From NCBI GenBank assembly GCA_965644295.1, contig CBFFRP010000427.1, positions 83,167-147,166 of the forward strand: 64,000 nt of DNA, read 5' to 3'. The notes under the pieces are model-generated. The model was not told where the DNA came from and searched no databases. It was given only the letters and a program-made list of their open reading frames with translations. Position numbers and translations under genes: made by a program. Origin of the DNA: Paraphysomonas bandaiensis (lineage: Eukaryota > Protista > Chrysophyceae). Shown here piece after piece: positions 1-64,000 of the stretch. Each line of letters starts with the position of its first letter. Positions within the stretch are counted from its first letter, which is position 1.

Positions 1-65
1 ACGTTAGTTTCTCGAAGAAATCTCTCCGTTACTTATCCCTCAGAAAACCACGACAAGGTGCGAGT
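1..65 (-). mobile_element. Head of the dispersed non-autonomous retroposon family (rest lies left of the window)
   Basis: acgttagtttc..gaaatctctccgttacttatccctcagaa..ccacgacaaggtgcgagt is near-identical to 4245-4311 and similar to 27246-27309. Confidence 0.75.
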
Positions 66-449
66 CTAGGATTGTGACTATCTAATATGTTATACAGTGA
101 TTGATTGTAGTGAGAGTATGTTGTAGTGAATGACAATTTAGCTTTAGAATAAAGTTTTACTAATAGAATATTCAGTGTGTTCAATGTTCACACTTACTTC
201 AGTTCTAGCCATCCTAAAGTCTAATCCAGGTAGTTTATAGCTTAATATGTATATTGTTACAAGTGGATCTAGTGTAACAATATAGATTATAGTATACTTT
301 GTGAGCTCGTGGGTGGTACTACTTTACGAATTATAAGCAGTGACATTGATTGCAGTGGAACTACATTCGAAGGCTTAGTGGTGCATTAATGTACTGACTA
401 ATATAGACTGATGTGAAATCAGCACATTGGTGAGAAATGTTTAATTATC

Positions 450-1100
450 AAATACAAAAGAAATAGTAGCTAGCTGGAGAACCAATTGCGCACTTTGCTA
501 CAAAATTCTATTAAACACAGTCTCCTGTATATTAAATCAAGGCGAATCTTGTTCGAGCCTGAGGCACTTGGAATTTAAAGTAACTAGACTACGGACATGG
601 TAAATGTATCGATTTCCTTTCAAAGTAGTTGCTACTCACTCGCATACATAAGCAATAATATGCGTCCACTTCGCATCTGCACTTTGCCAATAAAAAAGGT
701 CAATTGGGAAGTGAAGTTGGACACAGCATGTCCCACTTCTCTGAAAATATTTCTCCTCCACATGACAGTAGAGCCGTCTTTAAATGATACTACCATAACA
801 TAAGTGTACTCAAAATCGACAATATCAAGTTTTCATCTCGGAACAATGGAATATATCGGAATAATTCCCAGTGAGATCTATACTCGTTTTTGTGTAGCAC
901 AACAGCAAAGACAAATCGCCCATGACTTTCTACGTATCGATAAGAGTCGCAGAATCCGGTCGGCATAATCTTAAATCGCTCTCTGTTTAAGTATAAATTT
1001 ACGCTGAACGTTACCTTTGTCGTCTTCGTGAACAACAGTAAGCTGCAGAGGAGTAATATCTTCTTGTGCGTGTCCTTGGACTGAACAAGGCGCCCCTGGC
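450..1100 (-). pseudogene. Possible very old hAT transposase relic
   Basis: Broken minus-strand translations (HGRFVFAVVL..LFRYIPLFRDE; LNSKCLRLEQDSP*FNIQETVFNRI) loosely resemble hAT transposase segments and the relic at 4550-5400. Weak. Confidence 0.3.
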
Positions 1101-1643
1101 CCACTGTTTGGATGGTATAACAAACCTATCAGGAATAACCCTTAGAGTGTAACCTGAATTTTAATTATTATGAGCAAGGGCAGCGATGATCATCCATCTC
1201 TCCTGCTACACGACTCGTGAGATTGTAGAAAACATCCATCACATCACTGAAGCTTTCATTCGTTATATGAGGATGGTGTGAAACACTGTAGATCACATTA
1301 GCGGATCATACGAGATTGAAAGCAGTGACTCTGATGAGGACACTGACTGTGACCCCAGAAGGAATACCTCCATATCTGAGATCTCAGTAATATACGTACG
1401 TATTCCGTAATACTGGGATCTCATAGCATATGAAGTGTTGGTATTTTTGTGTGGTATATTTATACAAAGAGTGCCATATGAGTGCGGCACTCCACTGCTG
1501 TATCCATCCCTCGCAATTGCAGTGAACTGGTTCAGTTCAGAGTGTACTGAGTGAAATAGGTCACATTCATTTCACCCGCTAAGCCAGAAACATCCCAGCA
1601 CACATTCGCTGAATCCTCACCATTAATCTTTCCATATATAGTC

Positions 1644-3389
1644 ATGAAAGGAAGCAGTAATCAGAGGATGGATGTCATCTCTGCAGTTCGATTTTACGTC
1701 GATAAAATAGTTGGAGACCCGGCCATTTCTGGTAATGATCAAATTATTAGTCACTCATTGTTTAATGTGTATATATTAGGAATGAAAGCACTTATTTTGG
1801 ACCCTGTAACTACGCAAGTGGTAAGCATGGTGTACTCGCAAACTCAGATATTAGAAAAAGAGGTGTATCTTGTTGAGGTGCTGGGAAATCGTCACGAAGC
1901 AATGAATCACTTAAAGGCTGCACTCTACCTGCAGCCCTCTGAATCGAATATTGACATGCTTTGTCGAGAACTCCGTGAGCCACAGTTTTCGGAATATCAT
2001 ATATTCTTTTCGAATATTATTTCTCAAGATATGCTGAATCGTCTCGGGCGAGCAGATGAACATGAGGTGGTCCGACAGGTTCAAGAGTACTATGCCGAAT
2101 TCTTGTCTATAAATGACGATTTTTTTCACCTTGGTGTGGGCAATAGTCTTGTCCTTTCTTCATCTGTAGGAAGATCCTTGGAGGCTGGAAGAATATTTGA
2201 AAGAAACGTTCATGGAATTCTTTCTGCACTTCTTGCGCTTCGCCGTCGTCCGTCGCAGATTCGTTACCAGGCTGCTTCAGACCTCGCCCGTCGAGTGGCA
2301 TCAGAGATTGTGACGGAAATTGAACGAGATGATGTTTTTGATTTCCGACGCCAGGAGGGTCCCCTTCTCCTCATCCTGGACAGACGAGACGACCCGATTA
2401 CTCCGCTACTCACACAGTGGACGTACCAGGCAATGGTTCACGAGCTTTTGGGTCTTAACAATAACCGTGTGGTGCTCCGAGGAGCGCCTGGGATTCGTAA
2501 AGACCTTGAGGAGGTCGTCATTTCATCCACTCAGGACCCGTTTTTCGCAAAACACCGATTTGCAAACTTCGGAGACTTAGGAACTGCTGTAAAACAGCTC
2601 TTGGATGAGTACCAGCGCAATGCCAAGATGAATGAGAACATTCAGTCGATAGAAGACATGCAGGCATTCATGGAGCGCTACCCGGCCTTCCGCTCTCATG
2701 CGATCAATGTCTCCAAGCACGTCGCACTAATGAGTGAGCTGGCACGACTTACGGATGTCTGCCACCTCCTTGACATATCGGCACTGGAGCAAGAAATTTC
2801 ATGCTCTTCTGATCACAGCACCCATAAACAGGAGTTGTTTGATAAAATTGCTTCACCGGCTGTGCAGAAGGCGGACAAACTCCGCCTCGCACTTCTTTAT
2901 ATTATCCGTTATGAGCAGTACGAGGAATTGGGACAGATAAAGGCGGCGTTAGTAGATCATGGTGTCGACAGAGTTCCACTGCTGGATGCTATGTTGCAGT
3001 ATGCAGGGGAGGCCCGTCGTGCCCCAGGTTTGTTTTCCCAAGGGGGTATTCTTGGCAAGATTGGGAAAACCATATCTTCCACAGTCAACGGAGTGGAAAA
3101 TGTATACACGCAGCATGTCCCACTGCTCCAAACTATCCTGGAGTCTATTAGCAAGGGGAAAATCAAGGACTCTGCTTTTCCTCTTATTACACCTGCATCC
3201 GCAGCTGGAAGCCGTCCTGGTGAAGTTATCGTGTTCATAGTAGGCGGTGCAACTTACGAGGAAGCCCTCACCGTAGCGGACTTCAATAATGCGAATCCCT
3301 CAATGAGAGTGGTATTAGGCGGATCGTGTGTTCATAACTCGATGAGCTTCCTTGAAGAACTGAATAACTCCTTTGGTCTGGGTCGGTAG
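1644..3389 (+). CDS. VPS45: Vacuolar protein sorting 45 (Sec1/Munc18 family); one in-frame intron 1732-1779
   Basis: Motifs GMKALILD, ILEKEVYLV, LLILDRRDDPITPLLTQWTYQAMVHELLG, VENVYTQHVP, VFIVGGATYEE. Removing the 48-nt GT..AG intron restores ISG|MKALILD. Confidence 0.95.
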   Translation: MKGSSNQRMDVISAVRFYVDKIVGDPAISGNDQIISHSLFNVYILGMKALILDPVTTQVVSMVYSQTQILEKEVYLVEVLGNRHEAMNHLKAALYLQPSESNIDMLCRELREPQFSEYHIFFSNIISQDMLNRLGRADEHEVVRQVQEYYAEFLSINDDFFHLGVGNSLVLSSSVGRSLEAGRIFERNVHGILSALLALRRRPSQIRYQAASDLARRVASEIVTEIERDDVFDFRRQEGPLLLILDRRDDPITPLLTQWTYQAMVHELLGLNNNRVVLRGAPGIRKDLEEVVISSTQDPFFAKHRFANFGDLGTAVKQLLDEYQRNAKMNENIQSIEDMQAFMERYPAFRSHAINVSKHVALMSELARLTDVCHLLDISALEQEISCSSDHSTHKQELFDKIASPAVQKADKLRLALLYIIRYEQYEELGQIKAALVDHGVDRVPLLDAMLQYAGEARRAPGLFSQGGILGKIGKTISSTVNGVENVYTQHVPLLQTILESISKGKIKDSAFPLITPASAAGSRPGEVIVFIVGGATYEEALTVADFNNANPSMRVVLGGSCVHNSMSFLEELNNSFGLGR

Positions 3390-3807
3390 ATCCTACATAT
3401 TTGATTGGTTGGCGTAGTTCAGACCCGTATGTGGCAGCAATTAAACTGCAAGAAGTTGGTACCGGATATTAATATCATCTTACAATTTCATTAGTAGGAC
3501 AATCTTTTTCACACCGGTAACTAAAAAACATTTTATCTATGCAGCACAGTACTATGGTAAAATCTATCTATAGTGAATAGCAGGAGACAGGATATGGGGT
3601 AACCTACAAGGAGCTACAGTTCCTCGAAACTTTAGTTCCACATACCACATATATGGGAAACTAAAAAATCATAGTATTACTTTGATCAAATCCTTTTAAA
3701 CAGCACTATACTGTATGTGACTAGCGACTAGGAAATGTTATATATTGATTGGTCTACCGGCTAGAAGCAAATACCCTTGTTGTTATAGTCAAGATAGCTT
3801 ACAATAC

Positions 3808-4311
3808 ATTAGTGAATGTATGAGTATTAACAATAGGTATGTAAGAGTGCTTAACTCTGATATACTACTATTTGGCGCGACGAAAGCTGCTTGTGCGTCA
3901 CCGCAAGCACCAAGGTGCAACCACTTTTCTCTATCACTCAAAACAAACGCAGTAGCAAGCAGAATGTTTATATATCTGACATCTGTTAACTTCAGGATTT
4001 TAGAGTCCTTAACATAAACAACCCAGAGGCTTGATTTCAGCAGGCAGGGCAACCCCCGGATTCCCTTGAGGTAGACCCATTCCTGGATGCGTGACTTCAG
4101 CAGGCATCCCAATACCTTGGATTTCTGTTTATTCGTCAGGACCCAACAACGTCTACACAAGTGACACTAATTAGTGTCCCTTGTGCCACACAAGCATTCG
4201 GCTATGTGGGCAGTACTTCATCTGTTGACTGTATATGCGGCTCACGTTAGTTTCCCGCAGAAATCTCTCCGTTACTACTTATCCCTCAGAACACCACGAC
4301 AAGGTGCGAGT
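3808..4311 (-). mobile_element. Full-length copy of a non-autonomous retroposon (SINE-like, shares LINE 3' tail)
   Basis: Colinear similarity with 26905-27309. The tail (reverse complement of gaaagctgcttgtgcgtcaccgcaagcaccaaggtgcaaccactt) matches the LINE 3' end near 8919-8985. Confidence 0.75.
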
Positions 4312-4373
4312 CCGACTTTGTTGAGGGTATTGACTTCTCAAAGCCTATTGAAAATTATAACACATTCACCACT

Positions 4374-4475
4374 AGCAGCTTTTCGTAGCGTTAAATAGTA
4401 GGATACTATCAGAGTTAAGCACTGACTCTTAAACGCCTATTGCTACAGTAATTATAAGACGTTTACTACTAGTGA
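4374..4475 (+). mobile_element. 3'-tail-only copy of the same retroposon family
   Basis: agcagcttttcgtagcgttaaatagtaggata..actcttaaacgcctattgcta..agacgtttactact matches the tails at 8955-9105 and 16160-16255. Confidence 0.7.
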
Positions 4476-4549
4476 GATGATATGCACATTAAGACGCTAG
4501 ATATGGGGCAGGAATGTTCTGTGACAATCGGTACTTACAAAAAGGCTGC

Positions 4550-5400
4550 TTACTGATTATGCATAAAAACATATTCTCAGGAGCTGCAAATGATCAGGAG
4601 CCATATACTCTATACTCTTGTGCTAATCAGTTCTAACAATTTGAGCTCTACTGAATAATCTTTTAATATATTTGTTGTGATATGCAAGTACTGCAGACTG
4701 TGGCATCGAGTCTTCATGTTAAGGCGTGTTTGCTTCCGTTGCCTGTTATCACCATTTAAACACGGCACTGTGTAGAGATCTTGAACTAGATCCTCTCACT
4801 GTCATCATCGCTTTCTTTATATAGGTCTTTTCTATCGGGGATAGTTTTGTTGCCATCTTTTATCTTCACAGCAATCTTTTCGAAAGGGGTGCTATGAATA
4901 GTAGCAACAATGTCACCCACATAACGCCCGCCAATAGGGTGCTTTGTGATGCGTTTGCCATTCATCGTACGAACGTTGAAGAAATCTGGCACTAATTTTC
5001 ACATTTCTTCTGTAATTCCATTGACATAAGTACATTAATCGTCCCATAATATTGAACTAGCTGTTTTCATATGGAATTAGATTTAACATGTCAGAGTCCA
5101 CATGATTGTAATGGTCAGAGAGAAACCAACAGCGGTCGATCATTACAGATGGGGAGCCCCATCTGGTATCTTGTTTAATTACTGCGCATAAAAGGTCTTT
5201 TTCTTACTGATCTTACTATCATACTCTTTAGATTTCATAACTTAGTCAGTCAACATATTTACCAAGCTTGCTGAATACCTATATTTGAAATAAACAGGAT
5301 AATAGCCAGATTTAATATGTGACTTACATAGCCAATGAGCAATATAGACTTGCCAATCAAAATTCCAATTAAGTGTGCCTATTTGTGAATGCTATAATTT
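4550..5400 (-). pseudogene. Degenerate hAT transposase (middle to C-terminus)
   Basis: Frameshifted minus-strand pieces occur in hAT order: LIGYVSHILNLAI (CxxH box), QDTRWGSPSVMIDR, FNVRTM..HSTPFEKIAVKI, KRLFSRAQIVRTD*..MAPDHLQLL. The last two align with the ORF at 28107-28766. Confidence 0.75.
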
Positions 5401-5686
5401 TTATTGTCTCCCGAAATAAATTCAGTAGCGTTGAGTAAATGATGATTCATTATTCACCATCATATCATCATGAAAGATTCAGAACTGCTGCATATGTCTG
5501 AATTACTGGTTAATGTCATCAATAAGACTTTTCCTATCGATAATATACGTGCGCTAGTAGTACATATTCTTAATGGAACGGCAGCAACGAACCTAGAAAC
5601 GTGAATCATACAATCCGCAATTCATCAAAGGTCTCATCATAAAACAACACACATATTCTACCCACTATTGAGATACTAATTATACT

Positions 5687-6938
5687 TTATTCAGCAGCAA
5701 ACACAGAAGGCTTTTGTAACATGAAATCATTTATCCAAGGTGAACATCTGTCAAATTGATGAACTACAGGTGCAACACTATTCGTAAACCTATTCAGTAG
5801 AAACCCTTCTTCATTTCGGGGAATTAAATCAGTCGCACCAGATTTTTTCGCTTTCGTTTTACATGCTTTTCCCACTGTTAACACTGGTCCCATTCCCCAA
5901 GGAATAGTCACTGTTCTGTTTAACTCCCCAAATTTCCCGTGGTAATATAACCAATTCATAGTCCATTGATCCGTGGTTGACGGTGAGCGACACTTATGGT
6001 TGCTTTTACGGTTGTTGGCATAGAATTCCGCCACTAAAACCGAGAGAAAATGTAGCATACCCCTTCGGGTCCCCAAAACTGTGCCTGAGCACAGTACAGG
6101 TCGAGCTTCATATATGTCAAAGGATTCGCGACCGTAGCAAGGCACAGTATGAACCGAGTTGATAGGATTGCCTGCAACAAAAGAACGACTAGGGTCATCT
6201 GAAGGGGAAGTGTACGGGGATATCTCCTCTATAAATATTGTATCGATACTCGATGTGTGAGCACTTCCTAAATCACGAAACTAACGTCCGTAGTGATTAA
6301 CTAGTGTATAGATAAACATATGTCTACCCACTCACCGGATGATCCTGAAAGAAAGCATCCCGTACATCCATTACCATTGCCCACCCCGTGCAGGTATCGC
6401 ATTGCTCCATCCATCGGCGTGCCATCTCGAACCTCCCCCATTCCAGTTTCAAATCAGGTATATCCGCAGAGCACTTTCCTCGCACGCCGACAATCACTTC
6501 CTTACTATCGGGGTTGATGAGCGCTGACTCATGACACTCTACAGCCTGTACTGCATAGAAAGTGACATTCTGTCGTTTCAAATACTCAACTTCACTGAGA
6601 GATATCTGAGGGTGGACCCCTAGTATGATATGCCCATCATAACCATAGTATCGTAGTGACCCCACAAAGCGTCGAAATCCCTTTATAAACCCTCTATAGG
6701 ACGCCAGACCCATCACCACATCCCTCCCCACCACCTCTGCTCGGTGAATCAAGTTATTGGGTGGTGAATATGGAGGTATAGATATGTTTATCATGGGAGA
6801 GTAGAGGACAGGGTCGTTTATATACGACATGAACTCATCTGTCTTTAGAACACTAGGATTAAACATAGACTGATAGGTGGATGGAGATGATAAGGCAGGT
6901 GATAACCATGCCAGTAGAGGAGTGAAAAAGAGAATCAT
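5687..6938 (-). CDS. Secreted uncharacterised protein (~398 aa), glycosyltransferase-like; intron 6281-6335
   Basis: Signal peptide MILFFTPLLAWLSPALS. A 55-nt gtgagt..ttag intron joins the two ORFs in frame (..DVRDAFFQDHP|FRDLG..). Contains DxxD-FFQ, LCSGTVLG, TDQ and VVHQFDR motifs. Confidence 0.75.
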
Positions 6939-7739
6939 AGCTTGGAATGGACCTAATGGATCTGTGGGCCTGTCTCCCTATATGTATATATAGCTATGGT
7001 GAAGATAGCGGAGTGCAGTGTACAGTATATACTGGCTGTATATAGCAGTCACTGGACATATGCAGCATGTACGTGTATGATGTATATGTATCTATAAACT
7101 ACACACTCCCCCTACCGTAATACACAAAGGTGTACCTGCATCCTGCACACAGTTGTCTCGAGTATACCGCACACAAGAAAGATCGTGCTGGTCTCATGGA
7201 TTGCAGAAAAGTAGCAGCCAAGTATAGCCTTTTAACTGGTAGTCCGCTCTAGACTGTACATCGAAGCCAATTTCTATTCATAGTATCCTCCTGAGTGATA
7301 TGAGTTGTTGCAACTGCTCAATGGATAAACTTCAGTGTATCATACTGCAATGATGGTCCATTCATATGCACCTTAAGCGCCGCCTAAAATGTCGCCTTTC
7401 TCTATATGCTACGAAGAGTGCACTTTGAAGGTGCCTCCAAAGCCTTGAGATTAGAGAATGAACTCCAATCACTCCTATCTTATATTGATCGTAATATTAT
7501 TGCGAGGGTCAGCATTAACGATTCCGCAACGCGTTTAGAGTATGTGTGTACTGTGCTGAAATATATTGGAACATTTAAAATGTTAGTATGTTGGAGCCAG
7601 TAAGGGTGACTTAGGTCAAGGTGTAGTGGACTTTGATAGAGTATATGATTTATATTGGGATGTGAAAGAAGTAGTGTGGGATTTAGAGACTGAATGATAC
7701 AAAACTTGTATAACTAGGAGCCATTATACAAAATGCTGT

Positions 7740-8344
7740 GCTTCATGCTGTTGCAACGAGTTTGCTGGTGAAGACGTGCTCGCTTCCGCTGCCTGCTATC
7801 ATCAATCTAACGTTGAGCTGAGTCGTCATTCTGAACTAGACTCTCACTGCAATCATCCATCAACGCTTCTTGCTGCATGTCCATCCATCAGCAATCAAAC
7901 ACAAATGCATTGGAAGCATTATTGCTTTGATCTTGTATTCGACCTCTAAGTCCAAGACTTCCATATACCATATATACCTCATCAATGTTGGTTGATCTCG
8001 TTTATTACTTCTGGTGTTCTGTCGAGTGAATGTTTTCTCCACGAAAGAAAGAGGAAGATAATCTATTATCACTCATTCCAACCAGTGATACTAATTTCAC
8101 GCTTGAGGTGATACTTTGCACTCAGCATATTTATCCATCGCACCACCACCTCGCTGGGCAGCTAACACTTTATCTTTCCATCCCTCGTGCTTGATAGCAT
8201 GCTGCGACATGTTGCTCCACCCATTACCTTTCTTTTGCTTCAGAACACCTTTTCCTACAAGATACTCCCGGAATTGTCTATTGCAACCACTTATTTCTCA
8301 AAGAACACTCGTGCAATGAGTTCTGGTGCCAGTTTATTGCTCAT
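7740..8344 (-). pseudogene. Degenerate, internally deleted hAT transposase (N-terminus fused to a C-terminal piece)
   Basis: KQKKGNGWSNMSQH (BED-like), YHWLE*VIIDYLPLSFVEKTFTRQ, LCLIADGWT (first catalytic Asp). 7740-7858 is similar in DNA to 4690-4810. Confidence 0.7.
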
Positions 8345-8665
8345 ATTGTTGGAATACGTATGGTTCTCTAAGATAGTACTGTAGAATACGTTAAATACAA
8401 TGTGAAGAACAGTAATACGTAGTCAAAGGTACTAGACAGCCATAACTGTGAAACTGAAGTATTGTATCATGACGATTCAAGATACGGAAGTTGAGCTGTG
8501 GTTGATATATGAACAAAATAAATTATCATGTTGTTGACATGTCTTACATGACAACACACGCAATTGTGTATTCAATTATAATAAAGAGTCTATCCAGTTT
8601 AATTACTATAAACTTTTCTTAACGATTATAACTGTTAATATGACCAATAGTCAATACATATTGCA

Positions 8666-9108
8666 CGGCGACGACGTCTCCGGCAACTCCTCCTATGCCC
8701 AACGCCCAGACGGTGCATGGTGACACCGCCACACTCCACCACACCATCAACCTTTCAATCCACACATCTAGTGCTCGGTACACTCAGGACCTTAATACAG
8801 AACCCGGTACCTCAGAGCCAGGCGGAACCTTATCCCAAGGGGAGACCCCCGGACAACACGCACCAGTGAGTCCTCAGACACACGAGCAGGGCGAACTCAC
8901 ACACAACATCAAGAACGGAAGTGGTTGCACCTTGGTGCTTGCGGCGACGCACAAGCAGCTTCTGTAGCGTTAAATAGTAGGATAATAGAATTTGTGCTGA
9001 TTAGTTATGGGTAGAGGTCTAACTAGTAGATCTAGCATTCAACTAGCCACTATATCGGAACGAGTTTTTAACGCCTATTGCTAAATAAAAAGACATTCAA
9101 TAATAATA
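8666..9108 (+). mobile_element. 5'-truncated 3' end of a non-LTR retrotransposon (LINE)
   Basis: 8666-8810 is a close copy of 25121-25245 (end of the LINE ORF). It continues into the family tail aagtggttgcaccttggtgcttgcggcgacgcacaagcagc and ends in agacattc(aat)n. Confidence 0.75.
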
Positions 9109-9634
9109 CATATTGCCAATTAATTAAGTGAATTATTATGTATGATGATCCTATGGATATAAAATCTTTCATCAATTGGTTTTTGCAACTTTCAGTGTGA
9201 AAATATGGCATTTTGATCAATTAATTGAAGCTAGCTGGAGTCAATTATAATTGCAATTATGCGTTGGTGTCCCAATTTCAATAATTGACAATTAATTGAT
9301 ACGCACCCCAGATAGACAGACGCACTGTTTGGCTACCTTCACTACAACTTACGTGTACTGAAAACTAATTCTATCTACATTTATTTTATTTCTCACTATC
9401 GCAGTAAGGTATTCCAGTTTCCACTACTTCTTGCAGCTTTAATATAAGTGACTCAACGTGTCGTTTCCACCTAGCCTTAATGCTAGAGGTAGGAGAAAAG
9501 AAGAGTAATATCTCGCTTTGACAAAGAAGTATATTAATTATGCCTTCACCAGTTCATAGTGGGAACAAGACAGTCAAGTCAGTTCTAGGAAGCAAGGCCT
9601 AAACATATTCTAGGTAAACTAGTAGACGGCTAAT

Positions 9635-12485
9635 CTAATCAACCAACTCTGCCTCCTGAACTCCTTTATAAACTGGAGATCCGCCTGCGTTGAACTGATT
9701 CGCCAATGGGAAATGAGATTGGAATGCCTCGAGAAATGAAGGGGCGGCAGTTTTAATAGAATTGAGGTCAGTGCTCAAAAGCTACAGCCACAAAACAGTT
9801 TACACAACAATAAATAGACTGAATAACATACCTCAAGCGCAGCTGTAGCATTGCTAACAGTTACTCCTCGCTGGCTCCACAAATTCCCGTCTAACATCAA
9901 GGCTGCTGCTCGCTGCTTGTCTCCTGAAAACATCATGACACATCTAGCTGCTGCCACTCGGTGAGGTAAAGTCAACGCGCCACTAGCAGCGAGAGATACG
10001 AAAGCATCACAGTACTGTAAGAGTGCAGTCTCTCCCTCTCCGCCCAGGAGAGCGCAGAGCTTCTCGTGTATTACCTCCTTAACTATATCTGGCATCGACA
10101 GTCCTTCCTCGTTACCAGCTCCGACCTTGAAATACAGTCGCGAAAACTTCAGTAATTGCACAACCATTCCAGGATGATGTGGGTCCAGAGCCAGTCCCTG
10201 GCAAAGAGCTCTCACAGCAAGGGCATATTTGCCTCTCCTGGTCATTACTTCGCAAACCAACTCATAAGTCTTGGGGTCCTTGCACCGGTGTCTGGTCAAG
10301 TATTCAGACCATCGCCCAGCCTCTTCGAGTGGGTCTTTTTCTAGCAGCTTCGCGCCATTTGGATCGTCATCTTTAGAAACTGCTTTTTTGCTCCCTTTCT
10401 TATCCTCTCCACCACCATCAGCAGCAGATGCTTCTTTCTTCTTCAGCTTCTTTTGTTTAGCCTTCTCCTTTTTGCGTTCAGCAGCAGTCATGGTAGAGAG
10501 GTCATTGCTCTCAGTAACAGTCTCATTTTCTGATGAATCTAATCGGCGCAACAACACACGCAATGCACCTTGACCAGCTCTCTGGAAAAACTTATGGGCT
10601 AGAATATTGTCGAGATTCGCCACAGAGTCTAGGTAAGCGCGAAGAGTTGACTACAAATTATAGTAGTCAGATTACATAAAATGAGAAGTGATATAACACA
10701 CTACACAGCAAGACAAAGAAAAGTCATATTCAAGCATCTTCACATGCATACCTTTCGGATACAGAATCCGTGGAAGTCAAACTGATCCTCCATAAAGTCA
10801 GTGAAATGTTTTTCGACTGCGTAATACTTCTTTAGTGCCGGTCCCCACTTTTTCAAACGCTCATAGGCTTGGCCAACTTCGATCTCGTACCATATGCACT
10901 GAAGGTCATAAAGCATTTTCTCTGAGTCCCCATCGTGCTTTGTGAACATGGCTATTGTGTCCATGCCCTCCTGCACTCGATTCGCTCGCAGGAAATACTT
11001 CGTTGCCTTGTTGTTTACATATCTATCCTGTAGGTCAAGGGAACGATTGTAATCCATCGCTTCTGCAGCACCCATGTAATCACCAGCAAGTTTTAGAATG
11101 CGCGCACGTTTGTAGAGGCAGTCGAGACTTGTCGGTGTGTGATCAATGGCCCGCTCTATGTCCCTCAAAGCCTGTGGGAATCTACCACATGCCCCATGCA
11201 TGTGACATCGTAAAAATAGTGCCCACATTAGAGTCGTTGGTACCTCTCTCTCCGATTCGGCACTCGGAGAAGGTTCAAACGTTCCGTTTGCTGATAGATT
11301 CGTAATGTATCCATCCAACAAATCCATCACTATAGCAGTGGTGGGGTGCGCTCTGTAGTCCACGGCATCTGTTGCATACACAGTACGGGAAGATTTGTGC
11401 AGAGGATCAGGCACACGGATGAGTGCACAAATATCATTATACAGACTCGGTTTTCCTGCACGAATAGCAGCACGCATAAAATCGTCTAAGCTGCGACGAA
11501 AGCTTTCCCCAGTACACAAGTCGAGTTGGATTTTCGTTCTCGATGACGACGAGGGAATGGACTCCTCATACTCCCTACGCAACTTATCTCGCTGGCATTC
11601 CGAAAGTTGCAGGACAGTGGATGGAAGCTCTAGGCGCTTAAGTTGAAGCATATTTGTGCTGAGCGCTGAATCGAGTTCAAGAGCTGCAACTTGAAACCCG
11701 GAGTGGAAACGATAATTGTCAGGTTGCTCAGTCAGAAGGGATAGCCAACTATCCCGTGCTTCATCGTGCCTACCAAGCTTAGTCAAGAGCTCAGCTCTCT
11801 TCACCTTACATGAAAGAACATCTACAATTTGCTCGCGATTATCATCTAAGTGCTGCACAGCTTCTGTAAACATGCAGCGCTCCTCAAAACACTTGTTTTG
11901 GAAAAGCAAGAGCTCGCTGTGTTCATACGGAATTTTCTCTTCGTTAGATGATTCCAAGAACGACACAACGACATCATTTGCAGTGCTGTAATCACCATTG
12001 AAATAATTAGCAACAGCGTAAGACAACCACTGAACCTTCACACTCGGTTTGAGAACGAGAAGTTTTCGTCTGGTCTCTGCGAATCCAGCCATATCACGCA
12101 TTTGAACTTGCAAGTAGGATAAGTCACGAAGGATATTTTGGTTGTCCTTGTCAATTCTCAGCGCATTTAGATAGCACTTGATGGCTTCTTTATAGTTCCT
12201 ATCTGATCTATACAACAAGCCAAACACATGCCAACAGACATGACTCCGGACATCATTTTTTAATCCACATTTGACCAGTTCATAGGCCTCCTCCTTCTTC
12301 TCCATGCAGTTTAGGATCAAACCCTTCATCGCCTGTGTCTCTCCATGGTTGGGAAACTTCTTCAATATCCCATCCGCATTCTTGATTCCTTTTTTGTACT
12401 GCTTCTGTTCATAGCATTTAATTAACGATCGGAACAAATCATTCTCTTTCTTGGGCAGTGAGCGGTCATTTGCACTACTGGACAT
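9635..12485 (-). CDS. NAA15: N-alpha-acetyltransferase NatA auxiliary subunit; introns 10651-10751 and 9782-9831
   Basis: LPKKENDLFRSLIKCYEQKQYKKG, HGETQAMKGL, SHVCWHVFGLLYRSD, AIDHTPT, LDLQDRYVN, EDQFDFHGFCIRK|STLRAY, DDDPNG. The last exon ends FPLANQF..ELVD*. Confidence 0.95.
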
Positions 12486-14648
12486 GATATCTCTGCAGGG
12501 GGTAGAAAACAACTGCCAGTATCACTGTATGCAATATCAATGCCTATTGTGCCTCCTCAGAGTCACGGAATGGGATTACTATTTATATTAAATGCATGGT
12601 ACAGCCAATGGTTGCATGCCCTGCATATGCGTATATATCGAGACATACATTGGCCTACAGCTGCAGTGCGAATACACTGTATATATATAGATATACCAAG
12701 TATGAAAAAAAGCTGAAATGAACGGCAAAGAAACCACAGCTGTGGACGTACACACCGGAACGATTGATTTTACACAAGTACAAACTGCAGTACACTGCTT
12801 GGAAATACATAGATATCCATACATATTATAAAGCAAAAAGATATCTTCTGAGAACTTTCCTGCAGAATGTTACGCATACCACACCACTCAATAGCTATAC
12901 TCACAGCTCACAGCCCTACCTTGAATTGCTGTTCCATTGCTAATTAAGATACTTCGATGCTGCCTCAGAGATTACGAAAGACAGAATATATATTTTAAGG
13001 ATAGTAAGCGACTGCTTTACCTGCAACCGTTGCACATGTACTTATAAAAGGTGATTACTTGTAGAGAATTAAATAGAGGGTACTCTTGTGTAGTTATATT
13101 CGTGAATAGTAATTTTTTCTACAAGTCGAGTAAATATTGTTGTCTGATTTCGCATTCTGAAGTTTGGAGAGGGTTTGAATATTTATGGGATTCTACGTGC
13201 ATGTAAGTTTTGTTTACATTCTCCTTAGTTTGACGGAGTGCGGTATCATATGAGAAGATCTGTTTGTGTTACTCGTTGTAGGTTGGTTGATGTCTGTGTG
13301 CGGAAGATTTCAAGTACAGGACTGGGGAGGGTAATGTGGAACAATCGAGAATAAGGTTTATTGTTTCGGCGTAGCGAAGACACCACATGACAAATATTTA
13401 GAGACCTGCGTGATGTAGCGGCTGTGGATTTGTACCAACTGATTCTCCGTTTTTACGAACTTTTAATTTTTCATCGCATTGGTGACTGTAGGATATTTGT
13501 AACTGTATAATAATGATACGAATATTATCTTTCCAACTTGAGGTGTGTTCACGTTTCACGCTATCAAAAGTGTCCGAAGTGAAGGAGAAGAGGGTGGTGC
13601 GTGTGGGCAGAATAGTAAACAATATATATATTAAAAAAATATATTAATATTTTAAAAGACTATAAGCATGTGAATTGTGTCTTAGCTGAGTGTATAGTAC
13701 CTGATTGTGAACGTAGTATGCTCGTGACGCCAAATTTGATGATGTTACATTTAATAGTCGTTTTTCGGAATCGGCTATAGCCGTTCATATTTTATCATTT
13801 AATTCTGTCCACAATCAGGAAAATATACTGGAAAACTCGTATAATAAAAGAAGTAAATAAAGAACATTTATCAAACTTGCTACAGTATGTCGCTGGATCT
13901 TATCATGATTACGTTATAGCCGCAGGATAAGAGTCGACTCAGGTTTGTTAAACATAGTATTACAACTAGCCTGGACCAGGTTATACTCCACAATACTGAC
14001 ATGATTTCTATCAGTTCTTAGTGTACCGTTGTCTGTTTATGACCACTATAATTGTTAACTTGCTTGACTGTGGCACAACACGTATATAAAATACGTACGA
14101 TACACTAGATTAGCAGTAATATTTTCATCTAGCTGATAATGGTATACTAAGCGTTGCTTCTCCTGTATGTAAAAAGGTAGTGTATCTGCAACTCGAAACC
14201 ATATGTCTTTATTTGCAAAAATTAGGAACATATTGTGATAACATTGTTCGCCTCAGAAAAAATAGAATAAATAAAACATATATCGTAGCGGCATCAATAT
14301 AACATCTATGAGTAATATTTCGTCTACCTGGAAACAGCTCGAATTTAGAAAAACACAACACACTTGAGTGAAGTTAGTATCACAACTATTAGTCACCCAT
14401 TTACCGATCACTGTACCCCTCCTCTTTTTCTTTCAGCTCACCTTAGTTAGCACATATCAATCCCAAAGACGATACTACGGACTCCCCAGGGTATATATAC
14501 GAACTGTAGAAACATCTATCCTCTGTGAACTCGAACCTCACGATTGCTCTAACATGAGGAATATCCGCAGATAATAAAAGAGTTTGAAGGCATATCCCAT
14601 ATTGAGAGTGAAAGAGATTCAATAAGCAAAGATATGACACAGCCAAAC

Positions 14649-14923
14649 GTAGGTAGGTAGGTAGGTAGGTAGGTATGTATGTATGTATGTATGTATGTAT
14701 GTATGTATGTATGTATGTATGTATGTATGTATGTATGTATGTATGTATGTATGTATGTATGTATGTATGTATGTATGTATGTATGTATGTATGTATGTAT
14801 GTATGTATGTATGTATGTATGTATGTATGTATGTATGTATGTATGTATGTATGTATGTATGTATGTATGTATGTATGTATGTATGTATGTATGTATGTAT
14901 GTATGTATGTATGTATGTATGTA
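14649..14923. repeat. Compound microsatellite (GTAG)6 then (GTAT)n
   Basis: Directly visible tetranucleotide array of ~275 bp. Confidence 0.98.
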
Positions 14924-15448
14924 CAGTAGGTATGTATGTAAGTATGTGTATGTAGGTATGTATGTAGATAGGTACTGTTGGAGTGTGTACGAGACGTCGG
15001 TACGACATAGGTACGTACTCATATGTACAGTCACTTCGCGTTATGGTGGTGGATATGCTCGTTATAGTACGTACCTATTTCGTATGTAAATTGTACGTAC
15101 GTATGTATATACGTAGATATATAAGTAATATACGTATAATACATGCGTATAACCTCCATATATGTTTCGTATTTTGTAGTTTACAGTATGTGTGATGCGT
15201 ATGTATATATCTACAATTGCTTTTTGCCACGTCATCCGATCGTCATTCAATAACGCACTACGATCTTGTGCTGAACTGCTTTTGATCATCTGCTCTCTGT
15301 GGCCGCATATCATACATCATCGACACAGTTCGAAGATTTGTGCTTTACTATAATATCTGGAAATAAGAAGATTTCCTTTCAGAGCCTTATGACTAACCGA
15401 GTCCTTTGACTCTTTGTCACTGTCGACTTGATTTCAATTATACCCACT

Positions 15449-15820
15449 ATGTTACGAAAACTTATGGAAAGTGATGAAGGTAGGGTTATTGGAGGAGGCG
15501 TGTCACCCAGAGCAATGGCCCTTCCGAGTACAGATTCGATCATTAGTTTTAGATCCCGGAATGGCTCGGATTTAACTGATACATCTTATTTCAGTGATTT
15601 GGAGAGTGGATACACCACGCATGATGAATCTCCTATGCGCATCAATTCGAAGTGCCTGAATTGTAATTGTGGAAACTATCCGACTCGTGCTTTTTTCAGT
15701 GATGCACTATTTTGTAGCGTCGATTGCGCAACGAGTTATTCTTTGTTCTATAAACTTCCTCAACCAGGCCCCCCAAAACACGAGTGTGATAACAAGCAGT
15801 CCAAATGCAGTGAAACCTGA
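15449..15820 (+). CDS. Small hypothetical protein with an FCS-type (TRASH/FLZ-like) zinc-finger motif
   Basis: 123-codon ORF from ATG 15449. Ser/Asp-rich N-terminus, then CLNC-x16-FCSVDC. Confidence 0.5.
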   Translation: MLRKLMESDEGRVIGGGVSPRAMALPSTDSIISFRSRNGSDLTDTSYFSDLESGYTTHDESPMRINSKCLNCNCGNYPTRAFFSDALFCSVDCATSYSLFYKLPQPGPPKHECDNKQSKCSET

Positions 15821-16159
15821 TTTGGAACGAGAAGACAGTCTCACTTAATGCGGTAGTCTTACTAGTTACCGGAATGCATGATATTTAGAATTATTATTTT
15901 TGCTACATGCACCATACTCCGTTGTTATTGTATTCGCACAGAGGAGATGAGTGCCCAGTTTTTATATAGAATTCTGTTGAGGGCATATATATTCTTTTGT
16001 GTGATAGTCCAGTTTTTTGTTGAGAGGATGTTATTACTCTGTTTATTAATGATTATATAATTTTGTGGAGTATGACACTTTTTAATTAACATGCTAGCAA
16101 TATATTTATTCTAAAATTTCTGTATTCACAATGCCCTGGTCGTAGAAAGGTCAATACTT

Positions 16160-16255
16160 AGATTATATCAGAGTTTAGCAGTAGTTAGTTAATTTGTAAT
16201 GTTACATTAGTACTGACTCTTACACGCCTATTGCTAACAATAAGACATTCACTAC
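16160..16255 (+). mobile_element. 3'-tail fragment of the retroposon family
   Basis: tatcagagtttagca..tactgactcttacacgcctattgctaacaataagacattcactac matches the other tail copies. Confidence 0.65.
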
Positions 16256-17166
16256 GACCATGCGCGACTCAGTATAGGCCTAGTGTAACATTGGAGTATT
16301 GTATAAAAATGAATTAATTTCCATGTGGTCGAAAGAGAAACTGTCGTTGATATTATTGACAGAGAGACTGATTATGCAGAGATGCCCTAAAAGAGATATA
16401 TACTGAGGTGAGCAATGACTTTTTTCACCTTATAATGTACGGTGTATAATGCTGAAAATGTATGCTCCCGTTGAATAGAACACACTCTCGTCGTTTGTAT
16501 GTATGATATCTAGAGAGCAATTTATAATCACAAAAATTGAAGGGTGTATATCTTCATATATATCACACTTAGTGACTTTAAATATACTCGTGATATTTTT
16601 AATAAAGCAGCTACTACCATTACTAACTTGAGTTGGATGTACTGCGGATATCAAAAGTGGATACCTTTTGGCCCATGTCTCAAGAAATTGGCTTATATGT
16701 ACAGTCTAAAGCGGACTATCAGTTTAAATGGCTATATTGGCAACTTCTCAGCGATTACGGCTTACTCTCTGGTTACTGTTAAGAGGAACACGAACAGGAG
16801 TGACCACAGCGAATACTGGTATATCTTGTACTATACCTGTAGATCTTATGATACGCAAACCGCTTGATGATATGTAGCTACACACAGAGTGATGTCTAGA
16901 TATTTTTTATGCAAGGGATGTATACACTGCTGTATTCCATAGTATACCATGTATAGTACAGTAGGAAGAATGTTCTTCCACGCCCTCATCAGTACACTCC
17001 TGCTCACACATACAGACAGAGTAGTAGGATAGAATATAAGACAGTGATTGCAATGTGTATGTACTGCTATAGCTATATATCACTATAAGTAGGATATATA
17101 CATATATATATTCCTCTACAGAGGACTAAACACATTAGTAACTCTACCCCTCACATAAGTGATATC

Positions 17167-18746
17167 ATGGTGGAAGTCGATGCGGCCGTGTTAGCTGCTG
17201 GAAGCACTGTCATAGCGGTGCTGTTGGGTGCCGTTATCTGCTTGAATTTACAGAGAAAAAAACACACACCTCAGTCTTCTAAACAACAAAAAAAACAATC
17301 AAAGAAGAAGTCAGATGCCGTTAAAGGGGAACGAAGAGAGGAGCGAGAGACATCCGCTGGGGCTGGAGTGAAAGTAAAGGCATCCGCGCCTATAGACCAG
17401 GAGACCAGTGAGCCTGCTGCTCCTGCTGTAGTCAGTAAAAGCAAGAAGGCAAAAGAGACCCCTGAGCAGAGAGCAGCTCGACTGGAGAGACAGAAGGTGG
17501 CCAAGCAAAAGAAGAAAGAGTCGGATGCTGTGGCTATCGTGGAATCTGTTACGTCAGTTGCGTCTGTGCCAGCTGTACCCGAACCAGTGGATCGCCCTTC
17601 CGTCCCTGCTGTGCAGTCAGATGGTTGGAATGTGGTGGAGGATAAACGTAAGCAGAAGCCCAAGAAGGCAAAGAAAGAAGATGTTGCAAGTGTTGTTGAT
17701 GCCACTCCAGCCTCGCCTGAGCTGGTCACTGCGAAGGTTCCCGTCGATTCCAAGAAAATTGGCGCCCTCATCGGACCCAAGGGTGTTACCCTCCGGGCTA
17801 TTCAAGAGGCTTCTGGAGCGACCATGACCATGCCTAAAGTGGACCGCGACGCTGGTCCTACAGCTGTGACACTAGTAGGCACAACAGAAGCTGTAAACAA
17901 GGCCACGGCTCTTATCAAGGAGATATGCTTGAAAGGCTATGCCGCCACCTTAGAGGGCGAGGACTTTCAGGAGTCCTCTATTACTGTTAACAGCATGTAA
18001 GTTGAGATATATCTCTATATGGCAAATGTTGCAAGTGTTTTGAAGAATGAATGCATGTGACAACTCGAAGTCACTCTTGCTTGTAACGTATTGTGTATTT
18101 ATGCAGGTATTTATCAGAGATTATCGGGAAGAATGGTTCAAGTATCAGGGCTCTGCAGGATAAATTGGGTGTGCGCGTGTCTGTCCCTAGTGGTGCTGGA
18201 AAGGACGACAAGGCCACAGTAAAAATTGGAATCGCTGGTCAACGCGAACACATCGCTCGCGCCAAAGAAGTTATTCGTGAGATTACACAGTACTTCCACA
18301 GCACCGTCACCCACCCTGGGCTTGTACACTCCGCCCTGGATATCCCCTCTCGTATGTACAACAATATCATTGGCGCTAAGGGTAGCGAGATTCGCCATAT
18401 TCAGAACAACTTCAAAGTTGCAGTTCATATACCCAGCGCCCAGTCAGTAACGCAAAGCGTATTGGTTGTGGGAGAGCAGAATGGTGTCGACAAGGCAGTA
18501 AGGTATATACAAAAGATTGTAGCGCAAATCGGAGTCGAAGAGGCTGCTGCTGCTGATGTTGCAGAGGCTTGGAACGAGCAGTCTCGAGGCACTGATGAGG
18601 ATTCAGGAGATGAGGAGTGGATGGCTAAGTACATGTATGATCGGTCACAGAGTCAGAAACCTGTCTCTCTTCTTGGGACGGCCGAGGCGAAGGCTGAAGC
18701 AGAGACGAATGCTTGGAAGCAGAGCACAGATGCGGAGGGTTGGTAG
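17167..18746 (+). CDS. Membrane-anchored protein with three KH RNA-binding domains; intron 17997-18106
   Basis: N-terminal hydrophobic helix (AAVLAAGSTVIAVLLGAVICL), Lys-rich linker and three KH GxxG loops (LIGPKG, IIGKNG, IIGAKG). The 110-nt gtaagt..gcag intron joins NSM|YLSEIIGKNG. Confidence 0.85.
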
Positions 18747-19633
18747 TACGAGATATTCATAGTACATTTGACACGCACTCACCCTGTAGATGAGCGCTCT
18801 GCACAGTTTCATAGATGATCAAGACGTACAGTCGTGAAGTGGCTAGCTTCGTGTAGGATGCAATGATGCTGAATATATCTGTCAACACATAGCAGTACTG
18901 TGCGATATAGCTATTCAAGCTAAAACTAATTATCATGATATTCTAAGCATTGTCAGAACTAGTTTAGCAGTAAACGAATATCGCTACCTCTATATTGTAG
19001 ATAGTACCTCTACATTGTTGAATTTCGCTTAACCTTGGGCAATTAAAGCTGTAGTTTAAGATTTAAGATTATTAAATTGTGGTCGTTAGTGAAAAATGCA
19101 TCAGTTAGGTATGGGTTTATCCCAATTTTGTCTCAATAAAGCTTCTTTTGACTTGATTTGGGCTCAACAGAGCGCTCATATTAGCACCTGGAAAATGTAG
19201 ACATTCAACCTCAATATTCGGTTCAGCAAAGCTCACTTCTATCTTAATTATGATATTGAAAGTCAGGAGTATGTATGTGATTTCATTATATTACACAATT
19301 GTAGTGAAACCACAATCATGAGTCAACTACTCAAAGCTGATCATCAAACACTCCAAGTTTTATTCCATCCTTCGTCTGCCGTAGAAGATCATAATATCGT
19401 CAGTGCAAGGAGCGATGTACCTTGGCAAGAACAACTATATATAGAAATTAGGGGGTTCATTATTTGAGTTGATCTATTGTGCAATTGCTAGATTTGAAAC
19501 AATATGACTTCTCATTTGTTTTCTTAATGTTAATCAGGGAACACCTATTTCTTCTTACAGCAAGCAAGCTACATATAGCTATACAATCTAATAATAAGTG
19601 TACAACATCATAAGGAAAAGCTACAATCTAACC

Positions 19634-19753
19634 ATTTAACCTAGGTATATGGAGTATCTCCCCTTGTCTAAATTTTAAAACTCGGGCTTTTTGCCCTCGT
19701 TTCAAAATTTTGAGGGCGGGACAATATAGCGTCCTTATTGCCCGTGGTTAAAT
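19634..19753. repeat. Short fold-back (MITE-like) palindromic element
   Basis: Nested inverted repeats atttaacc/ggttaaat, aaattttaaaac/gtttcaaaattt and gggc/gccc around a T5 loop. Confidence 0.5.
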
Positions 19754-19761
19754 AGAACTAT

Positions 19762-20063
19762 TGTTGAGTTCTGCAGTATGATGCGATATAGGTTGTGCAA
19801 TTGAAGTGAGTTAATAGTGTGCAATTGGTTAAATCAACTCATAGGCTTAACGGGTAAATATAGTTACAAAGTAAGAAAATTCGGTTACTGATATGTGACT
19901 ATGTAAGATATAGGAGTGACATGTGAAGATATATTAACAGATGATCACCAGATGTTACATGCATATGTTGTGAATTGCTTAAATTAATAGTTTTAATTCG
20001 TACTTGATTTTGTGCAACAAACCTAGGTTAAGGTTTGCATGTGGAGCAAGGTTAACTTCAGCA
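19762..20063 (+). mobile_element. Solo-LTR-like relic of the copia family at 60755-64000
   Basis: Begins TGTTGA and ends TCAGCA. Colinear similarity to 60755-61043 (aagtgagttaa.agtgtgcaat..tcaactcatagg..gttaacttca). No clear TSD found. Confidence 0.65.
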
Positions 20064-21039
20064 GTGTGGGAATTTACTAGCAACGGCCGAATACATCACT
20101 GAATATGCTGTATTTGGAAGAGTCCTATGGAGACGGCTGGAATGGGGGATACTACAGTCTCTACTCACTTCGAGGGGTCTATTCAGACTGGAACGAGTGG
20201 ATCACACCAAATCTGCCAACCAAGTGACTGCTCAGTTTTCATTTTAGGAGCATCGGGATCTGTCTCCTTGGTGGTTTACATTTACACTCTATTGGGGTTG
20301 ACATGTTCCCGCCTGTATTAAACTAATATATAATGGCTGTATATGATTGTGACTGTGTTTGATTGGCTGTAGCGGAGCTAATCAGTATAGCAAGTTGCAA
20401 TGAATATGTAAACTATTGAGAGCTTTACTACTGACTGCCACGTTAAGTGGCATTACGAGATAGATTTAACCAAACGCCAGGCCTTCGATTCCCATAACTT
20501 ATTATCTCTTAAAATACAAGTTGAAACTCATGTATGTCATATTAGAACGACAGATTAAAGTGTTTGCGAGTGCAACACATAACGGCTGAAGAAATAACAG
20601 CATCGTGATCACGCTTCAGAAACTTTTTATTCGACAGGTCTCCAGCTGCTAAAGTATAATACCCGTAACATTCTCACCATAGTCTTTGTGTTGATTGAGG
20701 CATTTGTGGTCGGTGTGTTTAGTAGTTGTATCTTTTCTTTTTTACGAGAATGAATAATAATTTTGATGCACTTGTCCACCTGTGTATCTGCCTGTGTACC
20801 GTGCAGTCTGCGGGCATGTACAGAGGAGTTCGTAGTTCATGGTGTATTCCACGGTATTCCTGTGTCCAGTTGTAACAGCACGTCCAGATGATCAGTGCAT
20901 AAATGCAGCACAGTATCCATAAACATACAGCTATTTCCAGATATATATAGACACTACAGAGCCAATGAGAGGTTCAGTGTGGCAGTAATCCTAATGACTT
21001 CTTATTATAGCGGATCTCTTATAATATGTAATCTTTAGT

Positions 21040-23014
21040 ATGGGGTCTGGTGTATCGAAAACCAATGCCCTGCCATCAAGAGAGAACAGCTCTCACAGCA
21101 AATCATACTCGAGCAAGAAACAGGGGCCCACAGATAGGAGAGTGAGCGTTTATTTCGGGTCTCAAACGGGAACGGCGGAGGAGTTTGCACGGGTGGTCGT
21201 ATCGGAGGCTCTGAATAGCGGATTCGATGCCAAACTGATTGATCTTGAAGACTATCAACCGGAGAAACTCAAGTCCTGTCATCTGGCTGTGTTCTTGGTA
21301 GCTACCTATGGTGAAGGAGGGCCAACTGACAATGCATCTAGATTTCTGGAATGGTTGGAAAACGAAGATGGCAATATTGGTGGCGATTATTTGTCGCAAC
21401 TTGATTTTTGTGTATTCGGTCTCGGCAATTCTCAATATGAGAATTACAATAGAATGGGACGTTTCGTTAATGAAGGCTTAGAGAGGCTTGGTGGGCGACG
21501 GGTATTCAAATATATGGAAGGTGATGACAATGGAACACTTGAGGAAGATTTTGAGTCTTGGAAGGCAGTTTTTTTTCCTGCAATGGTGGAGAAATATCAG
21601 GGCTCTGGTGACGAGATTGAAGACACACGCACAACTAATGCTGCCCTCAGGTTTCGCTGCATACCATGTGCTCCTGCATCTCCAGTTATCCCCAATACGG
21701 ACTTGTTTAACTCTTCTACCAAACACTTCTTCAACTCCGTTGAGGCGACCGTAACATGCAACCGCGAGATGCGTACACCTGAAGATGGGGGGCACACCAT
21801 TCATATGGAGCTAGATATTAGCGGGACTGACTTAAGATATTACACGGCTGATAACTTAGCGGTAATTCCAGATAACTCCGTTGAGGTTGTGGAGATGTTT
21901 TCCAAGTGTTGTGGAGGATTTGATCTTGACCAGTATATCGATATTAAATCTGTCGTTCCCGATCCCAAGGATGGGGACTCCTCTGTTGCCTCAGCTTTTC
22001 AGCATCCATTTCCGACCCCATGTACTATTCGTGAGATATTCACCCGCTTCCTGGCTATTGACAGTATTCCTCGCAGGAGTACCATCGAAAAATTGGCCGC
22101 TTACTTGACTGACGACAAACAGGTCTCATGGCTCGTGGACATCGTGTCCAAGGAATCAAAAGATACCTTCACTTGTAAGATTGAAGAAGAAGGTCGAACC
22201 TATGTATCTCTTCTCTCGAAAGAGCTATCGTCCTGTTTAATTCCACTGGAGGATTTACTACACATCTTACCCACTATTCAGCCGAGGTACTACACTATCG
22301 CCTCGTCCAGCACGTGCTACCCTTCCAGTGTTCATCTAACCGTCAGTGTTATGGAGCGAATAGCACCATCTGGGACTAAAGTGCAAGGTTTTTGTTCTTC
22401 ATTTCTTCATGGATTGGTTCCAGGGCATGGAAGGTGTCGAATATTTACCAGAGAATCTGTTTTTCGTCTGCCACCCAATATCTTGACTCCAATTATTATG
22501 ATTGGGCCAGGGTCTGGTATCGCTCCCATGCGAGCACTTCTTCAAGAGAGAAAGTTTCGAGCTGACCGAGAAGGTGTGCCAATCGCAGAAGTTACAAATA
22601 TTCTATACTTTGGATGCAAGTCTCGAAATCGTGATTTTCTATACCAGGAGGAGCTAATTGCTGCTGTTGCTGATGGTCGTCTGACGTCGCTCAAACTGGC
22701 CTTTTCTCGAGAACAGAGAGAGAAGATATACGTTCAGACCATTATGACAGAAGAAGAAAATGCATCCGAGTTGGCAAATCTAATTGTTGACAGAGGAGCA
22801 CATGTCTTCCTCTGTGGTGGTACTGCCATGGGACAATGTGTTCAAGAGACCCTCACACATATACTTTCTGAGCGAAAAGGTGCGTATTGTTATATTTTGT
22901 AAGGCAGTGTGATTGATGTAAGTAAATTTAGGAATGACTATTGATGAAGCTTCCGCTTTTCTTAAAACAATGCAGAATAACAAGATATATAAGCGGGAAT
23001 TGTGGTCTATATAG
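21040..23014 (+). CDS. NADPH-cytochrome P450 reductase-like diflavin oxidoreductase; intron 22880-22931
   Basis: Flavodoxin motifs FGSQTGTAE, ATYGEG and FGLGNSQYE; FAD motif QPRYYTIASS; NADPH motifs MIGPGSGIAPMR, LYFGC, LAFSR and KIYVQ. The spliced C-terminus ends YKRELWSI*. Confidence 0.9.
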
Positions 23015-24199
23015 GATACAACCGAAGTGTGAAGTGTTAAATTAGAGATGTGAAATATTTTTTTTTTAATCTAGAGTAGAGATTATTCGCTTCAATTATG
23101 AAGATTGTGCAAGTATTATAGATGATAAAGCTTTAAACAATCTTCCATTGGTCAGAAGTCGTAAGAAATAGAAATTCTGCAGTTGCTAGTGTTTTCTACG
23201 TGTCTTTCCACAATAAATCATCGACTTAGAAGCAAGGAATAACTTATACACTATGTCGTCGAGAAAGTATAGGTGAAATAAATCCCTTGGATCATGTCTT
23301 ACTCCAAAATATACAAACACACTAAATTACTGAATTAATACGTACATAACCTCGCGTTCTAAGGTTAGGGTTTAGGGTTAGGGTTAATTATTCGTATACG
23401 ACGACACAAGATAGTATTGTGCTATGGAATGACTGGTAAACATTTAATTAACAATTAGATGCGAAGGAGAGCAGATGTTGCATGAACGTATGTGCAGAGT
23501 TTACTTTAATAAACACAACTAATTCTTGAAAGTGTGTCTTATACTTATTTCTGAGCTACAATGCGAGTTTAAGGTTTACTTAGAAACATATTAACTTCAC
23601 TGCTAAGCATTTTATCTTACAGCTATTGCAATTTTGTACAGCTCTAGTACTTTCGCCTAAGTGAGATTTCAAACGCTGATACCTTTCACTTCAAATTCAC
23701 TAGTGTTTAAACATTCGTTCTCTTCTCGTCACAGAAATAGTTGTCGTAAGTAGCAATTACTTGTCTATCTGAATTATTCGACAGCAATATTAACTCAATT
23801 TTACTATCATATCTATAATTATTGGCGCTTTAACGAACGGGTCACGTTAATGTCTTCGGTAATCCACGCTTTCCCAAGAATAGCAGAGCTTTAAGTAGTA
23901 CATGATATAGAAAATATAAATATACGAATTTTATGAATTGCTATCCCCATCGACTCTATCAGTGCGAATGAGGGGCGCGCATGTCCCTCTTCATTTCCAT
24001 GTCACAACTGCTCTTGGGGTGAGTTATGGGAGAAGCACCAATGAGAACACATTACCCGATTAGTCTTCGTGTATAGAACAGTCGTGACTTCCCAGTGTCA
24101 TACAAACGAAATCATTACTGCAACGGCTAGCTTGCCCATCAACATGATACGCATTAAGCGTTGCATTTCAGAATTATCGAGTGCACTGTGCTCCCTAAG

Positions 24200-25280
24200 C
24201 CTAATTCGCGTGTCGACTCCCAAATAGAAGATGCCACGCAGTAGAGTCTGCTATTTCGCTGTGATCAACGGACGCTGGAGGCCTACACAGCCCTCAGAGA
24301 CCAACGCTACGGTCACAATCCTGACCGGGCTCCTGGATACTGGAAAGACAGCGGAGCACTACTTCCGCACAAACTGGCGCAAGCAGATGGTGGACCATCA
24401 AAGGACAAAGTGGGTTCCCACCTGCGCCAGCGAGTACTCAATGCAGCACTGACATGGGACAAATCCTTCAGCATAGGAAGAAACCGGGCGAAAACCAAAC
24501 ACGGACTCGACATGGCTAAAGCCGCATGTGCTGACAGCGGATTTAGACTAGACTCACTCAAGCATATGTGTCTAGACTGTACAAATGACGCCATAACGCA
24601 GATAAGGGAGTCTGCATTTCACAGCCACAAAAACGCGCTTCAAGAAGAACTGAGAAATCCGGAACTACCCCAATGGACCACCACTGTACTCCAGCGGCTC
24701 TCCAGCAGGACCTGGAACCCTTCCGTGCCACATGTGGAGAGATTCTGGACGGGTACCATCACAACTATACAGCTTGAAATGGTTTTTGGAGATCACATCC
24801 ATGAGTCACTGACATCCCAAGGACTGCGCAGCATCGAATCAGCGGTGATCAGATTACTTCTACCGCTTTTCGCTGCAGCGAAGCTAATGATCCAAGATCG
24901 AAGTAGACGATACGTTACCCTACAGAAAGGTCCCCCAAGGCTACTACCGCGGCCGCGTCCAAAACACAGACAGAAATGGAAACGCCCAAGGGTGCTAAGA
25001 TTACTAGGAATCCACAGACGAACCGAGACTGGAACACCACCCCCCGCACATATGAACCCCACCAACCATACACAAAGGACCATAGTACCGGACCGTATGA
25101 AACCATCAGGCCCTAGACAACGGCGACGACGTCTCCGGCAACTCCACCTATGCCTAACGCCCAGACGGTGCACGGCGACACCGCCACATTCCACCACACC
25201 GTCAACCTCTCAGCACACACATCTAGTGTTCGATACACTCAGGATGGTATCATCTAGAACCCGTGCAAGTCAATTGTAGC
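24200..25280 (+). mobile_element. Non-LTR retrotransposon ORF C-terminal fragment (frameshifted)
   Basis: Overlapping ORFs 24231-24452 and 24410-25279 with a post-RT zinc-knuckle-like AC..DSLKHMCLDC. Its end is duplicated at 8666-8810, where it leads into a retroposon tail. Confidence 0.65.
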
Positions 25281-25392
25281 TGCACCTCATTCAGATCTGG
25301 ATATCAAGCAACACGCCACTGGGATCTTTGTGACGAACTAAGTGTTTATATTACCCATATGTGTCACGCAGTTCTGCAGTGTTGAGGAGTGT

Positions 25393-25464
25393 GCCTTGAT
25401 AGCTTAGTGGTAGAGCACTGCACTTGTAATGCAGAGGTCCAGGGTTCGACTCCCTGTTAAGGCT
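25393..25464 (+). tRNA. tRNA-Thr (anticodon UGU)
   Basis: Full cloverleaf: GCCTTGA/TTAAGGC acceptor, GCTT/GAGC D-stem, CTGCA-CTTGTAA-TGCAG anticodon arm, CAGGG-TTCGACT-CCCTG T-arm. Followed by a T-run Pol III terminator. Confidence 0.97.
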
Positions 25465-26206
25465 TTTTGGTTGTTTTTGGCTACTGTTTTTCAAGACACA
25501 GATTTCAGAATTTTTCTATTGGATACTGCTGTAAACCCCCCATTTTATCATAAAAACATGACAGTATGGATATCATGCATAAGGCGCAGAGAGGGGCAGG
25601 ACTCCTAGCAGGAGGTCGGGGACTGTTTGACAGCATTGAACGGAAATTTGCAGTCAGTTTCGTCAGTGTTTGACTGCTCTGACATCCTCTGTGTGCATCG
25701 ATACTGAGCAGCGCACACTCACAGCTGGAATCACTCCTAATCAAGAACCCCTGTGACAACCAGAGTCTGCTGGACTGTTTACTGTGATTTCTCTCTGGGT
25801 CAGACCGCAGTATTAGTCGATGAGTTGAGGCGGGAGAACCACTTGGATTAGCGGTGGGTTTCTTTGTCTGTTATTGGCCGTTTCGCCTCGACAATGAGGT
25901 TGTTGAAGCCAACGGATGTGTGGCTACTGATTTGACTCTTGAAATGGCTCGCAGATATGAGCATGCGGTGCGGGGGAACTAAGAGCAAACCTTGAACTGG
26001 ACAGTGGGAGTATACTGCTGTTTTCGCTAGTTTCTGCCATCCCAACGTGTTAAGGCCTGAAAATCAATCCGAAACGACACTGTAGTTGTTTCTATTTCAT
26101 CTGATTAGATTGGTGGTATGAAGAAATACTCCTATCAATAAGAATGCGAAATAATTTAATACAACGGCAGAGGAACAGAGAAACTGCAAGTTGTGTCTAT
26201 TCAGTA

Positions 26207-26886
26207 CAGAGTCTGGTAACCGCTAATGATAATTGCGTTAATGGTAATGCCATTATAATCGCCGGGAACTGGGCACCCACAAATGGGCCATTGATGGCAT
26301 TTACTTGTACTTGATATACGCTATAAAGAAATGAAGTGTTTTAAAGATATAGTATCTTCTCTATACTCCAAAAAAACTCTAAACAATGTTAAGCAATGTT
26401 CATGCAACTCTACAGCTACTTTGTGGCAAAGGGAGCTCGACTTAGTACCTATGAGTCCAACTACCGCAACTTGCTTCATATCGAAGCACAATCTAATGTT
26501 GTCGAGAAGATCTTTAGTTGTGCAGTGTTGGTTATGACACCTGAGCGTAGAAACATTAATCCATATAGTCCAGAGTCGTTGCTATCCCTAAAACCCAATC
26601 ACATGTTGTGGGATGCTAACATTCTTCATGAAGCCCAGCAAGAAGATCCTGAAGTGCCAGTTGAGAGCGAAAATGATGATGATATGTAGATACGATTTGT
26701 ACACAGTTACTTCACTAAATTAGTTATTGAGGAAGCACCACACTATCTATTATAAGCGGTATTATCTACTTAGGTATTAATGCCCATTAATGCCATAATA
26801 ATTACCGGGACATTTTTCATTAATGGCATTATAATTGCCGGTAACTGCATTTCCATTACTGGGCAACTAATGGTTACCAGGCCTTG
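26207..26886 (+). mobile_element. Non-autonomous hAT element (680 bp) with a dimerisation-domain remnant
   Basis: Imperfect TIRs cagagtctggtaacc / ggttaccaggccttg and a 7/8 TSD attcagta..attcaata. Internal ORF 26396-26689 reads SNVVEKIFSCAVLVMTPERRNINP..LLSLKPNHMLW. Confidence 0.8.
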
Positions 26887-26904
26887 ATTCAATATATGGT
26901 TAAG

Positions 26905-27309
26905 CAGTAGTGAATGTCTGACTATTAGCAATATAAAGGCGTTTAAGAGTCAAAACTAATGTAGCAAAATAATTAACTACCTAGTGCTTAAATTAGATAT
27001 CCTACTATTTAACGCTACGAAAGCTGCTTGTGCGTCACCGCAAGCGCCAAGGTGCAACCACTTTTGCTCTCTGTCGTTAAGGTGAACAGCCCGGATGCTT
27101 GACTTCAGTAGGCAACCAATACCCCGGTAACCCTTGAGGTGGGCCCATTCCCGATATCCTGTTCATTCGTCAAGGCCTAAAGATGTCTACACAAGCATTC
27201 GACTATGAGTGGGCAGAACGTTATTGCTGACTATACATGCGGCCGACGTTAGTTTTCCAGAGAATTATCTCCGGTACTTATCCCCCATAATACCACGAAA
27301 AGGTGCGAG
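26905..27309 (-). mobile_element. Full-length copy of the non-autonomous retroposon family
   Basis: Same head (..ccacga.aaggtgcgag), body (cccttgaggt.g.cccattcc) and tail (aagctgcttgtgcgtcaccgcaagc.ccaaggtgcaaccact) as 3808-4311. Confidence 0.75.
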
Positions 27310-27491
27310 GTCATAACCGTTACATCAATAATACAGTATTATATGAATTTTTTTGATAGGCTATGAGATAGCATAGATACACTGAAATATTGAAATATAT
27401 AGACTGTACAAGACCGACGATGACTATCTAATATCTGATAGTATTGATGTATTGATGTTTTGATTGGTAGTTGAGATGATATAAATCTACT

Positions 27492-29015
27492 CAGGCTTGC
27501 GTAACCATTAATGGTAATGGCCATTAATGGCCTTCCCCCATAAAAAAGCAATTCATTAATGGCCATAAAAATGGGGGAGAGATGTAGTGCCCATTAATGG
27601 CCATTAATGGCAATATCCATTAGTTAGTATCCAGTTGTCAGCATCATGTAAGAATACGTGACAAGCCACGACCTTCCGGTGCATTATTAGTTATTAATAT
27701 ATTATATACGTATTTAAGTCATTTAAACAATCTGTTTTAAGAATTCATATAAATTCTATTGATGTGATAACATCACAATCATGTTGTGAATGTTAACATG
27801 AATTGATTGTGCCACCTTCTTTTCTAGTTTTAAATTCACAGCCCAGCCACTTGTCAGCATAAGCAATAAGAACTTTATGTAATATATTATAATACAAGAA
27901 GGTAAAGATATGTAAAGACTGTGAGTATATAGTGAATAAAAGCAATAAACGGAGACTTTAATTTAAACGAGAAGAAATTACAACACGAGTGGCTCGATCA
28001 TATTTGGTTACAAAATTCATCAAGGTTACGAAAAGTATCTGGTTATGCTGCTTGTCTTAGAAATGACACACGCTGGAACTCTGTCCATCATTCATGGAAT
28101 CGGTATTTGTTACTTTCTCCTGTGTTGACTTGTGATAATTTTAATGACGATGTTACTGACTTACTACCTTCTGTACCACAGCACCGACGGATCGCGCAAG
28201 TAACATCAGACCTTGCTAAGTGTAACGAAGTCGCATTGATGCTGCAGAAATCGTCTGTAGATCATTATGTTGTGCGTAGCATGTTCGACAAACTTATTGA
28301 AAACTTTCCAGATATGGAACAGTATCTTGGTGCTAATGCTACCATTACAACTGACCCATTATTCGAGAGAGCTGTTGTGAAGATCCAAAGCCAACTGGAG
28401 AATACTCTGACTGTTGCAGAATCTAAAACCGTTAAGGGCTATCTCCTTGCGGCTCATAAGGATGACGATAGCAGTGGCGATGATGAAACGGGGGAAACAG
28501 GAGGATTTGCTGTGGATATAGTGAGAGAAGCTGTGGCAAAAAAGGCAAAGAACAGCAGGAGAGCCACTAAATATCGCTCCATGAATCATTTGGTGACGAC
28601 TTCCAATATTGTTGAGCGATTATTTAGCAGAGCAAAACTTATTAGGAGAGACCAGCGCAAGCTAATGGAACCCCAACATTTGGAGCTGCTACTCTTTTTG
28701 CGTTGCAACAAATTCTTATGGAACGAAGTTACCATTGATGATATTATAGTTGCTGATGATGTTTAAGAATATTGTTCGCATTAGCTATCTGACCTGACTG
28801 TAACATGGGAACGAACTGCTCATCATTGCTGTTAAATAGCTAGTACTTAGTCTAATTATTAACACTTTCCATTTACTTCTTTCTAAAGCAATAAAGCAAT
28901 AGTAATCAAACCATAAATGGTCCATTAATGGCCATAAAAATGGTGGGATTTTTAAAATTAATGGCCATAAAAATGGGGGAAGCAAAGCGTCGCCATTAAT
29001 GGTTACGCAAGCCTG
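27492..29015 (+). mobile_element. hAT DNA transposon, internally deleted (1524 bp)
   Basis: Perfect 23-bp TIR caggcttgcgtaaccattaatgg and perfect 8-bp TSD aatctact (27484-27491, 29016-29023). Subterminal ccattaatgg repeats. ORF 28107-28766 carries the hAT dimerisation motif TSNIVERLFSRAKL..LELLLFLR. Confidence 0.95.
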
Positions 29016-29453
29016 AATCTACTGAATGACAATGAAGGATTCTATACTAATTCAAATTTTACTCATGGAATTGAATGAGTCCAGCGTTTAGTACATAAGT
29101 TATTTTACCACCCGAATGTCAAATTCACAATTATTATATTTTTCAGAGTATTGAGTACTAAATAGAATTGCGATTACTAGTCATGTTAGAAAAAGCCACG
29201 CAATAACATATCACGGGGTTCACTATCGTAACATTAAAATAGTAGCACCGCATCACAAAGTTATTACTAAATATTATGACCCACACGAGTGTACTTATAT
29301 CGCAACGAATCTTACAGCACGACTGAAAGCTCACACTAGTATCGAAACTACAAAAAATGATAACGTGTACTACCTATTAGCTAGCTACATCATATTTATA
29401 ATTGGTAAACAACATGGAAAATCCTAAATAGCTATATCAACAAATATCCGGTT

Positions 29454-32400
29454 TCACTCAGTGCGGAGAGACTTGGGTACGTTTTCCTGCAAGAGGTCAA
29501 CTTCCTCCTTCAAGATTTTTACGTCAGCAAACATATTTTCCAACAAAATATCGTAACTCCTATCGATGTCTGCATAGTCATACGTACGCTGATCGAGATC
29601 GCGGACCGCTTCCACTATAACTGGGATAAGCTCAATATATTTTACACCCAGGTATTGACCATTGTGAGTTTTCGTAACTATGTCGGGGAGTACTTCTTGT
29701 ACATCCTGGGCAATCACACCCAAGTGAGTTTCATTTTTTCCATCACTCATAATCGAATCTGCCGCCCATTTGTAGTATACCCCTCTTATTTTTGAAACCT
29801 TGGCAAGTGAATCCCGAATAGTTGTAATATCGGACTTAAGTCTCCTATCTGAGTCGACCGTAGGGTTTCCTTGGAACCATATATTACCATACACTGTTAG
29901 TCCATTTGTAATATACACTCCGCCGCTCAGAACAGACAGACCTTCTGTGATCTGTACCCCACTATCATCGATAGTCATTCCATCAAGCTGTATATATAAA
30001 CCACTGTTGTACACAGTAAGTCCATTCGAAACTCGCAGACCACCAGCTCTAACAGTCGCCCCACCACCTCGTACATACACTCCTGTATCTTCAACCGTTA
30101 ATCCTCCAGTCACTTCAATGCCTCCACTTTTAACAGATATACCGTTTGTAATCACGGCACCACCCCTCACAGATAATCCACTAGTAAGTCCCATACCACC
30201 AGAAAGTATACTTATACCTCCAGCATTTACGACCAGACCCTCCGAATCAATGGTAAGGCCTCCGGCATCCATAAACATACCACCGTCTGTAATAGTCATG
30301 CCAGACGGCACAGTCATACCACTCAAAGAATTCAGACCGCCGGTATACACTGTTACACCACCGGTAACACGCGCACCACCAACGTGTACAGACACACCTC
30401 CAGTTAACTGCATACCTCCAGTTTTTACACTTACTCCATCAGTTACCTTGAGTCCACTTAGGCTCACAGTAATACCGCCTAACGATTTTATTCCACTGTT
30501 TCCCACAGACAACCCAGATGTAATAGCCACGCCAGCACTCAAAACGGACACTCCATCCGTTACTTTCATTCCTCCGCTGTTGACTGTGGCACCTCCAGTT
30601 ACAACAATGCCGGTGTTGTATACGGTTAAGGCATCAGAAACTCTTAAGCCACCAGCTTTAATAGATACTCCAACGATAGGAATCAATGCCCCACTATTAT
30701 ACACAGTTAAACCGTGCGATACACCGACCCCACCATTGTGGAGAGATAATCCATCAGTTACAACCGCACCACCAATAACAGAGAGTCCGCCGGTTAGACG
30801 CAGGCCTCCAGTAAATATAGTTTCTCCGCCTCCAATTTTCACACCAGCCGCAACTACACTTAATCCAGTAGCACTTACATGAAGTCCACCAGTGTCTATT
30901 GTAGCGCCCGACTGTATAGTCAGATCGAGAGCATGAAAGCCACCATCATATACTGTCATGCCGTCAGTTGTGCGTAGTCCACTATTGGTTACGCTCATAC
31001 CACCACGGAGTGCCACACCACCAATGGCGACAGTTAACCCGCTAGTAACTTTGAAGCCAGATGATGACACAGTCACGCCTCCCTTAACTTTGATTCCGTC
31101 ACCAGGAAATGTAAGACCACCATCCGTAATATCTAGACCTCCAGCAATTACAGTCAGACCGGTGTTCGGCAGCGTCAGGCCACCAGACACTACAAACCCA
31201 CCGTTACTTATAGACAACCCCCCAGTGGCAATGAAACCATCAGATGGCACGGACATCCCTCCCTTTGCTTTCAACCCGCCAGCATTAATTGTTGCACCTT
31301 TCGCTGTTATATACAAACCACCAGAGTTGATTGTGGCTCCACTGGTAACCACAAAACCACCGGTTCGTACAGTTGCACCACCTTCAGTACGGAGCCCGCT
31401 GTTAATAGCAGAGAGACCACCATCGACAACCAAACCGCCGTGGTCAATAGTCAACCCATGCGACTGAACGAATATACCACCTTGAGTAACAGTCAAGCCC
31501 TGTTCCACCGTCCCTGCTTTTCTGGCATAAAAATTACCCGAATCCAGAGTAAGTCCACCAGTAGTCTTCATACCACCGCTCAAAACGGATAACCCCCCTG
31601 TTATGAATGCGGCAGCATTAAAAATTGTGAGTCCACCTGAAACACCTGTTCCGCCTGCTGCTACAGAGACACCATCGGTAACAACATTCAAACCGCCCTG
31701 GGAAATTGTTTGGCCTCCAGCAGACACTTCTATACCAACAGTTGACACTGTCAGTCCAGTACCTACTGTTGCACCACCCGTAATAGCAGTAGCACCGCCC
31801 ATTTGAGCACCACCACCTGTTGTTATGCCACCAAGAGCATTCAATCCACCATTCTGTACACAAAGGCCACCAGTGACACGAGCTCCAGCACTGTGGACAG
31901 AAAAGCCATTAGTAACCCTCATGCCACCTGTGCTTATGGATGCGCCCCCATTGAAGTACACTCCAGCAGTACCCACTGATATACCAGCAGTAACATGCAT
32001 GCCGCTGGCTACACGGCCAAACCCATTGACATATAACCCACTATTATAAACAGTTACACCGCCAGACACTCTAACACCACCAGAAACTACTGAAGCACCA
32101 GCAGCTTCTACGAACACCCCACCAGAAGAAGCAGTAACTCTTCCAGCTACCTTCATTCCATCAGAAACAACAGTCATACCACCATCTGATAACACGAATC
32201 CACCATCAACCGTGCCACCCCCGGTCACAACCATGCCGTTCGCATTCACTGACAAACCGCCAGCAGTGACATATACACCGCCAGATCCGACCGTAGAACC
32301 ACCAGTGACGTATAGCCCATCTCTAACAACTGAAACGCCGCCCGTGACCTTCATACCACCTGAAAAAATTGTGCCTCCAGCTGTTACTTTCATCCCAGCA

Positions 32401-35400
32401 GCAGCAACACTAAGTCCTTCAGCACTCATCATCAAACCTCCTTCGACTATAGTTGCACCACCAGTCACCTTAACTCCACCTGTCCATACCGTCGCCCCAC
32501 CAGTTACTGCCACGCCATTAAGAGCGACCGACCCACCACCAGATCCCACTACTAGCCCGTCACTATCAACTGTGACACCTCCAGTCACCTTTACACCACC
32601 ACTGCTAACTGTTACGCCTCCTGCTACTTTTAGTCCGGTAGCAGCAATCGTTGCCCCATCCGCTGTTACAACTAACCCGTCGTCATTAACAGTTAATCCT
32701 CCAGTGAAGCTTCCACCTCCGGCGTACACACTTAAACCGCCGGATGCTCTGAAGCCAGAGTTATATACTGACACGCCTTGAGACACTTGCAACCCTCCTG
32801 ATGTAATTTTAGTTGCGCCTGCAACAATCATTCCGGAATCAAGTACAGAGATGCCACCTGCAGCTGTCATACCGGAGGCGGAAATACTTAGACCAGCTTC
32901 AGACGTTAACCCAGCACTGTTAACAGTGAGACCGCCAGTCCCAACAACGCCACCAATAGTAGTAAGGCCGCCAGCAGACACATATACACCTCCGGTAGAT
33001 ACTGTTACAGCAGAGGTGACTTTAAAACCAGCGGATCCGATCGACAATCCGCTCCGTACCATCATTCCGCCATCAAATACACTGTGACCACCAGTTATCT
33101 GTAGTCCTCCCACTCGCACCGATAATCCGCCAGTAACTGTAACTCCATTAGACATAACTGAGAGCCCCCCAGTAACTTTCATTCCGAGGGAAGCAACAGT
33201 TACACCTCCAGTCACTGTTGCTCCTTCACTGTTAATAGTCATACCGTCCGTTAGCCGTAAGCCATCATCAAATATTGTTAAACCATCTGTTGTAATTTCT
33301 ACACCTAAGCTGGCCCGAAATAAGGCTGATGAAACAAGTGCTGCTCCAGATACAGTGGCGCCACCAACTATTTTCATGCCTCCAGCAGAAACAGTAGTAC
33401 CACCATCAATAACTAGACCATCGTCCATAATACTGGCACCTCCAGTGACTCGCATACCGTCCATTTGGACCGAGAGCCCTGCCGTGCGTACGAGTAAACC
33501 ACCAGTCAATATCGAGGTCCCTCCGGTGATCACCAGACCACTGTCTTGAATGCTCACTCCACCAGTAGCTTTCATCCCAGCAGCAGCAACACTAAGTCCT
33601 TCAGCACTCACCATCAAACCTCCTTCAACAATACTTGCACCACCAGTCACCTTAACTCCACCTGTCCATACCGTCGCCCCACCAGTTACCGTCATGCCAT
33701 TAAGAGCGACTGACCCACCCCCAGAGCCTACTACCAGTCCACCACCATCTACAGTGAGACTTCCAGTCACCTTTACACCACCACTACTTACAGTTGAACC
33801 ATCGGCTGATACTTTAAGGCCCGCTGAGGCAACAGTAACACCCCCTTTTTGAAGAACCACACCTACATTTCTAACTGTTGCGCCGCCAGTTAATTTCATT
33901 CCACCAGTTACAATAGTCAAACCAGTGTTCGGTAAAATCATCCCCGCATCAATGGTAGCTCCTCCAGTGACAACAACACCTTCAGCCTCCACAGAAACCC
34001 CTCCACTGCTAATATACACACCTCCGCTACTTACAGTGGTGCCCCCAGCTACCTTCAGGCCGTTTGAACTCACAGTTCCACCACCACCAGCTGATACGCC
34101 ACCATTTGATACAACTATGCCGTCACTTCCAACAGTCATACCTCCAGTCGTAACAACCAATCCGGCACTGACTGTGCCCTGGTTACGGATGAACAGTCCA
34201 ACCGTCTCAATCGTAGATCCTCCAGTTGTCGACAGCCCACTAGAAACGGCAGATATACCAGCAGATACCTTTAGCCCTCCAGACTGAACAGAAGTTCCAC
34301 CCGTGACTTTCATACCTGCAGAAAATACAGTGGCCCCTCCTTTGACGAGAAATCCATCGGCTTCTACTGTAACGCCCCCAGCAAGTACATACAAGCCTCC
34401 AGTCGTCACTGTTTCTCCACCTTTAATCGCCACACCACCACTATTTACCGTTACACCATCTGTAACAGTCATCCCAGATGAGTGCACAGTCAATCCACCC
34501 GCAGCTATGGACACCCCATTGTTGAATGTACCACCACCGGACACAGTCGTCCCGCCCGTGACAACAACACCACCCGTAACTTTCAGACCACCTGCCATAA
34601 TACTTGCACCAGCCGTTACTTTAATTCCATCGGCATTTATAGATACGCCACCCTTTGTAACGTAAATTCCAGTATCATCGACAGTAAGCCCACCGGTAGT
34701 GGACACACCGTTGTCGTAGACAGTCAATCCATCGGATACTTGTAGCCCCCCTCCATTGAGGGCAACACCACCAGATGTTAACGTAACACCTCCGTCTACA
34801 GTAGCTCCACCTGTAACATAGAGACCGCTTGCCTTCACTGATAATCCCGTGGCTAGAACATAAATTCCTCCGGTCGAAACTGTGGTGCCACCTGTCACAG
34901 CCAAGCCTGCTTGGGACTCCAATCGATTGCTCAAGGTTGTACCTGTGACAGTGATATCACCAGTAACATGTGCTCCACCCAGAAGTACGGTGACACCACC
35001 GGTGACCTTCATACCGCCCAGCGATGTAGTAGTCCCTCCAGTGGCTTTCATCCCAGCAGCAGCAACACTAAGTCCTTCAGCACTCACCATCAAACCTCCT
35101 TCAACAATACTTGCACCACCTGTCACCTTAACTCCACCTGTCCATACCGTCGCCCCACCAGTTACCGTCATGCCATTAAGAGCGACTGACCCACCCCCAG
35201 AGCCTACTACCAGTCCACCACCATCTACAGTGAGACTTCCAGTCACCTTTACACCACCACTACTTACAGTTGAACCATCGGCTGATACTTTAAGGCCCCC
35301 TGAGGCAACAGTCATTCCGCCCCCTGTAATGTACACTCCTCCAGTACTGACTGTTACCCCACCGTCAACTTTCATTCCGTCATCCGAAATGCTCATTCCA

Positions 35401-38400
35401 TCGTCTGCAACCTCGACCCCACCATCAACGCTTACACCACCAGTTGCGTCTATACCATTGGCAGCCACCTCTAAGCCATTAGTTGCAACTCGAATACCAC
35501 CTGTAAACACTGTGACACCACCAGATACTTTCAAGCCTTCATTGCGAAGTGATACTCCTCCAGTGACCTTCAATCCATTACTAAGGATAGTGAACCCGCC
35601 AGTGACACCGGCCCCATTGGTATAAATATTAAGTACTCCAGCATCTAACCATAGCCCAGTGTCCATAATAGTAAAACCCCCATTAGTAATATACTGACCA
35701 CCCGTCGACACCGTTGCACCGCCAGTAACTTTCAGACCACTATTTAAAATCGATACACCGTCTTCAAAACTGGCACCTGAGGAGAGTACTTCCAATTTAT
35801 TCTTTATTTTCAATCCTCCTGAATTGACAGTACCACCACCAGAAATAGCGAAGCCAGCAGCAGCAACAGATAGCCCACCAACGTTTACTTTGGTCCCACC
35901 ACCAACAACTGTTCCTCCACCAATAGCTCTAAATCCATCACTACTGATGGTCAAGCCACCATCTGATAACACGAATCCACCATCAACCGTGCCACCCCCG
36001 GTCACAACCATGCCGTTCGCATTCACTGACAAACCGCCAGCAGTGACATATACACCGCCAGATCCGACCGTGGATGCACCAGTGACGTATAGTCCATCTC
36101 TAACAACTGAAACGCCGCCCGTGACCTTCAACCCATCCGCAGCGATACTCTGGCCAACATTATTGACATGAAAACCACCATGCTTAATGGTTAAGCCATT
36201 GGCATTTATCCACACACCACCATCCACTATAGTTTTGCCGCCGATAATCTGACTTCCCGTTGTCCACACTGTCTGACCACCAGTAATGGTCAAACCGTTA
36301 CCAGCAATAGAGACACCACCATTTGATACCACATTACCACCAGCATTAATACTTACACCGCCTGCAGCCTGCAAACCCCCAGAGAATACAGTGGATCCGC
36401 CAGTAACAGTGACACCATCAGCATCAACTGATAAACCATTCAACTGAACCAGTAAACCCCCGGAACTAACGGTCGTTCCATCAGCTATCTTCATTCCATC
36501 AGAAACAACAGTCATACCACCATCTGATAACACGAATCCACCATCAACCGTGCCACCCCCGGTCACAACCATGCCGTTCGCATTCACTGACAAACCGCCA
36601 GCAGTGACATATACACCGCCAGATCCGACCGTAGAACCACCAGTGACGTATAGCCCATCTCTAACAACTGAAACGCCGCCCATGACCTTCATACCACCTG
36701 AAAAAATTGTGCCTCCAGCTGTTACTTTCATCCCAGCAGCAGCAACACTAAGTCCTTCAGCACTCACCATCAAACCTCCTTCAACAATAGTTGCACCACC
36801 AGTCACCTTAACTCCACCTGTCCATACCGTCGCCCCACCAGTTACTGTAAGACCGTTGCGCGCTATTGCCCCACCACCAGAGCCTACTATCAGTCCGCCA
36901 CTATCAACTGTGACACCTCCAGTCACTTTCATGCCGCCGTGAACAACTGTCGCCCCACCACTAGATGTCAAGCCTCCGACTTCAACAGTAACTCCAGCTT
37001 TGTCAACGACGATACCACCAGCATTGACTGTCAGGCCGCCTCCAGTGACATACACACCACCATTTGTCACACTGACACCACCCGTTGTGACTACACCATC
37101 ACCAACGGTACTGCCACCTACTACTCTGAGTCCAGTCCCCGATAGTGTGATTCCATCAGCACTAATAACTACCCCTCCACTGACAACAGTGAGGCCTTCA
37201 CGCACTTTGAGTCCAAAACTCGAGACAGTGCCACCACCAGTCAATGTAAAGCCGCGAGACGAAACACTGATACCATTAGTCACCTTCAACCCACCTGCTA
37301 TACTCTGTCCTCCGTTAGAAATGGCTAAACCAGTGCCCGCGATAGTTCCACCATCGACAATGTACATTCCACCTTTCGCAATAGTTAGCCCACCAGATAC
37401 CTTCAAGCCCATATCAGTAATGCTAGACCCTCCCTTAACTTTAAAGCCATCCTTATACACAGTGCCACCTCCAGTTACAGTGAGCCCATGGGCAAGTACA
37501 GATATTCCACCGGTCGTTACAACCATACCTTCTTGTACAGTCAACCCAGAGCTAGCAACGTAAAGCCCCCCTGTTGATACTGTGCTGCCGCCATTGACAA
37601 CCAACCCTGCAGTATTCACAGTTATACCTCCAGTGGAGGTCAGTCCCCCAGTAAAAATAGTGCCCCCACTTGTGATCCTCATTCCTGTACCTTCAACAGA
37701 CACACCGCCATCAACGACTTTAATACCCTCGGTTGACAACGTTACACCATCTATAACAGTGACGCCAGCATCGTAAACTGTTAGCCCAGCTGAAATCTGC
37801 ATACCTCTCATTTTCACTGTGCCAGAGGAAACAACCACACCTTCATCACTTACTGTCAATCCGCTCTTAATCCAAGTTCCTCCTGTATCGACAGTTGTGC
37901 CATCAGTAACTCGCAATCCACTCGACACAACACTTTTTCCACCAATGACCTTAGAACCACCACCTGTTATCGTTAGTCCCCCAGCACTCACCATCAAACC
38001 TCCTTCGACTATAGTTGCACCACCAGTCACCTTAACTCCACCTGTCCATACCGTCGCCCCACCAGTTACTGCCACGCCATTAAGAGCGACCGACCCACCA
38101 CCAGAGCCTACTATCAGTCCGCCACTATCAACTGTGACACTTCCAGTAACCTTCACGGAGCCACTGTTAATTGTTGCACCTCCAGCTACATTAAATCCAC
38201 CTCCGGAAACAGATAACCCAGTTTTCAAAACGCTAAAACCATCATTTCCGACTGTTGCACCGCCAGTTAATTTCAGTCCACCAGTCACGATTGTCAGGCC
38301 AGTGTTCGGCAAAACCACACCCGCATCAATAGTAGATCCCCCTGTAACTCTAAAGCCAACCGTTGTAACAAATACACCACCGCTCTTAATATTCAATCCT

Positions 38401-41400
38401 TCGTCGCCAAGCGAAACTCCTCCAGTGATGTACATCCCACCCGTCTGAAGAGAGACACCATCAAGAACTGTCATACCATCAACAAAAACTGTAGAACCAC
38501 CACTGATATGCAAACCGCTAGCAAGAAGTTGAGCTGTCCCTGTGCGAACTACAATACCCCCATTTTGTACCGTTGTTCCACCCGTGACTTTCATACCTGC
38601 AGAATATACAGTGGCCCCTCCTTTGACGAGAAATCCATCGGCTTCTACTGTAACGCCCCCAGCAAGTACATACAAGCCTCCAGTCGTCACTGTTTCTCCA
38701 CCTTTAATCGCCACACCACCACTATTTACCGTTACACCATCTGTAACAGTCATCCCAGATGAGTGCACAGTCAATCCACCCGCAGCTATGGACACCCCAT
38801 TGTTGAATGTACCACCACCGGACACAGTCGTCCCGCCCGTGACAACAACACCACCCGTAACTTTCAGACCACCTGCCATAATACTTGCACCAGCCGTTAC
38901 TTTAATTCCATCGGCATTTATAGATACGCCACCCTTTGTAACGTAAATTCCAGTATCATCGACAGTAAGCCCACCGGTTATTTTAATACCAGAATCATAA
39001 ATAGTCAATCCATTAGATACCTTGAGGCCTCCGCTTTCAATGGTAACACCATCGTCTTCTACAACCAATCCATCGTTCTCAATGGTGAGTCCATGCTCAG
39101 AGAGAACAAACCCAACATTGCTTACAGTATATCCACCTACAACATGCAACCCACCAGATAGAATTGAAACACCGCCACTTACTTTCATCCCGAGGGATGC
39201 TACAGTGGAGCCACCACTTGAGTATATACCACCGGAATTAACAGTAATACCGCCAGTGACTTTCATACCACCAGTATTTATCGTGGTGCCGTCGCTGACT
39301 TGGATACCTTGAGCCAAGACAGTCAAACCATCCATCTGAGCAATCAGGCCTGTATTTACCACTGTTACACCGCCAGTTACCTTCATTCCTCCAGCGGTTA
39401 CAGTCAAGCCGGTATTAGTGAGGACCACACCAGAATTTAGAGTCGTGCCGCCAGTCACATACAATCCACCTGCAGTTATCGATGCACCCCCTGCAGACAC
39501 ACGCACACCAGTGTCGACTGCAGTTACACCACCACTTACAGCCATTCCTGTGTCATAGATAGAGCCGCCACCGGTAGTACGGAGCCCACTACTTTGAATC
39601 GACATACCGCTCGCAGCTACTAACACCCCCCCAGTGGTGACAGTTATTGAACCTTTAATTTTCATACCATCATTTTCTATTGATAGTCCGTGCGAGAGAG
39701 CAAATATGCCTGCAGAAGAGATTGTCGCTCCAGATGTAACTTTCACACCTCCAGCAGCCACAGAAAGTCCTTTCTCTGTGATATACATGCCTTCGTTTTT
39801 CAGTGTAAGTCCTCCAGTAATATGAACTCCACCTGTATTAACACTCACTCCTCCTGTTATCCGCATACCACCGATGTTGACACTCATACCACCCGACACT
39901 TTAATACCCATATCAGACATTGTCGCACCATCCAATATGAATACACCATCATCATATACCGTCATGCCATCTGACACACGAAGTCCACCAGTGGCTATGG
40001 ATATTGCATTATATGCTACCAAACCATCGTTAAGAGTCACCCCGCCTGTTACTTTCATTCCTCCATCAAGGACAGTCGTACCATCAGTTACAGACACTCC
40101 CGCGCTAGCAACATTAAAACCATTGGCTGAAATGTATATACCCCCTTCGAGAACAGTCACACCACCCCTAACTTTCGAACCCTCAGCATTCACAGATATT
40201 CCACCCGTAACTGCAAAGCCATCTATAGCGACACTGACGCCTTTGGAAGTAACGTGGAGTCCACCTCCTTTCAAAACTGTTAACCCCCCTGTAACTTTCA
40301 TGCCTCCTGCAGCTACGGATATTCCTGCGGTTACTTTCAGCCCATCAGTATTGATCGAAAGCCCATTACTAACAGAAGCACCGTCAAGGGCATTCAAAGA
40401 GCCAGTTATAATATACAGTCCATCATCCCGAACGGTGACTCCACCTGTAGTATCCATACCAGAGTCCTGAATAAGCATGCCACCCAGCAGAACTTGAAGG
40501 CCGTCGTTAGCAATTGTAAGGCCTTCAGTTCTCACATAAATTCCCTCCGTGTCAACACTAATACCATCAGTAACTTTCAGACCACCAGATTCGATGGACA
40601 ATCCAACACTCGAAACTATTCCAGTGTTGACGGCGGTAATACCTCCAGTAACTTTCATACCGCCAAAATACGACGACAGTCCTTGTGTGACAACAACAAC
40701 TCCCCCAGATGTAATTGTCGCGCCACCTTGAACTTTGAAACCAGCGTTATTTACCGTGCCCCCTCCAGTGACCACAAATCCACCACCAACTGAGATTCCA
40801 TTGTTGATTTTTATTCCAGAAGTCGTAACTGTGAGGCCACCGCTATTTATATTCATACCTTCGGACTCAATAGTCGTCCCTCCTGTAACTATTATGCCTA
40901 CATTCCGTACTGACAGCCCACCCGAAATTTGAATGCCAGTTGCTGCTGCCGCAGCACCGTTAGTAGCTATCACTCTTCCAGAGTTTACTGTCAAGCCATT
41001 GGAAGTAACATACAAACCTCCAGTTGCAACAGTGGTACCTCCAGTTATCTTTAGTCCACCAGAGTGTACAGTTGTTCCACCTGTTACTTTCAAACCACCA
41101 CTCATAATAGACGCACCGGGGGTCACTGTCGCCCCTCCACTGGATATACTAAGGCCAGTGTCAGTCACTAGAATTCCACCGGTAGTAACAGTGATACCAT
41201 GCTGATCAACTAGCATTCCTCCAGTCTGTAATCGCATACGACCATTCACTGTCATACCACCACTGTTGATACTAATTCCATCAGTAGTGGTGAGACCATC
41301 ACTTAAGACACTAATACCGTCAGCTATCTTAACTCCTCCTTCTGCAATAGTACCACCTCCAGTAACAGCGACACCTCGGCTACCAATACTTAAACCGCCG

Positions 41401-44400
41401 GCGATGATAATACCGTTGACTAGAATGCTCATACCACCGTCTTGAACATAGAGACCACCAGAGTTCACTGTGACTCCATTGGTCACACCCATGCCACTGA
41501 ACAGAGTGAATTCATCATTAAAAACTGCGGCATCACTCACAGTGAGCCCGCCCGTGAGTATCATTCCATCACTCAAGATTGACATCCCTCCAGCCTGCGC
41601 ATAGATACCACCAGTGTGAACAGTTGAACCTCCAGTCACAACAAGTCCCCCCGATTGCACAGATAAGCTGCTTGTGATCTTCAGTCCACCAGAGAGGACA
41701 GTCACACCAGTAGATACTTTTAAACCATCAGCTTGTACGGATACCCCTCCTGTGGTAACGACTATTCCTCCATCATTTACTGTTAAACCTCCAGTAATCT
41801 TCACACCAGAGGAAACAACAGAAATACCATCCTGAGTCACAACAAGACCATGGTTTGATACTGTGAATCCGTTCATGGATACAATAAGTCCACCATTATC
41901 AATACTAAGACCACCACTATCGATTTCAAGACCTTCATTTCCTAAACTGACACCACCGGTTGCATAGAATCCACCTGAGAGTTGTGAAACTCCACCAGTA
42001 ACTTTTACTCCTCCTGTAAGAGCGGAAACACCACTATTCACTTTCAGCCCATCCGAATCAAGTGATAATCCACCCGAAAGAACGAATACTCCATCTGTTA
42101 AAACAGTGGCACCTCCAGTGACTTTGAGACCACCGGAGGTAACAGATACCCCCCCGCTCACCGTGGTACCTCCAGACATTATCGACATACTTCCTGTTAC
42201 AGAAATCCCCCCTGTGTGAATTGTCAGTCCACCTGAGTTTACGCTTAGACCATTGGTTACTGTCATGCCTCCAGAATTGACGGAGCTTCCGCCAGTAACG
42301 GTCGTTCCATGATTTACGATACTGAATCCACCAGACGCAATATACATACCGTCTGTATTCACAGTGTGCCCACCAGTTAAAGTCAGACCTGAGCTTTGAA
42401 CAGATGTACCTCCAGTAACCCTAAGTCCATCGTTATTAACAGTTGTTCCACCAGTTAGTTTCACGCCATCAAAATTCACTGTAAGACCATTCTTTGAAAT
42501 CTTGACACCACCGGAGTTAATAGTGTTCCCCCCAGTGACAGCCATACCACCAGCTACGACTGATACACTGCCAGTAACCTTAACACCACCCGTGTAAATA
42601 GACTGCCCACCGGTTAAGCGTAGGCCGTCTCGTTCGATAGATAGGCCACCGCCAGCAATGCTCAAGCCGTAATCATGCAGAGATGAGCCACCTGTAACTC
42701 TCATACCTCCAGAGTTAACAGAAAATGTGTTCGTTACTGCCAGACCGCCAGAACTAACCGAACCACCTCCTGTGACGCTGATTCCATGTAGTGCAACCGT
42801 CAGTCCATGTGCAACGACATAAATACCACCGTCATTCACAGTCAGTCCATTGGCTATTTTTAATCCTCCCGAACCGACAGTTGTTCCTCCTGAAACTTCG
42901 AATCCACCTGACATCACAGATAGTCCACCAGTGAGTGTAAGACCATCATCAGCAATAGATATGCCTTCGGTGCTGATGTACAAGCCACCGGTGTTTACCG
43001 TCGCTCCATCCGAAACCATCAAACCAGCAGAGTTGACCGATACACCACCAGTTGTCTTCATTCCGCCTGTGTGCACAGTGAGTCCATCAGTCACTTTCAC
43101 ACCAGCTTCGAGAACAGAAACACCACCAACGTTAACCTTCATCCCTCCCAATGAGACTGTGGTGCCACCTGCCGCGACACGTATACCATCTGCTGGTACA
43201 TGGAGTCCGTCGGTTTGAATTGTCACTCCAGTAGAGACATAAACTCCCTCTGAGAGTACACTCAGTCCAGCAGTGATCCGCATCCCCTGGCTGTTAATTG
43301 ACATCCCATCAGACAAAACTAGGCCACCAGATAATATGCTTGCTCCTTCAGCTACAGTAATGCCTTGGCTCAATATCGACATTCCTGCAGATACTTTGAG
43401 CCCCCCACCAATTGTTAGGCCTCCTTGGGCGATGTTCAGCCCACCGCGATACATCTCCATGTTTCCGCCTCCGTCAAGCTCAAAAATTGTATCTACATTA
43501 TCGCTGATCCGAAAAAAATTAATATCGGAGGTGGATGGGTTGGTGGAGGACAAATGAAGCACATTTGCTGAATAGGCAGCAGATGTGGTCTGCACATATA
43601 ATACGTCGTATACATCCGAATCCACGACTTCGATAATATTATACGAGTCGCAATTTGTATTCTCAAAGTCTTGAAAACAGCTACATACGCCACTATCAAA
43701 ATTGCATAGTCCTCTATTACTGCAGTATGCGTATTCTGTGATCATTACCATATATAAGTAATAAAAGCAATATCAACAGGGAATATATCTTACCCGGAAT
43801 GGAGCCCACAGATACATCTTGCAAGATGCATGTGGGATTGGTACCAGATGTCACCCCGCTCACATCACACTGAAATGAGGACAATGTCGGATTGCCGTTG
43901 TGGGTGTATATATTATTTTCCCATGGCTGAAGGGGGAACGACCGCAGCTGAACTGTGTACAAAGCACCGGAAAATCCGTTGATCACTCCACGGGTGCAAT
44001 TGACATCCTTGACGTTTTTCAAAGATTCAAATGCAGTCTCACATTCGAAACTTGAGAAACTATTCGCGTCGGCATTAAAGCTGAAATACTCCCCATTAAA
44101 TGTCAGCTTAATTTCTCCGTCAAGAGAGCCAGCCGAGGCCGAAGTTTCAAACGTTATTGTGCGGTAGTCAGTAGATACTGTAAATGGGTCATCACCTTTC
44201 GGACACATCCCTGCTCACATATAAGCGTGCACACAGTAAATAAGCATGTAGTTCTTACGCATGGAACAGTCCTGTCCAGTATACCCTGAGATTAAAATTT
44301 AGACGAGGGGTTACTATATACAGGCTCGGTCGTACCCATATCACATATACACCCAGTAACCTGCTCTCCCTCCCAACCATCGTAGTCACCGTCATTCCCA

Positions 44401-44949
44401 ACGGTGTAGAAGTCATATATACGTTCAATTGTTAGACAAGTTCCATGTTCACCGCAATTCCGTCCACATGATACTGTTCCATACTTTTAATTCTACATAT
44501 ACTATATACTTCATTACACAAGTACTTACTGCGCTCACAAGCTGCGCCTTCGAACCCTTCCATACATTTACAGCGACCCTTAGCAAATTTTAGACGGCAC
44601 ATAAAATTATTAAGTTATGCATACCGTATGCCGGTCACATATCCCTTGATTCGAACATTCTGTAGAGGCATGTCCCTCATTCTCTGCGCTTGCTTTGTCT
44701 GCCCACGCATAACCGGAAGGGCAAAATTCTAGCAAAACAAAACGATAAATAAAAAACACGCACTATTTGCTGCTTACGAAGTGAACAGTCCGGAACTACA
44801 TTGTATGAGTCTTCACAGGTGCACGTGTTGTCAAAATTACAGCTCCCGTGACCACGACAGTGATTCGGACACGCTGCTTGAGTTTCAATTAATCTAACAG
44901 CGAGTATGAAGAGCACTGGCAACACAATGCCAACAGACATCTTATCCAT
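29454..44949 (-). CDS. Giant secreted fibre protein (~5,062 aa): signal peptide, mastigoneme/SIG1-like EGF head, ~4,500-aa Gly-rich beta-repeat shaft, C-terminal peptidase S74 chaperone
   Basis: Exons 44949-44778, 44728-44625, 44578-44530, 44473-44336, 44285-44259, 44210-43794 and 43735-29454. All six introns are GT-AG, 46-58 nt, and the 15189 nt total stays in frame. Head CPNHCRGHGSC..CPSGYAWAD..ECSNQGICDRHTGRCKC..DCSMRMCPKGDDP; tail SDRRLKSDI..LGVIAQDVQEVLPDIV..GVKYIELIPVIVEAVRDL. Confidence 0.9.
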
Positions 44950-46790
44950 ACTTCACGACTTACTACTACATGACATGTTCCCGAATCCTCCCTATGAATA
45001 CTAGGGATGTAATATACGTCTCTTCACCTATTTTACATTCAAATGGAGCAGCTTATGCATAATTAATTGGCGTGCACTGGTATGTATGTACACAGCGGTA
45101 TATAGAGCAGATACATACATACATACATCCACCAGCTGTGGATACTATAAAATGAAAAAAGTCCGTTTTACTATGTCAGATGCTGACCATCTGGTCGAGG
45201 TATTTATGAATATCGTGTTTTCCCGATATTCCGGATATAAAATATTGAAATATACCAAAATTCTACAAAAACACGTGCAGTATGTACTGTAGGAACCTTG
45301 AGATTTCGTTGGCTTTGGATTCGCTGTGATGTGGAATGCACAGAAGCCTAGCTGCGAAGTAGATGTGCCTGCCTCCCTTTAGACGTTGTTATGTTCGTCA
45401 TATATCTATCCAGCGCTTATGTATGTCGGGGAACGATAGAAGCTTGAAGCATATGAACTTGATGCAGAAGTGATTACCTAGACGAACAACTTCACCACTT
45501 CAACACACCGCAGCCCCCCTTTGGCCATTGGCTCTCATCAATTGACTTTATTTGTCAATATTTATGAGTCCATCCGATGCAGCGACATTCAGTTGAAAGC
45601 TATACCATAATACTCATTCTATATGCTCCTGCTGCTATCATCCACTTGCTGTCATGCATGTCTTGCACATGTCGCCGCTGTAGACTTTCACCCTAAATTT
45701 CACACTTCAATACTATAAATGTATATAGGGATATATCTGTTACCATTTTTTATTATTGAGGCGTTCATGTCTGAAGTTACACATGCTATTTAATACACGT
45801 CTCGCATTGTTAGTGTCGTGCTGAGAGATATCAGAGCTAACAGGAATGAAATTTGGATAGACTATATTTTCTGGTTTGAAAGTGTTTGTTGTTTTATTTC
45901 TATTGACAGAACCATGCTTATGTATTCGGAAATATGACACTGCTGCCCGTATATAACCAGGGCCTAGGCATGATTACCCAATCCTATTTAACACTGTGTA
46001 AAGATTCTAAACATTCCTCGGTCCTCCTATTGTGATAACTTTAGCGACTTTATAACCTGAAACTATCTGTCGGAAGCTGCTTACGCAGTTATCTTATATT
46101 CAACACTTCCTCTGTTATATCAATTATACAGTGCGTTAGATAACAGACATTACTCTTCGAATTTATATATCTATGGCATCTCCAGTTGTGTTAAATCTAT
46201 GGTAATATATCTGGATTACGAAGTTACCTGGCAATAATATTATCACAACCCTTTATTTATTGCCTGCTGATATGGAGATTCATCTGTCATTATCGTAACA
46301 TGAACACCAAAGCTAACACACTGTCAAATTTTCACAACACTCATCCGTTGAGCCATAAACGGTAACGTCGTCATCGTCACCGCGCTTATTCAAACTAATT
46401 GAAATATGTATGCATCCGGCCACAAGTGTCAATTAGCTTTCAGAAACAGCATCATGGTATAAGTGTAGCAGGATGCATACTGTTGTGCAGCGCTGAGATG
46501 AAAACTTTTTTGTTCACTTTCCAGACTGATTAAATACATTTACTGATTTGGTTACTATTATCATTTGCTATACCAGTACTTGTTGCATGCATGCATATCA
46601 ATACAATGATGTAAACGATTACCCATGTTCAACATAATAAAAGCAGTAGGAGGGGGAAGAGGCGAGTCTTTATCTTTATTACCTTTGACTCCCAATGGGG
46701 ATTCTCTTCTTGATAATTTATATTTATCAAAAAACTTGAGGTATATAGTAGTTACGTAGTTAGTACATGAATCAATGTATTGTATCGCAA

Positions 46791-46843
46791 TGTTCTGGGG
46801 ATAGTACCGGAGATATTTCTCCGGGAAACTAACGTGAGCCGCA
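46791..46843 (+). mobile_element. Head fragment of the retroposon family
   Basis: gttctggggatagtaccggagatatttctccgggaaactaacgtgagccgc is a diverged reverse complement of 4237-4292. Confidence 0.6.
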
Positions 46844-47108
46844 ATTTGTGACATGAGAGATACAACAACGACATAAAAAAACATAGCTGACATTAATTAG
46901 GAAATTGAACAATTGAGGGGTGTCACACGCAATAAAAAGCAGCATCGTAATATTGCAAGAGAACAGACATACGTAATTTAGCCAATCATAAATCTGGTAG
47001 CCAAATTGATCAACCTGTGACACAAGTTTCCTCACATTTCTCATACCATGAGAACAACCGCAAACATAATTCAGTTAGCACTGCAAAAAAGTGGCGATGA
47101 AAAGAGAA

Positions 47109-49476
47109 TTAAGGTGAGAGCTCACTGAACACTACTGGGGAGTTCAGTTTCCAATCATTACCAGTACAGTTGGCTGGTTTAAGCTTGATATTCTCAATGT
47201 GCAAATCTGCAAATCACACATAAAAGCAAGAACAATTATACAAAAACATACGCACCAATCAAGACCTTTTCGATATCCCGCACATCGTAAGGCTTTTTCA
47301 GAACCACATTACCTCCACATGACGTAAATCTTTCGTTTGTATCGGGAAAGTTTTCATGAGATAACAATACTGAGGTTCCTTTAAATCCGAGCCGTCGGAG
47401 TCGCGATATGATCATGTGAGGCTTCCTGCCGGGCAGCTCGCAATGAATAAATATAACTCCAATATGTTCAGCAAGATTAATAGACTCATCCACCTCATCA
47501 ATAGTTTTCTTTTCATTGTATGTTACATCCACGCGTTGCACGCTAGCACACTGACGCAAAACATCATTCACGAGGTCGGTACTTTCGCGACACGCAGAAG
47601 CAATGACTACTCGACTCAGCTCTACATCCTTTATGGATATACTTTTCCCTGGGGGCTCCCAAAGTTGACCTTCTCTCACATCTTCACGGGAAGATAGCTC
47701 CATATACCGCTCTGAGCACATTCCATCACTAGAGGTCGCAGGTGTGACACTTCCATCGAGAACATCTAACTCTATGAAAAACACACACCCCTTTCCGTAT
47801 TCGGAGACGACACCCACGTTACCTCCATGTAAGCTGATAATAGTTTTCGATACTACAAAACCCCATTCATTACTATTATAAAACAAACAAAAAAAGGAAG
47901 AATTACGTACCCCAGATTCCCACACCGGATCCACCTGATGCCAGCATTGAAACGCTGTTCTGCATACTCTCCTTAAACATTTCTCTTTGACGCTCCGGAG
48001 GTATTCCTGGACCGGTGTCATGAATTTCAATTCGTAGTACATCTGACCGCGTTTGCCCGAAGTCGTTTCGCGCTTCCTCAGCCACACTATGCTTTAAGAA
48101 TGTAAAAACTTCCACTTTTCCTCCATCAGGAGTGAATTTAAGAGCGTTAGAGACGAGGTTGCGGATCACTTGAATAATTCTATTTTCATCAACATCAATG
48201 AAAATGCCAGTGCAACTTGGGTCAGTGTAACTCTGACCCTGATAATTCAGAGCTATATTCGCTCGCCTTGCCTGTGCAGAAAAAAAATCACAAAAAGAAG
48301 TATATCATAACCGTCTACCATAAACTGCATGGGGCCCATTGCTTTGACGACCAAGTCCACCGCTTTGACGGATTGGCGATATATGGTCAACGCATTCTCT
48401 TCTATTTCGTCCAGGATTAGCATATCATCCAACACACGATCCACAAGTGCACATGATTTCTTAATATCCTCTATGACGCCAACTAAATCTAGCGCCTCTG
48501 GGATTTTGCTCCCCATTGCGGTGGCGACATCGAGTCCCATGTACACAGTATCAAGAGTACTACGAACTTCACGGGAGAGGTATTTCACGAATCTCTTCTT
48601 TAAAGAAAATAAATTCTGCAAGATCGTTAGATACGCCAGCGGATAAAGTGTTCCTACCTCTGCATTAGCTTTTTCTTTTCGTGCAATGTGCGCAGGAATC
48701 ACAGCTCCAAGAACACTGATTATAGCGTCAATGAAGGTATTGTTACCAATGAAGAAGTAAAGCTTCCCCATGTTTATAGCACTATTTGGGTCAGGGTTTT
48801 CAAATAACAATTTCATGGAAATTCTTGCTATAAGGCTTATTAAAAGCAGGAGTGAATAGTAATGCGCATACTGAGCTAGACCGCTAACAGATCGGTTGTC
48901 ACGTTTAGTCATCACATCTTCCCACACTTTATACAGCACGACTGATAAGAAGACAGCAACCCACACAAGGTAAAGAATAGTAGACACTGTATATATTGCG
49001 GGTAATTCAGGATAATAAGGAAACCACCCGCGGAGTAGTAAATCACCACAGGCTAAAATTATTCCAAATGAGTACACGCGCTTCGCAAATGTAGAATAAT
49101 ACTCTACATCGTGGTACATATGACTCATCAGAGCCGCCCGAATAAGTATGTTTTTAGCAATGTGACTGCAGAGAAACAACGCCTGTGATGAAGATTGAAA
49201 ATACATCACAGCACTGGGCACGAGGAGGCTTATAATATGAGTAAATCTCGGCAGAGTAATCGTATGAGGCAGATTTAAATCAAGCAGAGCCTCCAGCATG
49301 ATAGGTACAGTAACAGACATAGACACCAATTCTGCGACCATCGCATACTCGAACGCACTATCGGATACCTCTTGATGAAATCTATAGCCGAGAAAATATG
49401 GAAGATAAGCAAAAAAAGCTGCTGTGACTGCCAGAGATAAAAACAAATACAGTGAGAGACTGTCTCCTCGACGCAT
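47109..49476 (-). CDS. Multi-pass membrane hybrid histidine kinase-like protein (HisKA-HATPase-receiver) with degenerate phospho-sites; introns 48616-48657, 48272-48318, 47853-47910, 47207-47255
   Basis: Several hydrophobic helices, then KKRFVKYLSREVRSTLD (H-box position), QVIRNLVSNALKFTP (N-box), DTGPGI (G1), GSGVGIW|VSKTIISLHGG (G2) and a receiver ending VLKKPY. The start codon is inferred. Confidence 0.85.
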
Positions 49477-49673
49477 ACTAATAACGATACGAGAGAAGAG
49501 GAAAGGGGGGTTAACAGAAATAAGAGAGACGGACACGGATCCGTATATTATATATATATAGAGAGAGAGCTTTAAGAGGTGAAGTACATGTCCGATACAC
49601 ACCAAAAATTACCATTCCATGTCTGCCAACACAACAATACATCTCTGCGTATCTAGAATAAGTGCTGTCGTAC

Positions 49674-50105
49674 GTATGTATGTATGTATGTATGTATGTA
49701 TGTATGTATGTATGTATGTATGTATGTATGTATGTATGTATGTATGTATGTATGTATGTATGTATGTATGTATTTATGTATGTATGTATGTATGTATGTA
49801 TGTATGTATGTATGTATGTATGTATGTATGTATGTATGTATGTATGTATGTATGTATGTATGTATGTATGTATGTATGTATGTATGTATGTATGTATGTA
49901 TGTATGTATGTATGTATGTATGTATGTATGTATGTATGTATGTATGTATGTATGTATGTATGTATGTATGTATGTATGTATGTATGTATGTATGTATGTA
50001 TGTATGTATGTATGTATGTATGTATGTATGTATGTATGTATGTATGTGTATGTATGTATGTATGTATGTATGTATGTATGTATGTATGTATGTATGTATG
50101 TATGT
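49674..50105. repeat. (GTAT)n microsatellite, ~430 bp
   Basis: Directly visible, with two small interruptions. Confidence 0.98.
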
Positions 50106-50156
50106 GGTTAAGGTCAGATGTTCACTGCTTAAGTTAGATTGCGATCATATACTTAG

Positions 50157-51535
50157 ATGGTGGAAAGATGTAAACGATCTTGGGATGAGAGCTACTCACA
50201 GTACTACTTTGCAAGTCTCCCCCGTTCATCTCAATATCGGGTTCGTAAATGGGCTCAGGTATTGTATAAGTGGATGGCTTTTATACTCCTATTGGCCTGT
50301 TTATTCGCTACACTTCTATGGGATATGAGCAACTTAAACACACTCAGTAGGAACATCCATGACGACCACTCATCATTCTGGATTGATATCAGGAAGAAGC
50401 AGGTCAAGAGGTGGATCTCCCCCTTAGATATGTGCACCCTGCAGAATAAGGACGCCGATGTCTTGCCTGCTGTTTATGCCTCTAGCAATTGCTCCAAACA
50501 TCTTCCCAAGTCGAAGAAGCGGGAGTTTTTGTCAAAGCAGTTTTGTAGTGTAGTATTTGGCTTAGGATCTAGTTGCGAGGCCCCTCATATTGACAGACCT
50601 TATTTTACCAAAATGATACGTGGCTCTGTAATAGGAAACGTTACTACTTATAACCTTAAAGCAACAATGCGCTCTCTTGCTCGGGCTCGTAAGTCTTTGG
50701 TTTTTATTGGTGACTCTTCGTCGAAACAAAATGCACAAGCATTATTCTGCGAACTCATGAAAGTTGATAGTGTTACTATCAAGGGCGACTTATGGAATCC
50801 CATTAATGTGACTGTGGAATGGCCGTTACGAGATGTTCGACAAAAGCTTACAATGAGCGTACACTATATTGCTTTTAATGGCATTCGTCCTCGACCAGGT
50901 GTAGAGATAAATGGAACGTATCCTGCACATGTACACAATCCACACCATCACCGTACCGATTTGACAGACCTCAAGTCCACCGTGTCCTCTCTTGGTGAAC
51001 AGCACCCAGGTGGACTGGTGGTTGTGGGTCCGCTTATCTTTCCCGCATGAAATTCCGGGACGATATTGGGTATATCCTCGACTGGTTGGAGGAGGTGGGT
51101 GTGAATGAACGAAACTTAGTACTGTTCCGTGAGAGTGCCGCCCAACACTGGAACCACACGACGTATGGCTACAAAGGCCCGGAAACACAACTAGGAGAAC
51201 CTTCTCAATGTGTACCCTTGGAAGACGCGTCCCCGCAACTGGATTGGCGCAACCATGAGGTTCAATCTTATATACGCCTACAGGAAATATCCAATGTACA
51301 TATAGTGCCTTTTCGAGATGTAACCACTCCTCTTTTCAATATGCATCACTCCCCTCCCCATGTTACAGGAGATGTAGACTGTGCTGCTTACTGCTACTTT
51401 CCTCAACTGTGGCAGGGAATATGGACGGGGCTATCGTTTAGTGTTTATGTCTTTTCAACCGGTAGAAATAGTGCAGCGATGCCTGGTGCTACTAAAATAG
51501 AAATTCTTGGTACTAATAATTCAGTTGCCAGTTAG
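50157..51535 (+). pseudogene. Type II membrane PC-esterase/TBL (SGNH)-like gene with a frameshift near 51020-51047
   Basis: N-terminal TM helix, LVFIGDS, FRESAAQHW, DWRN, DCAAYC. The two ORFs overlap in different frames and no AG acceptor lies at the junction, so this is a frameshift or a sequencing error. Confidence 0.6.
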
Positions 51536-52230
51536 TAGCTTATCGTAAGTAGCAATTTCTTTGGTAAAAGAAATATAGTAAGTTGAAAGGCTGGCAATTT
51601 GCTTTACATTATAATATAGCAGTGTTAGGGAACAATATATTGATCGGTCGACCGGCAAAGTATTCCTTCAATATTGCTACTGTCTGCTGTTACGCGACTT
51701 CACCATTCAAGTTCACAATACATTGTAATCAATATTTAGGGTTTACATTTACTATTGGGATTTACATGAGCTGGTACTGCTGTACATATACAGTACTTCC
51801 GTCCCTTGTCCTTTTATATCTTTTCATAATATGAGATGTAACATACATCATACTGATAAGACGAGACATCTGAACGACGAATGTATACAGCTGTTTTTGG
51901 AGTCCGGTGAAGGTGAACCAAAAACGCACGAGTACAAGGACTGTGGATGCAGACGAAAGAGAAGAGGGATAATAAAGGCATGTGACAATACCTGATGAAG
52001 GTTGTAGACTGTAGACCTATCGTTCGATATTAGACCTGCTCACGAGAAAGTTAAAGCATATTAAGAATGCTTCCTTGCTACGTGACCAAACCAGTCTGCT
52101 ACCAACAAAATGGTGTTCTATCGTTCAGATGCTGCTCAAGTGGTTGCGTATAGAAAAATCTGCATCCATAATCAATGGTCTACCGGCTACCAGAGGCAGT
52201 GACTGATATTATTCCTACTGCTCGACAGAA

Positions 52231-52450
52231 TTCCAATATCACGGTACTTGTAGAGGGCTTGAGAAAGTTAGAGCTTTTCAAAGGTGTTTCAAACAGGAGG
52301 CTACACAAGTTTACACTAGTAGTATTGCATGGAGTTAGCTATTCTAATATATATAATATATGCTGCATGACAGTATTCCGATATCACGGTACTTGTAGAG
52401 GGATTGAGAAATTTTGAGAGCACTTCAAAGGAGTTTCAAACAGAAGGCTC
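52231..52450. repeat. Imperfect direct duplication of ~72 bp (52231-52302 and 52376-52450)
   Basis: ttcc.atatcacggtacttgtagaggg.ttgagaaa..ttcaaagg.gtttcaaacag.aggct appears twice. Confidence 0.8.
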
Positions 52451-53453
52451 AAGTGTAGTTAATATTTACGAGTGCCATAACTTTATTGATGACTTATTAA
52501 GAGACTTCGGGGCTATGCATCCCCTATCTCTTTTAAAGGAAAACAGTAGTTCTAAAAATGGAATTTATCCATGTGTTTAATTACTAAATAATGATGATTC
52601 TAATATAGTATTTCTAGGCCGGTTTAAGAACTCCATCAATATTACTGATTGAACGCTATCTAACAATAGTATTGCGGGATATCGTTCCCTTGCCCTGATA
52701 AATAGTATTCATGTAAGTCCTTCGTGGATAATTTCCAAGGAGTGAGGTGTATATAGCACAGAAGTGACGAAGGTGTATACATATGACCTCTCACACTAAC
52801 CCATAGCCGATGGTTGTAGCATGGTGATCGATACTTAGACTTACTGACCATATCTTTCGTTCAAGCTATGGATGTGACATATGCCACTGCACACTTGCAC
52901 CACACTTGGTCGCAGTTGCCAGTGAAGATGATAATTCTATTGCTGCATAATCCGAACGATTCTAGTGCACCTGATATAGTGCTATATGTCCTCTACGATA
53001 CCTGATATATACATCAGATCATTGTTGCGGATATAAGCTACTGCTGTATGATATCTTTGTACGTACAGGACGAGAGTAGAGAGATTAGAGATACATGCAT
53101 ATTGAAGAGATGATTTTGATGGTACTCTTGGTAGATAAAAACTGACTTTTAGCTTTTTTAAACCAGTTTTTACCTTATTTTCATCATATCTGTGGAATCA
53201 CTGTACTATTACAGTAGGAATTCCTACTAGCTGCTGCTGTATATGTACAGATATACAGTACGTGTGTGTACTATATCTCTAGATCCAGCAGTACGCATCC
53301 AGCAGTATACATACAGCAGTACATCTCCACATCTATATCATCATTATCTTAAGAGAGATATAGAGCTACACATAGAGTGAGGAGAGGACATCTGTCCCAG
53401 GCAATTACTATCCTATCAAATCCATTTGATTCCTTTGCAAAGAGAGTGTGCAG

Positions 53454-56400
53454 ATGTCTCTCCTTAAGCAGATAGATGATAAGGGGGCTGTGATAGAGTG
53501 GAGCCCCCTCTACACTCACAGTAACATGGTCGCATTAGGGACTAAGGTCTCTAATAGGCATACTATAATTATACACATGATATGTATGTGTGTGTTAGGA
53601 CTCAGCGGGCTCTGGTTTTGATGACTATGGCGGCGAGCTAGAGATACACAGGATGAACTTTGCAGACCGCACCACTCGTAGTGTACTAGTGGGCTGTGCT
53701 AAAGCAACGTAATTATATTGTGCTTTTGGTTACTTGGAGTGATTTTGTTATGATAGATCTCGGTTTGCGTCGATAGCGTGGTCGAAGATGGCTACTAAGT
53801 CAGCAGAGTATGGCTATGGTCTTATTGCTACTGGAATGATTGACGGTACTATTAATGTGTGGGATCCTGCCCTCATGGCTTCAGATCACCCCGATCCTCT
53901 AATTGCAGCTGTGGAGCAACACACTGGTGCGATTCATGGACTCCAATTTAACCCCCATCGTGAGTCGTCACACCTTCTTGCTTCTGGGGGAAGTGACGGA
54001 GAGGTGTATGTGATGTCACTGGACCGCCCTGACACTCCTAATGTCTTCATACCTGCGCCCCCACCCAGTAACGCTAAGCACACAGCGGATGTAACAAAGG
54101 TTGCCTGGAACACCCAGGTAGCCCATATTATGGCCTCGAGCTCGCAGAATGGGTCTTGCATTGTTTGGGATCTGCGACAAAAGAAAGCCTGGTGTGAGTT
54201 GCGGGAGCCGTCTGGCTGCTGTATTTCTGACATTGCCTGGAACCCTGACCAGGGCCTGCACTTGGTTACTGCTGGCGGGGATGACAAAAATCCTGTTATT
54301 AAGCTCTGGGACCTGCGCTCTAGCACATCCTTACCCCTTGCCACCCTACAGGGTCATACTGAAGGCATTCTCTCAGTGTCATGGTGCCCATCCGATCCCT
54401 CTCTGCTGCTATCTTGCGGCAAGGATAACCGGACAATGCTCTGGGATCTTTTCCATCTTCAGTCTGTCTATGAGCTTCCCACAGGTGGGGTGGACCAATC
54501 ACAGGGTGGACAGGAACAAGAGCATAACATGTTCGGTGGACTTGCCTCTGCGGTAGGAAATCGTAGATATCATGTATCATGGTCGCCCTGTCTCCCAGCC
54601 GTGATATCCACATGTTCTTTTGACCGCAGCGTGCAGTTTTACTCTTTGTCTGGTGCAAAATCAAAGTTAGGACGTGCGCCCAAATGGCTTCGCAAGTCCG
54701 CTGGCGCAAGCTTCGGGTTTGGAGGTAAACTGGCATCATTCACGAACCGTCCCCGACAAGGTGCTGCTGATCAGAAGAAGTCACAAGGACAAGCACCTTG
54801 CAGTGTGGAAGTCAAAATACATCAGGTTATAGAAAACACAGATGTCGTCAATGCCTGTGATGAGTTTCATAATGCTCTAGCAAGCGAGGATTTCAATGGC
54901 TTCTGCAGGTCGAAAGTAGACTCTGCCCGCACCGAGCAGGATAAGCGCGTGTGGGGCCTTATGCGTGTGATTTGCTTCGAAAACAATGCCAGAGAGGAAC
55001 TCCTATCACACTTGGGTTTCGACAAGCAGAATATTTCGCGCATTGCTGAAGAGTACGTTTCTGTGATGTCTGAAAAACGTTCTGCTGCAGCAGGGGAAAG
55101 TGTTCCTAGCACCGAGCTGGAGAACCATCATCTAGACCTATCTGAGGACTCCAGGCAATCTGCGATGGAGATCTTGGCAGCCACCAAGAGGTCTGAGGAA
55201 GCAGAGCCAATGATTCGCAAAGCTCTAGTTGTCGGGAACTTTGAAGCGGCAGTTGACTGCTGTCTAGAGGCTGGGCTCATGACTGAAGCTTTGCTCCTTG
55301 CCCAGTGTGGTGACTCTTCCCTGTGGACCAAAACCCAGAATTTCTTTTTCGAGCATCAGCGAAAGCGCAGGCCTTTCCTTAACATATTACAAGCAGTGAT
55401 TAAGAACGAGCTCATGGATTTGGTGATGTCAGCAGACCTATCCCGATGGAAGGAGACCCTGGCCATTCTCAGCACGTACGGTAAAAGCGACGAATTTCCT
55501 GCTATGTGTGAGGCACTTGCAACAAGGCTGGAGACAGAAGCCCACGATATTGCTTCTGCAACCCTGTGTTATATGTGCGCCACGAGTGTTTCCCGTACTG
55601 TGGGGTTCTGGGTGGATGAACTGCGTGCCGCCAACGCTGCCGCGGGCCATATGGACACCATGGCATTGCAGGAGTTTGTGGAGAAAGTGATTGTTTATAC
55701 TCGTGCTAACCCATCCGATTCCCTGGGCGAAGCCTGCAGTGTGTATTTTGCTGAGTATGCAAAGCTTTTAGCTTCACAGGGAAAGCTTGATGTTGCGCCA
55801 AATTATCTTAAGGGGGACCATATTGAAGAGCAGATTCTTAGAGACAGACTTTATCACGGTGGATCTGTGAAACCGGTTGGGTCACGTCCCCCCCCCTTCC
55901 CTTTTGAAAAGCAGATAATTAACACATCGAATGAAGGAAAGAAATCAAGTGGCACCCTTGCACTCCCAAGTCATGCGAAATCTAGCAGTAGCGACGTCGG
56001 TTCGTCTACTCTTAACCCGCAGAAGCAACAACAACATCAACAAATGCAAACACAACAGCCGTCTACTATGCAGGCTGTCCCTTCCTCCCCAACTTCCCCT
56101 TCTCTACCACCCGGGTGGCTGCAGTTAGTTGATCCCAATTCGAATAGACCATATTTCGTCGACCAGTCTACAGGTCAGTCACAGTGGGAGCCTCCTCAAG
56201 CACAGAGTCAGGTTTCCCCTGCTCCAATGCCTTCGCCTGTACCAGTTACCTCCCCTGCAGTCCAACAACAACAACAGCAGCAACCTATCACGAGCTCTCC
56301 TCATGGAGGTGGTATGCGACCTGCTACCGCCCCCTCTGTCCAACAACAACATCCTATCGCCAGCTCTTCTCATGGGAGTGGAGCGCGATCCGCTGCACAG

Positions 56401-56923
56401 GAGGAAGAAACATCTCGTTCATACACTCCTTCCTCTGCGGAGAGACAGATAACTGCTCCCTCTGCTTCATCTACTACGTCAGATAAGCCAACTGATACTG
56501 CATCGACTTCAGGAGAGACAAAACCCACAGTAGATTCCCTTTTGCAGATGCTTTCTTCCTTAGAAGGTTGTCTTGTACATATTTACATTTTTGTAGAAGT
56601 GACTGTTTCTACAGGAAAGTCACTTAGTGGACCTGACAAGCGGTCGTTGACTGCAGTCAATCCTGCCTTGGCATGCTTGCAGAAACAAATGTCTGCAGGT
56701 CAAGTTAGCACAGAGACGATGGAAAAACTCGAGCAACTTGTATCGGCCCTTGCCAATAAGCAGAGCTCGTCAGCGAATGCTATTCATACGGTGGGTGGTC
56801 TAACCTACGTGATGTATTTTGTGATTTTATTGGTATCAGGAACTCGTAAACGCTTACTGGGCTCAACACAAGGACTGGCTTAAAGGTTTGAAATATCTAA
56901 TTCAGCTATTAGCGAAGCATTGA
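53454..56923 (+). CDS. SEC31: COPII outer coat protein Sec31; introns 53547-53598, 53709-53756, 56567-56614, 56791-56839
   Basis: N-terminal WD40 propeller (LALGTK-like MVALGTK, SRFASIAWS, IVWDLR, IKLWDLRS, GHTEGILSVSWC), RAPKWLRK..GASFGFGGKL, ACE1 helical region (WKETLAIL), Pro/Gln-rich linker and C-terminal helical domain (HKDWLKGLKYLI). Confidence 0.93.
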
Positions 56924-59401
56924 TTATGTGGTGTATTCTGCTGTTTTAGCGATATATTGTTTGTTCAATTTTCAAAAGTTTCTAATAAACTCATTCAATT
57001 CAGTAAATAAACTGCAATTTTTGTGGTGGTATACCCCTAAAGGGTATACCGGTTTACTTACCTGCTGGCACAATACATGTACGTAACACCTATAACACCT
57101 ATGGCGAAGAAAACCACACTCATACAACGGTACAGAGTGAGTGAGAGAGTGGAATAAACTACACTAGAACATATGGCTCAGGTTACGTGAGTAGTAAACT
57201 CATCACACACAGCATATATACACTTATATATTAATAAGCATGACTGGAGTTGTTGTCTATTGCATTGCCACTTTCAAAGTTACTATATAGAATGAACGAT
57301 TTACTGACAGTAGTGCTGGCCTAGTGTGTTTGATTATTTCTATGTTTTTGACTGGGAACCAAAGAGACAACAATTTTATATTATCTTCTTCATCAGATAT
57401 TGACGACATGAACCGTCTGCTTGGGTATCCTGAGAGTTGGGTCCCACGACCACCCAAAAGGAGTACAACACGAAACATGATTGTAGAATTAATGTGGGAT
57501 ATTATCATACTCCATCCTGATGGAGCACGTATTTCTGAAAGGTCTATATACAGGTAGACACACGAATTGTACGGTTCTTTACTAATAACAATATGGAAAC
57601 AATACTCCGTCAGGAGGCATTTGAAATTTGAAATGTTTGATTGGTGGTTCCAATGTACACTAGACACACATGAGTTCAAAACATCAGTATTTGAATCTCT
57701 ATTGTACGTATACACTTGTGAACCCGAACATATACCTGAAGCAATGAAAGTTCATGTTGAACACATGATAGGTGTGGTGGTATAGCCCTAACGGGTATAC
57801 CGGCTTAGCCAGTGGCCAGTGAGCCAGTGATACTGTATCTGCATCTTCGTTGAGGCTAGTGGAGCTGTTGTTGCAAAGTCCCTTACCGCCAGTGAATCTA
57901 TAACAACAGAATCGTTGATTGCAACTGGACCTGTAACGGCCTCTTCTCTGACATCGAACGGTGCTTTATCTACAGAGTCTGTATCAACCTAATCCCTCTC
58001 TGTCAGTGTCTTATTACTTATTAGTATGTGGAATCATATATGTTAAGAAAGAGCAATAAGTCGAATGTTTGCTTCTATGTTTAGAGTGTTCTAATAGTTT
58101 GAAAGCTAGCTATATGAAAGTATTATATAATAAATGTTAGCTATAATATGTATTATATTATATACATATAAATGCCACATCATTAAGTGTCATTATTATT
58201 ACTATTGTAACCCTGGGGGTTTATATAGTAGCAATTTGTAGTAGCAAAGTAAAGCATTCAGCAACAAGAAGAGAGTCAACAACAGAAGAAGGACAGAAAA
58301 CAGAACAAGACATTTAGTTACGTGGGAAGTGCAAGGATCAACTACGAGTCACAGAATTACAACAAGCCATTCACACTGACGTGCATACATGCGGCTACTC
58401 TAGGCAGTCATTAACAGCAAGCCACTCAAGACACATCACCCAGTATCTACCTGCAATACATGTGAAGTCAGCCGGCTGCGCCTGTTGTTATATTATGAAG
58501 AAGTGACAGTAGGGGCAATGGAGAGAGACTTAGGTAGTATCAACATGATCTACACACAATTCTTTCTGCATCACCCTCAGAACAGCGTAAGAAGTGATCT
58601 TCAGATGTTGCTGGTACATCCTGAACATATATGTCTCAAGTTAAATGCAGAACTATGGATGCATACAGCCCAATACCTCTGTGAGTTGTATATTCATGAT
58701 GGTGCTCTGAATATAGAGATGAGCAGGAGTTAGGACCAATAGAGAGCGTACTATAAATGATATGCATGGTAATGCTGCTAAGTATGCATGGTGGGTGGCA
58801 ATTATGGCAAGTGTCTGGCTTTGAAGAGGAATATATGGAGAAAGTAAAGATGCAATAAGTTTTATATGATAATATGAGCAGTAGACTATCAGCATATGGA
58901 TGTACGGTATCACGTTACTGATTTTAGTAAACTGTTTTTCAGTTTTATATGCCGTTTCAGACATTGTCACAATATTCTTTCCACCAGGGTTCAAAATATC
59001 TTGAATGCGTGTGTTTGTGCAGTATGCATCAGGACATCGTCAACTGTTTCGATGCGCCAAGTCGTATAGCTATAAGATTGTTGAGTATTCCGGATAGTGT
59101 GGACATTCTTCCAATACATTCCTTTCGCTTTGTCCTTGCATTATGAGGTGTAATGCAGCTGGGTCCATTTGTCCAGGATTTACTATCGCTTCTACTGCAG
59201 CTTACTCCAGTAGTATCTGCGTTCAAGATATGCTTCCAATATAGTACTTTTACGGTCGTAAAAAACCCGATTTTTGTGAATCACAGAACTGATTGTTTGG
59301 AAAAATCTCAAAATTTCAGGATTTTAGGAAATATCCATGGATTGTGTCGTTGGTTTTGTATGGTAGTGGGGTGACTGTATAGTACGTATAGTGGTATGGT
59401 A

Positions 59402-60760
59402 TACGCAGAGAAAAAACACGGTACTCGGTCGGATGCTACGGATCAATAAACGGACGGAATACCCCCGTTGCCTTTTCACACAGTCTACACTACAGGTAGT
59501 CAAAAGCAAGGTTCTCTTCGCAGTTACTACAGAACTCGTTAGTAAGAGAAAATTATGTCTCTAGTCTACAGCCGTACACTACACACTGCATAACATAACA
59601 CCATACACCTCTATGTGCCCTATGCATATCTTATACAGTCACTTCAAGTACTAAACTGAAAAGAACATCCTCTTATTTCTCTACGCACCCCTGTGATGTG
59701 TCTATGCTTCTCCGACGATACGACACATCAAATGACGAAACAATCTTCCTTGTAGGGGTTTAGTCAGCACATCAGCCAACATCTCTCCTGTGGGTAAGTA
59801 CTGAAGCTTCACGTCTCCCCTATCATGGTGTTCTTTGACTAAAGCCTGCCTTACTCGTAGATACTTCGATCGGTATTTGCCTCCTCCTTTCGTTACGAGG
59901 CTGAGAGTAGACGCATTGTCCTGGAATATTGTAGGTGAGTCCATTATACACCCCTGACCACACAGGAACTCATGCAATTTCATCACACACGGCAGCATGT
60001 CAGAGAGTGCGACCAATTCCGACTCAGTGGAGTCCTTAGTGACCAGTTTCTGCTTTGTCGACCGACAAAGCACCGCCGCATCACCCACGCTGACCACCAC
60101 TCCGGTATGGCCCTTTCCATCCTGATGTGTCGCAAATGATGCGTCAATGTATGATTTCACCTGAATCTTATCTCCTATTCGCAGGTGTAAATCTTGGTTC
60201 TTGGTGGCCGCCAGGTACTTCAACACTCTCCCCAGCTTCTGCTTGTCATCTTGAGTCGGGTCCTTCACCCTAGTAGCCAGGTACGCAATAGACAACAAAA
60301 TATCCGGCCTCACCCTTGTTGCCAGGTATAGCAGCTTTGCCACCACTGTGTGGAATTCTGCGGCGTCTCTCTTGCCCAATTTCTGCTCGGATTTCTCGAT
60401 GAAAAGAGATGCCGTTGCCGGGGAAGCCGTCCCTCCTGTGGTCCCCGTCTCCTCGAGCACTCCCTCCAGGTATGCCCTCATCGATACCACTGCCTTCCCG
60501 TCCTGTACATTTATGTGCATACCTATATACGACATGTCATGGTCGGTACAGTGTTTCACCTCGCCGTATTGCTGTTTCAGTTTTGCCACTAGCCATTCTG
60601 TGTCTTCCTTGCACTGTGACATCACTAATAGGTCGTCTACGTGCAGGGTCACGGTGCATTGTTTTCCGTTGACGGTCCGATTGAAGACGCATTGGTCTAC
60701 GGGGTTGACTGCAAAGCCGATGCTCTCCAGGTACGTCCTCAGTGTATTGTACCACAATTT
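59402..60760 (-). mobile_element. Ty1/copia retrotransposon 3' part (RT C-terminus, RNase H, PPT, putative 3' LTR 59402-59687)
   Basis: ORF 59702-60760: KLWY, DQCVF, LHVDDLL, RPDI, YIDASFATH, DSTESEL, ADVLTKPL. Purine tract acagggg is followed by TGCGTAGAGAAA, with a 10/12 inverted match at 59402. Confidence 0.9.
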
Positions 60761-63700
60761 AAGTGAGTTAACAGTGTGCAATAGGTAAAGTCAACTCATA
60801 GGTGTAACGGGTGATTATAGTTACAAAGGAATTAAATTCAGTTACTGATGTGTAGACTATACAAGATATAGAACTGACTGATGAACATATGATAAACAGG
60901 TGTTGCTGGGAACAGATGTTTCAACATATGTTACACGAATATGTAGTGAAGTGTTCAGAATAATAATTATAATTTCTTACTTGAAAGTGCATTGTGTTCA
61001 ACAGCAAGGTTACGGTTTACGCGTAGAGCAAAGTTAACTTCAGTGAAATGTCCAAAGCTAATGATGGTAGCGAGTGGTAGCACTGAAGAGACGAAGGAGG
61101 ACAACAAGGTGCTGAAGTTCGACAAGCATTGCAGGAGGCGTTCGCTCAAAAATAAGGGATTCATCTGATGAAGAAAAATCGGAACCATCTGGGGTTAGAG
61201 CTGAAACCTGCTGGAGGAGGTAGAGCACGAGAATTATGGTACGAGCGAAATGACACGTGTGTTGCAATGATTTGGGAGGTTTGTGAACATGACGCTGATG
61301 TATTGAGGTTGCCAATCAATACATGGAGGCGAAGGCGTTACTTCCAGATGATGATCCCAATAAGGAAGTTTTGTCCAATGAAATGCTTCAGACGCTGGTG
61401 GATAGGTTTAGAGGGGAGTTGGGAAATGTACTCGAAGACTATACAGCGGAATACCATAGCTTTAAAATTAGAGCCAATGAAAAGGTCGCTATTGGTATTG
61501 ATAGGTTGGAATGGGATAATACAAATTAATAAAGTTGGGACAGCTGCCAACCGAGGAGAGCAAGCTCGCCAAGATCAAAAAGTCCACATACCCAGAGCTG
61601 AAGGAGCGTTGCGTTAGCTATTGCAATGCTGCCTAAAGCAACGACCACGTATCAGATAGTTAAAGACGCGTGCGTGAAGAATTTGATGAGGCTAAACGAC
61701 AACTGGAGGAGTTCGAAATTGACAAACAAGGAGAACAGGTCAATATGCTCGGACCAACAAGGAGGTGTGGAGAATGTCAAATGCTCATTCTGTATGAAAA
61801 AAGGGCATACTGCAAGTGTGTGTCGTGTCAAACACAAAATTAAAATTTTCCAGAAGTTCAAGCGAAATGGGAAGGCTAAAGCAAAGAATATGAGGAAAGG
61901 AGCGCAACAAGTGGGTTCAGTAGAAGCATATACAGGGTGTTTTCATTGTGGTAGCAAAGAACACAAGGCTGCTGAGTGCAAAAGAGGGAACAAGAGGAAG
62001 ATCGATAGAAAATATGAGAAAAAAGGCTCCAAGAAGGTTAAGTAAGAGTTCATCAAGTGGGGTGGTCCAAATATGTAGATGATGACGTTTCATCTGGAGA
62101 GGAGACCAACATGATAGGTAAGAAGTACTTCTGACTGAAACTGGAGATGAACGAGTGTACCTGGATAGTTGTGCTGGAAAGCAGTTGTTTATCGTCAAGG
62201 ATGATAGAGTGCTGGAGAAGTATGTAGAAGAGCCGGGAGTAATATCACCGACCAAAAAGGGATCGGCGATGGAGACCCAAGGAGTGGGAAGTTTTCAGCA
62301 GTGGCACGGCATCAAAGTATGTAACGATGCAGTGAAGAATATTGTCTCTGGAGGTATGCTGCGGGCTATGGGGTATGGACTCGAATTACTGAGAGTACCC
62401 AAAATCGTAGAATTGAACACTGGCAGAGAGGTGCTGGTTGGAAATTACGATGAGCATGGAGGAATGCCATGGGTGGCATTACATGATGTGTTAAATTTAC
62501 CTTGCATATCGTCCTGCCATTATGTAATGGGGGAAGCAGTGAAGTGATGCTGTCCGATACAGTTCAGCAGGATCCCCTCGATTTACTGCACGAAAGGGCC
62601 GGTCATGTTGCTAAGGAAAAACTACTGGAGGCTCATAGACATATGCTGATCAAGGGAACAGGGCTACAGCGACATCATCTATCTAAGACTACCAAAAAGA
62701 AGTGTGAGATCAGTTTGTGCAAGTGGTGTGCTAAGGCGAAGATCACTAGACATACATTTCGAGGACAAAGTGACCAGAATGTGGAGATGAAGGCGACAGC
62801 ATTCCTGGAGCGTATTACAGTGGATATTTCGGTTTATATGAATTGTCCATCTGTGGAGGGGTATAAGTACGCACTTGTATTTGTAGATACGGCTACGAAA
62901 GAATTCTTGGGAATACGGTCTACGAACGAGAACTGGGGATGAAGTGTTAAAATGCGTGAAGCATCTCTGTGAAGTCAGGCTACCAAAATACCCAGGGTGG
63001 AACAGGATACAGCAGTACCATGCTGACGGTGGACCAGAGTTGATGGACAGGCGAATCAAAGAATACTTGTTACAAAAATTTGGAACCACATTCTCCTACA
63101 CTACTAGGGAGACACCAGAATTAAACGGTGTTTCAGAACGGAAATTCAGGACACTAGGAGAAATGACATTATCGCTTTTATTGTCATCGGGTATGCCAAA
63201 AGCGGAGTGGTGGAAAGCCTTTAGACATGCATGCTGGGTTCTTAGAAGATTACCCACAAAGACCTATAGAGGGTGGATGTCACTCACGAGGCAGGCTCCT
63301 GGAGGAACGTGCCAGATTTTTCTTGGTTACGGAAATGGGTGCAAGGCATACGTTCTCATCCCGAAGGCAGTTCGCAGGTAAGACTGGGAAGAAAAGGCAC
63401 AGACTGGATACTTTGTAGGGTTCCCAGAGGAGCAACTGGGATACCAAGTATTGATTGGAGATTATAGTTACGTCTGTGCATGTTTTATTCGATGAATCTG
63501 TGCCTGAGAGATCGGCGGATTATTATCGAGAAATGGACGAGGCCATGGCTGCTGTGGATCCTCAGGAACGAAATATTAGAGACTTCGATTACTTAATCGG
63601 AAAGTACCCATGAAGATGGCGGCCACCTATACAAGACCACACGAATATTGGTTCGAAAAGGTTTGATTGTAGGGTATAGATCCCTATTGTCTGGTGGTGC

Positions 63701-64000
63701 GGAGCAAGTGGAAGATAAGACTCCTATTCACATCGCCGATATAAAGTGGATGAGTGAAGACCTTGCAACAAGAGCATCTGCAAGTTCTGGATCTCGCGAC
63801 GACGGGACCAGCGGACATTTATCACAGCAGTTGACTGGGACGGTTCCATCCCCTTCTGACTTCGTAAGTGCTCCGGAGAGGAAGCTCCATCAGATCGCTC
63901 ATCAAGGGGCAGGCGTGCAATGGCTCCGGTGGTGGTGACGAATGTGTCAGTTTTGGGTGAGATGCATTTATTGTCGTCATGTGTCGAAGACGAGTGCAGC
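60755..64000 (+). mobile_element. Second Ty1/copia retrotransposon, degenerate (partial LTR, gag, protease, integrase); continues beyond the window
   Basis: Two CCHC knuckles (CSFCMKKGHTASVC, CFHCGSKEHKAAEC), protease YLDSCA, pre-integrase LLHERAGH..CKWC, integrase VDI..HADGG..PELNGVSER. The order is copia-type and there are several frameshifts and stops. Confidence 0.92.

What the first reader, a model, noticed from the sequence alone, without database searches (positions are those of the whole stretch)
29454..44949. Giant secreted eukaryotic fibre: mastigoneme-type EGF head fused to a ~4,500-aa phage-tail-fibre-like shaft and a self-cleaving S74 chaperone
Seen: the 4765-aa ORF is only the last exon. 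Six short GT-AG introns link it in frame to a signal peptide and Cys-rich modules (CPxGxAWxD, ECSNxGxCDRxTGxCxC, DCSxRxCPxGDDP). From ~43460 to ~29880 the protein is a near-uninterrupted ~7-residue G-hydrophobic-x-hydrophobic-x-x repeat (GMKVTG/GVTVNSG/GLYVT..) with almost no Cys or Pro and no C-terminal membrane anchor. Known: these Cys motifs typify stramenopile tubular mastigoneme/SIG1 proteins, and S74 domains chaperone trimeric beta-helices in phage tailspikes/fibres (K1F endosialidase, T5 pb1) and occur in animal MYRF. Inference: a homotrimeric beta-helical filament displayed via a mastigoneme-like head. At ~0.48 nm per ~7-aa strand layer it would be roughly 0.3 micron long. It is a candidate for flagellar-hair terminal/lateral filaments or a surface adhesion, prey-capture or defence fibre. 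I do not know of this architecture being described.
Basis: partly seen in the sequence, partly recalled or inferred. Interest (0 to 1): 0.93.

Follow-up and report, generated by a model that had tools for sequence, protein, structure and literature searches.

The report
Giant mastigoneme-headed trimeric fibre gene
A golden-alga (chrysophyte) gene encodes a roughly 5,060-residue secreted protein with a flagellar-hair head, an unusually long glycine-rich fibre and a phage-type self-cleaving trimerisation domain; it is a good but untested candidate for the fine filaments on stramenopile flagellar hairs, whose protein make-up I believe is unknown.

Summary
On the minus strand, 44949/44940..29454 holds one seven-exon gene. 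Its six GT..AG introns are 46-58 nt and all phases fit. It encodes a signal peptide, a Cys-rich EGF head, a conserved neck, a shaft of about 4,515 aa built from about 669 G-cornered units (mean 6.6 aa), and a C-terminal Peptidase_S74 domain with the Ser/Lys pair intact.

The head matches only the six chains of the solved tubular mastigoneme (PDB 9UFE). Relatives carry head, shaft and S74 in one intron-free ORF, so the head and the giant exon belong to one protein. The architecture is not unique. Unnamed "hypothetical" proteins of 800-2,900 aa with the same layout occur in Ochromonas danica, Epipyxis, Phytophthora species and many metagenomes. This copy, from a chrysophyte, is the longest seen, enlarged by internal duplications.

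The shaft shows no homology to phage fibres; only the last 250-300 aa do. AlphaFold monomer models leave the shaft extended with no intrachain sheets, which fits an intertwined trimer of about 0.3 µm.

Best reading: a secreted, self-processing homotrimeric fibre anchored by a mastigoneme-type head, probably a terminal or lateral filament of the flagellar hair. Its location is inferred, not shown. I found no paper describing the family.

The parts
44875..44949 (-). Start codon (ATG at 44949 or, in frame, 44940) and predicted signal peptide, with hydrophobic core VGIVLPVLFILA
   Evidence: KD(12) 2.97. N-termini of homologues align from residue 1. No dedicated signal-peptide predictor was available.
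44778..44940 (-). Exon 1: signal peptide plus first EGF-like module
   Evidence: Weak EGF_2/EGF_Teneurin hits. Colinear with homologues.
44625..44728 (-). Exon 2: CPxGxAWxD motif and the start of the second EGF-like module (ECSNxGxCDR)
   Evidence: Direct PDB hit to 9ufe_DA residues 57-89, E=5.2e-5, and to OCM3, E=1.9e-4.
44530..44578 (-). Exon 3: end of the second EGF-like module
44336..44473 (-). Exon 4: third Cys-rich module
   Evidence: No PDB hit on its own.
44259..44285 (-). Exon 5: 27-nt micro-exon (YTGQDCSM)
   Evidence: Intron 5 contains an in-frame TGA, so splicing is required (sequence).
43794..44210 (-). Exon 6: CPxGDDP motif plus a 138-aa insert domain lying between EGF modules 3 and 4
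   Evidence: 36-49% identical to homologues. 61 metagenome loci encode a relative. No Pfam or PDB hit on its own.
43647..43735 (-). Start of exon 7: fourth EGF-like module
   Evidence: Hits the terminal EGF of 9ufe_DA (residues 178-206), E=2.1e-5. Its Cys residues are invariant in alignment A2.
43449..43646 (-). Neck: conserved ~65-aa linker with a small beta-meander before the repeats
   Evidence: Conserved in 72 relatives. AF2 predicts strands at model residues 72-94 with pLDDT 84-92.
29904..43448 (-). Shaft: about 4,515 aa in about 669 G-cornered units of 5-8 aa (G-G-hydrophobic-x-hydrophobic-x-x)
   Evidence: No PHROG hit; the only Pfam match is a sub-threshold Fil_haemagg hit. No N-x-S/T sequon.
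32119..38856 (-). Zone of internal segmental duplications: 300-nt copies 71-97% identical and protein blocks of 70-167 aa at 78-90% identity
   Evidence: dN/dS 0.30-0.62.
29850..29852 (-). Codon of the predicted S74 nucleophile Ser (exon-7 aa 4628), with Lys five residues downstream. This is the predicted self-cleavage site, releasing a 132-aa C-terminal piece.
   Evidence: Ser and Lys are invariant in 85 sequences.
29676..29852 (-). Peptidase_S74 (intramolecular chaperone) Pfam match
   Evidence: 66.4 bits, cut-off 22. PDB MyRF ICA 7dc3, E=1.8e-6. Foldseek 7dc3, 3gud, 3gw6, 4uw8.
29460..29639 (-). Predicted 60-residue C-terminal helix of the chaperone domain
   Evidence: AF2 model residues 340-399. 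pLDDT is 81-95 over these residues.
29454..29456 (-). Stop codon

Best explanation
This is a single nuclear gene of a chrysophyte alga. It encodes a secreted fibre protein of about 5,060 aa.

Proposed mechanism:
1. The signal peptide takes the chain into the ER.
2. The C-terminal S74 domains of three chains associate and register the chains, as in phage fibres and MYRF.
3. The glycine-cornered shaft then folds from the C-terminus as an intertwined three-chain beta-structure, one 6.6-aa unit per face and layer. About 670 units at about 0.48 nm give about 0.3 micron.
4. The chaperone cuts itself off at Ser4628 of the exon-7 product, removing a 132-aa piece of about 15 kDa.
5. The mature fibre, about 3 x 470 kDa, carries three N-terminal heads homologous to the building blocks of the tubular mastigoneme.
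6. These heads dock the fibre to the hair, where it forms a terminal or lateral filament.

What is shown: the gene structure, the domain architecture, the homology of head and chaperone, the conserved catalytic pair, the repeat anatomy, the spread of the family and the eukaryotic context.

What is inferred: trimer formation, cleavage, the intertwined fold, the length, and above all the location on the flagellar hair.
For: Gene model:
- Phases and splice sites fit.
- The exons are colinear with contiguous homologues.
- L005 (1334 aa) and L008 (1374 aa) hold head, shaft and S74 in one ORF, with EGF and S74 above Pfam cut-offs.

Head:
- The heads of P0105, L005 and O. danica P0321 hit all six 9UFE chains, E from 1e-26 to 8e-47.
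- The window's own exon 2 and exon-7 EGF hit the same chains in the expected order.

Chaperone:
- Pfam 66 bits.
- Ser and Lys invariant.
- The AF2 model of the domain has pLDDT 82-96 and matches MyRF ICA, GA-1, K1F and T5 chaperones.
- 35 PHROG families matched, nearly all tail-fibre or other tail proteins, best E=1e-24.

Shaft:
- The G period is conserved at 5.9-7.2 aa in 27 complete relatives.
- Both AF2 monomer models give the shaft pLDDT of about 65-89 but no DSSP secondary structure. That means an extended chain without intrachain sheets.
- There is no three-unit periodicity.
- N-glycosylation sequons are absent: 0 against 12.1 +/- 2.9 in column-preserving shuffles. This fits passage through the ER and tight packing.

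Biology:
- The organism is a chrysophyte. Its Vps45 is 97% identical to an MMETSP transcript, 67% to Ochromonas sp. CCMP1393 and 65% to Mallomonas.
- The family occurs in O. danica, Epipyxis and Phytophthora, which all bear tubular hairs (established knowledge, not tested here).
- Ochromonas hairs carry lateral filaments of two sizes and one to three terminal filaments. The laterals are added in the Golgi (Bouck 1971, PMC2108286).
- The O. danica S74 protein is a paralogue of the six chains in the solved shaft but is none of them, as expected for a part outside the resolved tube.
Against: - No expression, proteomic or localisation data exist for this gene or any relative.
- No multimer prediction could be run, so the trimer and the intertwined fold rest on what S74 domains do elsewhere and on the behaviour of AF2 monomer models.
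- The shaft gives a Fil_haemagg match, sub-threshold in the window but above cut-off in L005 and L008. Three 6.6-aa units equal one ~20-aa coil of an FHA-type single-chain helix.
- Foldseek matches of the shaft to intertwined phage fibres are not significant.
- EGF-type heads of this family also occur in proteins not shown to be on hairs.
- A Phytophthora parasitica zoospore membrane proteome lists no protein named S74. I could not map its 18 EGF proteins to this family.
- The paper behind 9UFE is not in the library and may already say something about these proteins.
Confidence: 0.55

Rival explanations
1. The molecule is the same secreted S74-processed trimeric fibre, but it is not part of the flagellar hair. 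It would sit on the cell surface or in extracellular material and serve adhesion, prey handling, or cyst, lorica or stalk construction. In this reading the mastigoneme-type head is only a general extracellular assembly module.
For: Only the head is homologous to mastigoneme chains, and the O. danica relative is not among the chains of the solved hair. Cell-encoded S74 fibres used for prey recognition exist in Bdellovibrio (PMC10769870, listed). Saprolegnia, Achlya and Aphanomyces have head+neck proteins without a detected S74, so the head is used in several contexts. Shaft lengths vary from 345 to about 4,500 aa, which is more variation than hair filament classes obviously need.
Against: All significant PDB matches of the head are mastigoneme chains, with the same module order. 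All organisms named so far that carry the family bear tubular hairs. Hairs have filament parts whose proteins I believe are still unknown (for the parts themselves).
Confidence: 0.25
2. A structural rival: each chain folds on its own into an FHA-like three-sided beta-solenoid of about 20 aa per coil. The chains would be single or three side by side, giving a thicker rod of about 0.11 micron instead of an intertwined 0.3 micron fibre.
For: Fil_haemagg matches: 18 bits in the window, and 38 and 30 bits in L005 and L008, above the 21.5 cut-off. Three 6.6-aa units make 19.8 aa, the FHA coil length.
Against: AF2, which in my experience readily predicts solenoids, gave no intrachain strands over about 460 aa of shaft in two models, despite pLDDT of about 65-89. 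Residue autocorrelation peaks at 13 aa, not 20, and T/S shows no signal at 20. Unit-length autocorrelation is -0.43 at lag 1 and -0.07 at lag 3, so the three sides are not distinct. No TPS or other two-partner secretion domain was found.
Confidence: 0.15
3. The head exons and the giant ORF are separate genes, or the locus is a pseudogene or an assembly artefact of a repeat.
For: No transcript data. Internal 300-nt copies up to 97% identical could confuse an assembler. No exact match of the ORF exists in public gene calls.
Against: All six junctions keep the frame. The order of segments is identical in at least 20 contiguous proteins and in single-ORF loci. The 14.3-kb ORF is uninterrupted, and its duplicates show dN/dS 0.30-0.62.
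Confidence: 0.03
4. A fibre gene of a virus (giant virus or phage-derived element) lodged in the algal genome.
For: S74 domains are mostly viral, and the last 250-300 aa hit phage tail-fibre families.
Against: The gene has spliceosomal introns, a eukaryotic signal peptide and a stramenopile-specific head. Its neighbours are Vps45, NatA auxiliary subunit, a P450-reductase-like gene and a WD40/WW/Sec16-type gene resembling Sec31. No relative of the shaft was found in IMG/VR. The family is shared by chrysophytes and oomycetes.
Confidence: 0.02

Closest known systems
Stramenopile tubular-mastigoneme proteins (Ochromonas OCM proteins in PDB 9UFE; Phytophthora PnMas1-3; diatom SIG1 type)
   Same: Signal peptide, no membrane anchor, and the same ordered set of Cys-rich EGF-like modules, with a variable insert before the last EGF. 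Sequence similarity of family heads to all six 9UFE chains runs from E=1e-26 to 8e-47. The window's exon 2 and exon-7 EGF hit them directly.
   Different: Known hair proteins end right after the last EGF (209-748 aa chains). This protein continues for about 4,700 aa with a neck, a glycine-rich shaft and an S74 chaperone. It is a paralogue, not one of the solved chains.
Phage tail fibres and tailspikes with a C-terminal intramolecular chaperone (K1F endosialidase 3GW6, T5 pb1 4UW8, GA-1 3GUD, T4-like distal fibre 6F45)
   Same: C-terminal S74 domain with the Ser/Lys pair, preceded by a long fibre. The released piece is 132 aa, against 133 in T5 pb1 (abstract of PMC4690869, listed). Fold and sequence matches appear.
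   Different: The gene is eukaryotic, spliced and secreted through the ER. The shaft has no detectable sequence relation to phage fibres. The N-terminus is an EGF head rather than a virion-attachment domain. The fibre is several times longer than the phage fibres I know of.
MYRF (myelin regulatory factor) ICA domain, PDB 7DC3
   Same: It is the only characterised eukaryotic S74 domain that I know of, and it is the best PDB match here (E=1.8e-6 by sequence, 6e-6 by fold). It is preceded by a beta-helical stalk and acts as a trimer.
   Different: MYRF is a membrane-bound transcription factor with an Ndt80-type DNA-binding domain and a transmembrane helix. None of that is present here.
Triple-stranded beta-helix fibres (T4 gp5 needle, streptococcal phage HylP)
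   Same: Short units of 6-8 residues with Gly at the corners and alternating inward hydrophobics. This comparison is from my own knowledge of those structures.
   Different: No significant sequence or fold match (best Foldseek E>0.2). At about 670 units it would be by far the longest such helix that I know of.
Bdellovibrio chimeric fibre proteins with S74 (PMC10769870)
   Same: Fibres with an S74 chaperone that are encoded by a cell rather than a virus and are displayed outward.
   Different: They are bacterial, much shorter, and have different tips and anchoring. There is no EGF head.
Chlamydomonas mastigoneme (Mst1/Mstax)
   Same: Also a flagellar hair made of secreted glycoprotein.
   Different: Unrelated proteins: hydroxyproline-rich and Ig-like (abstracts of PMC10602792 and PMC11015965, listed). 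No homology was detected here.

Membership tests
Peptidase_S74 / intramolecular chaperone auto-processing domain | Pfam PF13884 match above the gathering score | tested here: met
   66.4 bits against a cut-off of 22, E=2.8e-18.
Peptidase_S74 / intramolecular chaperone auto-processing domain | Catalytic Ser with Lys five residues downstream (S-D-x-R-x-K) | tested here: met
   SDRRLK at exon-7 aa 4628-4633. Ser and Lys are invariant in 85 aligned relatives.
Peptidase_S74 / intramolecular chaperone auto-processing domain | Fold similar to solved chaperone domains, at the C-terminus of a fibre | tested here: met
   AF2 pLDDT 82-96. Foldseek 7dc3 E=6e-6, with 3gud, 3gw6 and 4uw8 next.
Peptidase_S74 / intramolecular chaperone auto-processing domain | Trimerisation and self-cleavage actually occur | not testable with these tools
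   This needs expression and mass spectrometry, or a Ser-to-Ala comparison.
Stramenopile tubular-mastigoneme protein family (OCM/PnMas/SIG1 type) | Ordered Cys-rich EGF-like modules with sequence similarity to proven hair proteins | tested here: met
   Exon 2 to 9ufe_DA 57-89, E=5.2e-5. Exon-7 EGF to 9ufe_DA 178-206, E=2.1e-5. Contiguous homologue heads hit all six 9UFE chains, E from 1e-26 to 8e-47. The window head was tested exon by exon only.
Stramenopile tubular-mastigoneme protein family (OCM/PnMas/SIG1 type) | Signal peptide and no transmembrane anchor | tested here: met
   Hydropathy only: N-terminal core KD(12) 2.97, and no C-terminal hydrophobic segment. No SignalP was available.
Stramenopile tubular-mastigoneme protein family (OCM/PnMas/SIG1 type) | Physical presence in mastigonemes | not testable with these tools
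   The O. danica relative is not one of the chains in 9UFE. No proteomic link was found.
Stramenopile tubular-mastigoneme protein family (OCM/PnMas/SIG1 type) | Restricted to stramenopiles that bear tubular hairs | tested here: inconclusive
   The organisms named are chrysophytes and oomycetes. Absence from hairless lineages could not be established, because word-index searches are length-limited and capped.
Phage tail fibre / tailspike | Shaft homologous to phage fibre families | tested here: not met
   No PHROG hit for three 1000-aa shaft windows; only the last 300 aa hit. No shaft relative was found in IMG/VR.
Phage tail fibre / tailspike | Viral genomic context | tested here: not met
   Spliceosomal introns and ordinary eukaryotic neighbours.
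Triple-stranded beta-helix fibre | Short Gly-cornered units with alternating hydrophobics and three equivalent faces | tested here: met
   Units of 5-8 aa with G at position 1, and hydrophobic residues commonest at alternating positions (3 and 5 in the 8-aa units). No three-unit periodicity.
Triple-stranded beta-helix fibre | Three chains intertwined in common sheets | tested here: inconclusive
   Only monomer AF2 was available. The shaft comes out extended with no intrachain sheets at pLDDT of about 65-89. Foldseek matches to gp34 and HylP are not significant.
FHA/TpsA-type single-chain beta-helix (Fil_haemagg) | Pfam PF05594 above cut-off | tested here: not met
   Window: 18.0 bits against a cut-off of 21.5. 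The relatives L005 and L008 do pass, at 38.4 and 29.8 bits.
FHA/TpsA-type single-chain beta-helix (Fil_haemagg) | Coil periodicity of about 19-20 aa with three non-equivalent sides | tested here: not met
   Autocorrelation is strongest at 13 aa, and T/S has no signal at 20. Unit-length lag-3 autocorrelation is -0.07.
MYRF-type membrane-bound transcription factor | Ndt80-type DNA-binding domain and a transmembrane helix flanking the S74 domain | tested here: not met
   No such Pfam hits and no hydrophobic segment.

The most novel reading that the evidence does not exclude
This conserved family (mastigoneme-type head + glycine-cornered shaft + S74 chaperone) makes the terminal and/or lateral filaments of stramenopile tripartite flagellar hairs. 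An ancestor of chrysophytes and oomycetes would have fused a virus-type fibre-folding module to a hair subunit. Filament length would then be set genetically by the number of 6.6-aa units, and this chrysophyte copy would specify a filament of about 0.3 micron.
Probability: 0.4. Interest if true: 0.82.

Novelty: new variant of a known kind. Interest (0 to 1): 0.66.

Why it matters
Tubular flagellar hairs define the stramenopiles and reverse the thrust of the flagellum. The tube has now been solved (PDB 9UFE). The fine terminal and lateral filaments have been seen since the 1960s-70s (PMC2107633, PMC2108286), yet to my knowledge no protein has been assigned to them.

A conserved family that joins a hair-subunit head to a long self-assembling fibre gives a concrete, testable candidate. 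It would also be the second functional class of eukaryotic S74 proteins after MYRF. If the fold is as inferred, it would be the longest triple beta-helix I know of, in which repeat number can be read directly as fibre length. Even if the fibre proves not to be flagellar, it is an undescribed class of eukaryotic extracellular fibre present in crop-pathogenic oomycetes and in abundant planktonic algae.

Tried and rejected
- Exact look-ups of the giant ORF and of two neighbouring proteins found nothing on record.
- Literature: no paper in the library links mastigonemes with S74, endosialidase chaperones or tail fibres, and none pairs 'Peptidase S74' with oomycetes, diatoms or flagella. The paper behind PDB 9UFE is not in the library.
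- The Phytophthora parasitica zoospore membrane proteome has no entry named S74. Its EGF proteins could not be mapped to this family without sequences. The related preprint has no supplements held.
- Exon 6 and exon 4 alone gave no PDB hit, and exon 6 gave no Pfam hit.
- A shaft segment found no relative in viral contigs.
- Foldseek of the neck+shaft model gave nothing significant.
- A 13-aa two-strand beta-roll (YadA or antifreeze type) was considered because of the 13-aa periodicity. I rejected it as less likely because AF2 predicted no intrachain sheets.
- I rejected a viral origin of the locus and a split-gene reading; see the rival explanations.
- The joined (spliced) protein was not built, searched or folded. 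All head tests were done exon by exon by reference, or on naturally contiguous homologues.
- The prokaryotic genome collection was not scanned.


Full report
**Observation**

The minus strand holds an uninterrupted 4765-codon ORF at 29454..43751. There are seven exons: 44940..44778, 44728..44625, 44578..44530, 44473..44336, 44285..44259, 44210..43794 and 43735..29454. The six introns are 46-58 nt, all GT..AG, and AT-rich. Every junction keeps the reading frame, and the CDS is 15,180 nt. Intron 5 is a multiple of three but contains an in-frame TGA, so it has to be spliced out. The quoted Cys motifs are present.

Each exon was handled by reference, and whole-architecture tests were made on naturally contiguous homologues.

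**Is it one gene?**

Three independent lines say yes.
- At least 20 contiguous proteins from other organisms align with exons 1, 2, 3, 4, 6 and the start of exon 7, in that order and without overlap.
- tblastn of five such heads against the whole window finds only this locus, and the breaks between aligned segments mostly fall at or near my exon boundaries.
- A metagenome scan with exon 6 returned 61 loci. Fourteen of them hold the exon 1, exon 2, exon 6 and S74 segments in order on one strand, thirteen of those with the EGF4/neck segment and six with exon 4 as well.

In the closest of these loci, L005 and L008, the entire architecture is a single intron-free ORF of 1334 and 1374 aa. Both have EGF and Peptidase_S74 above the Pfam cut-offs.

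**Context and organism**

The neighbours are ordinary eukaryotic genes: a Sec1-family gene (Vps45), the NatA auxiliary subunit, a P450-reductase-like flavoprotein, a WD40/WW/Sec16-type protein (Sec31-like by its domains), and a Copia-type RT fragment. The Vps45 protein is 97% identical to an MMETSP transcript, 67% to Ochromonas sp. CCMP1393, 65% to Mallomonas annulata and 61% to Epipyxis. The window is therefore from a chrysophyte. It is not human and not viral.

**The head**

Pfam gives only weak EGF hits for the short exons. The PDB search is informative. Exon 2 matches residues 57-89 of 9ufe_DA, 'Tubular mastigoneme protein' (E=5.2e-5), and OCM3. The EGF at the start of exon 7 matches the last EGF of the same chains (E=2.1e-5). 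The heads of contiguous relatives hit all six chains of 9UFE (three 'Tubular mastigoneme protein' chains, OCM3, OCM5 and OCM6), at E from 1e-26 to 1e-30 for P0105, 2e-26 to 5e-36 for L005, and 2e-33 to 8e-47 for the O. danica protein. Nothing else in the PDB comes close.

The head is thus a full mastigoneme-subunit module: EGF1-3, a variable insert (exon 6), then EGF4. The O. danica member is a paralogue of the solved chains, about half identical over the first 190 residues, and is none of them.

**The tail**

The last 132 aa form a Peptidase_S74 domain (66 bits against a cut-off of 22). Its Ser (exon-7 aa 4628; window 29852-29850) and the Lys five residues later are invariant in an 85-sequence alignment. 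The AF2 model of this part has pLDDT 82-96, ends in a 60-residue helix, and matches the MyRF ICA domain and the GA-1, K1F and T5 chaperones. By sequence it hits MyRF 7dc3 and a T4-like distal fibre. It also matches 35 PHROG families, nearly all tail-fibre or other tail proteins. There is no membrane anchor.

**The shaft**

About 4,515 aa lie between the neck and the chaperone. They are 24.5% Gly and rich in V, T and S, with one Cys and nine Pro. The region parses into 669 units that begin with G or GG. Of these, 96% are 5-8 aa long, with hydrophobic residues commonest at alternating positions. Almost all 'irregular' units are two normal units with a corner Gly replaced, so there is no hinge-like insert.

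The mean period is 6.6 aa, and the strongest autocorrelation is at 13 aa. T and S show only the 13-aa series. Neighbouring unit lengths compensate each other (lag-1 autocorrelation -0.43), and there is no three-unit signal.

Three 1000-aa windows of shaft give no PHROG hit and only a sub-threshold Fil_haemagg hit. No relative was found in viral contigs. Calling the shaft phage-like is therefore justified only for its last stretch next to the chaperone.

Two AF2 monomer models, built with family alignments, cover about 460 aa of shaft. They give pLDDT of about 65-89 yet no DSSP secondary structure. In other words, the chain is confidently extended and does not pair with itself. In my experience that is how single chains of intertwined trimeric fibres behave in monomer prediction, and it is not how solenoids behave.

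Taken with the S74 domain, which in every studied case I know of folds a homotrimer, the best reading is a triple-stranded beta-helix. With one unit per face and layer, about 670 units at 0.47-0.48 nm give about 0.32 micron. The main structural rival is an FHA-like single-chain helix: three units make about 20 aa per coil, and Fil_haemagg passes its cut-off in L005 and L008. That fold would give about 0.11 micron. It is disfavoured by the missing 20-aa periodicity and by AF2, but it is not excluded.

**Two further features**

First, the shaft contains no N-x-S/T sequon. Shuffles that keep the composition of every repeat column give 12.1 +/- 2.9 (minimum 4 in 500), and full shuffles give 33. 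This fits a protein that folds in the ER and cannot tolerate N-glycans on its packed faces.

Second, the middle of the shaft contains dispersed duplications: 300-nt copies up to 94-97% identical and protein blocks of 70-167 aa. Their dN/dS is 0.30-0.62. The great length is therefore a recent, lineage-specific expansion under purifying selection.

**The family**

A phmmer search with the last 600 aa found 94 representatives below 1e-30 and 1,984 below 1e-10. About twenty of the long hits have about 29 Cys in their first 400 aa plus the S74 motif.

Members with a named source come from:
- Ochromonas/Chlorochromonas danica (914-974 aa);
- Epipyxis;
- Phytophthora fragariae, P. rubi and P. pseudosyringae (1,415-2,378 aa; annotated 'hypothetical', 'EGF-like domain-containing' or 'Peptidase S74 domain-containing').

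Other members come from unnamed MMETSP transcripts and Tara scaffolds with eukaryotic neighbour genes. The G period is 5.9-7.2 aa in 27 complete members, whose shafts span 345-1,971 aa. In metagenome loci the distance from the insert domain to S74 is 0.8-3.5 kb, against 13.9 kb here. The window's protein is the longest member I saw, with the caveat that fragmented assemblies hide long repeats.

**Function**

Ochromonas hairs have a tubular shaft, lateral filaments of two sizes and one to three terminal filaments. The laterals are added in the Golgi (Bouck 1971). Recent Phytophthora papers name only three mastigoneme proteins, PnMas1-3, two on the tubular shaft and one tied to hair development. 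I know of no protein assigned to the filaments.

This family fits that gap: a hair-subunit head joined to a thin, rigid, length-programmable fibre. It is conserved in chrysophytes and oomycetes, and it is absent from the solved tube. I rate 'secreted, S74-processed trimeric fibre with a mastigoneme-type head' at about 0.85, and 'it is a filament of the hair' at about 0.5. The alternative is the same fibre used elsewhere on the cell surface.

**Novelty**

The domains are known, and the architecture is already visible in public proteomes, so the gene is not categorically new. I found no description of the family in the searchable literature. The paper behind 9UFE could not be read. I file it as a new variant of a known kind: a mastigoneme-family protein extended into a chaperone-assembled fibre.

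Noticed in passing
window 29904-43448 (-): The shaft has no N-x-S/T sequon at all, although N, S and T are common. Shuffles that keep each repeat column give 12.1 +/- 2.9 (minimum 4 of 500), and full shuffles give 33. This suggests selection against N-glycosylation.
   Followed up: partly
window 32119-38856 (-): Dispersed rather than tandem internal duplications: 300-nt copies 71-97% identical and protein blocks up to 167 aa at 90% identity. dN/dS is 0.30-0.62. They explain the exceptional length.
   Followed up: partly
window 30001-44000: GC content rises to 0.46-0.50, and plus-strand GC skew falls to between -0.19 and -0.39 across the giant exon. This follows from GGN/GTN-rich codons on the minus strand.
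   Followed up: no
window shaft units: Neighbouring repeat units compensate in length (lag-1 autocorrelation -0.43), so pairs sum to about 13 aa. The same holds in Epipyxis P0020 (-0.39) but not in Phytophthora P0174 (+0.26). The structural reason is unexplained.
   Followed up: partly
L002:742-22102 (Tara scaffold_53): P0002 (3,786 aa) has shaft-like G/V repeats but no EGF or S74 hit. It lies next to an 11,112-aa gene call whose start is also a G/V/S-rich repeat, in GC-rich DNA. This may be another giant fibre family using a related repeat.
   Followed up: partly
window 1644-3389 (+); 9775-12512 (-); 21040-22902 (+); 53788-56883 (+): Housekeeping neighbours: Vps45 (Sec1 family); NatA auxiliary subunit, split over two ORFs and so probably holding an intron; a flavodoxin/FAD/NAD reductase; and a WD40 + WW + Sec16-type protein. 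Many genes here are single long ORFs, so introns are few and short.
   Followed up: partly
window 59702-60781 (-): An ORF with a weak Copia-type reverse transcriptase (RVT_2) match just below the Pfam cut-off, probably a retroelement remnant.
   Followed up: no
window 47236-48087 (-): The ORF just upstream of the fibre gene has a weak response-regulator receiver match, below the Pfam cut-off.
   Followed up: no
P0172, P0173, P0168 (Saprolegnia, Achlya, Aphanomyces): Saprolegnialean oomycetes have proteins with the same head and neck but no detected S74. The Aphanomyces protein carries a dockerin-type hit instead. Either the gene models are incomplete or the C-terminal module differs.
   Followed up: no
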